Source of the DNA: a virus
Virus record (IMG/VR): IMGVR_UViG_3300021356_000011
Coordinates: 10,606 to 74,605 of that record
Length of the DNA: 64,000 nucleotides
Direction: 5' to 3' (one strand)
Shown: piece after piece, positions 1-64,000 of the stretch
Layout: the number at the start of each line of letters is the position of its first letter
Position numbering within the stretch: the stretch's first letter is position 1
Made by a program: the position numbers and the translations under genes
Notes under the pieces: model-generated
Database searches by the model: none
Seen by the model: the letters and a program-made list of their open reading frames with translations, nothing else
What the model was told of the DNA's origin: nothing

Positions 1-648
1 ACTGGTGGTGGCGGGGCTCCCTACTCTGTTGTTTCTGCTTTAATCACTGATGGTGACTTCAGGACAGCAGGTCGATCACTAAAGATCACAGGTGATGGGT
101 CTGAACAGACGGATTACTACCAGAAGGTTCAAGTTGCGAAGAATACTGTTTACTTTGCTCATGCACTGATTAAAGAGACGACTGCAATCACAACAGGCAC
201 CCTTGGGTTATCTCTGGTGGATTCCCCAGGTGGTACAGTGCTTCAAGATCTTCAGGGCAATAATAACTCTGACACTGTCACACTTAGTAGTTTGAGTGCT
301 GGATGGAATCACTTTGGTGTGTTCTTTAGAACTAGCGATGACTTACCAGAATCAGTCTATCTAAGACTCAACTGCCCAACTGCGATTGATGCGTCTGGGG
401 TGCTTTGCATCGATTCTATTCGTTTGATCACTGCTGCACAGTTCTACTCCGGTGGACCTTACTACTGCATGTTTGAAGGTGACACAAACTTTGAGTTGAA
501 TGACACGTTTACTATTGCAGTCAACAACGACTACTCTGGTGAATTGCAGCAGTGGTTTGATCGAATCTACGATGTAAGAAATTTCCGTCGTCAGCTACCA
601 CATTCAGGGTCACCTACTTACGCTGACTCGTTAATCACAGCTTCGTAG
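1..648 (+). CDS. Virion/tail structural protein, 5'-truncated; paralog of 59754..61382
   Basis: Frame is open from base 1 (TGGGGAPYSVVSALITDGDF...) and aligns by eye with the C-terminal part of 59754..61382 (SALITDGDF, VYFAHA, NNxYSGELQQWFDRIY, HSGSPT). Confidence 0.85.
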   Translation, partial: TGGGGAPYSVVSALITDGDFRTAGRSLKITGDGSEQTDYYQKVQVAKNTVYFAHALIKETTAITTGTLGLSLVDSPGGTVLQDLQGNNNSDTVTLSSLSAGWNHFGVFFRTSDDLPESVYLRLNCPTAIDASGVLCIDSIRLITAAQFYSGGPYYCMFEGDTNFELNDTFTIAVNNDYSGELQQWFDRIYDVRNFRRQLPHSGSPTYADSLITAS

Positions 649-657
649 GAGTGAGCT

Positions 658-1194
658 ATGGCTTATCCAGACTGGAACGGATTTGCTGACGGAACAGTAG
701 TTCAGTCGTCAAAGATGAGCGACATCTTGCTGGCGATAAAGAACCGCATGATCCAGTGCATACCTGATGCAACAGAAAGCACATGCAAGATCACCAATGA
801 TCCCTCCTATCGGATCACACCATCTGATCTTCGATGCTTCAACATCACTCCATCACCTCAGTCCCAGGTAGACCAAGGTGCATGGGATGGTGGTGCTAAC
901 TTGCAGTTGACTGTCAGGACTCGGGTCATCATCACAGTGTTCCTGCCAAACTCTCTCGATGACCCAAGAGAGACTGAATACTTTCATACCGCAAGCATGT
1001 CAGTGCATAACTCCAGGATCGATGTCCTCAAAGCCTTGAGCTTCTGGAATGAGTCTGGCGATAAAGGTACGTTCCTCCTGAACGATCCACTCTCCCCTGC
1101 TGAATGGCACTTCACTAAAGACAAGTCATCTGGCGACATACAGATCGCATTCGATTTGGAGTACGACGAAGACTTGGAGGTCGATTGTGACTGA
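658..1194 (+). CDS. Tail-module protein (possibly tail completion/terminator-like); paralog of 61385..61888
   Basis: About three-quarters identical by eye to 61385..61888 (DILLAIK, CIPDATESTCKIT, PAEWHFTKDKSSGDIQIAFD); RBS GGAG upstream. Confidence 0.8.
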   Translation: MAYPDWNGFADGTVVQSSKMSDILLAIKNRMIQCIPDATESTCKITNDPSYRITPSDLRCFNITPSPQSQVDQGAWDGGANLQLTVRTRVIITVFLPNSLDDPRETEYFHTASMSVHNSRIDVLKALSFWNESGDKGTFLLNDPLSPAEWHFTKDKSSGDIQIAFDLEYDEDLEVDCD

Positions 1195-3256
1195 GTTCTC
1201 TCCATATAAAAGTGGGTTGCAAATAAACTCTCCAAACAGATCTGCTGACGAAGGTGCTTTCGTTCATTTCATGGACGACCTCGAAGGTGACCTAACGAGA
1301 ATCTTTTTCAACAGGCTTGGTAACCCGTCGTACAACTTGGGACCAGAGACTTATCACGACAGTAGCTACAACTCCTACGAAAATAACAACGGCTTTACGC
1401 TTCCATCATCAAGCAAGTTTAGATTCAGGGACGCAAAGGCTGCACGATTCAATGAACTAGCTTGCCCTATTGATAACCAGCGTAGGGCTCACGCCTACTT
1501 CCTTGTTTATATGCAAGGAGACATATACGAAAACTTCAGAGTTGGTGACACCCTTACTATCTGGCAGGGAGGTGCCATATTTGAATTGCCATGGGGATAT
1601 GGCGTTCTGTCAGTGGAAAGCAAGACTCGGGTTGAGTATGCAGACAAAGAAATGGTAGGAGGGCGTGAGTACACATGGGAATCCTCCCAAGAAGAAACAT
1701 CCACTGAAAAAGAGATCTTCATTCAAGATCGCATATTAGATTTGCTGGCACCTGAAGGTTTCCAAAGAGATTTTCAAATAGCAATACTGGAAGTGTCTGA
1801 CAGAGTTACAGGCTCTAGCACACCTTCAGCTAACTTCCCTACGAATAGCAAAACCACCATTAACACAACATGGAACACTCTTGCTGCTCATAAATTTCAA
1901 ATTCAGCATAACCTAGATCCTCTGACTTCAGATGAACCTGTTATCCAGGACTTAAGGGAAAAGCAATTCTTTACGGTTCATCCCGCACCTGCAAGCAGGA
2001 TGTCAGAAGGCGAAAAGGTTGACATGTACCATCTTGCCAATGGCTATTTTGGCAAGGGGATGTTTTACATTAAGCCTAGCGATTGCATGAGGAATCACTC
2101 AAGTGTTGCAGGTGTTGATGGTCTTGAGTTCACCAAGGTGCCATCTTATGTGGATCAACAGTATGGACCTGGGCTGGGGATCTATCTAAGAAACCAGGAT
2201 CGCACTTCAGATTATTACAACATACAGCAATGCATCACTAAGGTGAACGGATTTAAGTGGGTTGAAAATCTATTAAGCAGCCCCTTGGAAGACATCTATG
2301 AGAGAACGTATCTAAGCAACGATGATACGCCTGAGCTTACTCATGAATTGGGAATCGACACCCTGATCGGAGAGCATTCTTGGTGGGACACGGAAGCAAG
2401 CAGCTATGCGGGTGCAGTTAGTTCAGATCCATTTTTTAGAGTAAACAGTACAACTGGAACACTAAAGCAATATGGCCCAGCGAGGGATGCTATTGAAGAA
2501 GGCTTTGCAGCACTCATCCCATATTCAAAGATGCTCCGCAAATCTCCATTCACTGTCCAGGTTTTGTTTGATGTCAGCAGACGATCTCAGCACCATAAAT
2601 GGAGAATCAACTTAAGAGATTACTGCATCACAAGGAGAATGTTTCCTGAGACTTTATACATACGCTTTGACAACTTTGCGTTAAATAAAAACACGATGAC
2701 AGTCATTGGTGAAGACGCAACTGACAACAGCGATGGAAATGATCGTCAATTACTCGTGGTGCCAGGATATGAACCTAACGAAGATGGAGGTGACATCACA
2801 AAATACAACATGCTAGAGATAGACGTTGTACCAATGAATCCCGACATCTTCCCTACATCGCTGCCGATCATGTGGTCATATGAAGCATTCGATTCAGTGT
2901 ATAACGCTCGCACTGGTAATGAGCAGCTTGCAGTCCAGAGGCTGACAGGTAGCTACGTCGATTACGGCTATGAACTTATGACAGTTGGTCAAGACTTCTA
3001 CTTCGATGATGGAACGAATACAGCAGAGACAAACTACCCCATCACCCAGGTAGACGAAGAGTATAGCAAGTGTTACCGAGAAAACTCTCTCAGGTTAGTC
3101 AGCACATACTCTGAATGGAAGTTTCCAACTCACTTGTCTGAACTTCCAACGATCTCAACAGACAGGGATTCAACAACTGCGTTTGGAATCAGGGAGCCCT
3201 CTGGTCATCGCATCATAGTAACCAACATCAACTGTGTCGTTCCTTCATCACCATAG
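1187..3256 (+). CDS. Putative tail tip/baseplate protein; distant paralog of 61901..>64000
   Basis: 689 aa ORF overlapping the previous stop; shares blocks GFTLPSSSKFRF...YFLV and MFPETLYIRF with the ORF at 61901. Confidence 0.65.
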   Translation: MTEFSPYKSGLQINSPNRSADEGAFVHFMDDLEGDLTRIFFNRLGNPSYNLGPETYHDSSYNSYENNNGFTLPSSSKFRFRDAKAARFNELACPIDNQRRAHAYFLVYMQGDIYENFRVGDTLTIWQGGAIFELPWGYGVLSVESKTRVEYADKEMVGGREYTWESSQEETSTEKEIFIQDRILDLLAPEGFQRDFQIAILEVSDRVTGSSTPSANFPTNSKTTINTTWNTLAAHKFQIQHNLDPLTSDEPVIQDLREKQFFTVHPAPASRMSEGEKVDMYHLANGYFGKGMFYIKPSDCMRNHSSVAGVDGLEFTKVPSYVDQQYGPGLGIYLRNQDRTSDYYNIQQCITKVNGFKWVENLLSSPLEDIYERTYLSNDDTPELTHELGIDTLIGEHSWWDTEASSYAGAVSSDPFFRVNSTTGTLKQYGPARDAIEEGFAALIPYSKMLRKSPFTVQVLFDVSRRSQHHKWRINLRDYCITRRMFPETLYIRFDNFALNKNTMTVIGEDATDNSDGNDRQLLVVPGYEPNEDGGDITKYNMLEIDVVPMNPDIFPTSLPIMWSYEAFDSVYNARTGNEQLAVQRLTGSYVDYGYELMTVGQDFYFDDGTNTAETNYPITQVDEEYSKCYRENSLRLVSTYSEWKFPTHLSELPTISTDRDSTTAFGIREPSGHRIIVTNINCVVPSSP

Positions 3257-3268
3257 CGCAGGCATGAC

Positions 3269-4150
3269 ATGGCAAACCAATGTTGCTGCAAAGATTACAA
3301 CTCTATTCCTAACTGCATTGGTTGTGATTCAGGATCTGGTACTAGCTACACAGTAACAGCCAGTGTTACCGGATTCACTGACACTTACGCTTGCGATCTC
3401 GCAACACATGTGAACAGAACCTTGGTTCATGACTTTGGGTCTATAGCAGACACTGCTGGATCTGTATGTCGGAACACTTTGATCGTTGGCAATCAAACTC
3501 CTCCTGATAGTTGGTGTGAAGGATGGTGCCCTGCAAGTTCACTGCACCAAGCTCCAAACCTTGATCAAACTACTAACTGCTATCCTGACAGCCACATCGA
3601 TGCTGAGCTTCCGGCAACTGTTGTTTCTCAAAGCCCTTTTGGCACATACATAAACTGGGAATGTCGATGTCGTGATCTTTGTGAGTATAACAAGACAATC
3701 TATCGTGGACCTGCTGCTGGGTATACTGCACCAACATGTCACTTGACTATCTGGTATACCGTTGATTTTAAATACAACAGTGCCATACCAGCCAACTCCA
3801 AGGTTGAGTATTACATCAGCTTCTTCCTTGCAGACACATACAAGACAGCAACCAGTATTAATCTTCCTTGTGACGACGGAGGTTCACGATTCTGTTTTGA
3901 CGGAACAATCCTGCCTAACCTAGTTCTCCTGACTTTCGGTGGTGAAGAAACATACGACGCTGATCAGCTATGCAGTGCGATCAATATAGATGTTCCTCTT
4001 TGCCCCTGGAGAGGTGAGTTTCAATGTGACTGGGAGAAACCTGAGATACCAGAGAATTCTAATCTTGCATGTCTGCCGTGGGAGTATCTCTGTGGCTATC
4101 CCCTAGATTTCAGTTCAGCAAACGTCAATCTCACGGTGAACGTATCATGA
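3269..4150 (+). CDS. Cys-rich putative virion protein
   Basis: Begins MANQCCC, has more than 20 Cys and lies at the end of the tail module. Confidence 0.6.
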   Translation: MANQCCCKDYNSIPNCIGCDSGSGTSYTVTASVTGFTDTYACDLATHVNRTLVHDFGSIADTAGSVCRNTLIVGNQTPPDSWCEGWCPASSLHQAPNLDQTTNCYPDSHIDAELPATVVSQSPFGTYINWECRCRDLCEYNKTIYRGPAAGYTAPTCHLTIWYTVDFKYNSAIPANSKVEYYISFFLADTYKTATSINLPCDDGGSRFCFDGTILPNLVLLTFGGEETYDADQLCSAINIDVPLCPWRGEFQCDWEKPEIPENSNLACLPWEYLCGYPLDFSSANVNLTVNVS

Positions 4151-5211
4151 GTAAAATTGACTGGCAGTGTCCTAAATGTCTTGTCGTTTTTCCTAACGTC
4201 CCTGATCCTGGCGACAAGGAGATTACTCACCGCTGCCGACCATCTCGTGGTCTTGGTGATACAGTCAAGAAGATCATCGACGTTGCATCTGGCAGTAAGA
4301 TCAAGCAGTGTACTCCATGCAAGAACCGACAAGGCAAACTCAACGCTGCCTTTCCATCTGCAATGCCAACCTCTTACATCACAACTGAATTACTTGCCAC
4401 TCTCAGTATCCAGATAGCAAGCAAGCTTCCAGCAAAATGCATTGTCATCGGCATGGCTCGCAGTGGCATGCTGCCTGCTTCAATAATCGCCACCTACAAC
4501 CATTGCAGTTTGTACTCCTTAGACCTGACCAACAAGACAATTAAAAATACTGGCTCAGGTCGCAGAGCGAATCAGAGAGTAGGCATCGAGATTATTCTCG
4601 TTGACGATTCGGTTTGGAGTGGCACCTCAATGAAGGAAGCAGAATCAATTGTCAAAGACACATTCCCTGAGTCCAAGATCCACAAGGTAGCAGTCATCGC
4701 AAGACCTGCGAGCATGAAAGTCTTAGACCACTTTGCTATTCTTCAGAACTTCCATTTCCTCGAATGGAATTTTCCCAACGCTGAGTTTACTAAGAACTAC
4801 GCATTCGACATGGACGGTACGTTGTGCGACGACTTCACTGAGCCTGATGACGATGATGGCAAGCGATACCTGAAGGCGATGAGGAACATGCCTGCGACGG
4901 CAATCAAGCCGCACAAGTATCCAATCAACATCATCACCGCAAGGCTTGAGAAGTACCGTGAACCCACAATCAAATGGCTGAAGGATCAAGGCTTTGTGAT
5001 TGGCAACCTGCACATGGCACCGTGGAAAGACAAGCAGGAACGAGAGCAGAACGACATCATCGCCTGGAAGTCCCAGGTCATCAAAGACAATGGCTACGAT
5101 GGGATGGTTGAATCTAATCCATTCATCGCTGAAGGTATCTTCGTTAAGACTCAGAAGCCTGTTATCTGCAATACAAACAAACAGCTACTGCTTCCGCAAG
5201 GCATGCGATAA
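4147..5211 (+). CDS. Fusion: Cys-rich 'GLGD' domain + type I phosphoribosyltransferase + HAD-like domain
   Basis: ATGA overlap start at 4147; CxxC...RGLGDTV...CTPC..R..LN N-terminus; PRPP-binding loop IILVDDSVWSGTSM; HAD motif I FDMDGTL and motif II IITAR. Confidence 0.75.
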   Translation: MSKIDWQCPKCLVVFPNVPDPGDKEITHRCRPSRGLGDTVKKIIDVASGSKIKQCTPCKNRQGKLNAAFPSAMPTSYITTELLATLSIQIASKLPAKCIVIGMARSGMLPASIIATYNHCSLYSLDLTNKTIKNTGSGRRANQRVGIEIILVDDSVWSGTSMKEAESIVKDTFPESKIHKVAVIARPASMKVLDHFAILQNFHFLEWNFPNAEFTKNYAFDMDGTLCDDFTEPDDDDGKRYLKAMRNMPATAIKPHKYPINIITARLEKYREPTIKWLKDQGFVIGNLHMAPWKDKQEREQNDIIAWKSQVIKDNGYDGMVESNPFIAEGIFVKTQKPVICNTNKQLLLPQGMR

Positions 5212-6819
5212 CTACCGAAGCTTCTCTTCCACAACTCGACCACATCTCTCATACCAGTCAATCTCATTGATCGGCATGAACCTGAGATCTCTTGGTGGGT
5301 GATAACCCTGCTCGTGAACGAATAGAGCATACGCTTGATTGAACGTCCTGTTGGATTTACTGCAACGGTAGTAGCACCTGATCCACTGAGTCTCGCTGTC
5401 AGACTTACGCTTGACCTTGACCTTACTGATAGGTGGACCATCCAACGAGATGAGTTGACCATTACGCTGGATCACCATCCTGCGACTGTCTGAGTGGGTA
5501 TAACCGCAACCTGGACATTTGAATCCAGACTGCCTGACCATCATGCACCGTGGGCATATGATTGGATTCTCAATCTCACCCTTCTCGATTTCTTTCTTCC
5601 TGACCTCGCTGGCTTGGTTGCTGGTCATGTAAAAGTAATCAGACCAATCTCGATCCTGGTTAGGACTACCATGCCTCCAGAAGTTTCCTGCATGATCCTG
5701 GACAACAACCTTCTCGATGCTGGGATGGTTCCTTAGAACTCGACCAACGACCTGGACATAGGATGCCAGCGATCCAATAGGAGTGGCTAGGATGATGTGA
5801 TAAAGCTCAGGGATGTCGATGCCTTCCCGCATGACAAACCTGTTGCAGATCACCTTGATCTCTCCGCTCTTGAGTCTTTCAATGACCTCCTCTCGTTTCT
5901 CAGGGTCACTGCTATGCTCCTCGCCATCGATGTAAACGTCACTGCCATCGATGTGTGCGGCTGGGATGTCATGGCGATTGAGCATATCGCACAACCACTT
6001 GGATTCCTTTACGCCTGGAGCAAAGAGTAAAGCAGGCTTCTGCTTCGGATTGAGCTTCTTGTAATGCTCGACGATATGACCAAAGATCTGCGGAGTCCAG
6101 ACTTCCTTGATCACCTGCTGATTCGAGAACTCACCTGTCTTCAGTGGCTTAAGCTTCCTCGTATCCATCTCAGGACAGCCAAACGTCAGTGCTGGAACGT
6201 GGGCTGGATACTCTAGTTCCTTGCTCCGCATCTCAGAGTTGACGCAAACCGCCTCCAGGTTGTCGTAGATGTGAGATAAGTCCACTGGCGTAGCAGTAAA
6301 CCCAATTAGGCTTGCACCTCTCTCAACGTGCTTCTCGAAGACCTGACAGGCTTTCGTCTGTCGCTGCTGATGTGCCTCGTCCACGATGACGATATCAGCC
6401 TTCGGTAAATCATGTAGCTCCCTTTTGAAGCTTGCATAAACAGTGTCGAGAGAGCAGAGTTGGACTAGGGCGTTCCCCTTCTTAAGCTTCCTGAACTGGG
6501 CGGCTCTTACACCAAAGTCCAACTTGCCCTTCTTCATACCTGCAATCAACTGTTGGATGAGTAGATTCCTACAGCAGTAGATAGCAACCCTCTTGTTATT
6601 TTCGATAGCCCATCGACATAGACCTAGGAAAATAATCGACTTACCTGCACCTGTTGGAGCAGTGATGACAGTCTTGCTACCGTAATCATTGGCGAGATCG
6701 ATTGCCATTTCTAAGGCTCGACTCTGCCAAGGCCAAGGTTTCTCTACACCCAGGTAGTGCTTTAGAGTCTCTTCTGTGACTCCAGCACATCCATCGAAGA
6801 TTGAAGGTATGTACGACAC
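5212..6819 (-). CDS. SF2 DEAH helicase (RadD/YejH/ResIII-like) with C-terminal Zn finger
   Basis: APTGAGKS Walker A, VDEAH, TATP motif III, EGIDIP motif V, QVVGRVLR motif VI, CPRC...CPGC. Confidence 0.93.
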   Translation of the reverse strand: MSYIPSIFDGCAGVTEETLKHYLGVEKPWPWQSRALEMAIDLANDYGSKTVITAPTGAGKSIIFLGLCRWAIENNKRVAIYCCRNLLIQQLIAGMKKGKLDFGVRAAQFRKLKKGNALVQLCSLDTVYASFKRELHDLPKADIVIVDEAHQQRQTKACQVFEKHVERGASLIGFTATPVDLSHIYDNLEAVCVNSEMRSKELEYPAHVPALTFGCPEMDTRKLKPLKTGEFSNQQVIKEVWTPQIFGHIVEHYKKLNPKQKPALLFAPGVKESKWLCDMLNRHDIPAAHIDGSDVYIDGEEHSSDPEKREEVIERLKSGEIKVICNRFVMREGIDIPELYHIILATPIGSLASYVQVVGRVLRNHPSIEKVVVQDHAGNFWRHGSPNQDRDWSDYFYMTSNQASEVRKKEIEKGEIENPIICPRCMMVRQSGFKCPGCGYTHSDSRRMVIQRNGQLISLDGPPISKVKVKRKSDSETQWIRCYYRCSKSNRTFNQAYALFVHEQGYHPPRDLRFMPINEIDWYERCGRVVEEKLR

Positions 6820-6956
6820 TTGATTAACAACTCCTTTTCATCATCCTCAAGTTCAAGTTTATCTAAGAGATCACCAAGCAAGCGGTAGACTTCGCCTACC
6901 GACCTGCCTGAACGATACAGTAACTGCTTAACCTGTCGATCTAGTAGTCCTACCAA
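6762..6956 (-). CDS. Small hypothetical protein
   Basis: Fills the gap between annealase and helicase; TTG start; overlaps the helicase start. Confidence 0.4.
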   Translation of the reverse strand: MVGLLDRQVKQLLYRSGRSVGEVYRLLGDLLDKLELEDDEKELLIKCRTYLQSSMDVLESQKRL

Positions 6957-7747
6957 CTTGCTCCCTCCACTGGATCCTGAGTCCCTGCGTACTTTTCCAG
7001 CATGGCAACATCCGCTTCCGCTAAGTATGCGAGTGTCATCTGATACGCTGCGGCTGATGCCTTGCCTCGTGGTGGATCATTGGTCCACCCTTTCATTAGA
7101 TACTCAATGTATCCACGATTCTTATCGTGAATCTCTGCGATGCTCATACCCTTGTGCTTGCCGAAGTCAATGACATATGCACCGGGATCGTTTGCCTCCA
7201 CTGCCTTTAGTTGCTCATCAATCCAACTCTCAGGCTTTGGCTCCGCCTTAGCTTTTGGCTTTGGTGCTGCTGCTGATCGAGGCTTGCTGGAAGCAGGCTG
7301 ACGGTTCTGATATTTGTCGCCATCATGCTTGCCCAGGTAAACCGATGCGGCAACTCCCAGGTAGCTCAACGTCTTGCCGATAGCATCAGTCTCTGCTGAC
7401 TTGACTGCATCGTCGTCACCTCGACCATTAATCTCAGTGCCTCCCGTATGCCAAGCTGTATAGCCAATGTCACCTGACTCTGGATCTTTGAACCATGCCT
7501 TGGCTCGAACGAAGATGATGGTCTTGCCACCGAAGTCTTCACGGCGATAAGGATCTACTTCTAATCCCCATCCAATACCAATGGGACCAAAGACATGGGT
7601 CATGACCTCGGCTCTGTGCATTGGGTCAATACTGGAAAGCTTCGCTCCACCTGGGATCCGCTTCACAAACTCAGGATCAGGATCTTTCAGTGCATTCCAC
7701 CACCGCATGTTAGTTTGCATCTCGTCCTCTTGAATTCCACGATACAT
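6950..7747 (-). CDS. Rad52/Sak-like single-strand annealing protein with C-terminal FGKHKG domain
   Basis: SIDP...VFGPIGIGWG and KSAETDAIGK.LSYLGVA.SVY are Rad52/22-family motifs; C-terminal IDFGKHKG..I.EI....GYIEYL. Confidence 0.8.
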   Translation of the reverse strand: MYRGIQEDEMQTNMRWWNALKDPDPEFVKRIPGGAKLSSIDPMHRAEVMTHVFGPIGIGWGLEVDPYRREDFGGKTIIFVRAKAWFKDPESGDIGYTAWHTGGTEINGRGDDDAVKSAETDAIGKTLSYLGVAASVYLGKHDGDKYQNRQPASSKPRSAAAPKPKAKAEPKPESWIDEQLKAVEANDPGAYVIDFGKHKGMSIAEIHDKNRGYIEYLMKGWTNDPPRGKASAAAYQMTLAYLAEADVAMLEKYAGTQDPVEGASW

Positions 7748-7758
7748 ATCATTCCCTC

Positions 7759-8481
7759 TCAAATCTTTGGTAGTAACTTATTGGCAAGCTCACGCAGTGC
7801 TTGCACATCCTCTAACAAGTAGTCCCTAGCAAGAGATTCATCCTCTCTTGCCACCTGGTGAAACTTGTCGCCTCGGAAACCACAAGTCTTTGCTGGAATT
7901 CCGAATGCCGCACATAGCTCATCGAATTTCGGCATGTCGAAGCTGCGGTTGTATCCGCTGCCATGTCGAAGCCATACCTTGGCAAGGGCAACGAATGTAC
8001 TAGGAGTCTTGCCAAACTCGTTGAATACTTCCGTACCCACAATGCCGTTGATATTGATTCCGAGAATGGCACAACGATTGGCGAGAAATGGAAGGTCAAA
8101 GGAATCTCCATTGTACGTCACAACCATGCCACCTCGACGAAACACATCACCGATCTGTTTGACAAGATCCTCGATGATCGTCGCCTCGTCTCTCAGATCT
8201 ATTTCGACTACGGCGTCTCCATAACTCTCTCGGAAGTACCCTACGCCGACCACCTGACCAATCAATGGATTCAGAGCGGCTCGCGAGTACACCTTGCCAT
8301 AATGCTGTTTCTTTCTTTGGTCTTTGTTCTCCTTCCATTCCTGTTTCTTTCTGGCTATGGTTTCTGGTCTCTTGGCATTACCAAGCTTCGGAGTTTCATC
8401 GTCCTCGTAGGCAATGATTTCCTCGATGACTCGGTACGACTGTGGACCTGTTTCAATGTCGAAGTACAACCTGTCAATCAC
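7759..8481 (-). CDS. DnaQ/PolB-like 3'-5' exonuclease
   Basis: ExoI FDIET, ExoII YNGDSFDLPFL, ExoIII YLLEDV; next to the annealase. Confidence 0.85.
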   Translation of the reverse strand: MIDRLYFDIETGPQSYRVIEEIIAYEDDETPKLGNAKRPETIARKKQEWKENKDQRKKQHYGKVYSRAALNPLIGQVVGVGYFRESYGDAVVEIDLRDEATIIEDLVKQIGDVFRRGGMVVTYNGDSFDLPFLANRCAILGININGIVGTEVFNEFGKTPSTFVALAKVWLRHGSGYNRSFDMPKFDELCAAFGIPAKTCGFRGDKFHQVAREDESLARDYLLEDVQALRELANKLLPKI

Positions 8482-8765
8482 CGTTGCTGTCTCCCCCAGC
8501 CAAGACTTCTATGCCTCCTTGGCCTGTTGTTTTCCTCTGCTAAGTCTGCATGCGTATCGTAGGCATGCTGAATCTTTGACGCTCTTGTTTGAATCCAAAT
8601 ATCGATAATCCCCTCCTGAGATTTACTGATCGTTCCGACTGGCTGCTTCAGTAACTGATCAACGTAGTATTCAACCAGCGGTTGAAACAATGGCAAGCCA
8701 AACTCGTCGAATCCGATGACGAACATATCGCTCTCAGTAATATCACCATCCTTGATCACTCTCAC
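8478..8765 (-). CDS. Hypothetical protein
   Basis: Tightly packed ORF with GGAGG-type RBS. Confidence 0.55.
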   Translation of the reverse strand: MRVIKDGDITESDMFVIGFDEFGLPLFQPLVEYYVDQLLKQPVGTISKSQEGIIDIWIQTRASKIQHAYDTHADLAEENNRPRRHRSLGWGRQQR

Positions 8766-9065
8766 TTAATCGCCCTCCCTTTGAGCGTTTAAAACATACC
8801 TCTCTGTAATCTTCTGAGCCTTGACATAGAAGTCCTCTTCTATCCCTTTTGATACTGCTCGGTATCGTTTGATGTACTCCTTTCCGTAGCTAACGATGTC
8901 CTTCCGCATTTCATACAGCAGCTTATCCAATGTCTTTGGCATCTTCCTGCTGGGATAATGGCTGAGTCTCATGCGAACATAGTGGACGATGTCGTCCTGC
9001 TTTATCCTGACTTCAGCCCTTCCGAGAATGTACTCCCCTCTCAAGTTTTGTTTGATCTTTGTCAT
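8766..9065 (-). CDS. Hypothetical basic protein
   Basis: Tightly packed in the operon; Lys/Arg-rich. Confidence 0.6.
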   Translation of the reverse strand: MTKIKQNLRGEYILGRAEVRIKQDDIVHYVRMRLSHYPSRKMPKTLDKLLYEMRKDIVSYGKEYIKRYRAVSKGIEEDFYVKAQKITERYVLNAQREGD

Positions 9066-9067
9066 GC

Positions 9068-9613
9068 CTAGTTCCCAAATGTTACTTGGTCCTCGTGACT
9101 AGTCTGGTCAACGCCACCTCGGAAAAGAGCTAAGGTTTGTTTGGGATCACTGAATGCTTCCCTAGGAACCAGGATCTTCCTTCCGTACAGATGTTCGTGA
9201 TAATCTGGCTTGTAATTCTCAATGATGTCTTTGCTAAATATGTGACCAATGAATTCGATATGCTTAGGGTCGTCTCCTATTCGGAACAACACAAAGAGAT
9301 CCACCTTTTTTGGCTCGTCTGGAAACAGGTGCATCTCCAGTTCCCTGCCTGACCACTCACGAGTCTTTACGTTGACTGTCATTCCATTGAAGATGAAGTC
9401 ATACTTATCCCCTCCGATGTATATGTTTTTATCGATTGGCAATCCAGTAAGCTGACTGAATGCAATCTCACCCAGCGTACCTACCGTAGCGCAGTGGAGC
9501 AGACCTTCATTTCGACGTTGAATCTTGCTTTGACTTGGCTTCTTCTTTGATGCCCTGTCGAACGCAATAGCTGCTGCGTTCCCCCACTCTTCCCTAGTCA
9601 ATGAAATTATCAT
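9068..9613 (-). CDS. Putative PD-(D/E)xK-family nuclease-like protein
   Basis: GEIAF...GGDKYDF...VNVKT pattern; start chosen at the ATG after AGGAGGG. Confidence 0.5.
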   Translation of the reverse strand: MIISLTREEWGNAAAIAFDRASKKKPSQSKIQRRNEGLLHCATVGTLGEIAFSQLTGLPIDKNIYIGGDKYDFIFNGMTVNVKTREWSGRELEMHLFPDEPKKVDLFVLFRIGDDPKHIEFIGHIFSKDIIENYKPDYHEHLYGRKILVPREAFSDPKQTLALFRGGVDQTSHEDQVTFGN

Positions 9614-9791
9614 TCTCGCTCCCCTCCTTCTTTGCAGGCAATTCTTTCCTGCGAATATGAAAGTCCATGGGACCATCGAAGCAAAGTCTCACGCTGTCCT
9701 TCTTTGAGACCTTGCTGATGGTCAACTCTAATACCTTGCCACCAATTTCAATCACTGCGCTTTCGTTATACTTCCGTGTAATAACCAGCAT
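9594..9791 (-). CDS. csrA: CsrA/RsmA-like RNA-binding translational regulator
   Basis: MLVITRKYNESAVI...VRLCFDGPMDFHIRRKEL matches the CsrA fold signature MLxLTRKxGExIxI...VRxGxxAPxxxxIxRxE. Confidence 0.8.
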   Translation of the reverse strand: MLVITRKYNESAVIEIGGKVLELTISKVSKKDSVRLCFDGPMDFHIRRKELPAKKEGSENDNFID

Positions 9792-9893
9792 TTGCCCTAC
9801 TCCGCTATCCATTTTGCGATCAACCATGCCATGCCTGTAAACACTGGCGAACAATACATCAAACCGATTGCGATCCTGTCGTGCTTATCCATC

Positions 9894-10145
9894 TCACAGC
9901 CCCTCCCTTGCGACATTCGCCGCTGGCACAAAGCGAGCATGACCTCCGTCTAATTTGAATTTCCCGACGAAAAAATCATCTTCAAAGTAAAGCAAGGAAC
10001 CAACTGGAGTCTGCTTAGGTTCTATTCCCGCTTCTCTCCTTTTTTTTCGTTCCTCAACTATCCCTTCTAACTCTTTAAGCAGGCTTGCCATTCCCTGCAA
10101 GTCTTCGTAGCTGAGAGAAAACTCCTCTTTATTTTTTTTTGCCAT
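9894..10145 (-). CDS. Hypothetical protein
   Basis: TAATG coupling with the upstream gene. Confidence 0.55.
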   Translation of the reverse strand: MAKKNKEEFSLSYEDLQGMASLLKELEGIVEERKKRREAGIEPKQTPVGSLLYFEDDFFVGKFKLDGGHARFVPAANVAREGL

Positions 10146-10393
10146 TACATCGTATCTCCAAATTCGCGGTACAACTGATCCACTGCTGCGGCATCTTCCT
10201 TCAGCATCTGCTCGTCGTAATCGATGCCTTGGTCATCGTAGACTCGTCGCATCATATCCTCGGTGGATTCTCCACTACTGCTCGGTGCGTAGGTTGGTGC
10301 TGAACCACCACCTGCACAACCAAAGAAGATGATCCCCGCAACCAAGAAGATTGCAATCAACAGGTAAGCTTTGATTTGATCTTGTCTTGTCAT
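10145..10393 (-). CDS. Putative small lipoprotein/membrane protein
   Basis: Hydrophobic N-terminal stretch ending in FFGC, then a Ser/Gly linker. Confidence 0.55.
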   Translation of the reverse strand: MTRQDQIKAYLLIAIFLVAGIIFFGCAGGGSAPTYAPSSSGESTEDMMRRVYDDQGIDYDEQMLKEDAAAVDQLYREFGDTM

Positions 10394-10395
10394 CG

Positions 10396-10803
10396 TTAGT
10401 TCCCTTCCGTATTAAGACTGCGTTCCAAGTAATCCATTGCATTGAATTCAACCAGGTCTTTGCGAGAGAGAGTGCTTAAGATTCGTATCAACTCACTCTC
10501 TGTTTTCTGTAGATGGTTCACCTCCCTTTCCCAATGATGATGTCGCATTAATAAGTCTCGGTATTTCATCGCCAAGACTTCAACCTGTTGGTCATCAAAC
10601 TTGAACTTTCCGTATGTTCTTACTCGGTTGTCATTTCCTCGTTTGCCTGACTCGACTCTCGCAACCTTTGTCCTCTCACCACTCATAAACTTGTACCTCT
10701 GTGTCAATATGAAAGACAACGTAGCTTCCGCATTTAGGATCCGATGTTGGACGGCAACCTCTTTGGTCACCATTAATAAACTCATCCACTCTCCACATGA
10801 CAC
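10396..10803 (-). CDS. Hypothetical protein
   Basis: ORF in the operon; start uncertain. Confidence 0.5.
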   Translation of the reverse strand: MSCGEWMSLLMVTKEVAVQHRILNAEATLSFILTQRYKFMSGERTKVARVESGKRGNDNRVRTYGKFKFDDQQVEVLAMKYRDLLMRHHHWEREVNHLQKTESELIRILSTLSRKDLVEFNAMDYLERSLNTEGN

Positions 10804-10862
10804 CTCCGTGAAAGAATGTGTCGCCTCCTGCTAACTCATAAATCGGCTTCATGTAAAACCCC

Positions 10863-11231
10863 CTACCACCAACTGGTGTAAATGATTTCGTATCCGTTGT
10901 GAATTTGATTGCGTGCTGTGTCGATAAATTCTAGATCGTGATCGAAGTAATACTCGTCTGAATTGCCTCCGAAGAAAAACCCTTGTGTCTCTGGCATTGC
11001 CCCACCCTTGACAGCAACCTCCAGGTCTTGCAGGTCTTCGTCGCTGAGTTCAACGACGGCGCAATTGAAGTCTCCTTCATTTCCGCGATCTCGCCATAGG
11101 CTTTCCATGTAACCTTGGAGATTCGGGTGCTTCCTCCAGTAACCGATCTCCGTCTTGTCTTCCCAGTTCACGTTACCATCTTCATCGATGTACCTGCCAG
11201 TTACGGCATATGCATATTGATCTAATCCCAT
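10863..11231 (-). CDS. Conserved phage early protein (MGLDQY...YWRKH...W family)
   Basis: Recognisable MGLDxY / YWRKHxxL / C-terminal YxSWW pattern common in phages; function unknown. Confidence 0.75.
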   Translation of the reverse strand: MGLDQYAYAVTGRYIDEDGNVNWEDKTEIGYWRKHPNLQGYMESLWRDRGNEGDFNCAVVELSDEDLQDLEVAVKGGAMPETQGFFFGGNSDEYYFDHDLEFIDTARNQIHNGYEIIYTSWW

Positions 11232-11389
11232 TACTCTTCCCTTCCTTTTTTCTCGCCGTCAGCGAATCCATCATCATAAGCGGCTTCAATTTGTGCTTGC
11301 ACAATGTTGCAAAGCATATCGACATAGACAGGATCGATGCCGTTTAACGCCTTAACGATGACGTTCCATTCCAGAATTGGATTCTTCAT
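11231..11389 (-). CDS. Small hypothetical protein (52 aa, not in ORF track)
   Basis: GGGAGGG RBS, MKNPILEW..., stop overlaps the next ATG (TAATG). Confidence 0.55.
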   Translation of the reverse strand: MKNPILEWNVIVKALNGIDPVYVDMLCNIVQAQIEAAYDDGFADGEKKGREE

Positions 11390-11423
11390 AGAAACCCTCC
11401 CAAGGTTTATGGTGAATGATCAT

Positions 11424-11576
11424 CAGTTGCCCCCGTCCAACCACCACAGTGGACGAGGGCGAAGTGGCAACCACTCAGATTAAACTGGATGTAACCCGAT
11501 CAGCTTTGTGGAGTCAGAAAACCTGCATGAATATGGAAAATGCAGGAGAGGATCAACTCCAGCCAATAGCTGCCAC
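11424..11576 (-). ncRNA. Candidate structured small RNA with a CUGUGGUGGU loop
   Basis: 185-nt intergenic gap with several hairpins. The 11-bp stem at 11429-11460 needs a G.U pair that forms only on the minus strand. Further inverted repeats at 11463-11475 and 11522-11546. Confidence 0.55.
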
Positions 11577-12469
11577 TACATTGAAAGTATCAACTCCTCG
11601 GCTCGCTGAACCGTAGAGTCCTCCAGGACACTCACAGAGCGATTAAACTCTTTCTGTTCACTGGTCATACCCTTCTCGCCATTACGAGTAACATCGTGTT
11701 GTCGGTAACCTTGGATCGCATTGAAAGCCATCCACCCAGTCGTCACAGGGTTAGCTAGGCTTGGCGTCTCTAGGTTAAGCTTGTGCGACTCACGCATAAC
11801 ACGCGACCAGATAGCGCTGATCTTGTCGTTGTGCTTAGTGGTGGATTGCTTGGCTTCACTCTTTGGTGCTGGGTAGATCTCTGCCAGCAAGTGCTTGAGG
11901 TTGATACGCTTTGCATGCATGTTGCGACAATGGTCAACCACTTCGTCCCACTTGGCGACGATATCATAGAACTGGTCCTGGATCGTAGCGATCCTGGTCT
12001 CCAGGCTTTTGGTGTGTTTGATGCTGAAGTTGATTTCGCTTGAGTTGCGAACCATCATGAGATTACTGCATGCGTCACGCTGCAATGGCAATCGACCTCT
12101 TGCAGGTAAGCCGCCAAGACCAAACCACAAGTCAAGTTGAGGCCAAACAGAATCGCCCTTAACGATCTCGCGACGGTATTTGTCGTCTGGACGAATGCGA
12201 ACGTAATGACCTTCTTTCCATCGTGCTTTCACTTTTGGATTATGAAACCCAGGTAAGCCAAGAACAGATTTAATGATAGGACGCAAGTGATGGAGTTGAT
12301 GTGGGATGTATCGCTCAGTCACTGAGCCTCTCCCGACTGGCTTACCAGTCTCGGTGAATAGACCATAGTAACCGGTCTCCTCGCCGTTTGGACCGAATAG
12401 AGGTTGCTTGATAATGTGACGGGGAAACTTGTCGAGTTGTGATTCGATTGCGATTGGTAGAACTGTCAT
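11576..12469 (-). CDS. DUF932/DUF945-family phage protein
   Basis: Y.P.Q, RxxCSNxM, IKHT and W.AFNA...Y..H motifs. Confidence 0.75.
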   Translation of the reverse strand: MTVLPIAIESQLDKFPRHIIKQPLFGPNGEETGYYGLFTETGKPVGRGSVTERYIPHQLHHLRPIIKSVLGLPGFHNPKVKARWKEGHYVRIRPDDKYRREIVKGDSVWPQLDLWFGLGGLPARGRLPLQRDACSNLMMVRNSSEINFSIKHTKSLETRIATIQDQFYDIVAKWDEVVDHCRNMHAKRINLKHLLAEIYPAPKSEAKQSTTKHNDKISAIWSRVMRESHKLNLETPSLANPVTTGWMAFNAIQGYRQHDVTRNGEKGMTSEQKEFNRSVSVLEDSTVQRAEELILSM

Positions 12470-12548
12470 GGTGGTACTTCCTTTTGGTGAATGTGAATGA
12501 GAATGATGGGCAGTTTGGCAACATGCCCAGGTTGCGGAATGGATATCC

Positions 12549-12974
12549 CTAGTTTGCTGCCAGTGCTTTTTCTAGGCACTTGCTGCACTTAGCCCCTGAT
12601 TGGGCTCCACTGTTGTGGTACTGAACGAACACTTGGTTGTTGCAACCCTCCGCTCTGCAACTACCCTTCTTGATTGTGACCATGGGACTCGTGTTTGGTC
12701 GATGACTCCCGAAATTGCCGTAGTAGCATTCAGTCGTCGATGACAAGCAGACCTTGTCGGTAAGATCACCTTGCAGACACATACAAGCCCATTTGTAAGC
12801 TTGCGTCCAGGTCTCAAACATCTTTCGACCTTCGATGACCTCAAGCTTGAATCCGTCCATCAGAATCCCATTAGGGAAATTCTCGTCGTACTCTGCTTGG
12901 CTACTGAATGAATAGCATATCCAAGGAGTATTAGCCTGAGTGTCAATGACATTCCAAGTCTTCTGCGCCTTCAT
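12549..12974 (-). CDS. Hypothetical early protein with C-terminal Cys cluster
   Basis: GGGAGGG RBS before ATG 12974; ACCACCAC box at 13002. Confidence 0.6.
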   Translation of the reverse strand: MKAQKTWNVIDTQANTPWICYSFSSQAEYDENFPNGILMDGFKLEVIEGRKMFETWTQAYKWACMCLQGDLTDKVCLSSTTECYYGNFGSHRPNTSPMVTIKKGSCRAEGCNNQVFVQYHNSGAQSGAKCSKCLEKALAAN

Positions 12975-13042
12975 GTTGTTGCCCTCCCGAGGCATAAGAA
13001 AGTGGTGGTTGTCACTCAATTTAGATGAGCGACTGGTAAAAC

Positions 13043-13381
13043 TTAACGACTCTGGTTTTCAGGATCAATACCGATTGAATCAAAATTTAAAGAATCGTGT
13101 TTTTCGTTTAGCTCTTTTGCAAATCCGATGTAATCAAAGCCGTCTGGCCCCAGGTACTTAAGACTCATCGGTTGCGAATCAAGAAACCTTGAATAGTCTT
13201 CGACCTTTGTCTCTTTTTCTGACTCTTTTTTGATCTCTTGTTGTGGCTCTTCCTCCGCTTTGCCTGAATAAATCAATACCGATGCGGCAATCAGGTCGTT
13301 CTGAATCTGCTCTGGGATTCCTGGCATGCTGCTGTAACCGTGGATCCTCTCCGCCAACTGTTTACGTTCACTCTCGTCCAT
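13043..13381 (-). CDS. Hypothetical early protein
   Basis: AAGGA upstream of ATG 13381; start uncertain. Confidence 0.5.
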   Translation of the reverse strand: MDESERKQLAERIHGYSSMPGIPEQIQNDLIAASVLIYSGKAEEEPQQEIKKESEKETKVEDYSRFLDSQPMSLKYLGPDGFDYIGFAKELNEKHDSLNFDSIGIDPENQSR

Positions 13382-13462
13382 GTCATCAATCCTTATCAAC
13401 TTGGTGATCTTTTTGTACAACAATATGAGTATATCTCATCCTTGTAATTGAATTGCGAGCGA

Positions 13463-13702
13463 TCAACGGTCCAGCAGATCGTTGAAATCTTCCTCAATCG
13501 CTTCTCTCCAACTCTCACCATACTTTTTGACCAGACTGTTCACGATGTCATCGAGTGCCTCGTCCAGATCGAATGGACAATCGAATTCTGGAACCGCATC
13601 GATTAACTCTACCATTTCGTCGATGCTCCACTCTCGTTGAGGCTCTTCTCCGGCTCTCCATGCTGCCTCTGAACCTGGACAGCGTCCTTCCCATTGAATC
13701 AT
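13463..13702 (-). CDS. Hypothetical acidic early protein
   Basis: ATGA coupling with 13699..14028. Confidence 0.55.
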   Translation of the reverse strand: MIQWEGRCPGSEAAWRAGEEPQREWSIDEMVELIDAVPEFDCPFDLDEALDDIVNSLVKKYGESWREAIEEDFNDLLDR

Positions 13703-14028
13703 CCTGCCAACTCCCAATTAATGGTTTCGATATCGAAAAATGCCCACCTACTTGTGACCTTCTCATTCACCTCTTGGCGAATCGTTGCGTGTAGACCATG
13801 GTGGGTGGTGTATGTCATCTCTATCGGGTGTGTCTTCTGCTTGAGTTTAACGAAAATCCTGACCTTCTGCCCTAGTCTTTGTGCCTGGTTATCTTCCAAG
13901 AGCAGATTCTTGATCTGCCTACGCAGGTTCTTTTTGTACTCCTGAATACAGAAATGGCAGATCGCCATATCGAATAGTCTGAACTGTGTCCTATCGCCGC
14001 ACTGCGTGCATGGTTTCGTCGTCGTCAT
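13699..14028 (-). CDS. Hypothetical Zn-finger early protein
   Basis: CxxC...CxxC N-terminus; GGAG RBS. Confidence 0.6.
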   Translation of the reverse strand: MTTTKPCTQCGDRTQFRLFDMAICHFCIQEYKKNLRRQIKNLLLEDNQAQRLGQKVRIFVKLKQKTHPIEMTYTTHHGLHATIRQEVNEKVTSRWAFFDIETINWELAG

Positions 14029-14103
14029 TGCGTGGAATCTCCATAAGTGAAAGCAAAGAAAACAACCAGCAAGGTTTCCCCTGCCGGCTGTCCTGGCGTC
14101 GTC

Positions 14104-14520
14104 CTATTCGCCTCTACAAACTGGGCCAATCCCTAATCTAATCGATTCGGGGTCGGTTAGTTTTCGATTGCATACGATGCATCGACCCTCGACCTGGAAC
14201 TCAATTCCTTTTGCGTGGAATCTGCTAGGGTCTTCAATCATCCTCGCGATTTTCTCCAGCGCCGTGCCTCGGTGCCTGCTCCATACGGCGATTCTGCCGC
14301 CATCCTTGACAAACCCGAAGCCTCTGAAGTCGGTTTCGTTGCATGGTCCAGATAGGATTGAAATAATCCGTTCACCTGGGGCGAATTTTGCATCGTCTTT
14401 CTGCGTCTTGATTTTTACGGTGCGGTGCTGACCCGTCTCCGGATTGGTCATCGTCACACACCCGTTGTGTGTGGACAAATCAAAGTCATCGATGCTGGTT
14501 TCCAGTTCTGCGGTTGCCAT
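14104..14520 (-). CDS. DUF6011-domain protein
   Basis: C-terminal GRCIVCNRKLTDPESIRLGIGPVC is the DUF6011 signature. Confidence 0.85.
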   Translation of the reverse strand: MATAELETSIDDFDLSTHNGCVTMTNPETGQHRTVKIKTQKDDAKFAPGERIISILSGPCNETDFRGFGFVKDGGRIAVWSRHRGTALEKIARMIEDPSRFHAKGIEFQVEGRCIVCNRKLTDPESIRLGIGPVCRGE

Positions 14521-14609
14521 TGTCCTGGCTCCTCTTGTGGTGGTGGGAAGTGAAAACGAGGAGAGCAGGCGCTACCCTGCCCTGGCTCGGTGTCACTCAT
14601 CGCCATGAA

Positions 14610-14888
14610 TCACGCTAGTTTTTGCGGTTCACCAATCAATGCGAGCGTCTCATCGTACAGCGTCAAGTACCGATTCTTGTCTGTGCATGTGACCAAGCAG
14701 TCGCCTGAATCATAAAATCTCGTTCCCTTCACGCCATCAGTGACCAGTCGAACCGTCAATGGTGAAGTGTATTCCTTCCCATCGATGACTGTTACATGCT
14801 CAACGGTGAATTGAGGCGTCGCCTCGTCGCTACCGAATAAACCAGTGGCGTCCAGATTTCGAGTAAAACGGGTAACTTCAAAACTCAT
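14610..14888 (-). CDS. Hypothetical early protein
   Basis: Start moved to ATG 14888, which follows a (CAC)6 box and an AAAGGG RBS. Confidence 0.6.
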   Translation of the reverse strand: MSFEVTRFTRNLDATGLFGSDEATPQFTVEHVTVIDGKEYTSPLTVRLVTDGVKGTRFYDSGDCLVTCTDKNRYLTLYDETLALIGEPQKLA

Positions 14889-14925
14889 TGCAAACCCTTT
14901 CGTTGTGGTGGTGGTGGTGGTGTTT

Positions 14926-15216
14926 CTATTCAAAATCGAATTGTGCAAACCAATACCGAACGTCGCCTTCATCCGGCGTAATATCGTCCCCATCAGCGAA
15001 CCAATACTCACAAAATCCATCGAGCGTACATTCAAAATCACAATCCGGAGACGGGATTAACTCGGATTCAATTGACCATTCTCCATCCTCACGGCGTACT
15101 ACAGGATTCATCGGAATCACCGTATCGCACGACTGAAAATTGCGGGGATTAAAATGACGGCGGTTGTACTCTCTGGCGATTGAAATGACAGATTCAAAAG
15201 ACCCGCGCAAGATCAT
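14926..15216 (-). CDS. Hypothetical acidic early protein
   Basis: AGGAGG RBS plus ACCACCAC box. Confidence 0.6.
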   Translation of the reverse strand: MILRGSFESVISIAREYNRRHFNPRNFQSCDTVIPMNPVVRREDGEWSIESELIPSPDCDFECTLDGFCEYWFADGDDITPDEGDVRYWFAQFDFE

Positions 15217-15321
15217 AGCTAAGCCCTCCTAAGGCTATGTGGTGGTGAATACTGGCAACACTGCCAATCCTGTGGGGTTCCTGGCGTGGACCTGGAACCC
15301 TCAAGGACGAGCAGTGGTGGC

Positions 15322-16041
15322 CTAGTGTGCTGCAAAGAACACGTTACAGAGTCCACCGATGCAAGCGTTGCATGCGATCGTTTTCCTGCTGCCGGAGCAG
15401 GTAACCTCGTCGACTCCTCGCCTAAGCTTAGGACAGAATAAAAACTCCTCCCCCTCAATGCTCAGTTTTTTGGGGGCGTCGCTCATGCGTTTCTGACCTC
15501 GTTTTTTGGCTGGGTGGAATTCCTCAGCATTGTCCACCCAAGCGAATAGGGTGAAGCCTGCCGACCTGGCCTGCTCCATGTCATCGGCGTTGTGAATGCT
15601 GGCGTAGAGCGTGACATGCTCCCCCAACATGTCGACGATCCGAGGATCATATTCGTGGGTATAGGCCCACATTTCAGGAAGCTCAAAATCCAAGTCTAGC
15701 AGGCTCTCGATGGCCCAACGTATCGATTCCAGGTACTCCAGGTCGAGTGTGCCATCTTTTAGAAAATCACCGCGCTCGTGGAATCGTACTTTTTTCCCCT
15801 TGGCTGCTGCGGTGATGAGCATGGCGCGGATTACATTCCGCTCTGTGACCATTCCAGCGAGCCCATTTTTTCGGCTATGTGGAAATCGTGCCTCCGTTTT
15901 ATCGGCATAGCATCGGTGTTTCCCTGCGTCATCCCTGGATGGATGGAATTGGCAGGAGGTGGGGCAGGAATCGCCAACTGCGCGTGATGTCACGACTGCC
16001 TCGGTGCCGACTGCCGCGTTGCCGTTTTCTACATAATACAT
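15322..16041 (-). CDS. Gp88-like Cys-rich (Fe-S/radical-SAM-like) phage protein
   Basis: SCPxSC...CYA, RFHxxGDF, WAYTH, CP...TC...CxxC motifs. Confidence 0.7.
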   Translation of the reverse strand: MYYVENGNAAVGTEAVVTSRAVGDSCPTSCQFHPSRDDAGKHRCYADKTEARFPHSRKNGLAGMVTERNVIRAMLITAAAKGKKVRFHERGDFLKDGTLDLEYLESIRWAIESLLDLDFELPEMWAYTHEYDPRIVDMLGEHVTLYASIHNADDMEQARSAGFTLFAWVDNAEEFHPAKKRGQKRMSDAPKKLSIEGEEFLFCPKLRRGVDEVTCSGSRKTIACNACIGGLCNVFFAAH

Positions 16042-16141
16042 GGTTCTGATCCTCTAAAATGTGGTGGTGGTGTGCCTGGAACCCTCCCGGCATCCTGTCG
16101 GGCTCCCTGGCGGAAGCCCTCGAGGGCGACGGGGGTCGATA

Positions 16142-16375
16142 TTAATCCCGATTACCATATCGTTCGAGCCGCTCCTGAAAAGCCATTTTCTCGCCTTGCT
16201 TTGCCAGGTGGGCATCGATCCAATCGCGACATTCAAATACGTCAGATTTCCGACCTACTAACACTGGCCTACTGTCGATAATGTCGAGTTTTCCCATTCT
16301 GCGAATTAGGTTGAATCCTCGATATCGCCAGTGGTTAGGGGCTACTCTCTCGGGTTTGATTCGTTTTGTGGTCAT
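16142..16375 (-). CDS. Hypothetical early protein
   Basis: ACCACCAC box, AAAGG RBS, MTT start. Confidence 0.6.
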   Translation of the reverse strand: MTTKRIKPERVAPNHWRYRGFNLIRRMGKLDIIDSRPVLVGRKSDVFECRDWIDAHLAKQGEKMAFQERLERYGNRD

Positions 16376-16411
16376 GGTTTTTGCCTTTCGTGGTGGTGGT
16401 AGTGCCTTGAG

Positions 16412-16996
16412 CTATCGCTGGAAACGACCCAGGATCAGCTTCCTGGTATCTTCGGCGTCCTGCCTGTCATCGGTGTAATAGTCGGCATCTGGGTTCCTTT
16501 TCCCGTCCTGGTCATAGGCTTTGCAATGGAACTCGCCCCATTGGTTAGCGCGTTTGGGGATGGTGATTTTTACGGTGAGGCGAATGGGATCGATTGCCAT
16601 AGCTTCGGCTCTCATTTTGGTGGTAGTGGCTGCGACAATGTAGCCTGATTCGCTCACCACAAAATAAACCGATGGACGATCACGGTAGGCTACCGAAACA
16701 ACGCGACCATCGGCGGCGATATCGTAGGCGGCATTGTATTGGGCCAGTTTTAGGAACTCGAACCCATCAACGCGCCTTCCCACCAGGGAGCCTGCGACGC
16801 GATAAAATGCCTCTTGGCATTGATCGTAGGTGTAACCACATTCGCGTGCGTTGTCCTGAGCGTGGTAGGCATGTTCCAGGATGGAGCCCAATAAAAAACA
16901 CTCATATTTTGGATCTGGCTCGTCGAGTTGGTCGAATCCGGCGCTGATGTTGGCCTCGACAATTTCGGTGATGGTGGGGCGTTGTGTGGTGGTCAT
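16412..16996 (-). CDS. Hypothetical early protein
   Basis: Start moved to ATG 16996 (box plus AAAGGGA RBS, MTTT). Confidence 0.65.
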   Translation of the reverse strand: MTTTQRPTITEIVEANISAGFDQLDEPDPKYECFLLGSILEHAYHAQDNARECGYTYDQCQEAFYRVAGSLVGRRVDGFEFLKLAQYNAAYDIAADGRVVSVAYRDRPSVYFVVSESGYIVAATTTKMRAEAMAIDPIRLTVKITIPKRANQWGEFHCKAYDQDGKRNPDADYYTDDRQDAEDTRKLILGRFQR

Positions 16997-17028
16997 GGCT
17001 TTTTCCCTTTCGTGGTGGTGAATGTTGG

Positions 17029-17397
17029 CTATCGTCCTGGTTGGCGGATTTCGACGTTGATGAACTCCGGCAAATAAAGGCTGGACCATCGTTCGGCATC
17101 GATGTGATTATCTGCCCAGCGTACCGGCGAAACGGTAACGCCTGGTCGCTCCTCCCCGAAAATCAACTCAGCTAGAGGGTATCCGTTGGAGTCCTGGAAG
17201 CCGTCGAGATCCTTGCCGGATACAGCTGGGTGACAGTGATAGGTTTTCCCGTCGATCAATGCGACATCCAAGGCCCATTGGCTGCGATTTGGCTCCCAAA
17301 CCAGGAAAGTGCGATATCCGCCGATGGCATAGGGTGCGTGATAAACGGTGACGGTAGGAATGGCGTTGTTGTCGATTGTGCCGCGTGTGGTGGTCAT
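17029..17397 (-). CDS. Hypothetical early protein
   Basis: Start moved to ATG 17397 (box plus GAGAGGA RBS, MTTT). Confidence 0.6.
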   Translation of the reverse strand: MTTTRGTIDNNAIPTVTVYHAPYAIGGYRTFLVWEPNRSQWALDVALIDGKTYHCHPAVSGKDLDGFQDSNGYPLAELIFGEERPGVTVSPVRWADNHIDAERWSSLYLPEFINVEIRQPGR

Positions 17398-17485
17398 AGT
17401 TCTGATCCTCTCAAAATGTGGTGGTGCAATACAAATAAAACAAGCCAGGTCCAAGCCCCTCACAGGGGCTCGGTGCTGGGCTGTC

Positions 17486-18208
17486 TTACTCTGAATCTGC
17501 GAGTGCGATAATCTCGGTAAATGCGTGGCCTACCCTGGCGTTCTCGCCCCATTCTGAACTGTTCTCGTCATTGCTCAACCATTCCACCATTTCGGGGGTA
17601 TATTCGCGAGCGTTGCCAGAATTCAAAACTGCCTCAATCCAGGCGTTGGTATCGATGCTGCAATCACTCAACCAGCCGTCCCCGTCCCTGGGAATATCGA
17701 TCAAATCGTGGCCAGCCTCGCCGCCGTAGTATTGCGGCATGCAGCGATATACGTGCCCTGATTCCTCCTCGCGAACATAGGCGGCATCACCCAACCAGTA
17801 GCAGTCCTCGGTGTCCAGGATATCGGCTAGGCGGCACGTGGGATCGCTTGAGCAGCCTTGGCAAGCCTCCGAGTTAATCGTGTCTGCAATCTCGTCGAGA
17901 GATGGAACCATTTCGAGAGATTTCGATTTTGGCCCGAATCGATCCCATTCCTCCTCAGAGATGGGCTCCCTGGATACCTCATCGCAATACCAGCCAATCG
18001 TCCAGCCAAAAAACTCAGTATCGGCTAGCGAATTCCAACAGATAAAAAACCTCTCGTGGTCAATGGAAATACCGACGGGGTTGCTGTTGTGGATCCAGTC
18101 GGATTCGTCACAAGCATAAATCGTCCAGCCGAAATCGCGATCAAAATCGTTGCTGATGTTGCCGGTGTACTCGCTGCAAGCTTCGGCGTAGGTGGTGGTG
18201 GTGGTCAT
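17486..18208 (-). CDS. First gene of the leftward arm; very acidic hypothetical protein
   Basis: GAGGA RBS before ATG 18208; MTTTTT encoded by (ACC)5; Asp/Glu/Trp-rich. Confidence 0.65.
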   Translation of the reverse strand: MTTTTTYAEACSEYTGNISNDFDRDFGWTIYACDESDWIHNSNPVGISIDHERFFICWNSLADTEFFGWTIGWYCDEVSREPISEEEWDRFGPKSKSLEMVPSLDEIADTINSEACQGCSSDPTCRLADILDTEDCYWLGDAAYVREEESGHVYRCMPQYYGGEAGHDLIDIPRDGDGWLSDCSIDTNAWIEAVLNSGNAREYTPEMVEWLSNDENSSEWGENARVGHAFTEIIALADSE

Positions 18209-18470
18209 CGTGTCGTTCCTCGTTTTGAGAGAGAGAGAAAAGGTTGTCGCCGCCGAACCACTCGGGGCGTGCTGGTTTTTGCTGATCCAGCTCTGGCAGT
18301 ATCGGCAAGAGGAGAAAGAAGCGAACAAAAATTCCTGGCAAATTCCAGAAATACCTTGCAAACCCTTGCAAAATAACGACTTAAGGTCGTATGGGGTAAA
18401 CCCTAGGTTTTTTGGCGAATCGTCCCAAAAACTAAGTGTCCACCTACTGATTGGTGCCGATTTGGTGGCT

Positions 18471-18600
18471 CCTGGCGTCGACCTGGCGTCGGTGGCGTTG
18501 AATCTGGCACCCTCTCCCTGGCTCCTGGTGGCGCCCTGGTGTGTCGTTGTGGCTCCGGTGGCTCCGAAGCCGTCCAGGGCTGTCCTGGCGTGGTTCCTGG
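18471..18600. repeat. Cluster of eight CCWGG pentamers, including a CCTGGCGTCG direct repeat
   Basis: CCWGG at 18471, 18482, 18517, 18524, 18535, 18574, 18584 and 18596. Confidence 0.7.
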
Positions 18601-19254
18601 CTTCTGGCTTCAGCGTGCTTCGGTGGATTGTCTCACAGCTTCGATCAATCGACTCGCATGCATGGCTGCGGCGATGATGGCAGCGCAGGCGATCAGCCAG
18701 AGCAGCCGAGGCAGACGACGAAGGAGGAAGACGCCGCAGGCGAGGAGCAGGGACCAGAGGGAAAAGCCGGAGGGGATCGCGAGGGGCGAGACGGGGTGAC
18801 CCCCTACAGACACAAATCCATCTCTATCCATCTGTTCGTTTTCATATTTCACGGGGGGTACTCCTTCCTTGGGTTCCCATGTCTGAGTTATGAATTATTT
18901 GTAAAGTGTTGCATGGCTTAACTTTATGGGTTAAGGTGGTGTCATGCAAAACAGCACCTTGGGCAAGTGCGTGCTGTCTCAAAACTGATTCAACATGGAT
19001 CATAAAACTTCGAGATAGTTATTAATTGGCATGCTGGCAGTGCATCAACTGAAAGCGATACTGTTCAGCTACAATGCCGTTGATGCATTTGGGGAGGGGG
19101 CGAGAGCCTCTTCCCCTTTTTATTGCGCTAAACATAGCAAGGATCTGTGATATTGCTTGAAAAACCAGGGAAAAGGTGAGTTGGGGATGTTTTGAGAATT
19201 GCGCTAAGTATCGCAAGCGGTTGCGACTATTTGCGTAACATTGCAAGTCTTAGA

Positions 19255-19282
19255 TTGCATTAAGTGGATAGCGGGATATAAT
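19255..19282 (+). promoter_or_regulatory. Sigma70-like promoter for the rightward arm
   Basis: TTGCAT-16 nt-TATAAT in the divergent intergenic region. Confidence 0.5.
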
Positions 19283-19659
19283 GACTGGCAGTGCATAGCT
19301 GTCCTTGGTTGAATGAGCGAATGGACCTATAGATCTCAGGGAAAAGTTCTCGAAGTCAATCGCGGTAAAGAACAGTTTACTAGCACTCACACAGTCTCAG
19401 AGTATCTAGATGCCCTCCCAAGCTTTTAATGCCTGGGACTGTGACAGAGGGGGGTGGCTTGTCCAGGAAGCAAGGCAAGCTGCCCAACTCCTCTCTATGG
19501 GGAGCTTCCTCGCAGGTCAGGACGCATCGAAGACCTGCCGGTACTGTTAATCGCTCGCATTAGATTACAACACATTGAGCTACATTTAAGAATATCTATT
19601 ATATTGTTGTACAACGAAGATTACCTAGACTCGCATTAATACCCTGACTGGGGGTTAAA

Positions 19660-19836
19660 GTGGCAGTAGAACATGTAATCGAGGGTTTGAAAGAGCGTAT
19701 TGGACGCCAAGCAGCGTTCATTGCACAGTTGAGGGGGAGGATAGCCTCACTGGAGCGAGAGCTTCAGGAGTGCCGTTCTGAGGAGGAGGAAGATGGCAAC
19801 GAAGATATTCGCACCGAAGCGGGAGGAGAGCCCTAG
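19660..19836 (+). CDS. Small coiled-coil hypothetical protein (not in ORF track)
   Basis: GGGGG RBS and GTG start; heptad-like LKERIGRQAAFIAQLRGRIASLERELQE. Confidence 0.45.
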   Translation: MAVEHVIEGLKERIGRQAAFIAQLRGRIASLERELQECRSEEEEDGNEDIRTEAGGEP

Positions 19837-20242
19837 TCGCTACCAGAAGGTAGGTAACTACCAAGTACCTGAACGGTTGGTTGAGCTAGAGGCTAAGGAG
19901 AGCATCACTCTTGAAGAGTACAGGGAGATCCTGCTTGCTCGGCAAGGGATGGTCTTGGATTACTCAGACACTCTTGACGGATGGAACACGGGAGTCTATG
20001 ATCTTCCGTTCGCTGAGCTGATCCCCCTGGGGAAGATTCGGTATCAGCACACTAAACATGGTGGTCGTCAATCTAAGTTTGATGACATGGTTTGGTGCTA
20101 CTACACGGCAATGACGATGGAGTTGCCGTCATGGAGGGTGGAGCAGTTGCTTCACCGAAGGAGTGGGTCTTTTAGACCATATGAGGCAATGAGAGTTTAC
20201 GATGCTGCTCAGGGTCTCATGGAGGATTGTGGTCTCTATTAG
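19793..20242 (+). CDS. Hypothetical protein
   Basis: Strong GGAGG RBS, 149 aa. Confidence 0.65.
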   Translation: MATKIFAPKREESPSRYQKVGNYQVPERLVELEAKESITLEEYREILLARQGMVLDYSDTLDGWNTGVYDLPFAELIPLGKIRYQHTKHGGRQSKFDDMVWCYYTAMTMELPSWRVEQLLHRRSGSFRPYEAMRVYDAAQGLMEDCGLY

Positions 20243-20260
20243 TCGCTTGGGAGGGGACTA

Positions 20261-21631
20261 ATGCTTGGATTGACGATGGGATGCTATGCAAGGATCCCAG
20301 GAGGGTTTCGTCTTGAAAACATCTTTGACACAAAGACTAAGGCAGATAGGGCAGCTTGGCTAATTGGGGCAATACTGGAGAAGCAGATATGCTTTTCTGA
20401 TTACAGTGGGGCACCGATGTCCTCGTCTGAGATCAGAAAGATCTGTGGCAACCCAATCACGACGAAGCAAATTGTCGAGAAGCTTAAGGAATGCCAAATA
20501 CTGTTTGTGTCGGATAGTTACGAGGTAGGGGCTAAGTTTAAGAACTACTTGGTGAATCCTAAGTGGCTCAAAGTAGATAAGATTTCCACCGACAATGTGG
20601 TTCATCATCACATCACCTCGCCATCTGTCATAGAAACGATTCGCAAGTCGTTGATCAAAGGTAAGGATTACGAGCATTACCGCTGGGACGAGTTTCACTT
20701 TCAGATTTACGAGAACTTGCAGTATCCCCAGATAGATCAGTATGAGGTGGATAGGTGTTTTCGAGACCTGCATGACCCTAGTGATAATGACTTTGGCAGT
20801 AGTGCTGCTGTGATAGGATTCCAGCTTGATCAGATACTGTCTGATACCAACAGGCGAATGTCTGTCAGCAAGACAGGGAGGGTTTACACTCCGCTTTGCA
20901 GGCTCAAGTCCTGGGTTCGTGGGTGTTTCAAGTACAACGATCACTGGTGTGTTGGTCATGATGTAAAGGCTTGCCAGCCTACGCTGCTCGCCGCATTAAT
21001 GCTCAGTATCGCCAATAAAGACAGTAGCTTTTTTGAGCGTACAGGGGTTTCCAGACATATGAAGTCCCTCGGAATTAGGATGAAACTGCTGGAAGCATGC
21101 GACATCACCCAGAAAGATGCTAGGGAGTTCGCTGGGTTTATTGAAGAGAATGATATCTACGACGTAATTGTCGCTAAACTTAAAAGTCGGGGGCATTATC
21201 GCAGCAGGGATGACATCAAGATTGCCTTTATGCGTGACATATTTGCCAAGAAGAGCGAGTATGCGAGCGTTGAAGAGCATGAGTTCAGGGAGTTGTTCCC
21301 TGTGATATGGAGGCAGATCAAAGCGATTAATCGCAATGATTACAGAACTCTTATCAATTTCATGCAATTCATGGAGTCAGAAGTTGTCATTCATCATGCG
21401 TTACAGAAAGCTTATCAGCTTGGCTGTCGAGGCTTTTTTACTGTTCATGACTCAATATATGCTGCTGACATTTACACGGATGCTATCCTAAAAGGCTTCG
21501 AGTATGCATCTAACGCAGTGGGCATCAAACTCAGAATAGACATTAGTCAAGACATTGTTGAGAGACGCAGGCAAGAGATTGAGGATCGTCTCTCCGTTGA
21601 AGACTTTAGCAGGAACGTATTGAAGGCGTAA
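20261..21631 (+). CDS. Compact PolA/T7-RNAP-superfamily polymerase-like protein
   Basis: GRVY, motif A-like HDVKACQP, motif B-like RDDIK...F, QFMES and motif C VHDS; no exonuclease domain. Confidence 0.65.
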   Translation: MLGLTMGCYARIPGGFRLENIFDTKTKADRAAWLIGAILEKQICFSDYSGAPMSSSEIRKICGNPITTKQIVEKLKECQILFVSDSYEVGAKFKNYLVNPKWLKVDKISTDNVVHHHITSPSVIETIRKSLIKGKDYEHYRWDEFHFQIYENLQYPQIDQYEVDRCFRDLHDPSDNDFGSSAAVIGFQLDQILSDTNRRMSVSKTGRVYTPLCRLKSWVRGCFKYNDHWCVGHDVKACQPTLLAALMLSIANKDSSFFERTGVSRHMKSLGIRMKLLEACDITQKDAREFAGFIEENDIYDVIVAKLKSRGHYRSRDDIKIAFMRDIFAKKSEYASVEEHEFRELFPVIWRQIKAINRNDYRTLINFMQFMESEVVIHHALQKAYQLGCRGFFTVHDSIYAADIYTDAILKGFEYASNAVGIKLRIDISQDIVERRRQEIEDRLSVEDFSRNVLKA

Positions 21632-21634
21632 TCT

Positions 21635-21871
21635 ATGGACATTTATGTGCCATGCGAGCCCTGTGCTAAATGCGGTGCATACCTCATCTATACTGACGAC
21701 AAAGCTGAGATACGTTGCGAAGTTTGCGATCACCTAAGACAGACAGAAACACATGACAAAGAAAAAGAAGCAAAACTTCAGCAAGCTAACAAGGGACTAT
21801 CTTGCTCATCACGGTGCGGCTTATGTCGAAAAGACAGAGACGTACAACGGATTCGGAAGAAACAAGAATGA
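21635..21871 (+). CDS. Small Zn-ribbon protein
   Basis: CxxCG...CxxC; overlaps the next gene. Confidence 0.4.
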   Translation: MDIYVPCEPCAKCGAYLIYTDDKAEIRCEVCDHLRQTETHDKEKEAKLQQANKGLSCSSRCGLCRKDRDVQRIRKKQE

Positions 21872-22163
21872 CTTGTTTGGGTTTGCAGACTGGACAGCGA
21901 TCATGGATCGCACATTTCAAGAGTTCTGGTTTGTTCAGGAAACAAGCCGGAGCAATATATCTGCCAGGAAGAAAAAGATCTGTAACTCTGAGGTGGCTAG
22001 GCTGATTATAGATAACCTTATGGCAAAGATCATTATTCTAGGATGGGATAAAGATAAAGAAGGGCAGTGGCGTGTTAAAAAGGTTGAGATCAAGGCTGAA
22101 GATTTTGTCGCCGGAGTCCTCTGTGCTGGGGAACCTGCGGAACCTTATTGGAAGGAAGGTTGA
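21753..22163 (+). CDS. Holliday-junction-resolvase-like PD-(D/E)xK nuclease
   Basis: DLFGFAD..AI...FVQ.T...SAR.KKI pattern typical of phage resolvase-like proteins. Confidence 0.6.
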   Translation: MTKKKKQNFSKLTRDYLAHHGAAYVEKTETYNGFGRNKNDLFGFADWTAIMDRTFQEFWFVQETSRSNISARKKKICNSEVARLIIDNLMAKIIILGWDKDKEGQWRVKKVEIKAEDFVAGVLCAGEPAEPYWKEG

Positions 22164-22170
22164 GAAAGTT

Positions 22171-22380
22171 ATGGCTACTATTTTGGAGAAGTGGCTGGTT
22201 GCCGCTCTTGGATCTTGGAAGACGACTGTTGTTGGTGGCTTGGCAATGATTGCTGTGCTTGTGTCTGAGGGTCTTAAGTTGGTAGATGGTGACCCTGAAA
22301 GTATCGCTAATTTTGAGGCTGTGATCGTTGCAGTCTCTGTGTTCTTTGGACTTAGCTTGGCTAAGGACGGTAACGAGTAA
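22171..22380 (+). CDS. Holin-like two-TM membrane protein
   Basis: SWKTT..G motif, two hydrophobic helices, C-terminal AKD. Confidence 0.65.
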   Translation: MATILEKWLVAALGSWKTTVVGGLAMIAVLVSEGLKLVDGDPESIANFEAVIVAVSVFFGLSLAKDGNE

Positions 22381-22400
22381 TTTATTTTTGAGGGGAAGTG

Positions 22401-22733
22401 ATGCCTAGTTTTAACAGAGTTGTTTTGATGGGTAATTTGACTCGCGACGTTGAAGTGCGAGAGACTCCAGGTGGCGCATCAGTCACTGATCTTGGCCTTG
22501 CAGTCAATGACAGGGTCAAGAGGAATGACGAGTGGGTGGACGAAGTCACCTACGTTGATGTCACAATGTGGGGTCGAACCGCTGAAGTAGCTGGTGAGTA
22601 TCTTCACAAAGGATCGCCAATTCTGATCGAAGGTCGCTTGAAGTTGGACTCCTGGGAAAAGGATGGCGAGAAGAGGAGTAAGCTTCGAGTGGTTGGCGAG
22701 AAGATGCAAATGCTTGGCAGGAGAGAAGAGTAG
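22401..22733 (+). CDS. ssb: Single-stranded DNA-binding protein (OB fold only)
   Basis: [30 protein letters not shown]; lacks the acidic C-terminal tail. Confidence 0.95.
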
Positions 22734-22734
22734 T

Positions 22735-23175
22735 ATGGAGCGTTCAAACACAGTCAGGAGAAGGCGAGTACGTCGAGTTGGCAAGCACGTTTGGAACCTG
22801 ATTGAGAAATACAATGGAGACGAAGATCGAGTCTATGAGGAGATGCGTAAGACAATTCCTTACGCTCTCTTGATTGAACTTGGCTTCCTGCTGTTTAAGG
22901 TTTTGGTTGAGCTTTGGCTAAAGAAGCGAGATCCAAGGCAAACAATCAACGCTCTATCCACGGCTGCTGCATTAGATTCGGAGGATATGTATCTAATTGC
23001 AGATGACTGCGAAGAAGACGGGATGTCTAAAGAGTCGAAGGTTCTTAGGTGGATTGCATTGAACTCAACAGAGATTGGGTTTGATGATCACAATAGTAAA
23101 CCTGATATAACGGATGGAGACGATGACTACAGATCAAGCGAACACGACGACGAATTCGACCCCTTCAATTTCTAA
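22735..23175 (+). CDS. Hypothetical protein with a hydrophobic helix and acidic tail
   Basis: ATG 1 nt after the ssb stop; ends DDEFDPFNF. Confidence 0.6.
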   Translation: MERSNTVRRRRVRRVGKHVWNLIEKYNGDEDRVYEEMRKTIPYALLIELGFLLFKVLVELWLKKRDPRQTINALSTAAALDSEDMYLIADDCEEDGMSKESKVLRWIALNSTEIGFDDHNSKPDITDGDDDYRSSEHDDEFDPFNF

Positions 23176-23593
23176 ACTGAAGGTGGTTGGGATTGATCTC
23201 AATACGATTCTAATTATCGCATTGGCTATTGGTGGCTATTGGTACATCAACAAGGACAAGGAAAAGGAAGCTGTTGTGCCTGCTGAAGTAATTCTCAAGG
23301 ATGAAGCAATTGCGTTATCAGACATGTTCTCCCAGGGTATCCCTGTTCTTAGGACAAATCTGTATAAGACAGACGTTGACCTGGGGAAAGCTGTGGAGAA
23401 CTTTTCTCTGATATACTTTCAAGACCTCACTACTCCGGCAAAGCAGTGGCTTGACTCTGCTCGCATTAGGATTGGCGAGGCAATTGGCAGTAAGGATCTT
23501 GAGCAATCAAAGACCTTGAGCCCAATTGATCGTGAGAATGCGATTCGTGTATTTCAGCAGTTGTCTGAAGAGGCAAAAACTCTAGCAGGTTGA
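23114..23593 (+). CDS. N-terminally membrane-anchored protein (lysis-associated?)
   Basis: TM segment ILIIALAIGGYWYI, then a helical domain. Confidence 0.65.
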   Translation: METMTTDQANTTTNSTPSISKLKVVGIDLNTILIIALAIGGYWYINKDKEKEAVVPAEVILKDEAIALSDMFSQGIPVLRTNLYKTDVDLGKAVENFSLIYFQDLTTPAKQWLDSARIRIGEAIGSKDLEQSKTLSPIDRENAIRVFQQLSEEAKTLAG

Positions 23594-23597
23594 ACTA

Positions 23598-24659
23598 ATG
23601 TCAGAAAATAGCTTTGGATGGATCCCAGACAACTCTGGGGTGATGCGTGTTACGGAACGTCAGGACTGGTACGGGGAAGTTGTCGATCAGGTACAGCAAC
23701 TCGTGCAGGACGATCCTGGCGGAGATACGTTTCACTACAGATGCTTGTTTCAATTCAAGCCGGATGAGTTTGATTCTGATGGTCGCTTAAGGTCTCTGAA
23801 CCAAGGGTCAGTTGGATCTTGTGTTGGCGTTGCTACTGCAAGATTGATTGATCATCTGCAAGCAATGGATATTGCTGTCAGAAGGCAGAATGAGACTTTT
23901 TGTGACTTGACTAGTCCAGAGTGGTGTTATGCTACTGGCAGGGAGGCAGGTGGCATGCTTGGTGGCGGGGACGGTTCCACCAACTCTGGGCAGCTAAAAG
24001 CTTTGGAGAAGTATGGAGTATTGTTCCAAAGGGAATACGGGGATTACGATCTTGGAAAGTACAGCGTAGATCGCTGTAGGGACTGGGGTCGTAGAGGAGT
24101 GCCAGACCAGCTTAAGCCTGAAGGTGAAAAGCACCAGCTACTAAAGTCCTTTCGTGTACGGGGCGTGGATGAGTGGTGGGCGTTGGCTGGGGCTGGCTAT
24201 CCCGTAAATCTTTGCAGCAGTTGGGGTGGTGTTGGATATCGAGATGACGAAGGCTACATGCGTAAGTCTGGTCGTTGGTCACATTCAATGGGTAACCCAG
24301 GTGCTAGACGACTGCATCCCAAACGAGGCAAGAGCTTTTTGATCTGCAACTCTTGGGGTAGTGGTTGGGCAAAGAAGGGTGGCGTTTGGCCTGAAGATAT
24401 GCCTTACGGATCTTTTTGGATCAGCGAGTCGGATGCAGCCTGGATTATTAGAAATGGAGAAGTCATAGCTTACGCTGATTTTGAGGGTGGATTCTCTGCT
24501 CCTTACGATTGGGGCAAGGCTATTGACTGGAGTAAGGATGATATCAATGTCGAGTGGGATTCGTCTCCTGTGGTAGGTGACACTGAAGACATTGAAGATG
24601 AGGACACTGAAGTGTTCGATGACCTTGACATGGAAGGTTACTTTAATGAAGAGCTTTAG
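23598..24659 (+). CDS. Papain-like (C1) cysteine peptidase
   Basis: QGSVGSCV catalytic Cys, HSM His, NSWG Asn motif, GSFWI. Confidence 0.88.
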   Translation: MSENSFGWIPDNSGVMRVTERQDWYGEVVDQVQQLVQDDPGGDTFHYRCLFQFKPDEFDSDGRLRSLNQGSVGSCVGVATARLIDHLQAMDIAVRRQNETFCDLTSPEWCYATGREAGGMLGGGDGSTNSGQLKALEKYGVLFQREYGDYDLGKYSVDRCRDWGRRGVPDQLKPEGEKHQLLKSFRVRGVDEWWALAGAGYPVNLCSSWGGVGYRDDEGYMRKSGRWSHSMGNPGARRLHPKRGKSFLICNSWGSGWAKKGGVWPEDMPYGSFWISESDAAWIIRNGEVIAYADFEGGFSAPYDWGKAIDWSKDDINVEWDSSPVVGDTEDIEDEDTEVFDDLDMEGYFNEEL

Positions 24660-25083
24660 TTCTAAGCTTGTGGGCATTGCCTTGTTGGTGGCGATTGCGT
24701 TTATTGCGTTTAGCTACTATGGAAGTGTCAATGTTGATGCTAAGGACAGCACTGTTCGACAGTCTCGTGCGAGGTGGGCATGGATTGCTGCATCTAGAGA
24801 CTTGCTTCCAAGCGTCCCTGACGACGAGAAGCTTGGAGATGAATGTGCAGATTGCAACGGAGATGGCTTTGTTGGCGATGGCACAATTAAGATTGATTGC
24901 GACACCTGTAATGGAACCGGCAAGAGGGGTTTTCAGATGACGATCTTGGAAATGCCGGTTCAAGATTCCCAGGCTTGTGTTGGTGGTAGCTGCGACACTG
25001 CTCGCAAACCTGTTCGCGGTGTTGCGAGGCATGGAAGAAACCTAGTGCGTAACGCTCTCGGTCGTCTACGTTGTCGCAAATAA
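24646..25083 (+). CDS. Signal-anchored protein with DnaJ-type Zn finger
   Basis: Hydrophobic N-terminus; CADCNGDG...CDTCNGTG. Confidence 0.7.
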   Translation: MKSFSSKLVGIALLVAIAFIAFSYYGSVNVDAKDSTVRQSRARWAWIAASRDLLPSVPDDEKLGDECADCNGDGFVGDGTIKIDCDTCNGTGKRGFQMTILEMPVQDSQACVGGSCDTARKPVRGVARHGRNLVRNALGRLRCRK

Positions 25084-25114
25084 GTTCAGATCAAATAGGA
25101 GAGGTGCTTCAGTT

Positions 25115-26032
25115 ATGGAAAAAGCAACAAAGATTTACCAATGCTGCAAACTTATTAGTTCACGATTCAATGAGTGGGCTAGTGATCCGCATGATATTCC
25201 CTTGCCACCAGACTACTATCTGGCAGTGGAGGAATTAATTGAGCTTGCTGACATTGGCAGAGACATAAAGGCTTCCTTGTCTGAAGCATTTCTTCCTGTT
25301 CGATTTCAAGCAGGTATTCAAAAGCTTGATGTCTATTACCAAGACTATCTTCACAAGAAGAGTTCACGACCTAATAGCAATCCATCGGCTGACTTCTTTA
25401 GTCAGATCAATCATGTGGTTGCTCAGGTTTTGGATTGGCCCAATCTGCATACTCGCCGCATCATTGTTGATACGGTTGAGAATCTGCATCGCCAAGGTCT
25501 TTACCCAAATCAGATTGCTTTGATGTATGGACTTAAGCATGAGGCAAGTGGTGAAGGTCGAGGCGACTTGATTGAGCAGGAACTTGCTAGTCCTGGTAGT
25601 GTCATTGGCCCTGACTATGTTCACCCAGGTGAACTTGAGCGGCAAAAGCTTCGTGCAGAGATAGAGACTTGGATCAACAAGAGTGCTGAAGGTATTAAGA
25701 AGGAAGTAGCTGCCAAGCAAGAGGCGATTGATTTAGATGATATCAAAACACTTGCCCAGGCAAGGTCTGCTGGCCTTTCTGTTAAATCTGCTGCTACTCA
25801 TCTTGGTCTGCCAGAAAGTCAAGTTCAGTCGTTCTATGACAACGAGGAAAACCTCGAAGAATCCAAGGGCGACCAGAACGATGATAGTGAAGACCCTGAC
25901 TGGTCAAAGGGAATCTCGTTTGAGAATCTTTGCCTGAAGGCTAAGGATCTCGGCATCGTGACTCGCAAGTCGATGAAGCGAAGCACCGTTGTCTCCAAGA
26001 TCGAGGAGGCTACGGCAAATGCAGCAAACTAA
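25115..26032 (+). CDS. Hypothetical protein (HTH-like and small C-terminal helical domains)
   Basis: 305 aa ORF with RBS GGAGAGG. Confidence 0.6.
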   Translation: MEKATKIYQCCKLISSRFNEWASDPHDIPLPPDYYLAVEELIELADIGRDIKASLSEAFLPVRFQAGIQKLDVYYQDYLHKKSSRPNSNPSADFFSQINHVVAQVLDWPNLHTRRIIVDTVENLHRQGLYPNQIALMYGLKHEASGEGRGDLIEQELASPGSVIGPDYVHPGELERQKLRAEIETWINKSAEGIKKEVAAKQEAIDLDDIKTLAQARSAGLSVKSAATHLGLPESQVQSFYDNEENLEESKGDQNDDSEDPDWSKGISFENLCLKAKDLGIVTRKSMKRSTVVSKIEEATANAAN

Positions 26033-26354
26033 AATTGAAGAACTGCTTAGTTCAAATCCTGAGCTTGCAAAGAAAGTGCAGGATCTCCTACAGAGTGAGA
26101 TTAAAGACTCTCACGGCTTGGAGGCAGAGTCTACTAATCAGCGATACTACCTGCGTGAAAGTGAGAACTTGCCCAAGGGTTCAAGATGTAGACTTTGGAC
26201 TGGCTGGGAGCATGTCACTGCCAGGATCGTCAGCAATGGAGTGCGTGGGGCTGTTGTGAAATACAACGACGTTCTGTTGTACGCTGACCATCAATACGTC
26301 TCCACCAACCTCACGGAGGAGGAGGCTGCTAGGTACAAAGAGGAAGAGGCTTAA
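26019..26354 (+). CDS. Hypothetical protein
   Basis: GAGGAGG RBS before ATG 26019. Confidence 0.6.
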   Translation: MQQTKIEELLSSNPELAKKVQDLLQSEIKDSHGLEAESTNQRYYLRESENLPKGSRCRLWTGWEHVTARIVSNGVRGAVVKYNDVLLYADHQYVSTNLTEEEAARYKEEEA

Positions 26355-26902
26355 TGAGCCGAGGATCTGAGCAGCGTATCAAGTATAAGAAGCAGGACTT
26401 TTTGTCGGTGCTGTCAAAGGTTAAGAGCATGAGGAAGGCTTGCAATCTTTGCGGCACGACAATGAGTCAAATTGCCAAGTGGTCAAAAGCTGATAAGTGG
26501 TTTGCTGATGAGCTTAGGAACGCTCAGGCTGAGATTGTAATGGAGCTTGAAACCATTGCATTCGATCAGGCTTTAAGCGGAGATACCAAGCAGTTGCAGT
26601 TCCTACTTAAGTCTTGGGCACCAGAGAGGTATGCACCTAAGACTGGCGTGAATGTCAACGTAAATGAGAAATCTGACATTCGTATCGCAGGTCAAGATCC
26701 CGCTAAAATCAAAGGCGAGATAGCTGATCGTCTATTGTCTGCGATTGGCGATATGCCTGGGGGACAAGAGATAGTAGGGCATGTGAAAGATGGAACTTCA
26801 GATGCAACCAGAACTGATGATTCAGTACCTTCAAGCAGGAGTGAAGGTAGACTGGATGAAATTGAGGGATCTACAGTTCGAGGTAAACAGTCAGATCAGT
26901 AG
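26354..26902 (+). CDS. terS: Terminase small subunit
   Basis: N-terminal HTH (KACNLCG...W...DKWF), LE..A...A..GD...L.FLLK...PERY; upstream of terL. Confidence 0.75.
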   Translation: MSRGSEQRIKYKKQDFLSVLSKVKSMRKACNLCGTTMSQIAKWSKADKWFADELRNAQAEIVMELETIAFDQALSGDTKQLQFLLKSWAPERYAPKTGVNVNVNEKSDIRIAGQDPAKIKGEIADRLLSAIGDMPGGQEIVGHVKDGTSDATRTDDSVPSSRSEGRLDEIEGSTVRGKQSDQ

Positions 26903-27209
26903 CGAATTCATACGAAGGCATATGCAGATAAACATGCAGAAGCTTGAAGAAGAAGCTAGGAATTTGATTCAGGCACGCTTTTTTATTGAAGCTGTTATCA
27001 GGTGTGGTGGTTGGCTTGAGATACATGACGAACACATTTTGATTTGCGATGACGGTGATAATTCTGTCAGCGATGAAATGATAGAGTCGTTCAAATGTCT
27101 CTGGCCTTATGTACTTTACATCTTTAACGAGCAAGATTTAGAAGAGTATGGCGAGGAAGACGGAAGAGTGGAAACCTTCGACAGTTCAAGAGGCGGTTGG
27201 TCATCTTGA
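26790..27209 (+). CDS. Hypothetical protein
   Basis: Fills the terS-terL gap and overlaps both. Confidence 0.45.
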   Translation: MELQMQPELMIQYLQAGVKVDWMKLRDLQFEVNSQISSEFIRRHMQINMQKLEEEARNLIQARFFIEAVIRCGGWLEIHDEHILICDDGDNSVSDEMIESFKCLWPYVLYIFNEQDLEEYGEEDGRVETFDSSRGGWSS

Positions 27210-28620
27210 GCGTCAATTAGAACGTATGTATTTCACGTTCCAACCTCGACCTGACAAGGTTGAAGAGTGGGACATGCAGACAAGCTTCTACAACTCAAGA
27301 CACAAAGGCATTACGTTTTTACTGGGAGGGAATGGAGCAGGGACAACAACACTGACGCTTGCAAAAGCAGTTAAGTTTCTGCTTCGAGACCAGCCGCCAC
27401 CTCGACCTGCAACTCCATTTTGGATCATCTCGGAAGGTTATCCGATGGTCATGGACGTTGCTTGGAACGAGAAGATGTGCGGGAGGGGAATGTTACCAGA
27501 GGAAGAAGTGCAGTGGGACAAGGTTGATTGGTATAAGCCTAATCAGAACTGGCCCTTTCGTATTCCTCTGAAGCCTTGGCCTGGGCACGATCCAAACAAC
27601 TACTGGGTGATTGAGCTTAAGTCTTATGATCAGGGTCGATCAAAGATGCAGGCTTCATCTATTGGTGGTTTTGTTTTCATTGAGCAATGTCCATTCTCCT
27701 TGATCGAAGAGGTGCTTCGTGGGTGCCGAGACTATAATTTCCCAGGTGCTAAGCTTGCTGAGTTTACTCCTATTGATCCTCATCTATCTCGCCCACTCGA
27801 AGACATGATCAATAACGGTACGCTGCCAGAAGACTGGGCTGTGTACTACTGCAATACAAAGTGTGCTGTAGAGGCAGGTCATGTAGACAAAGCTTGGTTT
27901 GACGAGTTCTTCGGGATGGTTTCCGAAGAGATGCGTGAAGTCAGAATGCGTGGTGCATTCGCAAGCTTTGAAGGTCTCGTTTACCCTACGTTCAATCCCC
28001 GCATCCATACAGATTCTGATCTAATAGACAGCTTCACAGATGGCATGTACCACTATCGTGCAATCGACTGGGGTAGTGGTCCTGAAAATGCTTTTGTTTG
28101 CTTGTGGGCGGCAAAGGATTCTGTGGGAACGTGGTACATTTACGACGAGTATTACAGCACCGATCAGAACATGACCTACATGGATCATGCGGATCGGATT
28201 TACAATAAGCACCCTTGGCCTAACGATGCTTGGCATGGACCTACATACGGTGACCCTGCATCTCCAGGCTTGGCTCGATTGTTTACACAGTCAGGCATTC
28301 CAATTGTGGGTGCTAACAACCAAGTGATTGAGGGTATTGAAACTGTAAGGGTCGCTTTGCAGCTAAACAACGGCGACCCCAAAGTGGTGATCGACAGAGA
28401 TCGATGCCCTAATTTAATTCGTGAACTTCAAACTTATGTCTGGGAGAAAAGTAAAGGAGGCAAGTTCACTAGGAATGCAGCACCAAGACCATTGAAGAGA
28501 GACGATCACTCTTGCGATGCGTTGAGGTATTTACTTCATACGAATAGCAGTGCTGCTGGTAAAGGCTCGGTTACGGGAGGGAAGATCAAGCCTAAGAACC
28601 GCAAGAGGTTCATCAACTAA
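27148..28620 (+). CDS. terL: Terminase large subunit (degenerate ATPase motifs)
   Basis: Q..F..S...LGGNGAGTT, FTP coupling motif, G.F...EGLVY hinge, RNase H-like AIDWG / DPA / DDHSCDALRY. Confidence 0.9.
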   Translation: MARKTEEWKPSTVQEAVGHLERQLERMYFTFQPRPDKVEEWDMQTSFYNSRHKGITFLLGGNGAGTTTLTLAKAVKFLLRDQPPPRPATPFWIISEGYPMVMDVAWNEKMCGRGMLPEEEVQWDKVDWYKPNQNWPFRIPLKPWPGHDPNNYWVIELKSYDQGRSKMQASSIGGFVFIEQCPFSLIEEVLRGCRDYNFPGAKLAEFTPIDPHLSRPLEDMINNGTLPEDWAVYYCNTKCAVEAGHVDKAWFDEFFGMVSEEMREVRMRGAFASFEGLVYPTFNPRIHTDSDLIDSFTDGMYHYRAIDWGSGPENAFVCLWAAKDSVGTWYIYDEYYSTDQNMTYMDHADRIYNKHPWPNDAWHGPTYGDPASPGLARLFTQSGIPIVGANNQVIEGIETVRVALQLNNGDPKVVIDRDRCPNLIRELQTYVWEKSKGGKFTRNAAPRPLKRDDHSCDALRYLLHTNSSAAGKGSVTGGKIKPKNRKRFIN

Positions 28621-28630
28621 GGACAACGTA

Positions 28631-29044
28631 ATGGCAGTAGTCGGCAACTTTGATCGTAGCCGATACCTAAGCAGAGCTGAGATATGTGATTTCCTGACAA
28701 GGATGACAGGCAAGGTGATTACACCAGAGCTAGTTACTGCTTGGTGCAAAGGTACGATGACGAGGAAGTATAGCGCCGTGAAGCATAATGGCGTTTACTA
28801 TCTTCCAGACAAGGAAGTGATAAAGATCATGCACGACATAAGGAGTGGTGATCAGTTAGTTACGATAACATCTGAGAAAGACGATATAGCTTTACGAAGA
28901 AATGCTACGCACATTGATATAAAAGTATCAAACAAGGCAGTAAAGGAATGTGCAAGCAAGGTTGTGAGCCATATCAAACCTGTGTTTTACAAGTGTTTCA
29001 TCGATAAAGTTAAAAGCGGGGAAGATTTAGATGAAGTCAGATGA
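28631..29044 (+). CDS. Putative HTH DNA-binding protein
   Basis: YLSRAEIC...ITPELVTAWCKG resembles an excisionase/MerR-like HTH. Confidence 0.45.
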   Translation: MAVVGNFDRSRYLSRAEICDFLTRMTGKVITPELVTAWCKGTMTRKYSAVKHNGVYYLPDKEVIKIMHDIRSGDQLVTITSEKDDIALRRNATHIDIKVSNKAVKECASKVVSHIKPVFYKCFIDKVKSGEDLDEVR

Positions 29045-29366
29045 AAGCCAGCAGGCACTAATTGACCTGCACAGGAGCATGACGGATCGATGCTTAAGTA
29101 CGATGATTGCCAAAAACAACGATTACGCTAACCCAGAGCATGCGAGGAATCCATTTGCAAACTTTGATGCGAGTCGTGTGTTTGGTATTCACCCTGCAAT
29201 GGGTGTGCTATTGAGGGTTCAGGACAAGCTTAAGAGGATCGAGTCATTCGTGAGAAATGGTGAGCTTTCCGTGAGTGAAGAGTCGTGGATGGATTCATGC
29301 GAGGATGTGATTAATTACATGGTCTTGATGGCTGCGATTCTGAAGAGGGAAGCTGATGACGAATAA
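29031..29366 (+). CDS. DUF1599/Nmad1-like nucleotide-modification-associated protein
   Basis: KNNDYA...PFANF...RVQDKLKRI...DS..D.INY motifs. Confidence 0.75.
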   Translation: MKSDESQQALIDLHRSMTDRCLSTMIAKNNDYANPEHARNPFANFDASRVFGIHPAMGVLLRVQDKLKRIESFVRNGELSVSEESWMDSCEDVINYMVLMAAILKREADDE

Positions 29367-29589
29367 TCTCACACATGTGATGTCAGTAGCTGAAGGTCTT
29401 GAGGTCAAAGGCGAACTCGTTGCAAGAACGACGTTAGTGGCTTGTGCCCTTGAGATATCGGAATTGCGAAAATATATGGTTCAACTACTTGATGGTAAAA
29501 TAGAGGAAAAGAAGTTGCCTCGTTCCTTGCAGGACAGCTTAGAGCAGATACGGGAGGACGAAAAGCGAGCAACGTACTGCCGCCGCTAA
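29356..29589 (+). CDS. Hypothetical protein
   Basis: Coupled ORF. Confidence 0.5.
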   Translation: MTNNLTHVMSVAEGLEVKGELVARTTLVACALEISELRKYMVQLLDGKIEEKKLPRSLQDSLEQIREDEKRATYCRR

Positions 29590-29626
29590 ATGTCTGCTGG
29601 GTTGAATGCGCAACCTGGGAGCCAGT

Positions 29627-29902
29627 ATGAGAGTCAAGATACTATCGAAGTGCTGGACATTTATAAGAGTCAAGGATTTGTACACAGAGGGAGGGGCTTA
29701 TGGTCAGATAGAACATCCAGGCAAGAAAGGGAAAACCCTTAAGGTGGATGATTCTTTGACCAACCGTCATGAACTAGAGATTATCATCCATGAATTCTTA
29801 CATGGGGCTGATTGGTCTAAAGACGAAGAATGGATTGAAGAAACGTCAGAAGACCTGTCTCGTTTTTTGTGGAGATTGGGATACAGAAAATGCGAGTCTT
29901 AG
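29627..29902 (+). CDS. Minimal zincin-like (HExxH) protein
   Basis: IIIHEFLH followed by EE. Confidence 0.7.
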   Translation: MRVKILSKCWTFIRVKDLYTEGGAYGQIEHPGKKGKTLKVDDSLTNRHELEIIIHEFLHGADWSKDEEWIEETSEDLSRFLWRLGYRKCES

Positions 29903-30588
29903 CTGTTGGAGATATGCACCTCCCATTTGTGCATCCGATGTATTTGAGCTTTTGCCAAGATCTATACAAGCTCTGGTCATGCGACAAGGTGGTCCTGATC
30001 GGAGATGTTGTGGATGCTCATGCTTTGTCTTTCTGGGATACAGATCCCAATGGACTATCAGCAGAGCAGGAAGCAATACAGGTGTTAGATAGCCTGGAGG
30101 TCTGGAAGTCAGCGTTCCCTGGTGCATTGGTCTGCATTGGCAATCATGACGAAAGGCACTTCAGGAAAGCTAGGAAGTCTGGCATACCTGACAGGTATCT
30201 GAGAACTTATAATGAAATCTATGGCACTCCTACCTGGGAGTGGGACTTTGATCACCATGTAGATGGTGTTTTATATACCCATGGAACGGGATGTAGCGGC
30301 AAGGATGCTGCAATTAATCTAGCTATTCAGAAGCGTAGTAATATTGTGATGGGTCACACTCACACTTGGGGTGGTGTAAAGTATCATTGCAATGAGAGCA
30401 GTCGAATCTTTGGTTTAAACACAGGATGTGGTATTGATGTCTCGGCGTATGCATTTGCTTACGGTGCCCATCTGCCCAACCGTCCCACCTTGGGTGCAGG
30501 CATTATTATCGATGGCAAGGAAGCCTACTTCGAGCCAATGGCGATAAATGAGGGTGAGGACTACCACAGGAGCAAGCAGGATGGCTAG
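29890..30588 (+). CDS. Calcineurin-like metallophosphoesterase
   Basis: GDMH, GDVVD, GNHD, HG and GHTH motifs. Confidence 0.92.
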   Translation: MRVLAVGDMHLPFVHPMYLSFCQDLYKLWSCDKVVLIGDVVDAHALSFWDTDPNGLSAEQEAIQVLDSLEVWKSAFPGALVCIGNHDERHFRKARKSGIPDRYLRTYNEIYGTPTWEWDFDHHVDGVLYTHGTGCSGKDAAINLAIQKRSNIVMGHTHTWGGVKYHCNESSRIFGLNTGCGIDVSAYAFAYGAHLPNRPTLGAGIIIDGKEAYFEPMAINEGEDYHRSKQDG

Positions 30589-31648
30589 AGGCAATCGCTT
30601 ATTGCAGGCGGCAATCAACCTCGCCAAGTCTAAGAAGAAGCCTAATATCCCAGTATTTTCAATGCTTGGCAGTGAATTTGGTCCTGCTGGTCGTCTTCTG
30701 GGTGGGCTGATAGATGTCTTTCGTGTTGGAGGAAAGGTATCCCAGGAAGATGTCAGCCGCAGTAAAACGGTGATGGAAGAGGCTGGGTTGCCTTTAACGC
30801 CATCTGGGATTCGAGTGGTGGATCTCAGGGAATGGGCTTCCCAGCAGGGTTTGGATCCAGAGTCGCAGTTTCTAGTTGATACGGTTCCAGACTACAGAAC
30901 TAAGATGCTTTCTCCCAGTTCACCTGAAGAGCTACCTCCGACCAAGGGTGGATTACCTGGGCCAAGATCTAGAAAAGCAATTCCTGATATCGATACGGAT
31001 CGTGGAAGAGAGACCACTCCCCTAGTGAAGCGTGTTCGTCAGGTAGGAAGATCAGGGGCTTCCAGGCGTAGAACATCGACTCAGGACCAAGATCCTCAGT
31101 TTAATGACTATGTGCTTGGAGGATTGATGCCTCCTGGGCCAAGCGAGCCTGATGTGTTTGCCAATGAGCAGATATTCAAAAGCTCATCCAGCAATGTCTA
31201 TTCCATGGCTTACGATGAATTGCGAGGAATACTGTATGTGACCTACAAGGCTCCTGGGAGCATTGGGAGGGTGGGTGATATCAACTCATGTACAGGTAAG
31301 GAGTACACATATGCCATACGACCTGAAGAGCGAGGTCCAATGTATGCATATGGTGGGGCTGGCAATCCAGTCCCTAAAAGTGTTTGGGAGGAAGCTAAAT
31401 CCACAGCATCCGCAGGTAAGTTTGTTTGGGACAAGCTGAGGGTATGCGGGTCATTTACTGGTCACCAATATAAGTACACACTTGTCTCGCCAAGCATGAG
31501 TGGGTCACTATATATCCCTAGAAAAGCTGTTATTTACAGGGATCCAGAGACGAATGAAGGCAAGCTGGGCTTTAGGGTCAGAGCAGTGCCCACAGTTGGC
31601 AGAGGTAAAAGACCATACCTAACATCTGACGGTGACTATGTAACATAA
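30581..31648 (+). CDS. KTSC-domain protein
   Basis: SSNVYSMAYD...LYVTY...Y.Y..VP..VW.....ASAGKFVW matches a KTSC domain with an insertion. Confidence 0.7.
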   Translation: MARGNRLLQAAINLAKSKKKPNIPVFSMLGSEFGPAGRLLGGLIDVFRVGGKVSQEDVSRSKTVMEEAGLPLTPSGIRVVDLREWASQQGLDPESQFLVDTVPDYRTKMLSPSSPEELPPTKGGLPGPRSRKAIPDIDTDRGRETTPLVKRVRQVGRSGASRRRTSTQDQDPQFNDYVLGGLMPPGPSEPDVFANEQIFKSSSSNVYSMAYDELRGILYVTYKAPGSIGRVGDINSCTGKEYTYAIRPEERGPMYAYGGAGNPVPKSVWEEAKSTASAGKFVWDKLRVCGSFTGHQYKYTLVSPSMSGSLYIPRKAVIYRDPETNEGKLGFRVRAVPTVGRGKRPYLTSDGDYVT

Positions 31649-31680
31649 CTAGATTATGTCAACCAAAGCTAATTGTGTAG

Positions 31681-31710
31681 AATGCCCACCTAAGCCGTGG
31701 GCATTTTTTT
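31681..31710 (+). terminator. Intrinsic terminator
   Basis: AATGCCCAC-7 nt-GTGGGCATT followed by a T run. Confidence 0.75.
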
Positions 31711-31726
31711 GTTGGGGTTTGCCAAA

Positions 31727-32197
31727 GTGTATTACTCATACGAAGAAATAACCGCAGAGGACTGGGAAGAGTTTGCTGAGTGGGCATATGCAGAGAACTG
31801 CATTAGCCTGGAAGAGCTAGACAGTCTTCTAGATACCAAGAGGTATCGCTTTAGGGCAGTGCTTCGTTGCCATGAGAATGTCAAAGATAGTGACGACTAC
31901 TGCCTGTTTGTGACCTATAGCAGGAAGAGCAAGGTGATAGAGATTGGATCGTTCTTTACGATTGGTAGATTTTCACCTTCAGCATTTGCTTGCTTGATTA
32001 AGAGCTTCAAAGTTGACGCTCATCGTTACAGCAGAAGAGTTGAAATGGTTGTGTCTGATACAAACTCTCAATGTCACAACCTTCTAAAGAACATGAAGTT
32101 CAAGTCGCAGGCTGTTCGAGTTCCTGAATATGTAGGATCCGATGGCGTAACTAGCGAGCATCTATACAAATTCACCTACATCCCTGAGTCAAAATAG
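31727..32197 (+). CDS. Degenerate GNAT/RimI-like protein
   Basis: C-terminal V.MVVSDTN...H.LLK.M.F resembles GNAT motif B; start set downstream of the terminator. Confidence 0.4.
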   Translation: MYYSYEEITAEDWEEFAEWAYAENCISLEELDSLLDTKRYRFRAVLRCHENVKDSDDYCLFVTYSRKSKVIEIGSFFTIGRFSPSAFACLIKSFKVDAHRYSRRVEMVVSDTNSQCHNLLKNMKFKSQAVRVPEYVGSDGVTSEHLYKFTYIPESK

Positions 32198-32206
32198 GGC
32201 ATCCTT

Positions 32207-35200
32207 ATGTCTATCATCGTCAACGGCAAAGAGTATCCAGACGAGCGTTCGGTCCCAGAGCAGTATCGAATGCAGACCCAGATGGGAACACGGCAGCGAG
32301 ATCCTGGGAACTTCAGCCCAGACCTAGCTCCCAATGTAGGTCGCAGCGTATTACCGCATGTGACTACGTTCTCAGGCATGATGTCTACTCTTGCCAGGAC
32401 TTATCGTCAGCATGACGAGGCGATTAGGCACAATAAGCACAACGCAAATATGATGCGTCGTGACCCTATGATTATGGGTCCACTGTTTGCTCGACAGATG
32501 GCAGTGGCTTTGCTCCAATGGCAAGTGCAGCCAGAGGATAGTAGCGATGAGAAGCAGGTGCAGGTCGCTAAAGAATTGACCTTCATGGTTTCTCGCATTC
32601 CTCGGTTCCGAGAATACCTTCGTAACTTGATGGAAGCAGTTTGGTATGGTCGATATGGCATTCAAAATGTTTGGGGGTTCACTAGGGACAGTCGCGGTGT
32701 TCGTTATCGCACTGTTGTTGATTGGGTTCCCGTCAATGGTGACAAACTTTTGTTTCGTTATGATGATGGGACTGGGCGTTATGACCATGATGAAATTGGC
32801 GTCAAAGTCTCAGTAGCTCATGTCAAAGATGACATCTGGGCTGGTAAGCCTGACATTGAGTGGAACTCTGAAGGAACAGGTGTATTCCTTCGTCGATGGG
32901 AGCGTAGTCGTTTAGTCGTCCATAAGAACTTCATGATGGACGGTGACTACGAGGATCCAACCACCGCAGGCATGATCCATGGTGTTGGTCTTCGACACTT
33001 CTTGTATTGGTCTTGGTATCAGAAACAAGAGACTCTCGCTCAGCTTGCAGAAGTGGTTGAGCGAGCAGGTATGGGTTTCACTGTCTACACTTACCCTGCC
33101 GGTAATGCCCAGGCACGAGAAGAGGTCGAGCGTCTAGCAGAAGAGCAGGCACATAAGAATCAAATCGTGCTTCCAATGGAAGTGTCGAATCCTGATGCCT
33201 ACAGCATTCAACAGATCCCACCAAATACGCAAGGCATCATGGCTTTGCAGTCTTTGATTGATGACTACTTTGGTAGCTGGATCATCAAGTTCATCCTGGG
33301 TCAAACACTATCGTATCGAGCAGAAGCGGGTACGCCAGGAATCTCTGATCTGCATCGCGACAGCTTCTTGCAGATTGTGAAGTACGACAGTCTTGGTGTT
33401 GAAGAGACTGTCACCAAAGATCTGATTCGTATGCTGTTGATGTTCAACTTCCCTTCGTATCAGAACGTCAACTTCCAGTTCAAACTGAACACAGAAGAAG
33501 CAGTGCCATTAGAGAAACTGCAAGCACTGCAAGCTGCCTGGAGTATGGGGGCGAAGATTAAATCTGAAGACGTTATGGGTCTTATCGGATTGAATGTCGC
33601 AGGTGCCACAGATCAAGCTCTCTACAATCCTCAAGTTCTAGCATCACTCAAAGAGTACGAGATGATGGAAGAGCAACAGGAGAAAGAAGAGGAGGGTGGT
33701 CAAGGAACGCAGATCACTGAAAGCCAAGACGAAGCGTTGGCTGCAATGCTTGGTCCTGTCATGCAATCAAAGAGGTACTCCAAATACAGCAATGAAGATA
33801 ATTTTGATGTATTTGACGATGCTGATTTTGAAGGCAGTGCTGATGTTCCAATGCCTTCTACTGTCATGCCAACGGGAGAGCAAACAGAAGATCGCAAAGA
33901 GTTAAGGGATGAGTTTGATCCTAAGTTGGACCAAGTCAAGTCAGACGCCACTTTGCATCCAGAAAAGGAAGAGTTTTTCTCCGAGTCTAAAGTGCGTGAC
34001 AATGATGGCAAGCTGCTAGTTTTGTATCACGGTACTCCGAATGGAAAATTAGTCCAGCATGACAGAAGACTTTCGGGAGATCCAGATTTAGCTTCGCATG
34101 GTCAAGGTTATTATCACACTGACAACTTAGATGCGGCGAAAGATTATGCTCTTAATAGCGACGGAACAGGGGAAGCGAATCCCGCCGTACATGCTGTCCA
34201 TTTAAATATTAAAAATCCTTTTGATGTTAGCAAAGATGAGATTGATTCTAAAGACTTTATTAGTTGGTATAAAGGAACAACTGGGGACGCTGAATCTGCG
34301 AAGAAGATGATGCAAAAAATTGATGAGATGTCATCTAACGCAGGAAAAATTCCTAGTGACTATGAAAGTCTTAAAGCTTTAGGTGGAGGCACTCAAAAAT
34401 ATCTTTCGAGATACTTGAGATCAAAGGGGTTTGATGGATTGAAAGCACAGGGCAGTCATGGGCGTCCTGGTCAGCGTTCGATAGATCACACAATCTACAT
34501 GGCTTTCCACCCAAGTCAGATTAAATCGGTGAGCAATGTAACGCCATCTGGCGATCCAAGGATGGACTATGTCAAGGACGAGTATGCTAAGAAGAGCGAA
34601 AGCGGGAACTACAAGCCAACTAAGGGAATGATTGGCAATGCTAAGAGAGGCTTGGAACTACGCAAGAAGCACGAGAAGGGCGGGACCGCAGTAGGTGTTG
34701 CTCGTGCTAGAGATATTATAAATGGCAAAGACCTTAGCTTCTCTACCGTTAAACGGATGCACTCATTCTTTAGTCGCCATGCTGGGAACGAAGAGGGTGG
34801 TGAGGATGATGCTGGTTACATCGCATGGTTGTTGTGGGGTGGTGACAGTGGACGCAACTGGGCACGCAGTATTGTAGAGTCAGAGCGTAAAAACCAAGCT
34901 GGCGACGTTGACAATGAAGGTGATCCATCAGTCATTGATACGCCAGAGGAAGACCTGACGGAGCCTGCTCCACAAAGAAGAGGTGAGGACAGCCTCTTCG
35001 GTGCCATTGCCTCTGGTGCGATGGAGGGTGCAACTCGTGGTGCTGCTAGAAGACTGACTGGTCAACAGGGATTCCAGTTTGCTAAAGATGAAGATGATGA
35101 TGGTCTTCGCCAGGGCGGTTTGTTTGACGATGTGCCTGTTAAGGATGACTACATCCCCAAGAAGAAAGAGCCTAAAGCACCTAGCAACGAAAGGCAGGGC

Positions 35201-38200
35201 AGGCTTTTCTCTGAGGATGATCTGCACAATCTTCAGCATGATCTTGAACAAAGAAAGATGTTCGAGAAGAAGAATGATCCTGATCGTTACATGATGGATG
35301 AGGATGATCGCAAGGAACTTGAGGAGTATCTAAGTAAACAAGAAGAAGGTGATGCCAAGTTCTCTGATTCTGAAATAGAGATGAGGGAAGATCTTGAGCG
35401 AGATCTTAAGAGATACGCTAGTGTAATGCTTGAGAAGTATGGCGATGATGATGAAGACTATGCTGCTGCAACTTTCTTTCTTAAGAACTTAGATCGTTTT
35501 AAAGATTCAGAAGAGTTGCTTTCTTACATAGAAGAGTTTGGTACTGGATTTGATTACGACGAGATAAAAGATAAATGGGACCGAGGAATCTATCAGATAT
35601 CTGACCTTGGCGACTCTCCAAGTGAATTGATTGAGAAAGCCTTGGTTCATTTTGGTGAGACAGAAAATCCCAAACAGGCAGGGTATATCTTGCCTGATGG
35701 AACTATGCTTAACTTTGGCTCTGATGGAGTTAGGCATGAAGACCATCGCAGTATTGGTGTTGCATATAAGGAGCATCCTCACCCTGGAGATAAAGGGAAT
35801 GACCCAACGGCTTACATGAGCCATTTCATGGATCAGACAGGTGCGATTAGGTGGATGCCTTCAGCACCTGGACTTTCTTTGCATTCTGCTCCAACCAAAG
35901 CTCAGATGGATACGATTAATAGAAGTCTTGAACTTATGGGCTCAGAAGGTGAAGAGTTTTATTGGGACAGGGATGAGCATGACCCTAAAGGTGAAAAGGG
36001 ATATCCGTACAAGACAACGATGACTGGAGACAGTCTCTATTCTCTGCACGACGCTATCAATAGTGATTTTGACGAGGAGTTGATGCAAGAGAATGAGGAT
36101 TACAGCAAAGAACCAGAGCGTAATGCTATGGGTGCTGGTCCTCGTGATCACTCTCCTGAAGACTTTGATGTCACCGGAAAGCAGATCAATGGACAAGCTA
36201 CAGCCAACAGAGGCACAATGCCCAAGCAGGCAACTCAGTCTTCTATGCCATCTAAGGCAGACAAGGGATCTGTATCTACTAATCCAGTAAGCAAAACTGG
36301 AATGTCTTCCGATGCTACTCGCATGGATAGAGGTGCTTCTCTAGCCAACATGCGTGACAAGTTCATGAAGTATCGCAAGACCAAGCTGATTGAGATGCTT
36401 CAGCCATTTGTCCAGGAAGATCCTGACTTCTCGCTGACAGATGCACAGGGCAAGAAGCGTAGGACCAGCCTATTCAAAGCCGACAAGTATTCTCTTGCGA
36501 ACACTCTTGCGAGTAAGTATGCCGAGGGTGAAGACCCTTATGCGAGAACTAAACCGCTTGATAGGCATATCGATGGAGTAATTGAGTCTTACGTTGGTGA
36601 AGGCATGGGTGCTGAAGATAAGAAAGACTTATCAGACAGCCTGTACAACACTTGGCGGGATGTGCATAGTGAACATCAAGCTGACGTAAGTGATTTCAAT
36701 AAAAACTTAAACAGCTTAGCTCAGCAGTTTGGGTACGAAAGAGCAGAGGGTGCTTTTACTCGAAAGGCTAGGAGTGCAGAAGACGTTGATGCCATAAAGC
36801 GTCTAGATGAATCTCAGCAGGATTTAGTTAGAAACACAATTAGCTCTGCCGGGAAGCTTGGCCTTAAGGTTTCAGGAGGCGATGACATTGAGAAGGTCCA
36901 CTCTGCCCTTATGCATGGTCATCAAAAGCCACTTGGAAAAACGCATGATGATATTTGGAAAGAAGTCATACAGCGAGAAAGGCTTGACGAGTTCTCAAAA
37001 GAGCAGAATGAAGAGGAAGAAGTTCCGCCGATCACAGGAGAAGAAGCGGAGTCTTTACTTGAAGGTCAGAGAGCGGCTACTGAGCAACAGCTAGAGGAGT
37101 TTATCGAAGGCCAGGGTGCTGAAAAGCCAACTCCATCAGCAAATGAACCAGATGAGCCATATGGTTTGGAACCTACTGCTGATCCTGAAGTCCCAACTAT
37201 TAGAGTTGAAGGCGAACTTCCTGTGACAGTAGAGGAGAGCCCTTTAACTAAGATCACCGAATCTGCTTTAGGGGCAGAGAATATCAGGTCGTTCATGAGG
37301 GGCATTGGTAAGGATCTGGGAGGCATTAGTGTAGAGCATAAAAGGCAATGGTTGGAAGCTAATGATATAGAGCCAAAGAATATTCAGAGTGAAAAGACTC
37401 TTAACTCAATGATCCGCAAATTCATTCGAGAGAAGGCTGAGTCTAAACCTGAAGAAGAGCCTACTCAGCAAGAGTTGTCATTGCAGCCAACCCCAGAGCC
37501 TGTCAAGCCAATCCAGCCTACGCAGGCACAGCTAGACATGGTTCAAGACTTGATCAAGTCGGAGGAGACTCCTGATAAGCTTCAAGGATTCATTAACGAA
37601 TTGAAGGGTGCTGCTGAGTCAGGTGATGCGAAGTCTCTCAATGACATCTTAGAAGAGCGTGATGAATTTGCTTTTGATAAAACCTTGGTGACTGATCCAG
37701 AGCGTCTTGAGTCTCTCAATGTTTGGATCGACAGTATTGAACAGACTGCCAAGACTGGAGATATGGATGCTGTCAAATCTCTTGCTTCTGGTGAAGAGCC
37801 TGTCAGCATGAGGGCTCTGGATGAAGAGAAGGAAAAGCAGATAGCCCAAGGCCAGCAGGAAAGAGAAAAGCGAGCCGCTCAAGAGAAGCAGGAAGCAACC
37901 TTCCAGCAAAACAGGCAGCGATATTGGGATCAGGTGGGTGAAGAGGAGGGGATGAAGCGGATCCTTGACTTCATCGTATCTGATCAGGCACCTGATAAGC
38001 TTGAGGGATTTGTCAACAAGCTAAAGGAAGCTGCGGATAGTGGAACTACAAGCGACTTAATTTCTGTTTTGGATGAGTGGGAGCAGACGGAAGAGGATAT
38101 TGTTGATCCAGGAGTGAAGCAGGAAGATATCCCCCTGGAACGCAAAAACGATCTCAACGACTGGATAGGTTCTATTGAGGGGCTTGTCAGGTCAGGAGAT

Positions 38201-39298
38201 ATTGAAGCTGCAAAATCTTTCGCTCGTGGGGAGAAGCCAGTTGAGCTTCCAAGGCTAATTAAAGGAATCTCCAAGGAAACAGGTTTGGTTGAGGGCGAAT
38301 TGACTGATGCGGAGAAGCTTGAGCAGCTTAAGCAGGATCAGGAAGAAAGAATAATTCAACGTCGAGCGAAGGCTAGAGCGGCATTTGAAGAGCAGGAAAC
38401 CAAAGAACGCAATCAAACATTAAAAGAGCTTAAGGAAATGGCTTTAGATCAGAAAGCTAAAGCTGAGATGTTTGAAAGCAAAACTCCAGTGACAGCCGAT
38501 GGGGGAAGGGTTAGCGAAAGCACTATTGATGAGTACCATGCCTCAGCATTGCCTCACTTGGACTCCAGCACTGTAGTTAAGATTGGAGTGGCAGGAGAGG
38601 ATAGGGGTGCAATAAGGTTTAGCTCAGATGGTGCTGGAAGCTTTGTAATGGAACATGAGAAGCCTAATGGCGACAAGATCTACTACGATGCTAAGCAAGC
38701 TAAGAAGGCTTTAGGAAAGTCGTTCAATAAGATAGCAGGTCAAGCAATCCTACGAGACAACAAAGCTTGGGCTGGCAAGGCACTAATGGCGGGTCTTGTG
38801 ACTCCAGATGCTGCGTCTAAATTAACTAAACCAGCAAGCCAAACCTACATGACAACTCAGATGAAAGCCAAGATTAATGAGGCAGCGATAACTGCCATGG
38901 CAAATCTTGGAACGTCAAATGGCGGCATCAATCTTGGTGACTATAGCAATACAAGGGATGCTGCTGATGCTGCCTTTGACAAGATGCGTGGTCACATGAA
39001 TGACATCCAAAAGCCTGGAGGGTGGCTGGATACTCTGAAAGGTGCTGGGTTTGCTTACAACGACAAGGCTTCCGTTGCAGACAACTATGTCAACGGAATG
39101 CAGTATGTCATGGAGAAGGCAGGCCAGACAGGTTTTAGAGCCAGCAAGCAGAAGAATGCCGTCGAGAACATGCAGGGTGCAATACAGCATTTGTCTGAGC
39201 AATCTGAAGATGAAAAAGGGTGGAGCCCATGGGCAGTTGCTGGTGGAATCGGCATCTTAGCGGTACTTCTCTTGTTCTACTCGGTAATGAAGGACTAG
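32207..39298 (+). CDS. Portal protein (DUF935/Mu gp29-like) fused to about 1850 aa of polyvalent cargo domains and a C-terminal TM helix
   Basis: N-terminal ~480 aa portal (A.WYG...W, G.GL...LYW.W..K, ILGQTL); ART-like SKVRD..G.LL.LYHGT...NPF...GFDG...QIKSV; GGT.VG.ARA...IAWLLWGG domain; AGYILPDG domain; TM WAVAGGIGILAVLLLFY. Confidence 0.85.
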   Translation: MSIIVNGKEYPDERSVPEQYRMQTQMGTRQRDPGNFSPDLAPNVGRSVLPHVTTFSGMMSTLARTYRQHDEAIRHNKHNANMMRRDPMIMGPLFARQMAVALLQWQVQPEDSSDEKQVQVAKELTFMVSRIPRFREYLRNLMEAVWYGRYGIQNVWGFTRDSRGVRYRTVVDWVPVNGDKLLFRYDDGTGRYDHDEIGVKVSVAHVKDDIWAGKPDIEWNSEGTGVFLRRWERSRLVVHKNFMMDGDYEDPTTAGMIHGVGLRHFLYWSWYQKQETLAQLAEVVERAGMGFTVYTYPAGNAQAREEVERLAEEQAHKNQIVLPMEVSNPDAYSIQQIPPNTQGIMALQSLIDDYFGSWIIKFILGQTLSYRAEAGTPGISDLHRDSFLQIVKYDSLGVEETVTKDLIRMLLMFNFPSYQNVNFQFKLNTEEAVPLEKLQALQAAWSMGAKIKSEDVMGLIGLNVAGATDQALYNPQVLASLKEYEMMEEQQEKEEEGGQGTQITESQDEALAAMLGPVMQSKRYSKYSNEDNFDVFDDADFEGSADVPMPSTVMPTGEQTEDRKELRDEFDPKLDQVKSDATLHPEKEEFFSESKVRDNDGKLLVLYHGTPNGKLVQHDRRLSGDPDLASHGQGYYHTDNLDAAKDYALNSDGTGEANPAVHAVHLNIKNPFDVSKDEIDSKDFISWYKGTTGDAESAKKMMQKIDEMSSNAGKIPSDYESLKALGGGTQKYLSRYLRSKGFDGLKAQGSHGRPGQRSIDHTIYMAFHPSQIKSVSNVTPSGDPRMDYVKDEYAKKSESGNYKPTKGMIGNAKRGLELRKKHEKGGTAVGVARARDIINGKDLSFSTVKRMHSFFSRHAGNEEGGEDDAGYIAWLLWGGDSGRNWARSIVESERKNQAGDVDNEGDPSVIDTPEEDLTEPAPQRRGEDSLFGAIASGAMEGATRGAARRLTGQQGFQFAKDEDDDGLRQGGLFDDVPVKDDYIPKKKEPKAPSNERQGRLFSEDDLHNLQHDLEQRKMFEKKNDPDRYMMDEDDRKELEEYLSKQEEGDAKFSDSEIEMREDLERDLKRYASVMLEKYGDDDEDYAAATFFLKNLDRFKDSEELLSYIEEFGTGFDYDEIKDKWDRGIYQISDLGDSPSELIEKALVHFGETENPKQAGYILPDGTMLNFGSDGVRHEDHRSIGVAYKEHPHPGDKGNDPTAYMSHFMDQTGAIRWMPSAPGLSLHSAPTKAQMDTINRSLELMGSEGEEFYWDRDEHDPKGEKGYPYKTTMTGDSLYSLHDAINSDFDEELMQENEDYSKEPERNAMGAGPRDHSPEDFDVTGKQINGQATANRGTMPKQATQSSMPSKADKGSVSTNPVSKTGMSSDATRMDRGASLANMRDKFMKYRKTKLIEMLQPFVQEDPDFSLTDAQGKKRRTSLFKADKYSLANTLASKYAEGEDPYARTKPLDRHIDGVIESYVGEGMGAEDKKDLSDSLYNTWRDVHSEHQADVSDFNKNLNSLAQQFGYERAEGAFTRKARSAEDVDAIKRLDESQQDLVRNTISSAGKLGLKVSGGDDIEKVHSALMHGHQKPLGKTHDDIWKEVIQRERLDEFSKEQNEEEEVPPITGEEAESLLEGQRAATEQQLEEFIEGQGAEKPTPSANEPDEPYGLEPTADPEVPTIRVEGELPVTVEESPLTKITESALGAENIRSFMRGIGKDLGGISVEHKRQWLEANDIEPKNIQSEKTLNSMIRKFIREKAESKPEEEPTQQELSLQPTPEPVKPIQPTQAQLDMVQDLIKSEETPDKLQGFINELKGAAESGDAKSLNDILEERDEFAFDKTLVTDPERLESLNVWIDSIEQTAKTGDMDAVKSLASGEEPVSMRALDEEKEKQIAQGQQEREKRAAQEKQEATFQQNRQRYWDQVGEEEGMKRILDFIVSDQAPDKLEGFVNKLKEAADSGTTSDLISVLDEWEQTEEDIVDPGVKQEDIPLERKNDLNDWIGSIEGLVRSGDIEAAKSFARGEKPVELPRLIKGISKETGLVEGELTDAEKLEQLKQDQEERIIQRRAKARAAFEEQETKERNQTLKELKEMALDQKAKAEMFESKTPVTADGGRVSESTIDEYHASALPHLDSSTVVKIGVAGEDRGAIRFSSDGAGSFVMEHEKPNGDKIYYDAKQAKKALGKSFNKIAGQAILRDNKAWAGKALMAGLVTPDAASKLTKPASQTYMTTQMKAKINEAAITAMANLGTSNGGINLGDYSNTRDAADAAFDKMRGHMNDIQKPGGWLDTLKGAGFAYNDKASVADNYVNGMQYVMEKAGQTGFRASKQKNAVENMQGAIQHLSEQSEDEKGWSPWAVAGGIGILAVLLLFYSVMKD

Positions 39299-39301
39299 GT
39301 A

Positions 39302-39658
39302 ATGGATGACCTATGGCAACCTACATCTGGCTTGTTGATAGCTGTGGTCACTGCGGCTACAGCCTGGATTAATCACAAGTTGAAAGATCTGGATCGTCAG
39401 GTCAACAACAAGGGTAAGCATGGACGCAAAGAGTCGCTTTATGAGCTAGTCCATAAGAATGATATAATTGCCGAGCAACAGCTTGGCATGCTTAATATGA
39501 TCGATGAAAAGCTAGGTCATACAGACGAACTATGTCGCAAGACATCAGAAGAACTTGAGGGACTGCTGGAGTCCAGAAAGAGTGACTGGGATGTCATTCA
39601 TCAGAAGTTTGACCATTTAGAAAACCGTATCGACGTTATAGAGAAGCGTCTCCCTTAA
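39302..39658 (+). CDS. Small membrane-anchored coiled-coil protein
   Basis: N-terminal TM segment, then coiled coil. Confidence 0.6.
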   Translation: MDDLWQPTSGLLIAVVTAATAWINHKLKDLDRQVNNKGKHGRKESLYELVHKNDIIAEQQLGMLNMIDEKLGHTDELCRKTSEELEGLLESRKSDWDVIHQKFDHLENRIDVIEKRLP

Positions 39659-39670
39659 GGAAGGTAAGTC

Positions 39671-40039
39671 ATGTCAACGATTGATCGAGCGTATTTCAAA
39701 AAGGTAGATGCTACCATCACCAGCGGTACTGATTACTCAGATGCGATTGATTTCCAAGGAGCGTCAGCAGGTTGTCTTGTCGCTGCCTCTGGATTTGGTA
39801 ACGCAAGTGTTACCATCGAGTGGAATGGCAATGCTAAGACAGATAAGCCTGACAACTCTGACACATGGTACGCATTGAAAGATCCAGACAATGCTGCTGT
39901 TGCTGCTGCCACAGTCAACGCTACCACGGCTGACTACATGGAATTACCTGCTACAGCATTCGGTAAGCCATGGTTGCGAATCAAGCTTGGTGGTAATGCT
40001 GCTGCGACGAAAACAATCAATGTTCACGCCGTTGGCTAA
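39671..40039 (+). CDS. Small beta-rich virion protein
   Basis: AAGGAAGG RBS; T.S.AID...W..L...P....WLRI pattern. Confidence 0.55.
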   Translation: MSTIDRAYFKKVDATITSGTDYSDAIDFQGASAGCLVAASGFGNASVTIEWNGNAKTDKPDNSDTWYALKDPDNAAVAAATVNATTADYMELPATAFGKPWLRIKLGGNAAATKTINVHAVG

Positions 40040-40048
40040 GGTTGAGAC

Positions 40049-40891
40049 ATGGCATATCCAAACGACCCACCTGCCCCAAGCGGGATGACACTTACTGGCA
40101 ATAGCCTGAACAATGGCTGTGTCCTATTCTACCCAATGACAGAAGGTTCGGGGTCTGTAATTGAGGACATTAGCGGCAACGGCTATGACGCGACTGGTTT
40201 GGCTAGCTTTGTGCCAACTTGGGCTACTGAGACGAAGGGTACAGTGGCTGAGTTTGTCGGTGGTCAAAGATATATGGTTCCACAGGCATGGTGGAACGAT
40301 AACATTTCCGGCGGCACAGATTTGTCTATGTCGTGCTGGGTCAAAATGGACCCAGTTCTTCAGTCGAGTTTTAACGGCACCGCTGTGGGGCTGATGCACT
40401 ACGATTCCGGCGGAAATAAATTTTTGATCGAGGCTAGTCGACCGTATTCGTATTGCCAATTAATTTTCGGTCAACCGGCGTTTCAGCAAATGGGTGTTCT
40501 GGGTCGGTTTTATGCAGATACGTGGTATCACGTTGTTTTTACTTCATCCAATGGCGGCGAGATGCGTGTTTATTTTGATGGTGCTATATCTACTCGCGCA
40601 TACTCACAGGGAGATTTTTTAGCGAAAACCGCAGGCACCTATACCAACATCACTGCTGACTCAGCCATTGGTGCTAGTGCCTACACTCTTGACGACCGAA
40701 GACACTTTGAAGGCTACCAGCAGAATATCAGGCTCTGGAATCGGGTGTTGACGCCAACAGAGGTGCAGACCCTTTATGATGATCCTTGGGCAGGAACCGA
40801 CTACTCGCCCAACGAAGTATCAGGCGGATCTGCTTTGTCAGCAGCACATCTAGCAAACGCTATTCGTTTACAACCCAACTACAAACGATAA
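40049..40891 (+). CDS. LamG/concanavalin-like jelly-roll protein
   Basis: YPMTEGSG...DISGNG, S.WVK, WYHVV.T, YFDG, IRLWNRVL. Confidence 0.85.
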   Translation: MAYPNDPPAPSGMTLTGNSLNNGCVLFYPMTEGSGSVIEDISGNGYDATGLASFVPTWATETKGTVAEFVGGQRYMVPQAWWNDNISGGTDLSMSCWVKMDPVLQSSFNGTAVGLMHYDSGGNKFLIEASRPYSYCQLIFGQPAFQQMGVLGRFYADTWYHVVFTSSNGGEMRVYFDGAISTRAYSQGDFLAKTAGTYTNITADSAIGASAYTLDDRRHFEGYQQNIRLWNRVLTPTEVQTLYDDPWAGTDYSPNEVSGGSALSAAHLANAIRLQPNYKR

Positions 40892-40902
40892 GGAAATAAA
40901 CC

Positions 40903-41208
40903 ATGGGTAATCTATCAAACTTTGAATCAACTGAAATTGGTCAAGCTCGTATGAATCGCTTGCGAGCAATGGGCAACAAGGTTGTCAGCCTCGTGAACAG
41001 CTTGTACGCATCTGCCGTGGAATACAACAACTACCGAGTGGAACTCGATCCGGTCGAAGATGCAGAAGACATCGCCTATTCCGATACAGCATTTGTCTAC
41101 ACCGCCGATCAAGCCAAGCCAATTCTGGACAACCTAGCTCCAGAAGAGAAGGCGTGGTTGGATGCGATGCTTGATGCTCTGGGTTATCAACCTAAGCCTG
41201 CTGAGTAG
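40903..41208 (+). CDS. Hypothetical protein
   Basis: AAGGA RBS; followed by a terminator. Confidence 0.6.
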   Translation: MGNLSNFESTEIGQARMNRLRAMGNKVVSLVNSLYASAVEYNNYRVELDPVEDAEDIAYSDTAFVYTADQAKPILDNLAPEEKAWLDAMLDALGYQPKPAE

Positions 41209-41216
41209 TGAAATCT

Positions 41217-41242
41217 GGGTGGGCTACCACCCGCCCTTTTTT
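41217..41242 (+). terminator. Intrinsic terminator
   Basis: GGGTGGG-6 nt-CCCGCCC followed by T6. Confidence 0.65.
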
Positions 41243-41255
41243 CTTGAGGTGATTC

Positions 41256-42605
41256 GTGACGACTCCGAGCGGCAACATTATCTTCAATAACGCAGGTGGT
41301 TTAGACACTGCTGCCAGTGGTCTTGGACCTGCAACGGCTGAGACTGGTGCTGGTGCGTCCACTGACGGGACGGCAGTTGTGACCGGCATTACAACCACTG
41401 GAGTATCGGCTGGTGATTTACTTTGGGTGCAGACTGCAAGCGGTCGTCAGTTCTCCATCATCGCCAGCGTCGATAGTGGTACGCAGGTAACTTGCGACGA
41501 TACATTTGTGCTTGGTTCTGGTCAGACTTGGGCTATCGGTGGACAGCGAAAGACCATTGGGAACACTAATAGTCAACTGATGTTCGCAGACGCTCACGAC
41601 GATTGGACGATTGAACTGGAAGACGATCAGAGCATTAGTGCTGCGATTACTTGGAGTGGTGGAGATGATTCAGAACGCGGATTCCGATTAATTGGGACGG
41701 CTGGCTCTATTAAGTCCATCACGCAAACTGCCAGCAGCACAGCACACTTTTCCCTGTCTGGTGCCTCGTGTAATTTTAACAACATCAAGTTTCTCAATTC
41801 AGCAGTAACCCAAGAGGTTGCAGTGCTTGGTGGGTCTGGGGCTAATGAGGCTAGGTTTCATGATTGCATTTGCGGCGAAGGGAGCGGAGGAAACAACCCA
41901 TCTGGATTTTGCAGGCGTGGAACTAGTGGTCTTTCCATGACTTTTTTCAACTGCATCGCAGACCATTGCACAGATGTGGGGTTTGGGTCAACTAACACTC
42001 GTGGGTATATTGTCGCAAGGAACTGCAAAGCTATAGGCTGCACAAGCCATGGTTTTGCAACTCGTGGAGACGGCGATGTAATGATGCACAACTGCATCTC
42101 TGATTCAAATGGCGGCGATGGTGTAAATGCAGGCGCAACCGAAACTGGTTCGGTATTCATTACAAACTGCGTCTTTAGAAACAATACAGGCGACGGCTTT
42201 GGTACTGAAAAAGACGATGTACATTTCAGTTCTGCATCTATTGTAAATTGTCAAATTACAGAAAATGGTGCCTATGGCATTAGTTGGCCTAATTGGATTG
42301 GCAATCCAGAAATGGCGTTTTTCGACGGCAACAACTTTGGCACTGGTGCAACAGCAAACACATCAGGCGACTACCAAGGCGTGACAGGTGGATCACGAGA
42401 CACTGCCGTCGATCCAGCTTACGCCGACACGGCTAACGGCGATTACACACCGGGAACAACGGAACAACTAACCGCTGGATATCCTGAGTTTACAATTGAC
42501 ACAACATCTGTCTCATCCAACCAGCCGATTGGTGTGGTTGGTGGCAGTGCAACAGGCGGCGGTGCAACACTCGCATCTGACGCTCGCATCGAGAGGCTGA
42601 AGTAA
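41256..42605 (+). CDS. Right-handed beta-helix (pectate-lyase-like) virion appendage protein
   Basis: Repeating NC....N...G units; DP.Y.D..NGDY. Confidence 0.8.
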   Translation: MTTPSGNIIFNNAGGLDTAASGLGPATAETGAGASTDGTAVVTGITTTGVSAGDLLWVQTASGRQFSIIASVDSGTQVTCDDTFVLGSGQTWAIGGQRKTIGNTNSQLMFADAHDDWTIELEDDQSISAAITWSGGDDSERGFRLIGTAGSIKSITQTASSTAHFSLSGASCNFNNIKFLNSAVTQEVAVLGGSGANEARFHDCICGEGSGGNNPSGFCRRGTSGLSMTFFNCIADHCTDVGFGSTNTRGYIVARNCKAIGCTSHGFATRGDGDVMMHNCISDSNGGDGVNAGATETGSVFITNCVFRNNTGDGFGTEKDDVHFSSASIVNCQITENGAYGISWPNWIGNPEMAFFDGNNFGTGATANTSGDYQGVTGGSRDTAVDPAYADTANGDYTPGTTEQLTAGYPEFTIDTTSVSSNQPIGVVGGSATGGGATLASDARIERLK

Positions 42606-43822
42606 TGGCTAATCGGTATTGGGTCAACGGCGGTTCAACAAACAACTGGTCAGATACGTCCAACTGGTCTACCACTAGCGGTGGTACTGGCGGTGCTTCT
42701 GTTCCCGGTGTTTCCGACGATGCAATATTTGACACAAACTCTGCGAGCTACAACTGCACGCTTGACCAGAATGTCAATGTCAACTCATGGACGTATCCTA
42801 CCTCTGCCTATGGCGGAACCATTGATTGCGTCACTTATGATGTGACAACCGCTGGAAATTTGTGGGGGCGATCCGGTGCTACTCTGTATATGGGAACAGG
42901 CACGTTTAACGTCGGTGGAAGTTTCAGTTGTCGTGACGGCAATTTATATGGGCAGACAGCTACATTAAGGTTTACAACCCTCAGCGGTGCCTTGAGCCTT
43001 TCAAATGCCCAGCAAGACACTGGGCCAAATTTAGAAGTTGCTAGTGGTGCGAGATGCATATATACGTTTACCGGGAAACAAGATGTCAAAAGTTTCGATT
43101 GTTATGGTGAATTTTATTTTGGCGGTGGTGGGGGCTTAGAGGTATTTGGCGATGTTACTATTCGTTCTACAGGATCGCTTACAAATACTACTAGTAGGTA
43201 CATCAGAATCCAGACGACAAGTAACCCCGTTTGTACCCTAGAAGCAGGTGCTTCCGTTGGGGACACTGCTTTTACTACATATAGATCAAACCCCTCTTCG
43301 ACTGCATCCCTCACTTTTGCTGGAGCAGGGTGGGCGACTGCAACAGGTGTAAGCCTTCAGTTAAATTACCTAACAACCGTAAATGGCAGATGGACTTATG
43401 TTTTTCCGGCGGCTATGCACGTTAAAGAAGTACGACTTGAGCCAAGGTATAGCAGTTCTCGAACGACCCTCGATTTTTCAACAAACAGCACGCAGCTTAC
43501 TGTCGAGACACACTTTCGAGATGTTTCAGCCCACGGCACAGATACCTACAACATAAACGTGGGCAGTTCAAAGCTGACCTTCAATCTCTCTTCTAATAGC
43601 ACGTTCTCGCCTAGAGGAAATACATTTCCACCAATCATAATCGCGGATGATGCTGTTGGGACTCTGACGCTAGATAGCAACTTAACCACTGAGTATGTGC
43701 ATGACTGTAACAGTATGATTGACCTGAATGGTTTCACGATTACTGAGACAGGCACAGACCCGGTTGGTTGTATCACCCCTGACGTTTTCTACCTCCTAGA
43801 CGAAGCTTTTAAGAGATTGTAA
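42605..43822 (+). CDS. Beta-helical adhesin-like virion protein
   Basis: RYWV.GG..NWSDTSNWS..SGG.GGASVP...DDAIFD N-terminal motif; Thr/Gly-rich. Confidence 0.75.
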   Translation: MANRYWVNGGSTNNWSDTSNWSTTSGGTGGASVPGVSDDAIFDTNSASYNCTLDQNVNVNSWTYPTSAYGGTIDCVTYDVTTAGNLWGRSGATLYMGTGTFNVGGSFSCRDGNLYGQTATLRFTTLSGALSLSNAQQDTGPNLEVASGARCIYTFTGKQDVKSFDCYGEFYFGGGGGLEVFGDVTIRSTGSLTNTTSRYIRIQTTSNPVCTLEAGASVGDTAFTTYRSNPSSTASLTFAGAGWATATGVSLQLNYLTTVNGRWTYVFPAAMHVKEVRLEPRYSSSRTTLDFSTNSTQLTVETHFRDVSAHGTDTYNINVGSSKLTFNLSSNSTFSPRGNTFPPIIIADDAVGTLTLDSNLTTEYVHDCNSMIDLNGFTITETGTDPVGCITPDVFYLLDEAFKRL

Positions 43823-46759
43823 ATGAGCTACCCTAACAACCCACCAGTCCCAGCGAGTATCACCGTCGATGCCACTGCGTCGATTAACAGTGGGTTGGTG
43901 GGGTTCTGGCCCTTGACGGATGGAACTAGTACGAATGCAACAGACCTGTCAACGGGTGGTAATGACGGGACGCTTGTGAGTACTGCTGCGTGGGTTAGTT
44001 CCACCAAGGGTTCGGCTGTAGAACTAGATGCCACTGGTGAATATGTAGACACAAATTTAAGTGGTTCCTATGACATCAGAAGCCAAGAACTATCAATCTC
44101 AGGGTGGGTTAAATGTGGTACGGAAACGCACACGCAGAGATTCGTTTCAGCTAGAGGTGGAACGACAGGTGCAGGCAGTGAGTATCCACTCGACCTCTGG
44201 ACTGTGGCTACGACAGGGAAATGCCGTGTCGCTGCCTACGATGGGACTAGCTCTATCAATGCGGATTCAACCACAACTATTGGGGATGACAATTGGCATC
44301 ATATCTGTGGTGTTGCTGATGCCACAAACCTTTATATCTACGTTGACGGCGTACTAGAAAACCAGGTGGCTATTTCGGGGCTATCTAGTTCGAGTGCTGG
44401 GGCCAATGATTTTTATATTGGTCAGACACAGGCTGCAACTGACTCAACGAGGCAGCTTCTTGGCGAGATCCAAAACGTCAGAATCTACAACCGAGCCCTA
44501 ACCGCCACCGAAGTCGCAGAACTCTATTCTGTACCGTGGACAGGCACCGACTACGTAGCCCAGAACCTAACGCCCGACACGCCAATCGCCATGGGTGTAG
44601 ATCCTAATCACAGCCTGTCGTCTGGCCTCGTAGGATACTGGCCTTTGTCTGAGGGCAGTGGGACGGTAGCGAAGGACTTAACGGGGACCGCAGACCTAAC
44701 ATCAACAAACCCTAACTGGGGCGAATCTAGTATTGGTACAGTTGGTGTTTTTCCTAACTCATCAACCGCATCGTTTATCGCATCGTCGTATGTCCCCGTT
44801 TCCGGGGCAGGCGAGTTGTCGGTGAGTGCTTGGTTTAAAACGACATCCGGTGGCGCTGGCAACATTGTGACATGGGGGACATCTGCCGCGGGGCAAGTGT
44901 TTGAGCTTAATGTTGAGGGTGGAGTGCTTTGGTCACGAAATCATAGTGGCAATACCGTATCTGGAGGGAGTGGTTTAAATGACGGAGAATGGCATGTCGT
45001 AACCTGGACGAAACCAGGAAACGGTACAACATCAGACATAAAAATGTTTGTTGACGGGAAACAGTTATCCGTAACGGCAGGTGGGAGTACCACACTCAGT
45101 TTTGGAACATCGTCACCGCTGGAAATAGGAGACAGAGGGTACAGTTCTAGTAAATCGTTTGATGGTGAAATTCAAAATGTTCGTGCCTATAACCGAGTCT
45201 TATCAGCTACCGAAGTAGAAGCCCTCTATAACGAGCCCTGGGCAGGCGTAGTGACAGCGAAGTCAGCACCACCGCAGTATCTCACAGTTGACACCGCAGA
45301 TAGTATCAACACAGGATTACAGGGCTTCTGGCCCTTGTCTGACAACGATACGACGGCTGTAGATTTGAGCGGGAATGGGAATGACGGGACTGAAAGTGGT
45401 GGCGTTACGTGGTCAGCTGATGATAAGGGACTGAGTGCTAGTTTTGATGGGGTAGATGATAGGTTTGTTCTGAGTAATGGACTTTCGCGTAATCAAACCG
45501 CGATGACTATTTCTGCTTGGGTTAAGCCAGATGTCGTTAGCACTAACACGATGGTTTATTATGAGTCGAATAACACAGGAACCCAATTCACTCGTATAAA
45601 CCTTGTGGTGAACAGCGGAAGTGTTCAAACTGGTGGTCGTGACGACGATGGCGATAGCTTTACGACGTTTGCGCAGTCTAACACAGGTATTGTTGCAACC
45701 AATATTTGGCAGCATCTAGTCGCGGTGGTTGATCCAACTGGTGGTGGGTGCAAGGTGTATTTAGACGGGGAGAATGTAACTAATACATCTAACAACACTG
45801 GAGACGGGTTCCCAGACACTGACCCTTTGTACTATGCGATTGGTTCACACTCATCAAATTCGTACACTTTCGATGGCAATATCCAAAACGTCAGAGTCTA
45901 TAACCGAGCCCTGTCAGCGGCAGAGGTATCCCGCCTCTACCAAGATCCTTGGGCAGGCACTGACCGAGCGATTGAACCATCACCCACGGCTAAAGACCTC
46001 GACACATCCAGCAGCCTGACAACCAACCTCGTTGGCTGGTGGCCTCTCACTGAGTATGGGCCACAGGATACGCTGGCTTATGATATCAGTGGCAATGACT
46101 ACCACGGCGTAGCTAATGGTGGTGTGCAACGGCAGTTTACTGATACGGTACGGGCTGCGAACCTTGATGGGGTGGATGATAGGTTTGACCTGTCAACGCT
46201 TGGGGATTACGAAGCACACTCAAACCCGTTGACAGTCAGTATGTGGTGTTACCTGCGGGACGACTCCCTGCAACAGTATTGGTTCAACAAGGCAGACTCA
46301 GACGCCATGTTCTTTGCATGGACAAACGTCAATGGAAGTTTGGAATTTAAGATTCGGGATCTGACCGTTGTGAACGCCACGGGCAAGATGTACAGCGGAT
46401 TAGCTACTAACATTCTCAACCGATGGGCTCATTTGGTTTTTGTATCTTCGGGGACCGATTACACGCTTGCCTCCAACCTTGATGTCTATTTGGACGGTGT
46501 GGTTCAGACTGCGACCTCGTCAACTAATGGCGACGGGTACACAAGCGGAGAGTCTTCCGTAGGAATGCTTACGCTAGGCGGTAGGTATTATGACAACAAC
46601 CGTAATATGGATGCAATGTTCCAAAACGTCAGAGTCTACAGTCGAGCCTTATCAGCCGCAGAAGTTCAAACACTGTATGATGATCCTTGGGTCGGATTGG
46701 CTACCGACAGTTTAGTTTACGCATATTACTCCGCTGCCTTCTTGCAGCGTTTAGGCTAA
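43823..46759 (+). CDS. Protein with four tandem LamG-like domains
   Basis: Four repeats of LVG.WPL...DLSG...W.H...Y.DG...QNVR.YNRAL.A.EV..LY..PW.G. Confidence 0.9.
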   Translation: MSYPNNPPVPASITVDATASINSGLVGFWPLTDGTSTNATDLSTGGNDGTLVSTAAWVSSTKGSAVELDATGEYVDTNLSGSYDIRSQELSISGWVKCGTETHTQRFVSARGGTTGAGSEYPLDLWTVATTGKCRVAAYDGTSSINADSTTTIGDDNWHHICGVADATNLYIYVDGVLENQVAISGLSSSSAGANDFYIGQTQAATDSTRQLLGEIQNVRIYNRALTATEVAELYSVPWTGTDYVAQNLTPDTPIAMGVDPNHSLSSGLVGYWPLSEGSGTVAKDLTGTADLTSTNPNWGESSIGTVGVFPNSSTASFIASSYVPVSGAGELSVSAWFKTTSGGAGNIVTWGTSAAGQVFELNVEGGVLWSRNHSGNTVSGGSGLNDGEWHVVTWTKPGNGTTSDIKMFVDGKQLSVTAGGSTTLSFGTSSPLEIGDRGYSSSKSFDGEIQNVRAYNRVLSATEVEALYNEPWAGVVTAKSAPPQYLTVDTADSINTGLQGFWPLSDNDTTAVDLSGNGNDGTESGGVTWSADDKGLSASFDGVDDRFVLSNGLSRNQTAMTISAWVKPDVVSTNTMVYYESNNTGTQFTRINLVVNSGSVQTGGRDDDGDSFTTFAQSNTGIVATNIWQHLVAVVDPTGGGCKVYLDGENVTNTSNNTGDGFPDTDPLYYAIGSHSSNSYTFDGNIQNVRVYNRALSAAEVSRLYQDPWAGTDRAIEPSPTAKDLDTSSSLTTNLVGWWPLTEYGPQDTLAYDISGNDYHGVANGGVQRQFTDTVRAANLDGVDDRFDLSTLGDYEAHSNPLTVSMWCYLRDDSLQQYWFNKADSDAMFFAWTNVNGSLEFKIRDLTVVNATGKMYSGLATNILNRWAHLVFVSSGTDYTLASNLDVYLDGVVQTATSSTNGDGYTSGESSVGMLTLGGRYYDNNRNMDAMFQNVRVYSRALSAAEVQTLYDDPWVGLATDSLVYAYYSAAFLQRLG

Positions 46760-46771
46760 GGAGAAATAACA

Positions 46772-48400
46772 TTGGCTACCTCTGGAGCATATAAAAATCA
46801 GGCGTTTACTTTTAACTACGCCCTGCCAAAGAGCAGCGACCCTACTGCGTTCTTCACTGGCCCATTTGCAAGTGGAGAGGTGACGTATCGTCTACGAAAC
46901 GGTTCAACGTTGGGTGCTGCTGTGTCCTTGACTCCATTGCCGACGTTTCCAACGCCAAGCACTGGACCGTTCACTGTTGCATTGACTAGTTCAATGATGA
47001 ATGCGGATGAGGTTATCATCGAGTTCATTGCATCTACCAGTGATTTTGCAACTCGTACAGTTTCGATTGTTACAGAACCAACGCCCAGCGATATTCTGGA
47101 AGTACAGCAAACAGCAGTTAGCGGCGTAGCAGATTTCAAGGCGACTGGTTTTAGTACGTTTGATCCTGCTGCTGATACAGTTGCCAATGTCACAACGGTG
47201 GGATCAGTCAGTGGATCTGTTGGATCTGTTGTTGCGTCTGTGACTGCTGGAACTGTTACGGATAAGTCGGGTTACTTCATCAGTGGATCACTAACAACAC
47301 TCGATGCACTGGAGAACATTGCAGCTACAGACATTGTATCGGCAGGACCGATTACGACTCTCAGTGGTGCAGTTGTTAATGTCGATACGGTCGATGTGAC
47401 TACTACGAACTCTGACATGCGTGGTACTGATAATGCTGCAACGCAAACATCGGTTAACACGATTGATACTGAAGTAGGCCAGATCAAAGCGAAAACCGAT
47501 CAGTTGACATTTACCGTAGCTAATCAAGTCGATGCGAACGCATTGACTGGGGCTAGTGATGCAACAGCATCCAACCAGACGACGATCATCAATCATCTGA
47601 CAGATGTTAAAGGTGCTGGGTGGACTAGCACAGACAACCTTGCTGAGATCACCGAGGATGTGACTGGTTTGAATGGTGATGCCATGCGAGGGACGGATGG
47701 TGCCAATACTACAACGCCTCCAACAGAGGCACAGATCTATGCTGAGTTTGTAGCAGATAGTAACGAAGATGCATTTAAGGCAGATGTGAGTTCATTGGCA
47801 ACTAGTGCCGAAGTCTCTGATCTCAACAACCTGTCATCGAGTGATGTTGCAGCGGCGGTTTGGAATGCTGCCTATGCGAGTTACAACTCGGCAGGCACCT
47901 TCGGCAAGCTCATGGACATCATCCGCAAAAGCAACTTGACCATTGAGGGAAGTGTTGCTGGCACAGGAACGCCGACCACAACAGAGTTTCATACAGACTT
48001 GACCTATGTGGACGATGCTTTTGATGAGCAGATTCTGCTGTTTGTGTCAGGGGCATTGGAGGGTGAGTCACGACCTATCAATCGAAACTTCCAGACTGAC
48101 GGAAGAGTTGTACTGGATGAAGCATTCACCTCTCCACCTACTAGTGGCGATGAGTTTGTCATATTGCCTGAGCATGTTCATAGTCTGGCATCTATCTCAG
48201 ATTCCATACTCAGTCGCAATGTTAGCAATGTGGAAGCTAGTCTTGATGAGCATACGCTTGGAACGATTGTGCTATGTATCCTTGAATCAGTACGATCTGG
48301 GACTACATGGACGATTAAGCGAAGCGATTCCACTACGACACATGTGACTAAAACATTAACTCTTGATGCATCCGCCCAGCCTGTGATTGGAGTTGACTGA
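46772..48400 (+). CDS. Fibre-like virion structural protein
   Basis: AAGGAG RBS and TTG start; Thr/Ala/Ser-rich; IKAKTD, AAVW...AGTFG motifs typical of phage fibres. Confidence 0.65.
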   Translation: MATSGAYKNQAFTFNYALPKSSDPTAFFTGPFASGEVTYRLRNGSTLGAAVSLTPLPTFPTPSTGPFTVALTSSMMNADEVIIEFIASTSDFATRTVSIVTEPTPSDILEVQQTAVSGVADFKATGFSTFDPAADTVANVTTVGSVSGSVGSVVASVTAGTVTDKSGYFISGSLTTLDALENIAATDIVSAGPITTLSGAVVNVDTVDVTTTNSDMRGTDNAATQTSVNTIDTEVGQIKAKTDQLTFTVANQVDANALTGASDATASNQTTIINHLTDVKGAGWTSTDNLAEITEDVTGLNGDAMRGTDGANTTTPPTEAQIYAEFVADSNEDAFKADVSSLATSAEVSDLNNLSSSDVAAAVWNAAYASYNSAGTFGKLMDIIRKSNLTIEGSVAGTGTPTTTEFHTDLTYVDDAFDEQILLFVSGALEGESRPINRNFQTDGRVVLDEAFTSPPTSGDEFVILPEHVHSLASISDSILSRNVSNVEASLDEHTLGTIVLCILESVRSGTTWTIKRSDSTTTHVTKTLTLDASAQPVIGVD

Positions 48401-48543
48401 TGTGGGTATTTGAATGGGTCTTTGGCTGGTTCGGCGGTGGGGATTCTGCTACTTCTGGGGTTTTTACTAAGACTTATCAGAAACCGCCGTTCACTTCCAC
48501 TTATTTGAGTGCTTCCGATACTTACACAAAGGCAAGCAAATAA
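48400..48543 (+). CDS. Small protein (47 aa, not in ORF track)
   Basis: TGATG and TAATG coupling on both sides; MWVFEWVFGWFGGG... Confidence 0.5.
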   Translation: MWVFEWVFGWFGGGDSATSGVFTKTYQKPPFTSTYLSASDTYTKASK

Positions 48544-48890
48544 TGTCACTTAAAAGATATGCAACAGCGAGCCTTACGCTTGGCAGCACAAGGTTAGTTC
48601 ATCATGACATGACAGATGCATTGGAGGTATCAGAAACCATAGCCTCGGTCACTGTCACTGATGTTACAGATAATGGATCTTCAACTGGCGATTTGTCCAT
48701 CACGGCTGTCGCTGTGGATGCAGTTGGTTATACGCCTCCATGTTCTCAAACGGCTGTTGCTGCGAATAAGGCTATTCAATTTTCTATTCTTACATCTTCA
48801 TCAACAGACAAGTCTTACAAGCTAAAGATCAGGTGTGTCACAACCGGAGGGGTTGTTGTGGACTATTTATATGTGTCTTTTTCTGATTGA
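48543..48890 (+). CDS. Ig-like fibre adaptor/decoration protein
   Basis: D.T..L...ETI.S.TV...Y.L...C.T..G pattern. Confidence 0.5.
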   Translation: MSLKRYATASLTLGSTRLVHHDMTDALEVSETIASVTVTDVTDNGSSTGDLSITAVAVDAVGYTPPCSQTAVAANKAIQFSILTSSSTDKSYKLKIRCVTTGGVVVDYLYVSFSD

Positions 48891-48965
48891 CATTGCCTGA
48901 TTCGTCGCTAAATGAAGATGACTGTATAATTTTCAACTAAATTTCGCTTTCATGGATGATTGCAT

Positions 48966-51900
48966 ATGAAGAGTTGGAAGTACGAAAAAGACAATGTGAC
49001 AGGCGAAATCCTTGCTGTTTACCATAGTGTTCCTATTTTTAAGGAGCATACTGGGTCAGATGGTACTGAATACACCAAGGAATTGCTTGAAGCCATTGCT
49101 GACAACAATAACGACAGGATCGAGGAAACTGGTGATTTCTGTCCTATCGTTGGTTGGCATACTCCATCAGACAATGATCCATCCAAAGACCCGCCAATCA
49201 TTGGGTTTGCTGAAAACTTTCGTGTAGAGAAGTTTGGTAAGAAGCAGCCCAAGTGGTGCATCTATGCGACGTTCAAGATCCGCAAGGATAAGCATGGATA
49301 CTTTCGGGACCATCCTCGCCGCAGCGTTGAGATCTGGCCTGAAGATAAACCTGAGAATCGCTACATCGACCCTATTGCGGTGCTTGGTGCTGAAACCCCC
49401 AGGCAAGACTTAGGCTTGGTCTACAGCAAGTCTGCGGCAGGGGAGGAGTCTTATATGTACTCTTCCGTTGCTGGTGGCGGGAATACCTATGTGCCGGGCG
49501 AGGTTGAGAAGAGTGCAAAAAAGCCTTCGGTAAAAGAGAGAAGAGCAGCATTTGGAGACAGCAAGAGAGTTAAAGCTCCAATCGTCCCAGAAGGCAAAGA
49601 ACCAAATTCAAGAGATATTCGCAATCATACCTATGAAATGGTCAAAGCATTCGCTGATGCTTACCCGGTTGATGCGACTCTTAAAGAAGGTGAACTTCCC
49701 AAAGAGGCAAAGAAAAAGGGAAGAGGAGTTCAACCGGGAGATAGAGTTGCTGTTAGAAGAAACCTGCATGAAAGCCACGCCAATTGGCTTAGGAAAAACC
49801 TTGGTGAAGAAAATTACCAAGAGCTTCTTGAAAGTGTAAAAGCTGACAGGATGGGTGTAACTCCTCAGACAATTCATTCAGCAGTTAAGGGTGGCAGTGC
49901 TGATTTGATAGGTGCTGGGGAAACTGACGAGCAGATTAAAAAGAATATAAGTGAGCTACACAGTACAAGCTGGGGCAATCACCCTCTGGTTCACCTTAGC
50001 GATGTTGATTTTGTTGTCCATGAACTGTCCAGATCAGATATAGCCAAGGGAGTTACTAATAAGAAACCCATGGCATCTGCTAGAGGAAGCTATGAGCATA
50101 GCAATCCTGAAAAGTTTAAGGACTTCCTTGAAAGAAATGCGGGTGATATCCAAGAGATTAGATTTAATCCGATGACGGATCATCACTTTGTTGATCTCAA
50201 TTCACATGCGGTCAAGGGTGCGAAGGAAGCTACCCTGTTCAATGATCGTGTCTATGCAACTGGCGTTGAGTACCTACCTCAAAAGGACTCTGACGGCTAT
50301 GTGGCTTATCCGGATGATCCAGACGGCAAGGGTTTTTCTAGGATAGCAGAGGAGTCAGGAACCCTTCATAAGTTTAATAAGGAACAGTATGACAAGCCGG
50401 GACCAAAAGATCCAAGGCGAACTCCTGCTCCTAAAAAGGATCAGGTCAAGGGTAGCGACAAGAATCCCAAAGGATCTGCGTCCAAAGCCAATACTAAAAT
50501 TGAGATAAGCGACAAGACCGAAGCCAGCCTGAAGAAAAAGATGCAGGAGCATAATAAGAAAGGCAAAGGCTCCAATGCAACTTTGGGTGCATTGAAAAGT
50601 GTTTATCGCAGAGGTGCTGGAGCGTACAGCAGCAGCCATCATCCCAAAATGTCTAGGCATGGATGGGCCATGGCAAGAGTGAATGCATTCCTAACATTGC
50701 TTCGCACTGGCAAGCCCAGTAACTCCAATTACAAGCAAGACAACGACCTGCTGCCGAAGGGGCATCCTAAGAAGTCTAAAAATAGCAAGAAGCATGCAGG
50801 CATGATTGAAAGCTTGCAGAAATATGCAAAGGAGATGGGAATGCTTTCTCATGAAGAGCTTGGTGGTGAGGGATATACGCATGCTCATAAGTGGGGCTAC
50901 CGCCCTAAGGCTGAACAATCTCAGAAGTATGCGGAAGCTGGGCGCCGAGCTTTCAATGAACCTCATGCTGCAACAGCTGAGATCGCAAGAAAATATATTG
51001 AAGCGAATCGTGATCTCATTGGTGACGCTCACGCTCCTCGACAGATCTCGAAACTTGATCCATCAATTTCAAAGCGAATTGCCGCAGAATATATCTCAGG
51101 GAAGCATGACCCTTCTGACCCTAAGGTCATGAGAGCTTATCAGGCCATGGCAGATGAATCTGCCAAACAAATGCAAGCTTTGACTGATGCTGGCTATAAG
51201 GTTGAGATGTACCCAGAAGGTGCGGAGCCTTACCCCAATTCGCAGGCGTTGATTGATGATCTAAATCAGAACAAGCACCTCTGGATCTTTCCTACCGAAG
51301 ATGGTTTTGGCGAAGAGCCAATTACCGATGAGGAAAGAAAGATCAACCCGCTGCTGCAAGACTCTGGGTTTAAGGATGCCAATGGCAAACCCATGCTATT
51401 GAATGACACCTTTAGGGCGGTGCATGACTTCTTTGGCCATTCGGAACTGGGCAATGCATTCGGACCTGTCGGTGAGGAGAACGCATGGCAACTGCATAGT
51501 CGCATGTTCTCACCTGAAGCCCGAAGGGCCGTGACCACAGAGACTCGCGGTCAAAATAGCTGGGTAAACTTTGGACCTCACATTGTCAGAGAAGATGGTA
51601 GCGTTCCGAAAAGGAGTGACCCGGACTTCAAGCCACTCAAAGATCGCCCATTTGCTGACCAGAAGATGTTTCTATTGTCAGACGACACTGTGTTTGGCAC
51701 TGACGATCACGAAGGCGAGCCATTGGAGAAGATGCGAAAGAAAGGCCCGCGAGTCTTTAAGCTTCCTCCCAAGAGCAGGCCAAAAATGTCCAAGGAAGGC
51801 CAATATGCAAAATACGAAGAAACCGAGGATGGTCCTGGGTTGGATTCTTTATTAAATGGAGGAACTGACATGGCACTTGACCAACAGTCAGTCACTCAGA

Positions 51901-52850
51901 TTATCGAAGGCCTCAAGCCGACCATCATCGACATTGTGCAGGAAGAACTGCCAAAGATGCTTGGTTACGACGAGGCCTCTGATGAAATGATTGATGACAT
52001 GGATCAGGAGGAAATGCCTGAGGAAGAGCCTGAAGATGAACTTCAGGAAGAGCCTGAAGATGAGGTCTTGCGGGAAGAACCTGGGGACGAAGATGAAGAC
52101 GAAGTTGAGCGGAATGCCAAATGCGAATACGGAAAAGAAATGTTCGCAAAGATGGCAGAGAAGCACAACTTATATGGAAAAGATGCTGACCACAAAGGTG
52201 CATCTCAATACATGGCATCCATGGATGAAGCTGATCGGAATGCTATGGGCATGTACATGAAGAGTGACATGCCGAGCAAGGAAGAGAAAGACGCTTACGC
52301 CAAATGCAATGAATGTGAGAAGAACATGAAAGAAAACTACAGCAAAGCTTCAGAAGGCAGCGAGGCTGATAAGTTCAGAAAGCAACTTGATGAGCAGGCT
52401 GACAAGTTTTCCAAACTTCAGCAGCAATATTCGAAGCTCCAATCTGAGCTTGTTGAAGCTAAGGATCAGCTGACGGAAGCTCGACGAAGCGAGAAGTATC
52501 ACAAGATTGCTGACCGCCTCTCCTTGCTTGAAGCCGAAGGCTATGTCTTTGATAAAGAGCAAGAGCTTGAGTTTTGCATGCAGCTGAACGACGATCTTCG
52601 AGAAGAACATTTGAATGACCGCATCCCCAGCAAGTACACGAAGTCCCCGAGTGGACAAGTTGTACCTGTTGAGAAGTCAGAGGTCATTACTCCTGTTGAG
52701 CAGAAGAGCGTCAAGTACAGCAAGTCTGCACAACAAGCAACTATCGCTTTGCGTTCCCAGGGAGCCAAAGGCGTCGATTATAAGTCCGTTCTCAATTGGA
52801 TGATTGAAAACGATACGGAAGTGTGCCCCACCGTAGAAGACCTGAAGTAA
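48966..52850 (+). CDS. Mu gpI-like prohead protease + cargo domains + scaffold
   Basis: N-terminal ~155 aa: PI.GWH (His), RRSVE (Ser), AVLGA.TP. Three inserted domains. Acidic coiled-coil C-terminus; lies just upstream of cement and capsid genes. Confidence 0.82.
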   Translation: MKSWKYEKDNVTGEILAVYHSVPIFKEHTGSDGTEYTKELLEAIADNNNDRIEETGDFCPIVGWHTPSDNDPSKDPPIIGFAENFRVEKFGKKQPKWCIYATFKIRKDKHGYFRDHPRRSVEIWPEDKPENRYIDPIAVLGAETPRQDLGLVYSKSAAGEESYMYSSVAGGGNTYVPGEVEKSAKKPSVKERRAAFGDSKRVKAPIVPEGKEPNSRDIRNHTYEMVKAFADAYPVDATLKEGELPKEAKKKGRGVQPGDRVAVRRNLHESHANWLRKNLGEENYQELLESVKADRMGVTPQTIHSAVKGGSADLIGAGETDEQIKKNISELHSTSWGNHPLVHLSDVDFVVHELSRSDIAKGVTNKKPMASARGSYEHSNPEKFKDFLERNAGDIQEIRFNPMTDHHFVDLNSHAVKGAKEATLFNDRVYATGVEYLPQKDSDGYVAYPDDPDGKGFSRIAEESGTLHKFNKEQYDKPGPKDPRRTPAPKKDQVKGSDKNPKGSASKANTKIEISDKTEASLKKKMQEHNKKGKGSNATLGALKSVYRRGAGAYSSSHHPKMSRHGWAMARVNAFLTLLRTGKPSNSNYKQDNDLLPKGHPKKSKNSKKHAGMIESLQKYAKEMGMLSHEELGGEGYTHAHKWGYRPKAEQSQKYAEAGRRAFNEPHAATAEIARKYIEANRDLIGDAHAPRQISKLDPSISKRIAAEYISGKHDPSDPKVMRAYQAMADESAKQMQALTDAGYKVEMYPEGAEPYPNSQALIDDLNQNKHLWIFPTEDGFGEEPITDEERKINPLLQDSGFKDANGKPMLLNDTFRAVHDFFGHSELGNAFGPVGEENAWQLHSRMFSPEARRAVTTETRGQNSWVNFGPHIVREDGSVPKRSDPDFKPLKDRPFADQKMFLLSDDTVFGTDDHEGEPLEKMRKKGPRVFKLPPKSRPKMSKEGQYAKYEETEDGPGLDSLLNGGTDMALDQQSVTQIIEGLKPTIIDIVQEELPKMLGYDEASDEMIDDMDQEEMPEEEPEDELQEEPEDEVLREEPGDEDEDEVERNAKCEYGKEMFAKMAEKHNLYGKDADHKGASQYMASMDEADRNAMGMYMKSDMPSKEEKDAYAKCNECEKNMKENYSKASEGSEADKFRKQLDEQADKFSKLQQQYSKLQSELVEAKDQLTEARRSEKYHKIADRLSLLEAEGYVFDKEQELEFCMQLNDDLREEHLNDRIPSKYTKSPSGQVVPVEKSEVITPVEQKSVKYSKSAQQATIALRSQGAKGVDYKSVLNWMIENDTEVCPTVEDLK
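51870..52850 (+). CDS. Nested in-frame scaffolding protein (internal start)
   Basis: GGAGG at 51858-51862, 7 nt before an in-frame ATG at 51870; mirrors the Mu I/Z arrangement. Confidence 0.6.
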   Translation: MALDQQSVTQIIEGLKPTIIDIVQEELPKMLGYDEASDEMIDDMDQEEMPEEEPEDELQEEPEDEVLREEPGDEDEDEVERNAKCEYGKEMFAKMAEKHNLYGKDADHKGASQYMASMDEADRNAMGMYMKSDMPSKEEKDAYAKCNECEKNMKENYSKASEGSEADKFRKQLDEQADKFSKLQQQYSKLQSELVEAKDQLTEARRSEKYHKIADRLSLLEAEGYVFDKEQELEFCMQLNDDLREEHLNDRIPSKYTKSPSGQVVPVEKSEVITPVEQKSVKYSKSAQQATIALRSQGAKGVDYKSVLNWMIENDTEVCPTVEDLK

Positions 52851-52891
52851 ACGGGGCCTTGTAGGTCTAGCCACAACTAAGGAGATACACG

Positions 52892-53290
52892 ATGGCTGAT
52901 ACCTTTTCCTTCAAGGCTGGTGGGAACATTGCACCTAGCCGAATCATTGCTCTTAGCGATGCCTTCACTGTGACCCAAGCTGGTGCCACAGATGATGATG
53001 ACTTGCTAGGAGTGTCCGCTGAAAGCACGAAAGATGCTCCGGGTCTTTCTGGTGCAAGCACCAACCATGCAGAATCGGGCGATCCGGTTCAATACTATGG
53101 CCCTGGTCAGGTTTGCTTGGTTGAAGCAGGTGCTTCGATTACCGCTCCTGCTCTTTGCACCGCAGATGCCAACGGTCGAGCCGTAGCTGCAACGACTGGC
53201 GAACGTGCCGTTCTTCGAGTTTTCGAAGACGCTGGTGCGTTGGGTGAGAAGGTTCGAGCATTAGTCATTGATCCTATTGATCTTGACTAA
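52892..53290 (+). CDS. Capsid cement/decoration protein (DUF2190-like)
   Basis: A.G.I.P.R...V.QA...GV...VEAG..I.....ADANGRAV; located between scaffold and MCP. Confidence 0.75.
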   Translation: MADTFSFKAGGNIAPSRIIALSDAFTVTQAGATDDDDLLGVSAESTKDAPGLSGASTNHAESGDPVQYYGPGQVCLVEAGASITAPALCTADANGRAVAATTGERAVLRVFEDAGALGEKVRALVIDPIDLD

Positions 53291-53329
53291 TTTCCATGGA
53301 TGAACATTTGAGAAACGGAGTTTAATAAC

Positions 53330-54376
53330 ATGGCTGCTGCTTTTCCCGGTCAATTCAATACTTACATTCCAAGTACGGAAGCGACCGACAATTTGATTGC
53401 GGACTTTTCCCGCAACCCTGATCGTTTCAAGTTGGCGGAATGGTGCCAATACTTGAAGGTTGAAAAGAACAAAGGCTTCTTCACCGAAATGACGGTGGAG
53501 CAGGCTGGTCGTATTGTCAACACGGATGGTGATGACATGCGATGGGCAGATGGCAACGAAGCTCCTCGTCAGAGCTTTGGTGCTGAGTCATTTGAGTTCA
53601 AGCCTTATGTCACAGAGCGTTATGTCTCTGGATTTGAGCTTGGCGAAATGGCTGCTGAGCAAGCAAGCTGGGACGTTTTGGCCCAACATGCTCGCATTCA
53701 TGCCCAACGCATGATGACTTTCCGAACCGTCAAAGCTTTGTCTGTTGCTCAGAACAGCTCGAACTATGACGTAACGGTAGACGTTGCTTCCCCTCCAGCT
53801 GACTTGAATGTCACTGACAAGCTAGATGTCTCGACAACTAGCGAAGCATTCATCAAGCGGACGTTTGATTATGCTGCTGAGCAAATTTATCAGCGAACGC
53901 TTGGTGCTGTTCAGCAAAGCGACATCTGCTTCGTCATGAATCCTCTGACGGCTCGACGATTGTCGGTTGCCCCAGAGCTTCGTGAGACTTTGATCCAGTC
54001 GCCATTCGCGCAACAGATCATTGACAAGCAGATTGGTCCTGACACCAACTGGGGTCTACCTAATCAGCTCTTTGGCTACAAGATCGTCTGCGAAGACGCA
54101 GTCAAAGTGACCTCGATCAAGGGTGCAACTGCTGCTCGATCTTACGCTATGGATGATGGAGTCATCTTGGCCGTCAGTCGCCCAGGCGGGTTGGTTGGTG
54201 TTGAAGGTTCGCCTTCTTTCTCCACCTTCCAAGTATTCTTGAAAACTGAAATGCTGGTTGAATCCAAGCATGATCAGGACAACAAGAGACACGTTGGTCG
54301 CGTGATCGATGACTTCGATATTCGAATGGTGGCTCCGCTTGCTGGTGTTTACATCAACAATGTGCTGACTGCCTAA
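53330..54376 (+). CDS. Major capsid protein
   Basis: 348 aa; position after protease/cement, strong RBS, downstream terminator, MNP...GLP..LFG HK97-type features. Confidence 0.85.
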   Translation: MAAAFPGQFNTYIPSTEATDNLIADFSRNPDRFKLAEWCQYLKVEKNKGFFTEMTVEQAGRIVNTDGDDMRWADGNEAPRQSFGAESFEFKPYVTERYVSGFELGEMAAEQASWDVLAQHARIHAQRMMTFRTVKALSVAQNSSNYDVTVDVASPPADLNVTDKLDVSTTSEAFIKRTFDYAAEQIYQRTLGAVQQSDICFVMNPLTARRLSVAPELRETLIQSPFAQQIIDKQIGPDTNWGLPNQLFGYKIVCEDAVKVTSIKGATAARSYAMDDGVILAVSRPGGLVGVEGSPSFSTFQVFLKTEMLVESKHDQDNKRHVGRVIDDFDIRMVAPLAGVYINNVLTA

Positions 54377-54410
54377 TCGTTTTCGCATCACTTCCCCTCT
54401 CGGTGGTGCA

Positions 54411-54443
54411 GGCTGGGGCGGTAGCTCCGCCCCGGCCCTTTTT
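54411..54443 (+). terminator. Intrinsic terminator after MCP
   Basis: GGCTGGGGCGG-TAGCT-CCGCCCCGGCC followed by a T run. Confidence 0.8.
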
Positions 54444-54457
54444 AATAAGGTTGCAAC

Positions 54458-55015
54458 ATGGCGACACCAACAACTGGATCTGGAACTAGCATTACCTTTG
54501 TCAATGCAAGTGACATGGTCATCCGGTATTCTCCCGGTTTGCTAGGTGACCTTTTAGCTGATGATGGGAACCGGGTGCTAGATCTTGATGGCAATGCGAA
54601 GTTGACTGCGATATTGAATACGGCAACAGGCAAGGTCATGGCAAGCCTAGTGCAGTCTGACCGTTATACGATTGATCAACTTGAGTCGTTGGGCGATTCG
54701 ACGAGTGTCGCATATAATAAACAATCATATGAATATCTTGTTGATATCATCTGTCGCGTAGCCTATTGGTTACTATGGCAGAGGAAGCCATGGGATGATT
54801 CATCTGAAGGTTCAAGGAGACAGGCCCAGGCCGAGTCTGACTCCATACTTAAAATGCTAAGGGATGGCACTGAAATACTGGTCTTGGGTTCATCGAGCGA
54901 AGCTGGTAAGCCAAACAATGTCGGCGTCAAGGCGACTCAGGCTACTACTATGTGGTCTCAAGCAGGACGGGGTCGTTGGTATCCATCAAACAAAAACATA
55001 GACAGGAATCCATAG
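54458..55015 (+). CDS. Head-tail adaptor (Mu gp36/DUF1320-like)
   Basis: D...RY...L.DL..D...A.G.V...L...RY...L..I.C..A...L..R...L..G pattern. Confidence 0.7.
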   Translation: MATPTTGSGTSITFVNASDMVIRYSPGLLGDLLADDGNRVLDLDGNAKLTAILNTATGKVMASLVQSDRYTIDQLESLGDSTSVAYNKQSYEYLVDIICRVAYWLLWQRKPWDDSSEGSRRQAQAESDSILKMLRDGTEILVLGSSSEAGKPNNVGVKATQATTMWSQAGRGRWYPSNKNIDRNP

Positions 55016-55016
55016 T

Positions 55017-55604
55017 ATGGCTATACAACATTTTTTTGCGGGTCCAGCGACTGTAAAAATTAAAAAGCGAAATCCCGAGACAGGCGCATTGGACGCTGAC
55101 TTCACAAACATTGGGATCAACCGAGAAGCAATCCCGTTGATTATTACGCCATCGGTGCTTGATGTGCCTAGCGATGACTGGGGTGGCCCTGAGGGCGTTC
55201 CTGCTGATGTTCAGATGCTTGGTGCTATTGCGAACATTCAGCTAAGCCTGACTAAGTTTGAAATACTTGAGTTGGACAAGATGATTGATGGCACCACATG
55301 GACAACGGCAGCGGACGACTCTCCAGCAGCCGGAGAGCCATACGAATATCTAATTAAGGATCGAGGGCAAATGCCTTTGCTTGGTGCATTTATCAGGCAA
55401 AACAACTTTATGTTCCAGCTTAAGCTTGAGAGTGATTACAAAGAAATTCTTTTTGAGTATTGTTTTGTTCGCAACGGTGGTGCTGTCGCACAGGGAACGA
55501 GATATTCATCTTATGACTTGCAAGTCGAAGCCCACATGAATCACACAACCTCATCCCTTATCACTAGAAACACTCTTTACACTTCTACTTATCCTACTTA
55601 CTAA
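55017..55604 (+). CDS. Putative tail tube protein
   Basis: Position before chaperone and tape measure; GP..V, IG, DV..D..GG pattern. Confidence 0.6.
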   Translation: MAIQHFFAGPATVKIKKRNPETGALDADFTNIGINREAIPLIITPSVLDVPSDDWGGPEGVPADVQMLGAIANIQLSLTKFEILELDKMIDGTTWTTAADDSPAAGEPYEYLIKDRGQMPLLGAFIRQNNFMFQLKLESDYKEILFEYCFVRNGGAVAQGTRYSSYDLQVEAHMNHTTSSLITRNTLYTSTYPTY

Positions 55605-55625
55605 CAGAAATCACCGGAGGGGAAG

Positions 55626-56078
55626 ATGACTGCGTTAAATTATGATCGAGAAGGTTATGTGTTTAGCTACTTTGATGGAGAAAAGGCTGTAACGGCTGAC
55701 CCATCTTTGATTTTCGATAAGCTGTTGAATGATCCTGACATTGACTTTATTGGTGAATGGCAGGACATGAATCAGATCAAAGATGCAGATCAGCGTCGAG
55801 CTTGTTACTCCAACCTTGTCGAAGTCATTGATCGAGCATTTGATGTCAAGCCTTTGGGCAAAGACGGCACAGGATTGACCTTGGCTGAGCGATGGGTTCT
55901 TGCTGAAGAGTTCATCACATGGATCAATGATGTCAAAAAAAAACTGTCCGTCTTTCCGACGAGGTGGCAATCCTCGGTGGAGGAATCCTCGGAGCAGATC
56001 CACATCCAGAAACCCGACTTGGACTCCGACTCCATTACCGAAGAATCGAAAGCAGAAGAGCCGAGCCCGTCCGCTTAG
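55626..56078 (+). CDS. Tail assembly chaperone (G)
   Basis: Between tube and tape measure; contains an A9 slippery run. Confidence 0.7.
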   Translation: MTALNYDREGYVFSYFDGEKAVTADPSLIFDKLLNDPDIDFIGEWQDMNQIKDADQRRACYSNLVEVIDRAFDVKPLGKDGTGLTLAERWVLAEEFITWINDVKKKLSVFPTRWQSSVEESSEQIHIQKPDLDSDSITEESKAEEPSPSA

Positions 56079-56197
56079 GTGCTTCATGGGCCCTTGGTGG
56101 GCCAACAAGGGAATACTTTGATCACATGGCATCTAGCCCAGAAGAGGCCAATGCCTTGTGGGAAAGATACAGTCGTTCGAAGGAAGAGGCTCGATAA
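55935..56197 (+). other. Programmed -1 frameshift site and GT extension
   Basis: GTC AAA AAA AAA CTG at 55932-55946; the -1 frame is open from 55943 to TAA 56197, 3 nt before the tape measure ATG. Confidence 0.75.
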
Positions 56198-56200
56198 GAC

Positions 56201-57361
56201 ATGGCTATAAACATTGGGCCTTTCCTCGGATCTATGGCCTCATCATTTCAGGGCGCTGCCGGGTCTGCTGCCGCGCAGTTCACTGGGCAGGAAGTTAAAA
56301 GTTTAATTTCCCAGGCGGTTTCCTCTGCGGCAACGACCTTTGCCTATAGTCAACCCCAAGTTGCTTCACAAGCTCCATTGCCCAAACAGAAATTGATGGG
56401 TGGTCTTGCTGATGTAGGATTTTTGCCTTTCACCATGCAGACAGCGGCGGCTACATTTCCAGCCAGAATGGCTAGTCGCGAAGCCCTTACGACAGTCAGA
56501 ATGCAAACTGGCCTTGCTGCTAATCTAGCGGGAGGGGTCGAAGGTGAAGTTTTTTCTGCGACCATCGGTGAAGCAACTGCTGGGTTGCAAAGTTTTGTCA
56601 ATGTTCTAACTGTTCCGAACGTCTCGAACTTTGCGACATTCATGGAGCATTTGACAACAGCTCCACAAAAACTGGAAAAATTCGGGGAAGCGCTTCTAAA
56701 TTCTAGGAAAGAATTAGTCAAGTACAGCCCAGAGTATGCCATTGCTCAAGCAGAAATGACTGTAGGGCAAATCGAGCGGCAAATGGAAAGTGCCCAAAGG
56801 ACTGGGCCGCAAGCTCTTGAGCTTGCAAGATCACTGGAGGGATTAAAAGATACTCTTCAGCCGATACGCGATGAAGTTTTCAATGTCACATCAGGATTAA
56901 TTCAAAAACTCATTCCTCTCATTGAGGATGTAGCAAAAGGCCTAGAGCCCTTCATCCCTATTGCTCAAAGAGCAGCTGAAGCCCTAATCGAAATCATTGA
57001 GTTGATGTTAAGAGCCGTGCCGTGGGATACGATTAAAAGTGCGTTGAGCATACAAGCAGCCATGATGGATGCATTATCTGAGCTAGTCAAAGTCGCCTCA
57101 GGTGCTGCCGGCGGTGTAAGTGCATTGAGCAGCCTCACTGGCGCAGTAAGTCCATTGCTATTTGCAATTGATCTTTACATCCGCAAAAACAGCGAAGAAG
57201 ATTATAAAAAAACGCAAGAAGAACTCGCAAAGATGAATGAAGAAAAGGCCCTTCATGCTCAAAACATGATTCGAAGCCTGCTTCACATTGGTGGTCAAAA
57301 CAACGCTCATGGTACAGACTATGTTTTTCAGTTTAACCAACCGAATCGTAGAAATCCTTAA
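56201..57361 (+). CDS. Short tape measure protein
   Basis: Ala-rich, helical, follows the frameshifted chaperone; only 386 aa. Confidence 0.65.
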   Translation: MAINIGPFLGSMASSFQGAAGSAAAQFTGQEVKSLISQAVSSAATTFAYSQPQVASQAPLPKQKLMGGLADVGFLPFTMQTAAATFPARMASREALTTVRMQTGLAANLAGGVEGEVFSATIGEATAGLQSFVNVLTVPNVSNFATFMEHLTTAPQKLEKFGEALLNSRKELVKYSPEYAIAQAEMTVGQIERQMESAQRTGPQALELARSLEGLKDTLQPIRDEVFNVTSGLIQKLIPLIEDVAKGLEPFIPIAQRAAEALIEIIELMLRAVPWDTIKSALSIQAAMMDALSELVKVASGAAGGVSALSSLTGAVSPLLFAIDLYIRKNSEEDYKKTQEELAKMNEEKALHAQNMIRSLLHIGGQNNAHGTDYVFQFNQPNRRNP

Positions 57362-57381
57362 GACACTAAGGTTTTAAGAAA

Positions 57382-59748
57382 ATGACAATAGATGGACCTG
57401 TGTCTACGAAAACAAGAGGAACCACTTTTGTTTACACGGTGCCGATGCCGAATAATTATATTGGAGCTGACGGCGATCAGCAGATGTTCACTGTCTGCGT
57501 AAGCAATTGCTTGACCAAGATGATCAATGTGACTCCGGTCTATGAAAAGACTGGTGCTGATATGTTGGCCCGAGAAGTGGAGATTCGCTTTTCTGGGATT
57601 GCGCATGGATTTGGTTCAGGGGACGACTTTCGCGCGAGAACCGCCGCTCAAGCTAATGGGGGAAGTTGGAGTGTTGGAAACTACGCTACTGGAGTTTCGA
57701 CATTAGGTTACAGCCAGTTTGGCGTTCTTGAAGACTATGATGAAGCAGAAAAGGGACGGTCGACTTCCGGTAGCAACGCCGACGATAGAATGCTCGGGAA
57801 TCTTGAGACTGTATTAAATGCACTCTCCACTCCTAGAGGGAATCTTCAATTTTCTATTGGCGACACCATCATTTACAACGTGGTCTCCCGCACAGACACT
57901 TTAAATAGTACTGCGGATATATATTTGGAGGATAGTGCATATACTGGAATTGCAATTGACCAGACGCCGAAGCTTGAATGCCAAGTCGTGAAAGTTATTA
58001 GCGACACTTCAGCTCATATTGAGGTTACTGCAAAGTTTGTGTATCAGAATTGTTATGGCCCAGAATACACTCGCCAATATGACAATCAAGATGTCAAAAG
58101 CCTCCGGTGGTGGTATGCCGATGATATTGATGGTGCGACATGGGGAACACGAAGGCTACTGAGAGGTCGCATTGAACTCTACGATAGGGAAAGGATTAAT
58201 GCGTTAACCTTAAGAAGCCTCGTCCTTCCACCTATAGAATGGGGCTTCAGGCGAGAGCATATTTCGATTCGCGAGCAGGAAGATGGCCTTGCAGCAGACT
58301 TTGAGGTGATTGACGTTGAAGCGTATGCTCACCCGCCATATCCAGCATCGAACTGGGAAGGGCAAACCCGAGTAACCTTTGGGCCTCAGTTGGTGGGTGC
58401 TGTCGATATATCTTCTCAGATTATGTTAGAGGCACCAATACCCAGAGAAATGGAAGTTTGGTCCGGTGGCAAGGCACTATTCCCCACAAAAGAGCATTTG
58501 ATTCACCTCTTAATTCGAATGCTAGATGCTAAGCTGCATTGGCATAGGCAAGTAGCTGGCGGCCATGTTTTTACCAAGCAGCTCAATATCAGCGAATCAA
58601 TGAAGCATAACCGCGTCGAAGCTTCCCTGGGTCTTTCTGTTGTCGTGGAAGAAGAAAATCTAAGATCCACGCAGGACAATCATGGTGTTTCAAATTTCAG
58701 AAAACTGGTTCGAGCTGTCTTTTCAAATGACATGTCCTACAGCTCGACGAGAGAAATAGGATATCCAGAACCCGGCACGATGCCTTTGGGACCGGGAGAC
58801 TGGGGCGCAACAAGTGCTGCGTACAGTCTTGGCCATAAGAATGGAATTCGCTATTACGACAGGAGACAGGCAAGCTATTGGCAGCCACATGATGGGTCTT
58901 TGCGTGGAATCTTAAGATGCGCACTCCAAGATCCGTGCATGGACAGGTCGAAAGATGGGCAAGAATCTGGTTTACTTAACAAATTTAGCTCAGCAGACCG
59001 ATCTGAGATTCCTCAAAACTACAATGAAGAGCAAGTTGCCAATCATGGTCAAAACACAGACCAGGGGGCGAGGAAGCAAAGAGATTACAGAGGGCAATAC
59101 GACTATATCGTTGATCCCGGCGGCCCTGCCGATGGAATCGAGGATAGTGTGTATCGTAGCGCAACCAATGACGGCATTCTTTCAAAGCTACAAACTGACA
59201 ACAAAAATCCATATTTCAGATATGATTTGACAACCAATTATCGAATTGACAATGGACTGTCGACGTTTCCATCCAAGGGGCCTGTCGTAGGCGTGCCAAA
59301 GGGTGCTTTTGGGAATGGCCAGCTAGCAACAAGCGTTGCCCATTACACAAGAGGCTCGACTGCCGAGGTTGTCATTGAAGTGAATGCTTCCAGGGTAGAT
59401 GCATGGCCCGTCACACCTACAGACCAGAGCTGGATCGATCCCGTTACTGGCATTATGTATATGTGCAAAGACTTGCAAGTCATCGCAAGCAGCGTTGAGC
59501 TGGATGCCACAGGTAATCATCGGATGTTCAATTGCGGTTCTCGTGTAACTTATGTGTTATCGAGGGCTCCGAAATGGTTCGAAGACTTGCGGATATCTAG
59601 CGCACCATTTATTGTCAGTGCCGGAAGCCAGAGCAGTGCCGTTCAGCAACAAATCGAAAATTACGTTGGGAGCGTTAGCCGGAAATCTGGAGCTAGGTAC
59701 ACTCCCACGAACAATAATGGCGGTGAAAGTCCTTATGGACAAGGGTAA
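57382..59748 (+). CDS. Putative distal tail/hub protein
   Basis: 788 aa beta-rich ORF directly after the tape measure. Confidence 0.55.
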   Translation: MTIDGPVSTKTRGTTFVYTVPMPNNYIGADGDQQMFTVCVSNCLTKMINVTPVYEKTGADMLAREVEIRFSGIAHGFGSGDDFRARTAAQANGGSWSVGNYATGVSTLGYSQFGVLEDYDEAEKGRSTSGSNADDRMLGNLETVLNALSTPRGNLQFSIGDTIIYNVVSRTDTLNSTADIYLEDSAYTGIAIDQTPKLECQVVKVISDTSAHIEVTAKFVYQNCYGPEYTRQYDNQDVKSLRWWYADDIDGATWGTRRLLRGRIELYDRERINALTLRSLVLPPIEWGFRREHISIREQEDGLAADFEVIDVEAYAHPPYPASNWEGQTRVTFGPQLVGAVDISSQIMLEAPIPREMEVWSGGKALFPTKEHLIHLLIRMLDAKLHWHRQVAGGHVFTKQLNISESMKHNRVEASLGLSVVVEEENLRSTQDNHGVSNFRKLVRAVFSNDMSYSSTREIGYPEPGTMPLGPGDWGATSAAYSLGHKNGIRYYDRRQASYWQPHDGSLRGILRCALQDPCMDRSKDGQESGLLNKFSSADRSEIPQNYNEEQVANHGQNTDQGARKQRDYRGQYDYIVDPGGPADGIEDSVYRSATNDGILSKLQTDNKNPYFRYDLTTNYRIDNGLSTFPSKGPVVGVPKGAFGNGQLATSVAHYTRGSTAEVVIEVNASRVDAWPVTPTDQSWIDPVTGIMYMCKDLQVIASSVELDATGNHRMFNCGSRVTYVLSRAPKWFEDLRISSAPFIVSAGSQSSAVQQQIENYVGSVSRKSGARYTPTNNNGGESPYGQG

Positions 59749-59753
59749 GAAAT

Positions 59754-61382
59754 ATGGCGATCAACTTTACGACATTCTTCACCAAGTTTGGCCATGCTGT
59801 TTACAGTGCCAAGAACATCTTGCAAAACTTGGGGCCTGACCAAGATACAGTCATTCAGTCATTTATTGATGACTTCGATTCAGAGACCCTTGATGTCAAG
59901 CAAACTATCGATGGCACGGTCGCTCGCCTTCGTAGTATTCAAAGTCAGTCAGGCGGATTTGTGTCAAACTTGATCTCCGCTCCAATGCAAGCTTTCATGC
60001 TTCAGAAAGTCAAGGATGATCTCGGTAAGAATGTTTCGTTTAATGAGGCCATCACTGAATTCCTTGATCAGCTCGATGCGGCAGGCAGCACGGTTGAAAG
60101 CAGCACGGTCTCCGCGACAGTCACCTATGGAGGTGGAAACACGGGGACCGGGAAACTTTTTGTCGACACCAAGAACGCTCGTGGCGAAGTCAGCCAATTC
60201 TTGATCGACGAGACGCTACTACTAACATGCACAAGCATCAACGAACTAAATGATTCTGCTACCTTAACGGGGAAAGGCGACATTGCTTATGGCAAGTTGG
60301 ACGGCAATTACCCTGGCGGAACTGGCTTGAACTTGGCCTTATCGCCTATCGATCCAGCAATTTCTTCTTCCCTGTCTAATGCATCATTTCTGAATGCTGA
60401 CTCCGATGCCACGACCCAGCCTGCGAATTGGATTGCCTATGACGCTGACGCGACAGGTTCTCTTACTGATCCTGTAAGTCAAACCCTGGGAATATCCGGC
60501 ACGCCAACAGGCGGGTACTACGAGATCGTGCTTAAGCAGGCAGATGGCACTTCCGAACTGATCACTTCCAAACTTGCATACAACGCAACAGCCTCACAGG
60601 TGCAGAGTGCAATTCGTGCTGTCGAAGGCTACGCTAATGTTGAAGTCAGCTCGACTGGGACATCCCCTAACTACACGCATACGATTACTCACACAAATAC
60701 AAACAGAAACTTCAGCATCTCCGTTCGAGATTTCACAACAGGTGGAACTCCTTTATTCACCATATCGGCGTTAATTACCGATGGAGACTTCATTTCTTCA
60801 GGCCGAGGCCTTGAGATTGCTGGCGATGGATCTGAAGGCACAACATACTCCCAGGAAGTCTTCCTCTCCCCTGACTCAGTCTACTTTGCTCATGCCATGG
60901 TCAAAGCACAGTCATCCATATTTTCAGGAGCATTGCAGTTAAGTTTGACCGACGCTCCCGATGGAACGATCTTGCAAGATCGGGAAGGGACAAATAATGC
61001 AATCAGTGTTGATTTGACGACCATCGGTACCACTGACTGGTATCATCTCGGTGGATTCTTCAGGACTGGCAAGACATTGCCAGCCCATCAATTCTTTAGG
61101 ATGGACTGCTCAACTCCAATTGATGCCGCAGGCACAATCATGGTCGATTCATTGCATCTAAGTGGAGCCAGCCAGCTATATGCTGGCGGCCCATACTATG
61201 CATTAGTAAAGGGCGAAACACAGTTCGACTTGGATGATACAGTTACATTGACCGTGGCAAATAATTACTCTGGCGAATTGCAGCAATGGTTTGACAGGAT
61301 TTATGGACTCGCTAGTCGAGGGCGGCAGATTGCACATTCTGGATCACCTACCTTTGCTGACACTCTCATTACAAGTAGCTAA
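59754..61382 (+). CDS. Tail structural protein; paralog of 1..648
   Basis: SGTPTGG.Y...T..LAYNATAS.VQSAI domain typical of tail proteins; C-terminus matches the window-start ORF. Confidence 0.7.
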   Translation: MAINFTTFFTKFGHAVYSAKNILQNLGPDQDTVIQSFIDDFDSETLDVKQTIDGTVARLRSIQSQSGGFVSNLISAPMQAFMLQKVKDDLGKNVSFNEAITEFLDQLDAAGSTVESSTVSATVTYGGGNTGTGKLFVDTKNARGEVSQFLIDETLLLTCTSINELNDSATLTGKGDIAYGKLDGNYPGGTGLNLALSPIDPAISSSLSNASFLNADSDATTQPANWIAYDADATGSLTDPVSQTLGISGTPTGGYYEIVLKQADGTSELITSKLAYNATASQVQSAIRAVEGYANVEVSSTGTSPNYTHTITHTNTNRNFSISVRDFTTGGTPLFTISALITDGDFISSGRGLEIAGDGSEGTTYSQEVFLSPDSVYFAHAMVKAQSSIFSGALQLSLTDAPDGTILQDREGTNNAISVDLTTIGTTDWYHLGGFFRTGKTLPAHQFFRMDCSTPIDAAGTIMVDSLHLSGASQLYAGGPYYALVKGETQFDLDDTVTLTVANNYSGELQQWFDRIYGLASRGRQIAHSGSPTFADTLITSS

Positions 61383-61384
61383 TC

Positions 61385-61888
61385 ATGTCAGTGTTTCAAT
61401 ATTCTAAGATGGGTGACATTCTTTTGGCGATCAAAGATCGTCTTATTGAATGTATTCCCGATGCGACAGAATCAACGTGCAAGATCACTCACGATCCATC
61501 TTACAGGATCACATCGTCAGATATTCGTTGTTTCAACATTACACCGTCACCACAGTCGCAAGTAGATCAGGCGGCCTGGGATGGCGGTGGAAACTCACAG
61601 CTCACGGTCAGGACGCGAGTTATCGTGACGGTCTTTACACCGAACTCGCTCGATGACCCCAGAGAGTCAGAATACTTTCATACAAGCAACAATAGCATTC
61701 ATGCGGCCAAGGTTGATGTTTTAAAAGCCTTGAGCTTTTACAATCCAATCAATGACCAACACAATACTAGATTGCTAAACGATCCAATTAGTCCTGCTGA
61801 GTGGCATTTCACAAAAGACAAGTCGAGCGGTGATATTCAAATTGCTTTTGACATTGAATATGACGAAGACTTGGACGGCAATTGCTAG
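61385..61888 (+). CDS. Tail-module protein; paralog of 658..1194
   Basis: See 658..1194. Confidence 0.8.
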   Translation: MSVFQYSKMGDILLAIKDRLIECIPDATESTCKITHDPSYRITSSDIRCFNITPSPQSQVDQAAWDGGGNSQLTVRTRVIVTVFTPNSLDDPRESEYFHTSNNSIHAAKVDVLKALSFYNPINDQHNTRLLNDPISPAEWHFTKDKSSGDIQIAFDIEYDEDLDGNC

Positions 61889-61900
61889 AGAGGGTGAGAC

Positions 61901-64000
61901 ATGACCATTGCCCCTGGGGGAGGAACAGGCGGTGCGGGGGGCGTTCCCGTAGCGTTCGAGTACGACCGCGACCGTTATTTCCACCCAATCGTTTTCCGAT
62001 GGACCGATGAGCGGATAGGCCAAATACCTATCGTCGCCAGGGTACTGGAGCCGCCAGAAGGATTTGAGGAATGGTTCTTTGAGACTCACAACATCACAGA
62101 GTATGACTGCGGTGGAATTTCAGATGGCGATATAAATGTCGTATCTAAACGCCATGGATTTGAGGTGCCGGAAAGCAAGCAGTTCAAGTTCAATGAGACA
62201 CTCAAGCCAAAGATGAATCAGTTTGCATTTCCTTGCCAAATGCAAAGACATTCTGATTCATTCTTCCTCGTTCATTTCAGCTCGTTGGTTGAACATGCAA
62301 ATGCAAACCCGCAGGGACTCTTCACTGCATCAATTTCAAGAGGCGTTGGCGTTACGCCTGACCTGAAAGACGAGAAGTTTGTTGATATAAGATGGCCCAT
62401 AGGAATACAGAACACGGCAGTTCTAAAATGTCGGCATTACTATGCTTTGGAGGACGTATGTCGACAGTTCTTTTGGCCCGGCTCCTATGATCCTTCCATA
62501 AACGAAGGCCTTGTGCAGTCATCGCATCCAAGCCCGGATTCCAACGAGCCCTCCAGTTCAGGACCATCAGGCCAAACTAATCAGGAAGATGGCAAGTATC
62601 GATCCTATGTCGGCGTAATGAGAATTACCGATTACAGGTATAACTCGAATAAAAACGAACTTGGAGCCTCAAAACAGGTATACCAAGAAGACTACTATGA
62701 TCGGCACATAGCAAACAAAGAGAACAATTCAATTTACTCATTTGCGAGAAGAGTTGATCCAAACCTCTCATCAGAAAACACGGCAACAGATGAAGACAGA
62801 GCAGATGCCCCAGAGTTTGCGCACATATCGAATTACGGCTTAGAGTTAACGGTATGCCCAAATGTCGCTCCAAAAATGACTTCTGGGCAGCTTCAGGATA
62901 TGCAGGCTTATGCCAATGGATATATCGGTTTGCCGAGAATGTTCCTTGACGCCCATCAGTTTTACGGCAAGGGGCAGGGAGTGTCGACAAATGGGCTTTA
63001 TTCTTTGCAGCAACCACAAAGGCAATTCCTTCTTGGCCTTGGAGATCCGCTAAGTTCTGACCCATCGCTCCAAAGACTCCCTGGCCAATTCAAAGATGAC
63101 TTCATCATGGAGGCCATGCCTACAAAGAATGCGCACAACCCACTAGATCGGTTTTCTGCGAGTTTTATGGGGTACCCTCGCTACAGGAACCTGCTTTCAT
63201 CAACATCAGCTGTAAAGAAGAGTGGGGCATCTCAGGCAGCTATGTTGCGTGGAATAAACTTCGCGATGGACACCAGAAAAGAACGAGTCAGGGGCTATCA
63301 AAATATCAAATTTAAATTCAAGACGCTGCTGGGAGTAGTCGGTTTTTACAATGAGGGACTAAGCAATGATGACTTGTTTTTTCCTAGCAATACTCGCGAC
63401 ATTTACAACATGGATGGGGCTCGTAACAACGACGAGTGGGCCAGATACATTAGCACTCGCTATGCATATTTGAACTTCTATTTAAATACTACGAAATCAT
63501 GCAACTACAGGTACTTCACTCGCATCCAAAAAGGAGCCACAAATTCAACGGGTGGTAGCAGCGGGCCGAATGGCCCAATGTCTTTGATGGCTCCTGGGGG
63601 AGGCTCTTCTGGTGCGAACGTCCGAGATCCATGGTATAGACTGATTCATAAGGAAGTCAGAGCTGGGAGATTGCCCATGCCTGAGATGCTGTATTTGGAT
63701 TTCAGTGGATACTCTTTATATGGGATACTTGGCATCACGCCGAGCGAAGTTGAAGATGATAATGACAGGCAAATTTTTTCTACAACAAGCGGGAGCCCAC
63801 TGCCATTCGGAGATCCTAGTTTCACGCCGGCATCTTATTCGGTTCCGCTGACATCGTTCGACTCTCCAGAGTCGATATCTTACTGGGAAAGAGGGGATGA
63901 CAGTCGGGACGCTGGTGACATCTACAACCTTTCGGACCAGCCGCAGGGATTGCTAGCCCCAGGTGCGGGTGGCAATGACCTTCCAGAGGGAACATCGCCG
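61901..64000 (+). CDS. Putative tail tip protein, 3'-truncated; distant paralog of 1187..3256 (not in ORF track)
   Basis: GAGGG RBS and ATG 61901 (MTIAPGGG...). In-frame blocks GFEVPESKQFKF...FFLVHF and MPEMLYLDF match 1187..3256. The frame was spot-checked, not read fully. Confidence 0.7.
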   Translation, partial: MTIAPGGGTGGAGGVPVAFEYDRDRYFHPIVFRWTDERIGQIPIVARVLEPPEGFEEWFFETHNITEYDCGGISDGDINVVSKRHGFEVPESKQFKFNETLKPKMNQFAFPCQMQRHSDSFFLVHFSSLVEHANANPQGLFTASISRGVGVTPDLKDEKFVDIRWPIGIQNTAVLKCRHYYALEDVCRQFFWPGSYDPSINEGLVQSSHPSPDSNEPSSSGPSGQTNQEDGKYRSYVGVMRITDYRYNSNKNELGASKQVYQEDYYDRHIANKENNSIYSFARRVDPNLSSENTATDEDRADAPEFAHISNYGLELTVCPNVAPKMTSGQLQDMQAYANGYIGLPRMFLDAHQFYGKGQGVSTNGLYSLQQPQRQFLLGLGDPLSSDPSLQRLPGQFKDDFIMEAMPTKNAHNPLDRFSASFMGYPRYRNLLSSTSAVKKSGASQAAMLRGINFAMDTRKERVRGYQNIKFKFKTLLGVVGFYNEGLSNDDLFFPSNTRDIYNMDGARNNDEWARYISTRYAYLNFYLNTTKSCNYRYFTRIQKGATNSTGGSSGPNGPMSLMAPGGGSSGANVRDPWYRLIHKEVRAGRLPMPEMLYLDFSGYSLYGILGITPSEVEDDNDRQIFSTTSGSPLPFGDPSFTPASYSVPLTSFDSPESISYWERGDDSRDAGDIYNLSDQPQGLLAPGAGGNDLPEGTSP

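Follow-up and report, generated by a model that had tools for sequence, protein, structure and literature searches.

About ten of the first-expressed genes of this phage carry a tag built of C and A only, (ACC)n, ahead of the ribosome binding site (RBS), and a conserved structured RNA that follows the DUF932 gene of the same arm presents the reverse complement of this tag in its apical loop. By likeness to the c4 and GcvB RNAs, the loop RNA may act as a silencer that turns the box-bearing early genes down together, a candidate reading put forward tentatively and with somewhat less than an even chance of being right. The first-pass annotation of the window (the whole 64-kb stretch of DNA that was analysed) had proposed such a switch; its observations were confirmed and extended, and its interpretation is partly supported.

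(ACC)n boxes at the early gene starts

The word ACCACCAC has 22 matches in the 64-kb window, as compared with 1.57 ± 1.27 expected, and at least 22 matches were reached in none of 100 shuffles. Eighteen of the 22 copies lie on the minus strand, i.e., the strand of the early genes, between 13002 and 18205. Every early-arm copy has the same sense and is placed either 14–27 nt 5′ of one of eight ATG codons or immediately 3′ of one of three. The start regions are listed below ((−), minus strand; energies are predicted for pairing with the loop).

18191–18205 (−): (ACC)5 immediately 3′ of the ATG of the first early gene (17486–18208); −11.0 kcal/mol
17417–17426 (−): leader box CACCACCACA, gene 17029–17397; second copy after the ATG, 17387–17394
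17011–17020 (−): leader box CACCACCACG, gene 16412–16996; second copy after the ATG, 16986–16993
16389–16400 (−): leader box ACCACCACCACG, gene 16142–16375
16060–16072 (−): leader box CACCACCACCACA, gene 15322–16041 (DUF7227/GP88-like); box kept in the related locus L008
15238–15247 (−): leader box CACCACCACA, gene 14926–15216; the same leader fronts an unrelated ORF in L008
14904–14922 (−): leader box C(ACC)5ACA, gene 14610–14888
14536–14546 (−): leader box CCACCACCACA, gene 14104–14520 (DUF6011); top predicted target, −13.5 kcal/mol
13002–13009 (−): leader box ACCACCAC, gene 12549–12974, 27 nt 5′ of the ATG; kept in L008/L009, and an orphan leader without ORF in L012/L015
11576–12469 (−): DUF932 gene (Pfam DUF932, E 2.6e-12), start region GUACCACCAUG with a 7-nt loop match; −9.2 kcal/mol

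The 3′ end of the box is separated from the ATG by 20, 15, 14, 19, 22, 16, 16, and 27 nt for the starts 17397, 16996, 16375, 16041, 15216, 14888, 14520, and 12974, respectively, and in seven of these eight genes the leader box is followed by A or G, at 12974 by U. Gene 18208 opens with ATG(ACC)5 and genes 17397 and 16996 open with ATGACCACCACA, so that the ACC repeat after the ATG doubles as Thr codons. According to the count of the box word in the window, minus-strand genes downstream of the hairpin described below have no same-sense box. In all these respects (placement, following base, box-like openings, absence downstream) the first-pass description of the boxes was accurate. The number of ACC units per box varies from under 3 to almost 6, and comparison of the leaders revealed no conserved sequence at a fixed distance upstream of the box.

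The region was compared with eight related loci, from metagenomes and one MAG, that represent four lineages with DUF932 70–88% identical. In orthologous leaders of distant lineages (L012:6301, L013:2291, L014:1104) the flanks are unrelated and the box and the Shine-Dalgarno (SD) sequence are kept, thus the boxes are under selection. The only candidate host genome shows no enrichment of the word ACCACCACCAC (9 matches vs. 14 for the backwards control), which argues that the box word is phage-specific. The source phage is uncultured and aquatic, and the sole hint at its host is one contig binned in a Planctomycetota MAG.

A conserved RNA element after the DUF932 gene

The DUF932 gene and the next ORF (11231–11389) are separated by a gap of 186 nt, at the border where ORFan early genes give way to exonuclease/helicase genes. 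The RNA of this gap folds with −68.2 kcal/mol (z = −3.1 vs. shuffles), and the element that it contains is kept in the relatives. Its parts are as follows:

11411–11578 (−): conserved structured RNA of ~168 nt that starts at the UAG stop codon of DUF932 and ends with helix P5; alignment of seven copies from four lineages
11566–11577 (−): 5′ strand of helix P1, AGUGGCAGCUAU, which overlaps the DUF932 stop codon, closes the 5′ three-way junction, and competes with P5
11477–11497 (−): helix P3 (GGGUUA / UAAUCU) with a freely varying loop; two pairs changed on both sides
11465–11477 (−): 5′ strand of helix P5, UGAGUGGUUGCCA, also the 3′ strand of the competing P1; 11–12 pairs kept in all lineages
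11429–11460 (−): helix P4 of 11 bp, among them a conserved U.G pair, with the GU-rich loop on top; 11 of 11 pairs kept in six of six sequences, one via C-G to A-U
11440–11449 (−): apical loop CUGUGGUGGU, 10 nt, reverse complement of ACCACCACAG, proposed seed
11413–11425 (−): 3′ strand of helix P5, UGAUGAUCAUUCA

Read from 11460 to 11429 on the minus strand, the hairpin is composed of an 11-nt arm GCCCUCGUCCA, the 10-nt loop, and an arm UGGACGGGGGC, with one U.G pair; two further pairs could close the loop down to 5 nt. In each of the seven copies the fold of the early strand is more stable, by 7–19 kcal/mol, than that of the opposite strand, hence the hairpin is an RNA-level element of the early strand. 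The stem and its GU-rich loop, the match of the loop to the box, and the dependence of the stem on the early strand were thus correctly noticed in the first-pass annotation. The hairpin does not, however, stand alone, as it caps a longer helix within a 168-nt element that has two competing folds. P1 belongs to the minimum free energy (MFE) fold of six of the seven copies and P5 to that of L013, and the two folds lie 0–7 kcal/mol apart.

A covariance model of the 3′ domain (R1) finds a single copy in every locus that covers the region 3′ of DUF932, with E values of 1e-19 to 1e-24. In this domain 98.8% of pair cells are paired, as against 28–49% with the partners slid, and five pairs changed on both sides. 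Within P5, two pairs changed on both sides and three compatibly on one, and the P4 stem of L012/L015 shows a compensatory C-G to A-U exchange plus one added G-C pair. The 10-nt loop is identical in the window, L006, L007, L008, L011, L012, and L015, and is therefore invariant in three lineages whose DUF932 proteins are 74–88% identical to that of the window; the loop of P3, in contrast, has unrelated sequences between lineages. In L013 the stem is identical and the loop differs, being AUCGGCGGU-type and 2 nt shorter, so that the loop conservation holds in three of the four lineages.

The reverse-sense box word is present on the early strand in two copies in 64 kb (at 11440, and at 10304 inside a coding region) vs. 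~0.8 expected. This count is by itself insignificant; what is improbable is that the word should lie in the apical loop that caps a conserved RNA helix and should be conserved at that place. When both strands of 5000–20000 were searched by cmscan under permissive filters, none of 4227 Rfam families, including C4 (RF01695) and GcvB, matched at E ≤ 1.

Candidate silencing by loop-box pairing and the rival readings

A match of the loop CUGUGGUGGU to ACCACCAC(A/G) is found in ten start regions, all in its own arm. When hybridisation and opening energies are summed, these ten early start regions (g1–g8, g12, and DUF932) are predicted to pair with −9.2 to −13.5 kcal/mol, and the other 14 minus-strand start regions with −5.1 kcal/mol or weaker. 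Ranking of 84 start regions by loop pairing puts early genes at nine of the top 11 places; the loop thus sets the box-bearing start regions far above all others, as was expected for early leaders. Opening is calculated to cost 0.1–2.9 kcal/mol for the boxes and ~2 kcal/mol for the loop. By these calculations, loop-box pairing is thermodynamically feasible; a 9-bp duplex within a 10-nt loop is sterically strained.

It is proposed that the boxes would present G-free, unstructured RNA where translation of about ten early cistrons is initiated, and that, judging by analogous tracts, they probably serve the ribosome as standby sites or act as enhancers. The long P5-P4 hairpin, which lies right after DUF932 and ends the early block on its 3′ side, would display the exact box antisense in its apical loop, and pairing could start once this distal element has been transcribed, or after its excision from the long message. 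The paired positions relative to the AUG would be −13 to −36 for leader boxes, −7 to +2 for DUF932, and +2 to +12 for the boxes after the AUG; because the boxes are so placed, pairing would hide the 30S landing site and cause a joint decrease of the early cistrons. Pairing in vivo, repression, and its timing are inferred, as is the enhancer role of the boxes.

Two points of the first-pass annotation are not supported. The separate RNA, which was said to be transcribed later, finds no backing in the window itself: no promoter-like site for the structured RNA is recognisable there, and no U-tract stands 3′ of the helix (AACUGAUGAUC follows P4, CACCAUAAAC follows P5, and the terminator scan has no entry at this place). 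An intrinsic (Rho-independent) terminator in the window was ruled out on the same ground, and a U-tract directly 3′ of P5 was found only in L011 and L013. Secondly, covariation of loop and boxes was not seen among the four independent lineages, the box being invariant throughout. In L013 the loop has changed without any change in the single visible box, ACCACCACC, and the new loop has no match in the nine leaders that are visible, from which it follows that loop-box coupling is not obligatory.

An autonomous role as enhancers would account just as well for the conservation of the boxes. A possible, rather doubtful, reading is that the boxes are C/A-rich enhancers or standby sites in their own right and that the RNA after DUF932 acts in cis, as a bistable P1/P5 switch through which termination at DUF932 is coupled to expression further downstream, as a processing site, or as an attenuator/terminator, while the loop match is non-regulatory or the loop binds something else. 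P1 and P5, which share one strand and lie 0–7 kcal/mol apart in all copies, are both possible in every lineage, and P1, as it starts in the stop codon, would be disrupted by a ribosome that terminates there; these competing folds beside the stop codon point to some cis-acting function, independent of the loop. The location of the element at the boundary of the ORFan early genes and the exonuclease/helicase genes, the terminator-like U-tracts of L011 and L013, and the altered loop of L013 beside its retained box speak for the same. Such a reading leaves to chance an exact match of 8–10 nt to the word that is most over-represented in the arm, located in the sole apical loop invariant across three lineages, a coincidence of ~1e-4 or less per loop. 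The lack of a U-tract in the window and in L012/L015 means, moreover, that the conserved function is not termination, and the lineages have different genes 3′ of the element, which itself is kept.

It appears unlikely that the boxes are protein sites, bound either by a ssRNA-binding translational regulator (the logic of T4 RegA) or by a DNA repressor on oriented intergenic operators (the logic of Cluster A stoperators), with the loop copy as an extra site in reverse sense. Short, asymmetric, single-orientation repeats at gene starts of the non-structural arm do resemble stoperators and Start-Associated Sequences (SAS), several Cluster K phages also carry one reversed copy (PMC3203893), and several early proteins have zinc-ribbon-like motifs or no known family. 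However, the variable ACC number and the use of the repeat as Thr codons do not fit a fixed-length operator, a ssRNA-binding protein would not bind the complementary loop, and the reversed copy resides in a helix whose G.U pairs are specific to the RNA strand. The protein-family scans revealed neither a repressor nor an integrase nor a recognisable RNA-binding protein, although most early proteins have no known family.

Least probable, and very unlikely, is that the boxes are mainly recombination joints, i.e., microhomologies at cassette boundaries for swapping early ORFan genes between phages without a direct expression role: the same leader cassette fronts unrelated genes (window 15216 and L008:5912), near-identical leaders front different genes within the window (17397/16041 and 16996/16375), L012/L015 have the orphan leader, and the box-bearing block has a higher GC and a gene content that differs among close relatives, but the strict SD spacing, the copies after the ATG, the box kept amid diverged flanks, and the antisense copy in a conserved loop are left unexplained, and such joints are compatible with an expression role, hence no true alternative.

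Comparison with known systems

The candidate silencer may be compared with c4 RNA of P1/P7, in which loop sequences block an RBS of the phage's own genes and the RNA comes from the operon of its targets (PMC12197685). The precursors of c4 and of the CI RNA of satellite phage P4 are cut from a longer transcript, as stated in PMC5499578 (citing Hartmann, 1995; Forti, 1995). Here too an exposed loop is complementary to sites near RBSs of own-operon genes, as in c4/P4 CI (Rfam C4, RF01695). The differences are that there are about ten targets here, whereas c4 has one or two sites; that the target is a C/A box 5′ of the SD or just 3′ of the AUG and not the RBS itself; and that the loop RNA is part of a bistable element without an Rfam C4 match. 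As to a context of immunity or lysogeny, neither an integrase nor a repressor or antirepressor turned up when 40 ORFs were scanned against Pfam and PHROG, a weak result since many ORFs have no family.

The enterobacterial GcvB uses a GU-rich seed to silence ACA/CA enhancer motifs just 5′ of the SD in many targets (PMC3879156), and a GU-rich unpaired seed and C/A-rich targets near the SD are present here as well. In GcvB, however, the seed is in a linear region and not in a hairpin loop, and an sRNA of this type has its own promoter and Rho-independent terminator, neither of which is visible in the window. The RNA described here is phage-encoded and directed at the phage's own genes, has no Rfam GcvB match, and its targets are a strict ACC repeat as opposed to loose CA-richness.

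SAS/ESAS of Cluster K mycobacteriophages are short asymmetric repeats of single orientation before starts of non-structural genes, common to unrelated gene families; the authors, to whom their function was unknown, allowed for a partner of either RNA or protein, and several genomes have one copy in reverse sense (PMC3203893). The SAS is a 13-bp GGGATAGGAGCCC-type motif that includes the SD and lies 3–7 bp from the start (PMC3203893). Membership of the boxes in the SAS was rejected, as they are (ACC)n, separate from the SD and 14–27 nt before the start; their reversed copy, furthermore, is in a conserved RNA loop.

Stoperators of Cluster A mycobacteriophages are numerous oriented 13-bp sites in short intergenic gaps along operons, which act on DNA via the phage repressor in lysogens. 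The oriented repeats at gene starts are alike, whereas here the repeat length is variable, the reversed copy has an RNA-specific structure, and the protein-family scans brought up no repressor, most early proteins being without a known family.

Finally, 5′ tails of CA repeats constitute standby sites, and G-free C/A tracts by the RBS without local pairing raise initiation (PMC5934652). The boxes, predicted to be open at the low unpairing cost given above, are similar. Published examples comprise engineered tails and the MS2 coat cistron, whereas the repeat described here is natural, conserved, and of fixed sequence, which suggests sequence-specific recognition beyond the mere absence of structure.

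Start-associated boxes of the early genes

The IMG/VR record behind the window is 74.6 kb long, and the window represents its bases 10606-74605. No close cultured relative of the record was found: among GenBank phages neither megablast of the region nor tblastn of the DUF932 protein gave a match, and TerL has distant matches only (<=30% identity). The genes of the window are arranged as follows:

18361 to 5212, minus strand: minus-strand arm, opened by about 13 small genes, most of them without a known family, and then the DUF932 gene
after the DUF932 gene, minus strand: exonuclease-like genes and a helicase gene
plus-strand arm, plus strand: structural genes, among them terminase and a 2363-aa portal fusion

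Pfam and PHROG scans of 40 ORFs revealed neither an integrase nor a repressor. The portal fusion (ORF 32207-39298) combines two recognisable parts, a Mu-type portal at E 8e-41 and an ART-PolyVal ADP-ribosyltransferase domain at E 1e-16, with a long tail of no known family.

Starts of about ten early genes bear a C/A tag built of ACC units, termed here the box. The box word ACCACCAC occurs 22 times in the window vs 1.57 +/- 1.27 expected, with 18 minus-strand copies at 13002-18205. When the strand was read directly and gene starts were placed with the guidance of the Shine-Dalgarno (SD) sequence, the box was located 14-27 nt 5' of the ATG, shortly before the SD, in genes 17397, 16996, 16375, 16041, 15216, 14888, 14520 and 12974 (named by start coordinate). 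ACC units number from fewer than three to almost six per box, and the next base is mostly A or G. The first early gene begins ATG(ACC)5, two further genes begin ATGACCACCACA, and the start region of the DUF932 gene reads GUACCACCAUG. The box is absent at the mid-arm genes 14028, 13702 and 13381, as well as at every gene past the hairpin that follows the DUF932 gene. The box-bearing block (14001-18000) has a GC content of 0.52-0.54 vs 0.45-0.49 across most other window DNA, and its GC skew is unlike that of the remaining minus-strand arm. A partial box, CUACCACAGGAG, abuts the SD in the leader (30536-30580) of the late gene 30581-31648.

No sequence is conserved at a fixed distance 5' of the box, and the repeat number is variable, hence the box does not belong to a longer promoter. 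Nor does a sigma-70-type promoter precede each box, given one weak by-eye fit and a scan of window 5000-20000 in which such sites are depleted (5 matches vs 16.2 +/- 4.3 in shuffles). The same interval has more terminator-like hairpins than its shuffles (24 vs 14.1 +/- 3.9), among them 14562-14583 and 14059-14094 within the early arm. A general host signal was likewise rejected, since the candidate host MAG has no box enrichment.

In IMG/VR, relatives were found neither by DUF932 peptides nor by the leader cassette pattern or the P3-P1 core pattern of the RNA described below, and the eight matches to its P4 stem with any loop are all unrelated chance hairpins. DUF932 homologues P0002-P0013 sit on ENA contigs and include a cluster on 15 contigs of <=32 kb; P0013 is an L013-like cluster. 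Alignment of DUF932 homologues led to nine metagenome loci, plus one contig placed in a Planctomycetota MAG by binning. These loci are grouped by DUF932 identity to the window:

lineage 1, the window's own group: L006-L010, 85-88%
lineage 2: L011/L014, 80%
lineage 3: L012/L015, 71-74%
lineage 4: L013, 70%

The binned contig is L015 (JAYYHM010000390.1, 13 kb, of the L012 lineage); its binning is the sole hint at a Planctomycetota host, and binning of a phage contig by co-abundance is equally possible.

Boxes are present in all four lineages. One gene has orthologous leaders in L012, L013 and L014 that retain the box and the SD amid unrelated flanks, which argues that the box, like the SD, is under selection. 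The boxes are very probably selected RNA elements associated with gene starts. A second class of leader, with a pyrimidine-rich tract (uuuucuuu...) and then UGGGAGGGCA, is present in the early arms of L012, L013 and L014, before genes that have no ACC box.

A conserved RNA with two competing folds

Conservation extends over the whole sequence between the DUF932 stop codon and about 11411, though the next gene varies between lineages. This stretch (11411-11578, minus strand) is a new conserved RNA outside Rfam, where it has no match, and it has two competing folds at the stop codon. It occurs once per genome, and its covariance model R1, built on the 3' domain, detected the known L015 copy alone across 151 Planctomycetota genomes (G001 included). 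Five parts make up the 3' domain:

helix P3
helix P5, 12 positions
a small internal loop
helix P4, 11 bp
a 10-nt GU-rich apical loop

In the R1-fitted alignment, standard pairs fill 98.8% of pair cells vs 28-49% with slid partners, and five helix pairs show changes on both sides; the sample is small (six sequences from four lineages) and the alignment is biased toward R1, but the changes were also read straight from the sequences. In seven of seven copies, folding favours the early (minus) strand over its complement by 7-19 kcal/mol, in agreement with a conserved U.G in P4 and G.U pairs in P5, which together indicate that the element functions at the RNA level and from the early strand. The hairpin formed by P4 and its loop (11429-11460) is most likely part of a conserved functional RNA of that strand. 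The conserved CUGAUGA/CUGA recalls a hammerhead or a C/D-box k-turn; both were rejected, as Rfam gave no match and these bases are explained by P3 and P5.

Helix P1 can form in place of P5 when the latter's 5' strand pairs with the 12 nt that follow the DUF932 stop codon; the 5' strand of P1 begins within that codon, and P1 closes a three-way junction. Within window 11463-11577 (minus strand), P1 and P5 are mutually exclusive, because both need GUGGUUGCCA, and both remain possible in all four lineages. The minimum free energy fold has P1 in six copies and P5 in L013, with the states 0-7 kcal/mol apart. A ribosome halted at UAG would mask the P1 strand and favour P5, and so translation termination could flip the fold. 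Directly 3' of P5, a U-tract makes a terminator-like end in L011 (2495-2506) and L013 (4862-4872), and it is absent in the window and in L012/L015. Since P1 and P5 compete at the stop codon and some lineages have terminator-like ends, the element probably has some role in cis regardless of the function of its loop, and it merits study even without a link between loop and boxes.

Proposed pairing of the loop with the boxes and its alternatives

Three lineages share the apical loop, antisense to the box, without any difference, whereas the P3 loop shows no sequence conservation. In L012/L015 the apical loop is unchanged even though the stem below it has undergone one compensatory pair change and gained one pair. 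RNAcofold of the RNA with each leader was uninformative, because a pseudoknot-free cofold cannot represent pairing of a loop to its target, and it was replaced by the sum of hybridisation and opening energies. This sum is -9.2 to -13.5 kcal/mol for start regions g1-g8, g12 and DUF932, and -5.1 kcal/mol or weaker for the 14 other minus-strand start regions; the predicted opening cost is 0.1-2.9 kcal/mol for the boxes and about 2 for the loop. The expectation of the first-pass annotation that early leaders would rank top was borne out: early genes take nine of the first 11 places when 84 start regions are ordered by plain duplex energy, a ranking that largely restates the motif. The late leader 30536-30580 ranks third of the 84. 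An internal pseudoknot of the loop with CCACA of the 5' domain was rejected, as it is unconserved in L013 and lies in a lineage-specific insert in L012. The only other reverse-sense copy, GUGGUGGU (early strand, 10304-10311), lies within an 82-aa ORF (10145-10393), recurs in L006-L008 and has the look of coding sequence rather than of a second regulator.

That the loop regulates the boxes by pairing with them is a tentative reading to which we give slightly less than even credence. A protein-free timer that shuts off early genes in a lytic phage is a little more doubtful. In such a timer, the first cistrons would be marked by a fixed (ACC)n enhancer tag. A bistable RNA embedded in the 3' untranslated region would be made only after the polymerase has arrived at the far end of the early block, and its apical loop would display the antisense of the tag, so that all tagged cistrons would be silenced simultaneously. 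It speaks against the regulon that the window shows neither a promoter nor a terminator from which a separate RNA could arise.

The main alternative, that the boxes are autonomous translation enhancers and the RNA acts in cis, is somewhat less likely than the pairing in our estimate, and it is favoured by L013, which speaks against the regulon. There the stem is as in the window, and the loop is altered at several positions and 2 nt shorter. A changed loop of this type is, e.g., AUCGGCGGU, which a box of the AACCGCCGAU type would match; the single box visible in the 3.8 kb upstream on the L013 contig is unchanged, and none of the nine leaders visible there matches the new loop. Box sequence is invariant across the lineages, and there is thus no variation against which the loop could be scored. 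Boxes that serve as protein-binding sites are improbable, and boxes that serve as recombination joints more improbable still, although the latter are compatible with the other readings and accord with the movement of leader cassettes between unrelated genes. Window 15217-15252 (the 15216 leader) corresponds to L008:5862-5911, there before an unrelated ORF; within the window, the leader of 17397 is near-identical to that of 16041, and that of 16996 to that of 16375. An orphan leader (L012:9868-9900, L015:4321-4353) has a box and a GGGAGGG SD without start codon and ORF, at a position where the window has gene 12549-12974. By sequence, box-plus-SD leaders look like mosaic joints.

Relation to known regulators

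Shut-off of phage early genes, as far as it is known, is mostly protein-based (T4 RegA, repressors, RNA polymerase modification). To our knowledge, each of the antisense RNAs described from phages (c4, CI, sar, OOP) controls one or two sites, in temperate phages. If the proposed pairing is true, one RNA loop would serve some ten tagged cistrons of a phage that is probably lytic, as a compact and portable tag/anti-tag translation switch; natural C/A-repeat enhancers would then occur beyond enterobacteria, and the element would be a phage 'own-regulon' antisense RNA of a class not in Rfam. The boxes resemble the Start-Associated Sequences that Cluster K mycobacteriophages carry and for which no partner is known yet (PMC3203893). 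The element is a member of neither the c4 nor the GcvB family, as neither Rfam model matches it; closest in logic are c4 of P1/P7 and CI of P4 (PMC12197685, PMC5499578) and, likewise, GcvB acting on C/A enhancers (PMC3879156).

Follow-up and report, generated by a model that had tools for sequence, protein, structure and literature searches.

Packaged and processed head proteins of known viruses

The enzyme Alt and the internal proteins of phage T4 carry capsid-targeting sequences that are cut by gp21 at L/I-x-E. The herpesvirus assemblin precursor is processed at a release (R) site after the protease and a maturation (M) site near the C-terminus.

Head proteins of phiKZ and SPN3US are summarised in PMC10052503 as being cut at S/A/G-x-E. 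Processing also extends to portals: the C-terminal 124 residues of the Mu portal gp29 (gpH) are missing from the virion structure, which was attributed to protease I (PMC11915804). Polyvalent proteins and portal- or MuF-fused effectors were described by Iyer, Burroughs, Anand, de Souza and Aravind in 2017 (PMC5512222) and by Iyer et al. in 2022 (PMC9503650). Fusions of ADP-ribosyltransferase (ART), Nudix, 2H, PBECR and InPase domains to portals are already included there, portal fusion was taken as a sign of packaging and injection, and autoprocessing by zincin domains was proposed; no junction motif is named in either paper. Temperate phages carry MuF-fused polymorphic toxins, outlined by Jamet et al. 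2017 (PMC5576092) as variable C-terminal cassettes on a head-internal carrier. A polyvalent protein of 2,811 aa was detected in phi24B virions.

The concept of a portal-fused effector is itself not new (Iyer 2017). The locus analysed here lies in a 64,000-nucleotide stretch (the window) of virus record IMGVR_UViG_3300021356_000011. It resembles the Iyer polyvalent proteins in joining unrelated effector-type domains, including an ART of the H-Y-D clade, in one polypeptide among head genes. The described portal fusions mostly carry one domain (e.g. PBECR, 2H, InPase or Nudix), whereas here the portal is followed by some 1,840 residues with five modules or more. The portal belongs to the same family as Mu gp29 (PF06074), but the 124 residues removed in Mu contain no known enzyme module. 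On balance, the product of this uncultured marine tailed phage is judged to be a portal-anchored polyvalent (multi-effector) protein that is packaged and processed in the head, with a probability of roughly 0.55.

The portal module and its head-gene context

A single open reading frame of 2,363 codons occupied positions 32207-39298 of the plus strand. It begins with the following features.

32207-33706, plus strand: Mu-type portal module, aa 1-500 (PF06074, phrog_113)
33665-33784, plus strand: acidic linker, GPVM-QSK element and site 1, RYSK at aa 523-526 (alignment, breakpoints)

Neither the ORF nor the Logan contigs covering it contained a stop or frameshift, and the 2363-aa in-frame portal polyprotein proposed in the initial annotation therefore stands, as does the ~480-aa DUF935-type portal proposed at its start. 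Indeed, Portal_Mu (PF06074, DUF935) matched aa 81-457 with an E value of 8e-41 and 140.9 bits against a Pfam cut-off of 23.9, spanning profile positions 6-331 of 336, and phrog_113 was matched as well. The portal N-terminus was 27-100% identical to those of 110 other giant proteins. A search of PDB sequences with the whole portal protein returned only a weak portal match, 8rka. Alignment of 40 relatives revealed a linker of variable sequence and, after it, a conserved GP[IV][LM]-x-[SA]-K, beyond which divergence was complete. The mature portal is predicted to end with the RYSK of site 1; in relatives, plain portals measure 484-553 aa.

The large terminase gene terL (27148-28620) belongs to the same head module. 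A protease-scaffold gene (48960-52850) is followed by a phrog_673 scaffold-like gene, and a 348-aa ORF at 53330-54376, for which no family match was found in Pfam or PHROGs, may by its position encode the capsid protein. The order portal, protease-scaffold, ~350-aa ORF recurs in relatives.

The lack of a separate MuF gene had been remarked on initially. At E <= 1, MuF (PF04233) went undetected both in the 74.6-kb record and in ten related ones, of which five are 97-100% complete. A tie between this absence and the portal cargo was considered and rejected: relatives with plain portals are also without MuF, so the absence is lineage-wide and is no sign of the portal having taken over the role of MuF.

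Cargo modules of the portal chain

Downstream of site 1, the chain was resolved into the following segments.

33998-34540, plus strand: ART-PolyVal ADP-ribosyltransferase module, aa 598-778 (PF18760)
34592-34921, plus strand: module B, helical domain, aa 796-905 (phrog_2859, AF2)
35087-36100, plus strand: module C, acidic region and AGYILPDG..EDHR domain, aa 961-1298 (jackhmmer)
36110-36991, plus strand: module D, aa 1302-1595 (jackhmmer, breakpoints at aa 1441-1448 and 1590)
37541-38257, plus strand: internal duplication, aa 1779-1871 against aa 1919-2017 (BLASTP)
38513-39220, plus strand: module G, conserved C-terminal module, aa 2103-2338 (jackhmmer, breakpoint cluster at aa 2103-2109)
39221-39292, plus strand: C-terminal hydrophobic (transmembrane-like) helix, aa 2339-2362 (Kyte-Doolittle mean 2.29)

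The domains outlined in the initial annotation were recovered in all cases. The ADP-ribosyltransferase-like domain that had been placed at 33970-34560 matched ART-PolyVal (PF18760, Tox-ART-HYD2 clade) with an E value of 1e-16 and 62 bits against a cut-off of 31.2. In the H-Y-D active site, His lies on strand 1, Tyr on strand 2 and Asp on strand 5 (PMC5512222); the YHGT, GYYHT and FDG of the module aligned with the YHGT, GFYF and YDG of eight family members. The domain with GGT.VG.ARA and IAWLLWGG proved real as module B, which matched phrog_2859 and was modelled by AF2 as five helices with a pLDDT of 88; its stand-alone homologues number 314 and are 64-207 aa long. In BFVD, fusions join module B to portals, prohead proteases, XkdF and capsid proteins, and in cultured phages it is often fused to scaffold-like proteins. 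No match among solved structures was obtained for it with Foldseek, VIA-align (best Z 4.7) or a profile search of PDB sequences. A helix-hairpin-helix reading of its GGTxVGxARA was considered and found to be unsupported by any evidence.

The proposed AGYILPDG..EDHR domain (aa ~1100-1298) matched no named family and recurs in a few other cargo proteins. Module C, of which it is part, was found by jackhmmer in P0005, P0263, P0101 and the separate 2,258-aa cargo ORF of L076/L077, and had no match in Pfam, PHROG or the PDB; stand-alone relatives of the AGYILPDG domain, sought with a word index, came down to a single Tara fragment. The first half of module D is common to 19 relatives by jackhmmer. 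The expected internal duplication was detected by BLASTP (41% identity over 102 aa, E 7e-22), and the expected transmembrane tail corresponds to the hydrophobic helix at aa 2339-2362. Module G was kept in 13 close relatives whatever the middle cargo. A hydrophobic C-terminal helix with basic residues was recognised by eye in ~40 of 111 giants, and 14 of the 111 exceeded a threshold of 1.8. A transmembrane helix inside a capsid is an unexplained feature of the portal-chain model.

Candidate assignments for the unnamed segments from Pfam and PHROG searches (DUF2274, DUF3835, PUS7L_N, Ntox47 and phrog_24919) were discarded as sub-threshold noise, and ESM Atlas results for aa 1100-1300 and module G (Prok-JAB in 13% of one cluster; CobN) were below 0.9 and uninformative.

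Besides the ART, the sole part with a predicted activity, the polyvalent content of the chain comprises three or more other discrete modules, encoded within the head module. Much of the chain is acidic and of low complexity. In relatives, the cargo in the same position includes helicases, methyltransferases, ParB, sigma factors and Nudix domains.

A tripeptide motif at the module junctions

Besides site 1, four junctions within the chain carry a [YF][SA]K motif.

34583-34591, plus strand: site 2, YAK, aa 793-795 (12 breakpoints at aa 784-793)
35078-35086, plus strand: site 3, FAK, aa 958-960 (breakpoints at aa 959-962)
36101-36109, plus strand: site 4, YSK, aa 1299-1301 (11 breakpoints at aa 1298-1302)
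36992-37000, plus strand: site 5, FSK, aa 1596-1598 (two breakpoints, aa 1590)

The five occurrences (YSK 524, YAK 793, FAK 958, YSK 1299 and FSK 1596) compare with 1.57 expected in the chain (Poisson P 0.02, for sites chosen post hoc). All five were located inside clusters of homology breakpoints between the chain and its close relatives, for which random placement would give P ~5e-4; at site 1, 16 breakpoints were found at aa 523-533. The FSK of site 5 is the weakest of the five. At site 2, [DE]EY[AS]KK precedes module B in every relative irrespective of the upstream module; since EYAKK always moves with module B, it may be part of the module rather than a free linker. The junction at site 3 is YAK or YDK in relatives. 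At site 4, YDK is present in some relatives and the motif is missing in others, KDKM/QPERN replacing DYSK/EPERN.

Family-wide, 70/112 non-redundant Y[SA]K sites (62%) were situated within 6 aa of a homology break, compared with 59/324 of the control tripeptides [LI][SAD]K (18%) and a background of 24.5% (Fisher P 1e-17). These comparisons showed that cargo modules are exchanged as cassettes between close relatives and that the exchange points carry [YF]-[SA]-K. The linker motif of the initial annotation is thus real and marks module boundaries, with the enrichment at breaks and the variable cargo between close relatives that it suggested looking for; enrichment within the protein itself was mild, and some junctions are without the motif. 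In more distant portal extensions, Y[ASQ][KR] was 2.2-fold enriched only, and in the portal extensions of 80 protease-anchored loci the motif was weak (17 observed, 10 expected). The HPR-x3-G-x-F tag of distant relatives was not found in P0001-P0025; the HPR in P0016 is unrelated.

The putative protease-cargo-scaffold protein

The product of the protease-scaffold gene is a 1,296-aa protein with the following parts.

48960-49409, plus strand: putative assemblin-fold prohead protease domain, aa 1-150 (fold matches)
49419-49430, plus strand: VYSK, aa 154-157, end of the protease domain (GLvYSK conserved across the family)
51807-52847, plus strand: acidic/coiled-coil scaffold-like C-terminal part, aa 950-1296 (seven [YF][SA]K sites)

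The N-terminal domain was modelled by AF2 with a pLDDT of 86, falling below 50 from aa 151. The best three matches among 48,161 chains were T4 gp21 (Z 8.6, a middling score, with 127 residues aligned at an rmsd of 4.1), the VZV protease (Z 7.1) and the HCMV protease (Z 5.5); Foldseek alone did not identify the fold (E 0.3). Across 47 sequences, H30, N51, D59, H67, R120, S122 and E124 were invariant, and the spacing of His67 and Ser122 is presumably similar to the His-Ser spacing of gp21. The fold matches and the invariant His67 and Ser122 suggest that the domain is an assemblin-fold protease. Neither it nor its 47 relatives matched Pfam or PHROGs, which gave no sign of membership in a curated protease family such as S78, S80 or Mu I, and tblastn yielded no match in 50,697 phage records, hence no cultured phage carrier at that level of search. 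There are 1,176 representative homologues, in which the domain is mostly N-terminal in proteins of 400-650 aa. In the window, ~800 residues of cargo are inserted between the domain and the scaffold-like tail.

The motif of the portal junctions was found nine times in this protein, against 1.27 expected (P 8e-6), including a KYSK ~40 aa before the C-terminus. Consistent with this result, 150 protease-scaffold representatives of at most 50% identity contained 412 [YF][SAD]K against 79 expected. When all tripeptides in the scaffold halves were ranked by enrichment, YAK came first and YSK second. The motif was present in the disordered stretch on which the protease domain ends, and in 74/150 also at a distance of 20-60 aa from the C-terminus. 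As judged from sequence, [YF][SA]K is a signature common to the portal junctions and the phage's own protease-scaffold protein. The arrangement resembles the herpesvirus assemblin precursor in having protease and then scaffold in one chain, with the motif at R- and M-like positions; it differs in the motif itself and in the ~800 residues of extra domains between protease and scaffold.

Proposed packaging and processing of the chain

The junction motif in common with the protease-scaffold protein suggests that packing of the cargo modules into the capsid, and their separation by cleavage inside it, are probable. The portal C-terminus presumably points into the capsid, so that every one of the 12 subunits would pull a single chain into the procapsid. 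The 48960-52850 protein's N-terminal domain would then cut at or beside Y-[SA]-K, freeing a portal of ~526 aa, which matches the size of the relatives' plain portals, and separating the ART and modules B, C and D from one another. The same protease would dismantle the scaffold. The last 767 residues, which are without a strict site, would remain one piece ending in the membrane-type helix. The released proteins would stay in the head and exit with the DNA, and the H-Y-D-type ART would act on host targets early in infection.

In T4, enzymes that include an ART enter the prohead, are trimmed by an assemblin-fold protease at a three-residue motif that is dense in the scaffold core as well, and are then ejected; a comparable route would be followed here, as far as the genes indicate. 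The T4 cargo, however, consists of separate proteins with a short N-terminal targeting peptide, whereas here it would be a chain on the portal, and the T4 and phiKZ motifs end in Glu but the candidate motif in Lys. The chain has no zincin-type peptidase, unlike the autoprocessing proposed in the Iyer papers, and at its junctions it has the motif of the head protease-scaffold protein. In contrast to the protease I setting of Mu, no sequence similarity between the putative protease and any Pfam family could be detected. The carrier is the portal, and not MuF as in the toxins outlined by Jamet et al.

If the motif is a cut site, it would provide a testable rule for how uncultured phages load, portion and renew injected enzymes, mature virion proteins would be predictable from sequence alone, and modules such as B would be flagged as head-internal proteins across many viruses. 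An abundant family of putative head proteases, missed by current profile libraries, is defined as well. A wider generalisation is offered tentatively: a large lineage of assemblin-fold proteases, uncultured and absent from Pfam, may recognise Y-[ASQ]-[KR] as one code for exchangeable cargo polyproteins on any procapsid-interior protein (portal, protease or scaffold), swaps of injected enzymes by cassette recombination at cut sites would spare the assembly machinery, and the chain would enter the host membrane with its conserved C-terminal membrane helix in front.

A rather unlikely alternative is that the chain is packaged but remains covalently attached to the portal, Y-[SA]-K being a recombination joint, linker or capping element and its scaffold copies a binding or assembly repeat. 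About 39 nt of identical or nearly identical DNA are shared by the variant branches at the site 2 junction, which fits a recombination joint; DNA microhomology cannot persist, however, across 150 motif-bearing families that share at most 50% identity, and in these the motif is conserved at the protein level. The invariable attachment of EYAKK to module B and the junctions without the motif also favour a tethered chain, but the two fixed positions of the motif mirror known self-processing sites of assemblin-type proteases. Finally, neither N4 vRNAP nor phi24B gp47, both virion proteins of very large size, is known to be divided into modules by cleavage, whereas the C-terminus of the Mu portal is removed, and twelve uncut 200-kDa chains at the portal crown would occupy the path of DNA entry and exit.

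Relatives with plain portals assemble without any extension, which argues against a still less probable reading in which the extension is mainly an assembly device: linked to the portal as a scaffold or membrane tether, it would start procapsid formation at the inner membrane by way of the C-terminal helix and later be degraded and expelled like a scaffold, with little or none reaching the host. Such a device would account for the recurrent hydrophobic helix with its basic tail, the constant module G next to a variable middle, the scaffold-like acidic and low-complexity character of the chain, the motif in common with the scaffold and the frequent fusion of module B to scaffold-like proteins. 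Assembly offers no role for an ART whose H-Y-D site is intact, however, and the helicases, methyltransferases, ParB, sigma factors and Nudix domains that take its place in relatives likewise speak for effectors; turnover of cassettes between phages that are nearly identical is a typical trait of conflict genes. The portal-anchored polyvalent protein remains the preferred reading.

Assembly of the portal ORF

For this reading, the continuity of the ORF was assessed in Logan contigs of two runs from two studies, which covered 32000-39500 with 0 differences, although either run is possibly the source sample. The portal-to-ART junction was contained within single unitigs. In both runs the unitigs broke at site 2 (nt 34580, aa 792), where an alternative branch leads to a different upstream module, the one present in the relative P0010. 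Depth was equal on both sides of the break (19.8 vs 20.6 and 19.9 vs 20.2), with the alternative branch at about half. The contig ends are a composite of two related phages, and the portal and the exact protease copy are for this reason paired by synteny; both protease copies are of the same family.

That the 2,363-aa ORF is a chimera of co-occurring variants, with an exact module order present in no phage, is highly improbable, for although the break at nt 34580, loose unitig ends at 35894 and 37552, the passage of the whole contig through two related phages and the one-member cluster of the portal ORF (P0001) would permit it, the even depth, the identical path in both runs and the collinearity of P0003 and P0005 with the ORF over aa 1298-2363 and 959-2363, respectively, argue against it. 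An incorrect module order would leave the architecture intact, since independent assemblies show it in more than 100 metagenomic relatives.

The portal reading frame and its cargo modules

The portal chain, a 2,363-aa protein encoded within the head module of a 74.6-kb IMG/VR virus contig (G+C ~47%), begins with a Mu-type portal spanning its first 500 residues (PF06074 at aa 81-457, E 8e-41, and phrog_113 in profile searches). Its features and those of its neighborhood are listed below.

27148-28620: large terminase, upstream of the portal chain
32207-39298, +: portal chain, one open frame of 2,363 codons
aa 598-778: ART-PolyVal (ADP-ribosyltransferase-like, ART) domain, Pfam profile match
aa 796-905 (window 34592-34921): module B, predicted five-helix domain
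aa 961-1298: module C, containing an AGYILPDG..EDHR domain
aa 1302-1595: module D, recurring in cargo proteins
aa 1779-1871 and 1919-2017: internal duplication, 41% identical
aa 2103-2338: module G, kept in close relatives
aa 2339-2362 (window 39221-39292): terminal hydrophobic helix, kept in close relatives
Downstream of the portal chain: 9.7-kb block of LamG and beta-helix proteins
48960-52850: 1,296-aa ORF (protease-scaffold protein), downstream of the portal chain
aa 340-433 of the 1,296-aa protein: L5 gp82-like region, inserted module
aa 500-597 of the 1,296-aa protein: DUF5824, inserted module
aa 720-869 of the 1,296-aa protein: phrog_3170, inserted module
Downstream, after the 1,296-aa ORF: scaffold-like gene, phrog_673 match

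The 348-aa ORF downstream of the scaffold-like gene matched no family; its position suggests that it encodes the capsid protein. LamG, beta-helix and fibre-like genes formed a ~9-kb block (window 39671-48400) between portal and protease. In relatives these two genes lay only ~0.1-0.5 kb apart or were separated by one or two ORFs, indicating that the block was inserted into the head module.

The initial annotation had the portal continuing in frame into cargo. Indeed, no stop or frameshift followed the portal domain. Logan contigs from two marine runs of two different studies, at most one of them independent because one may be the source sample, covered 32000-39500 with 0 differences, insertions or deletions, and the portal-to-ART junction (nt 33785) lay inside single unitigs in both. 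In a search limited to proteins of 1,299-4,136 aa, 110 other proteins from ENA, JGI, NCBI and Logan assemblies started with this portal (27-100% identity). The extensions of these relatives carried InPase, LPD1, SNF2 helicase, methyltransferase, ParB, sigma-70, Nudix and ART domains. The portal-cargo architecture is thus no artefact.

Directly after an acidic linker, the portal chain carried a GPVM-QSK-RYSK element. Alignment of 40 relatives revealed a variable linker, a conserved GP[IV][LM]-x-[SA]-K element and then complete divergence; the element was found in 43 of the 111 giants (the portal chain and the 110 others). The predicted ADP-ribosyltransferase-like domain reported after the portal was recovered, and its His, Tyr and Asp aligned with the residues of relatives. 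An H-Y-D active site defines the ART-PolyVal clade (PMC5512222). Modules C and D were each seen again in a few other cargo proteins, and neither matched a named family in Pfam and PHROG scans; the AGYILPDG..EDHR domain first described thus stands as a recurring segment, but not as a member of a named family. The internal duplication and the membrane-type tail were both located where the list places them. Module G and the terminal helix were kept in close relatives regardless of the intervening modules. By eye, a hydrophobic helix with basic residues ended ~40 of the 111 giants, of which only 14 exceeded the threshold used. Many giant portals with unrelated cargo (P0002-P0062, e.g. ..NLYILAGALALLWFIRNRSRR) ended in such a helix followed by Arg/Lys. 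The helix could tether the chain to the membrane during assembly or go first when the chain is ejected.

A junction motif at cassette breakpoints

The motif [YF][SA]K occurred at five sites in the portal chain (aa 524, 793, 958, 1299 and 1596), where its composition predicts 1.57 (P 0.02), and 11 times against ~8 expected in the rest of the window proteome without the two large proteins. The enrichment test initially proposed thus gave a weak result inside the portal chain alone, and it concerns sites picked after the fact. BLASTP comparison of the portal chain with its 24 closest relatives gave 91 internal alignment ends, with the largest clusters at aa 523-533, 784-793, 959-962 and 1298-1302 plus a minor one at 1590. 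Each of the five motif sites fell inside a breakpoint cluster, an outcome reached by five random sites in ~5 of 10,000 trials. Consistent with the variable cargo between linkers suggested earlier, close relatives had a constant portal, a usually retained module G and a shuffled middle. Across the 111 giants, a homology break lay ≤6 residues away from 70 of the 112 non-redundant Y[SA]K sites, compared with 59 of 324 for the control [LI][SAD]K (controls 18-23%, background 24.5%; Fisher P 1e-17), confirming that the motif marks domain boundaries.

Assembly graphs broke at nt 34580 (aa 792) in both runs. The alternative branch had half the depth and read ..AKDTLGVEPD upstream, which is the module preceding module B in the giant P0010, indicating that variants with different cassettes coexist in one sample and split exactly at the motif. 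Minor graph branches or loose ends were seen in metagenome contigs at window 34580, 35894 and 37552 (aa 792, 1230 and 1783); the first two matched homology breakpoints against relatives, indicating cassette variants within one population.

The distant giants (P0026-P0111) carried an HPR-x3-G-x-[FW] tag in 39 of 86 cases, with 59% of non-redundant HPR sites at homology breaks; no such tag was found in this phage's own clade. In the distant giants, [YF]-x-[KRA] often lay 5-35 residues upstream of the tag.

A putative protease-scaffold protein enriched in the motif

The 1,296-aa protein contained nine [YF][SA]K sites (1.27 expected; P 8e-6). Its first 175 residues had 1,176 representative homologues, nearly all N-terminal in proteins of 400-650 aa; in this domain, none of 47 diverse members scanned had a Pfam match, and no cultured phage was matched by tblastn. 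His30, Asn51, Asp59, His67, Arg120, Ser122 and Glu124 were invariant. The closest folds to an AF2 model of the domain (pLDDT 86, ordered up to ~aa 150) among 48,161 chains were T4 gp21 (Z 8.6) and then the VZV (Z 7.1) and HCMV (Z 5.5) proteases, with no significant match by Foldseek alone. From this model we read the N-terminal domain as a putative assemblin-fold capsid maturation protease, in which His67 and Ser122 are probably the catalytic pair.

The C-terminal parts of the family were coiled-coil, acidic and scaffold-like. In 150 representatives with ≤50% mutual identity, [YF][SAD]K occurred 412 times (79 expected). When all tripeptides of the scaffold halves were ranked without bias, YAK came first (162 vs 14.5) and YSK second (94 vs 6.5), followed by RYS, YSR, RYQ and YQK; Arg or Lys preceded Tyr at 45% of sites. 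Two motif positions were fixed: GLvYSK, in a disordered stretch right after the protease domain, and S-x-KY[AS]KAA, 20-60 residues from the C-terminus (74/150). The release and maturation sites of assemblin precursors have the same two-position layout, and such a layout would be required by a protease that releases itself and then takes its scaffold apart.

About 800 residues of modules were inserted between protease and scaffold in the 1,296-aa protein, with YSK, YDK, YAK and YAE sites between them. Given these insertions and the usual family size, the protein represents a second cargo polyprotein of the same phage.

Proposed release of cargo in the head

The full proposal, that chains loaded with the portal are cut by the protease at the motifs and their modules freed in the head, we consider slightly better than even (about 0.55). 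It is established for portals that the C-terminal crown faces the capsid interior, as in Mu gp29 (PMC11915804). Twelve chains would be carried into the procapsid along with the portal, their extensions adding up to ~2.5 MDa; we estimate that this load would fill a few per cent of the space inside a capsid for ~60 kb. Cleavage at the motifs would trim the portal to 526 aa and set the ART, B, C and D modules free; the last 767 residues, which have no strict site, would remain one piece with the membrane-type helix. As a precedent for portal trimming, the virion form of the Mu portal is missing its C-terminal 124 residues, a loss attributed by the authors to protease I (PMC11915804). Iyer and colleagues regarded effector domains fused to portal, MuF or protease as parts of packaged, injected proteins (PMC5512222, PMC9503650). 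A 2,811-aa polyvalent protein was detected by proteomics in phi24B virions. Cargo trimming by T4 gp21 is likewise counted as a precedent for cutting.

Enrichment of Y[ASQ][KR] was ~10-fold in protease-scaffold proteins; portal extensions showed 2.2-2.3-fold and other ORFs 1.4-fold enrichment. Shared junctions could instead be recombination joints, and the 39 nt common to the variant branches would also serve recombination; the motif may play both roles at once. At one junction, [DE]EY[AS]KK always accompanied module B and so could form the native N-terminus of this module. Ahead of module D, the junction read DYSK or [DE]YDK in some relatives and KDKM or VQE in others.

In loci of relatives identified through their protease gene, the portal upstream of it measured 484-2,716 aa, plain portals stopping ~20 residues past the domain. 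PF04233 (MuF) had no match in this record or ten related records, including 97-100% complete plain-portal relatives. The missing MuF gene noted initially is thus a lineage-wide absence, which alone does not prove that the portal replaced MuF. In some relatives the cargo had a giant ORF of its own immediately downstream of the portal, so fusion is optional: in locus L076 (3-8860) the start of a 2,258-aa cargo ORF overlapped the portal stop as TGATG, and locus L023 (198-9621) was arranged similarly. The L076 cargo ORF started with a W-D-E-x-x-HPR-x3-G-x-F tag.

Module B in other head proteins

The GGT.VG.ARA/IAWLLWGG stretch proved to be a discrete domain, module B, with 314 stand-alone homologues (64-207 aa) and a predicted five-helix structure (pLDDT 88); no solved relative was found by structure and sequence comparison with solved structures. 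Alone, it was typically about 100-130 aa. Among predicted viral structures it was fused, at 30-50% identity, to prohead proteases, XkdF, Mu-type and other portals, capsid fragments, Dps, ParB and HAD. One fusion was the Halorubrum tailed virus 4 portal. Among cultured phages, Vibrio phage 1.247.A has module B as the N-terminal part of a coiled-coil protein located between MuF and capsid, and Roseobacter phage CRP-811 has it at the start of an 816-aa protein with a capsid annotation. The common trait of its partners is that they face the procapsid interior, and module B seems to mark head-internal proteins.

The literature already describes effector domains fused to portals, associations of ART with portals and polyvalent proteins that contain assemblin (PMC5512222, PMC9503650). 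Four features appear to be new: how large this portal chain is and how its cassettes behave; the Tyr-[SA]-Lys motif at junctions, with its link to a large protease-scaffold family outside Pfam and cultured phages; module B as a common domain of head-internal proteins; and the recurrent C-terminal membrane helix. Our literature search found no paper on portal-chain cassettes, this motif, a head-internal module B or the C-terminal helix.

Contig positions 1-13900 (10606-13900 being window 1-3295) were syntenic with the last ~15 kb (window 48701-64000) across protease-scaffold, capsid and tail genes (21-92% aa identity), the first 803 nt being 89% identical. The contig therefore covers over one genome length and passes through two related phages, with a unit length of ~59.3 kb. 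The second protease-scaffold copy, in the first ~13.9 kb of the contig, was 939 aa long and carried different inserted modules.
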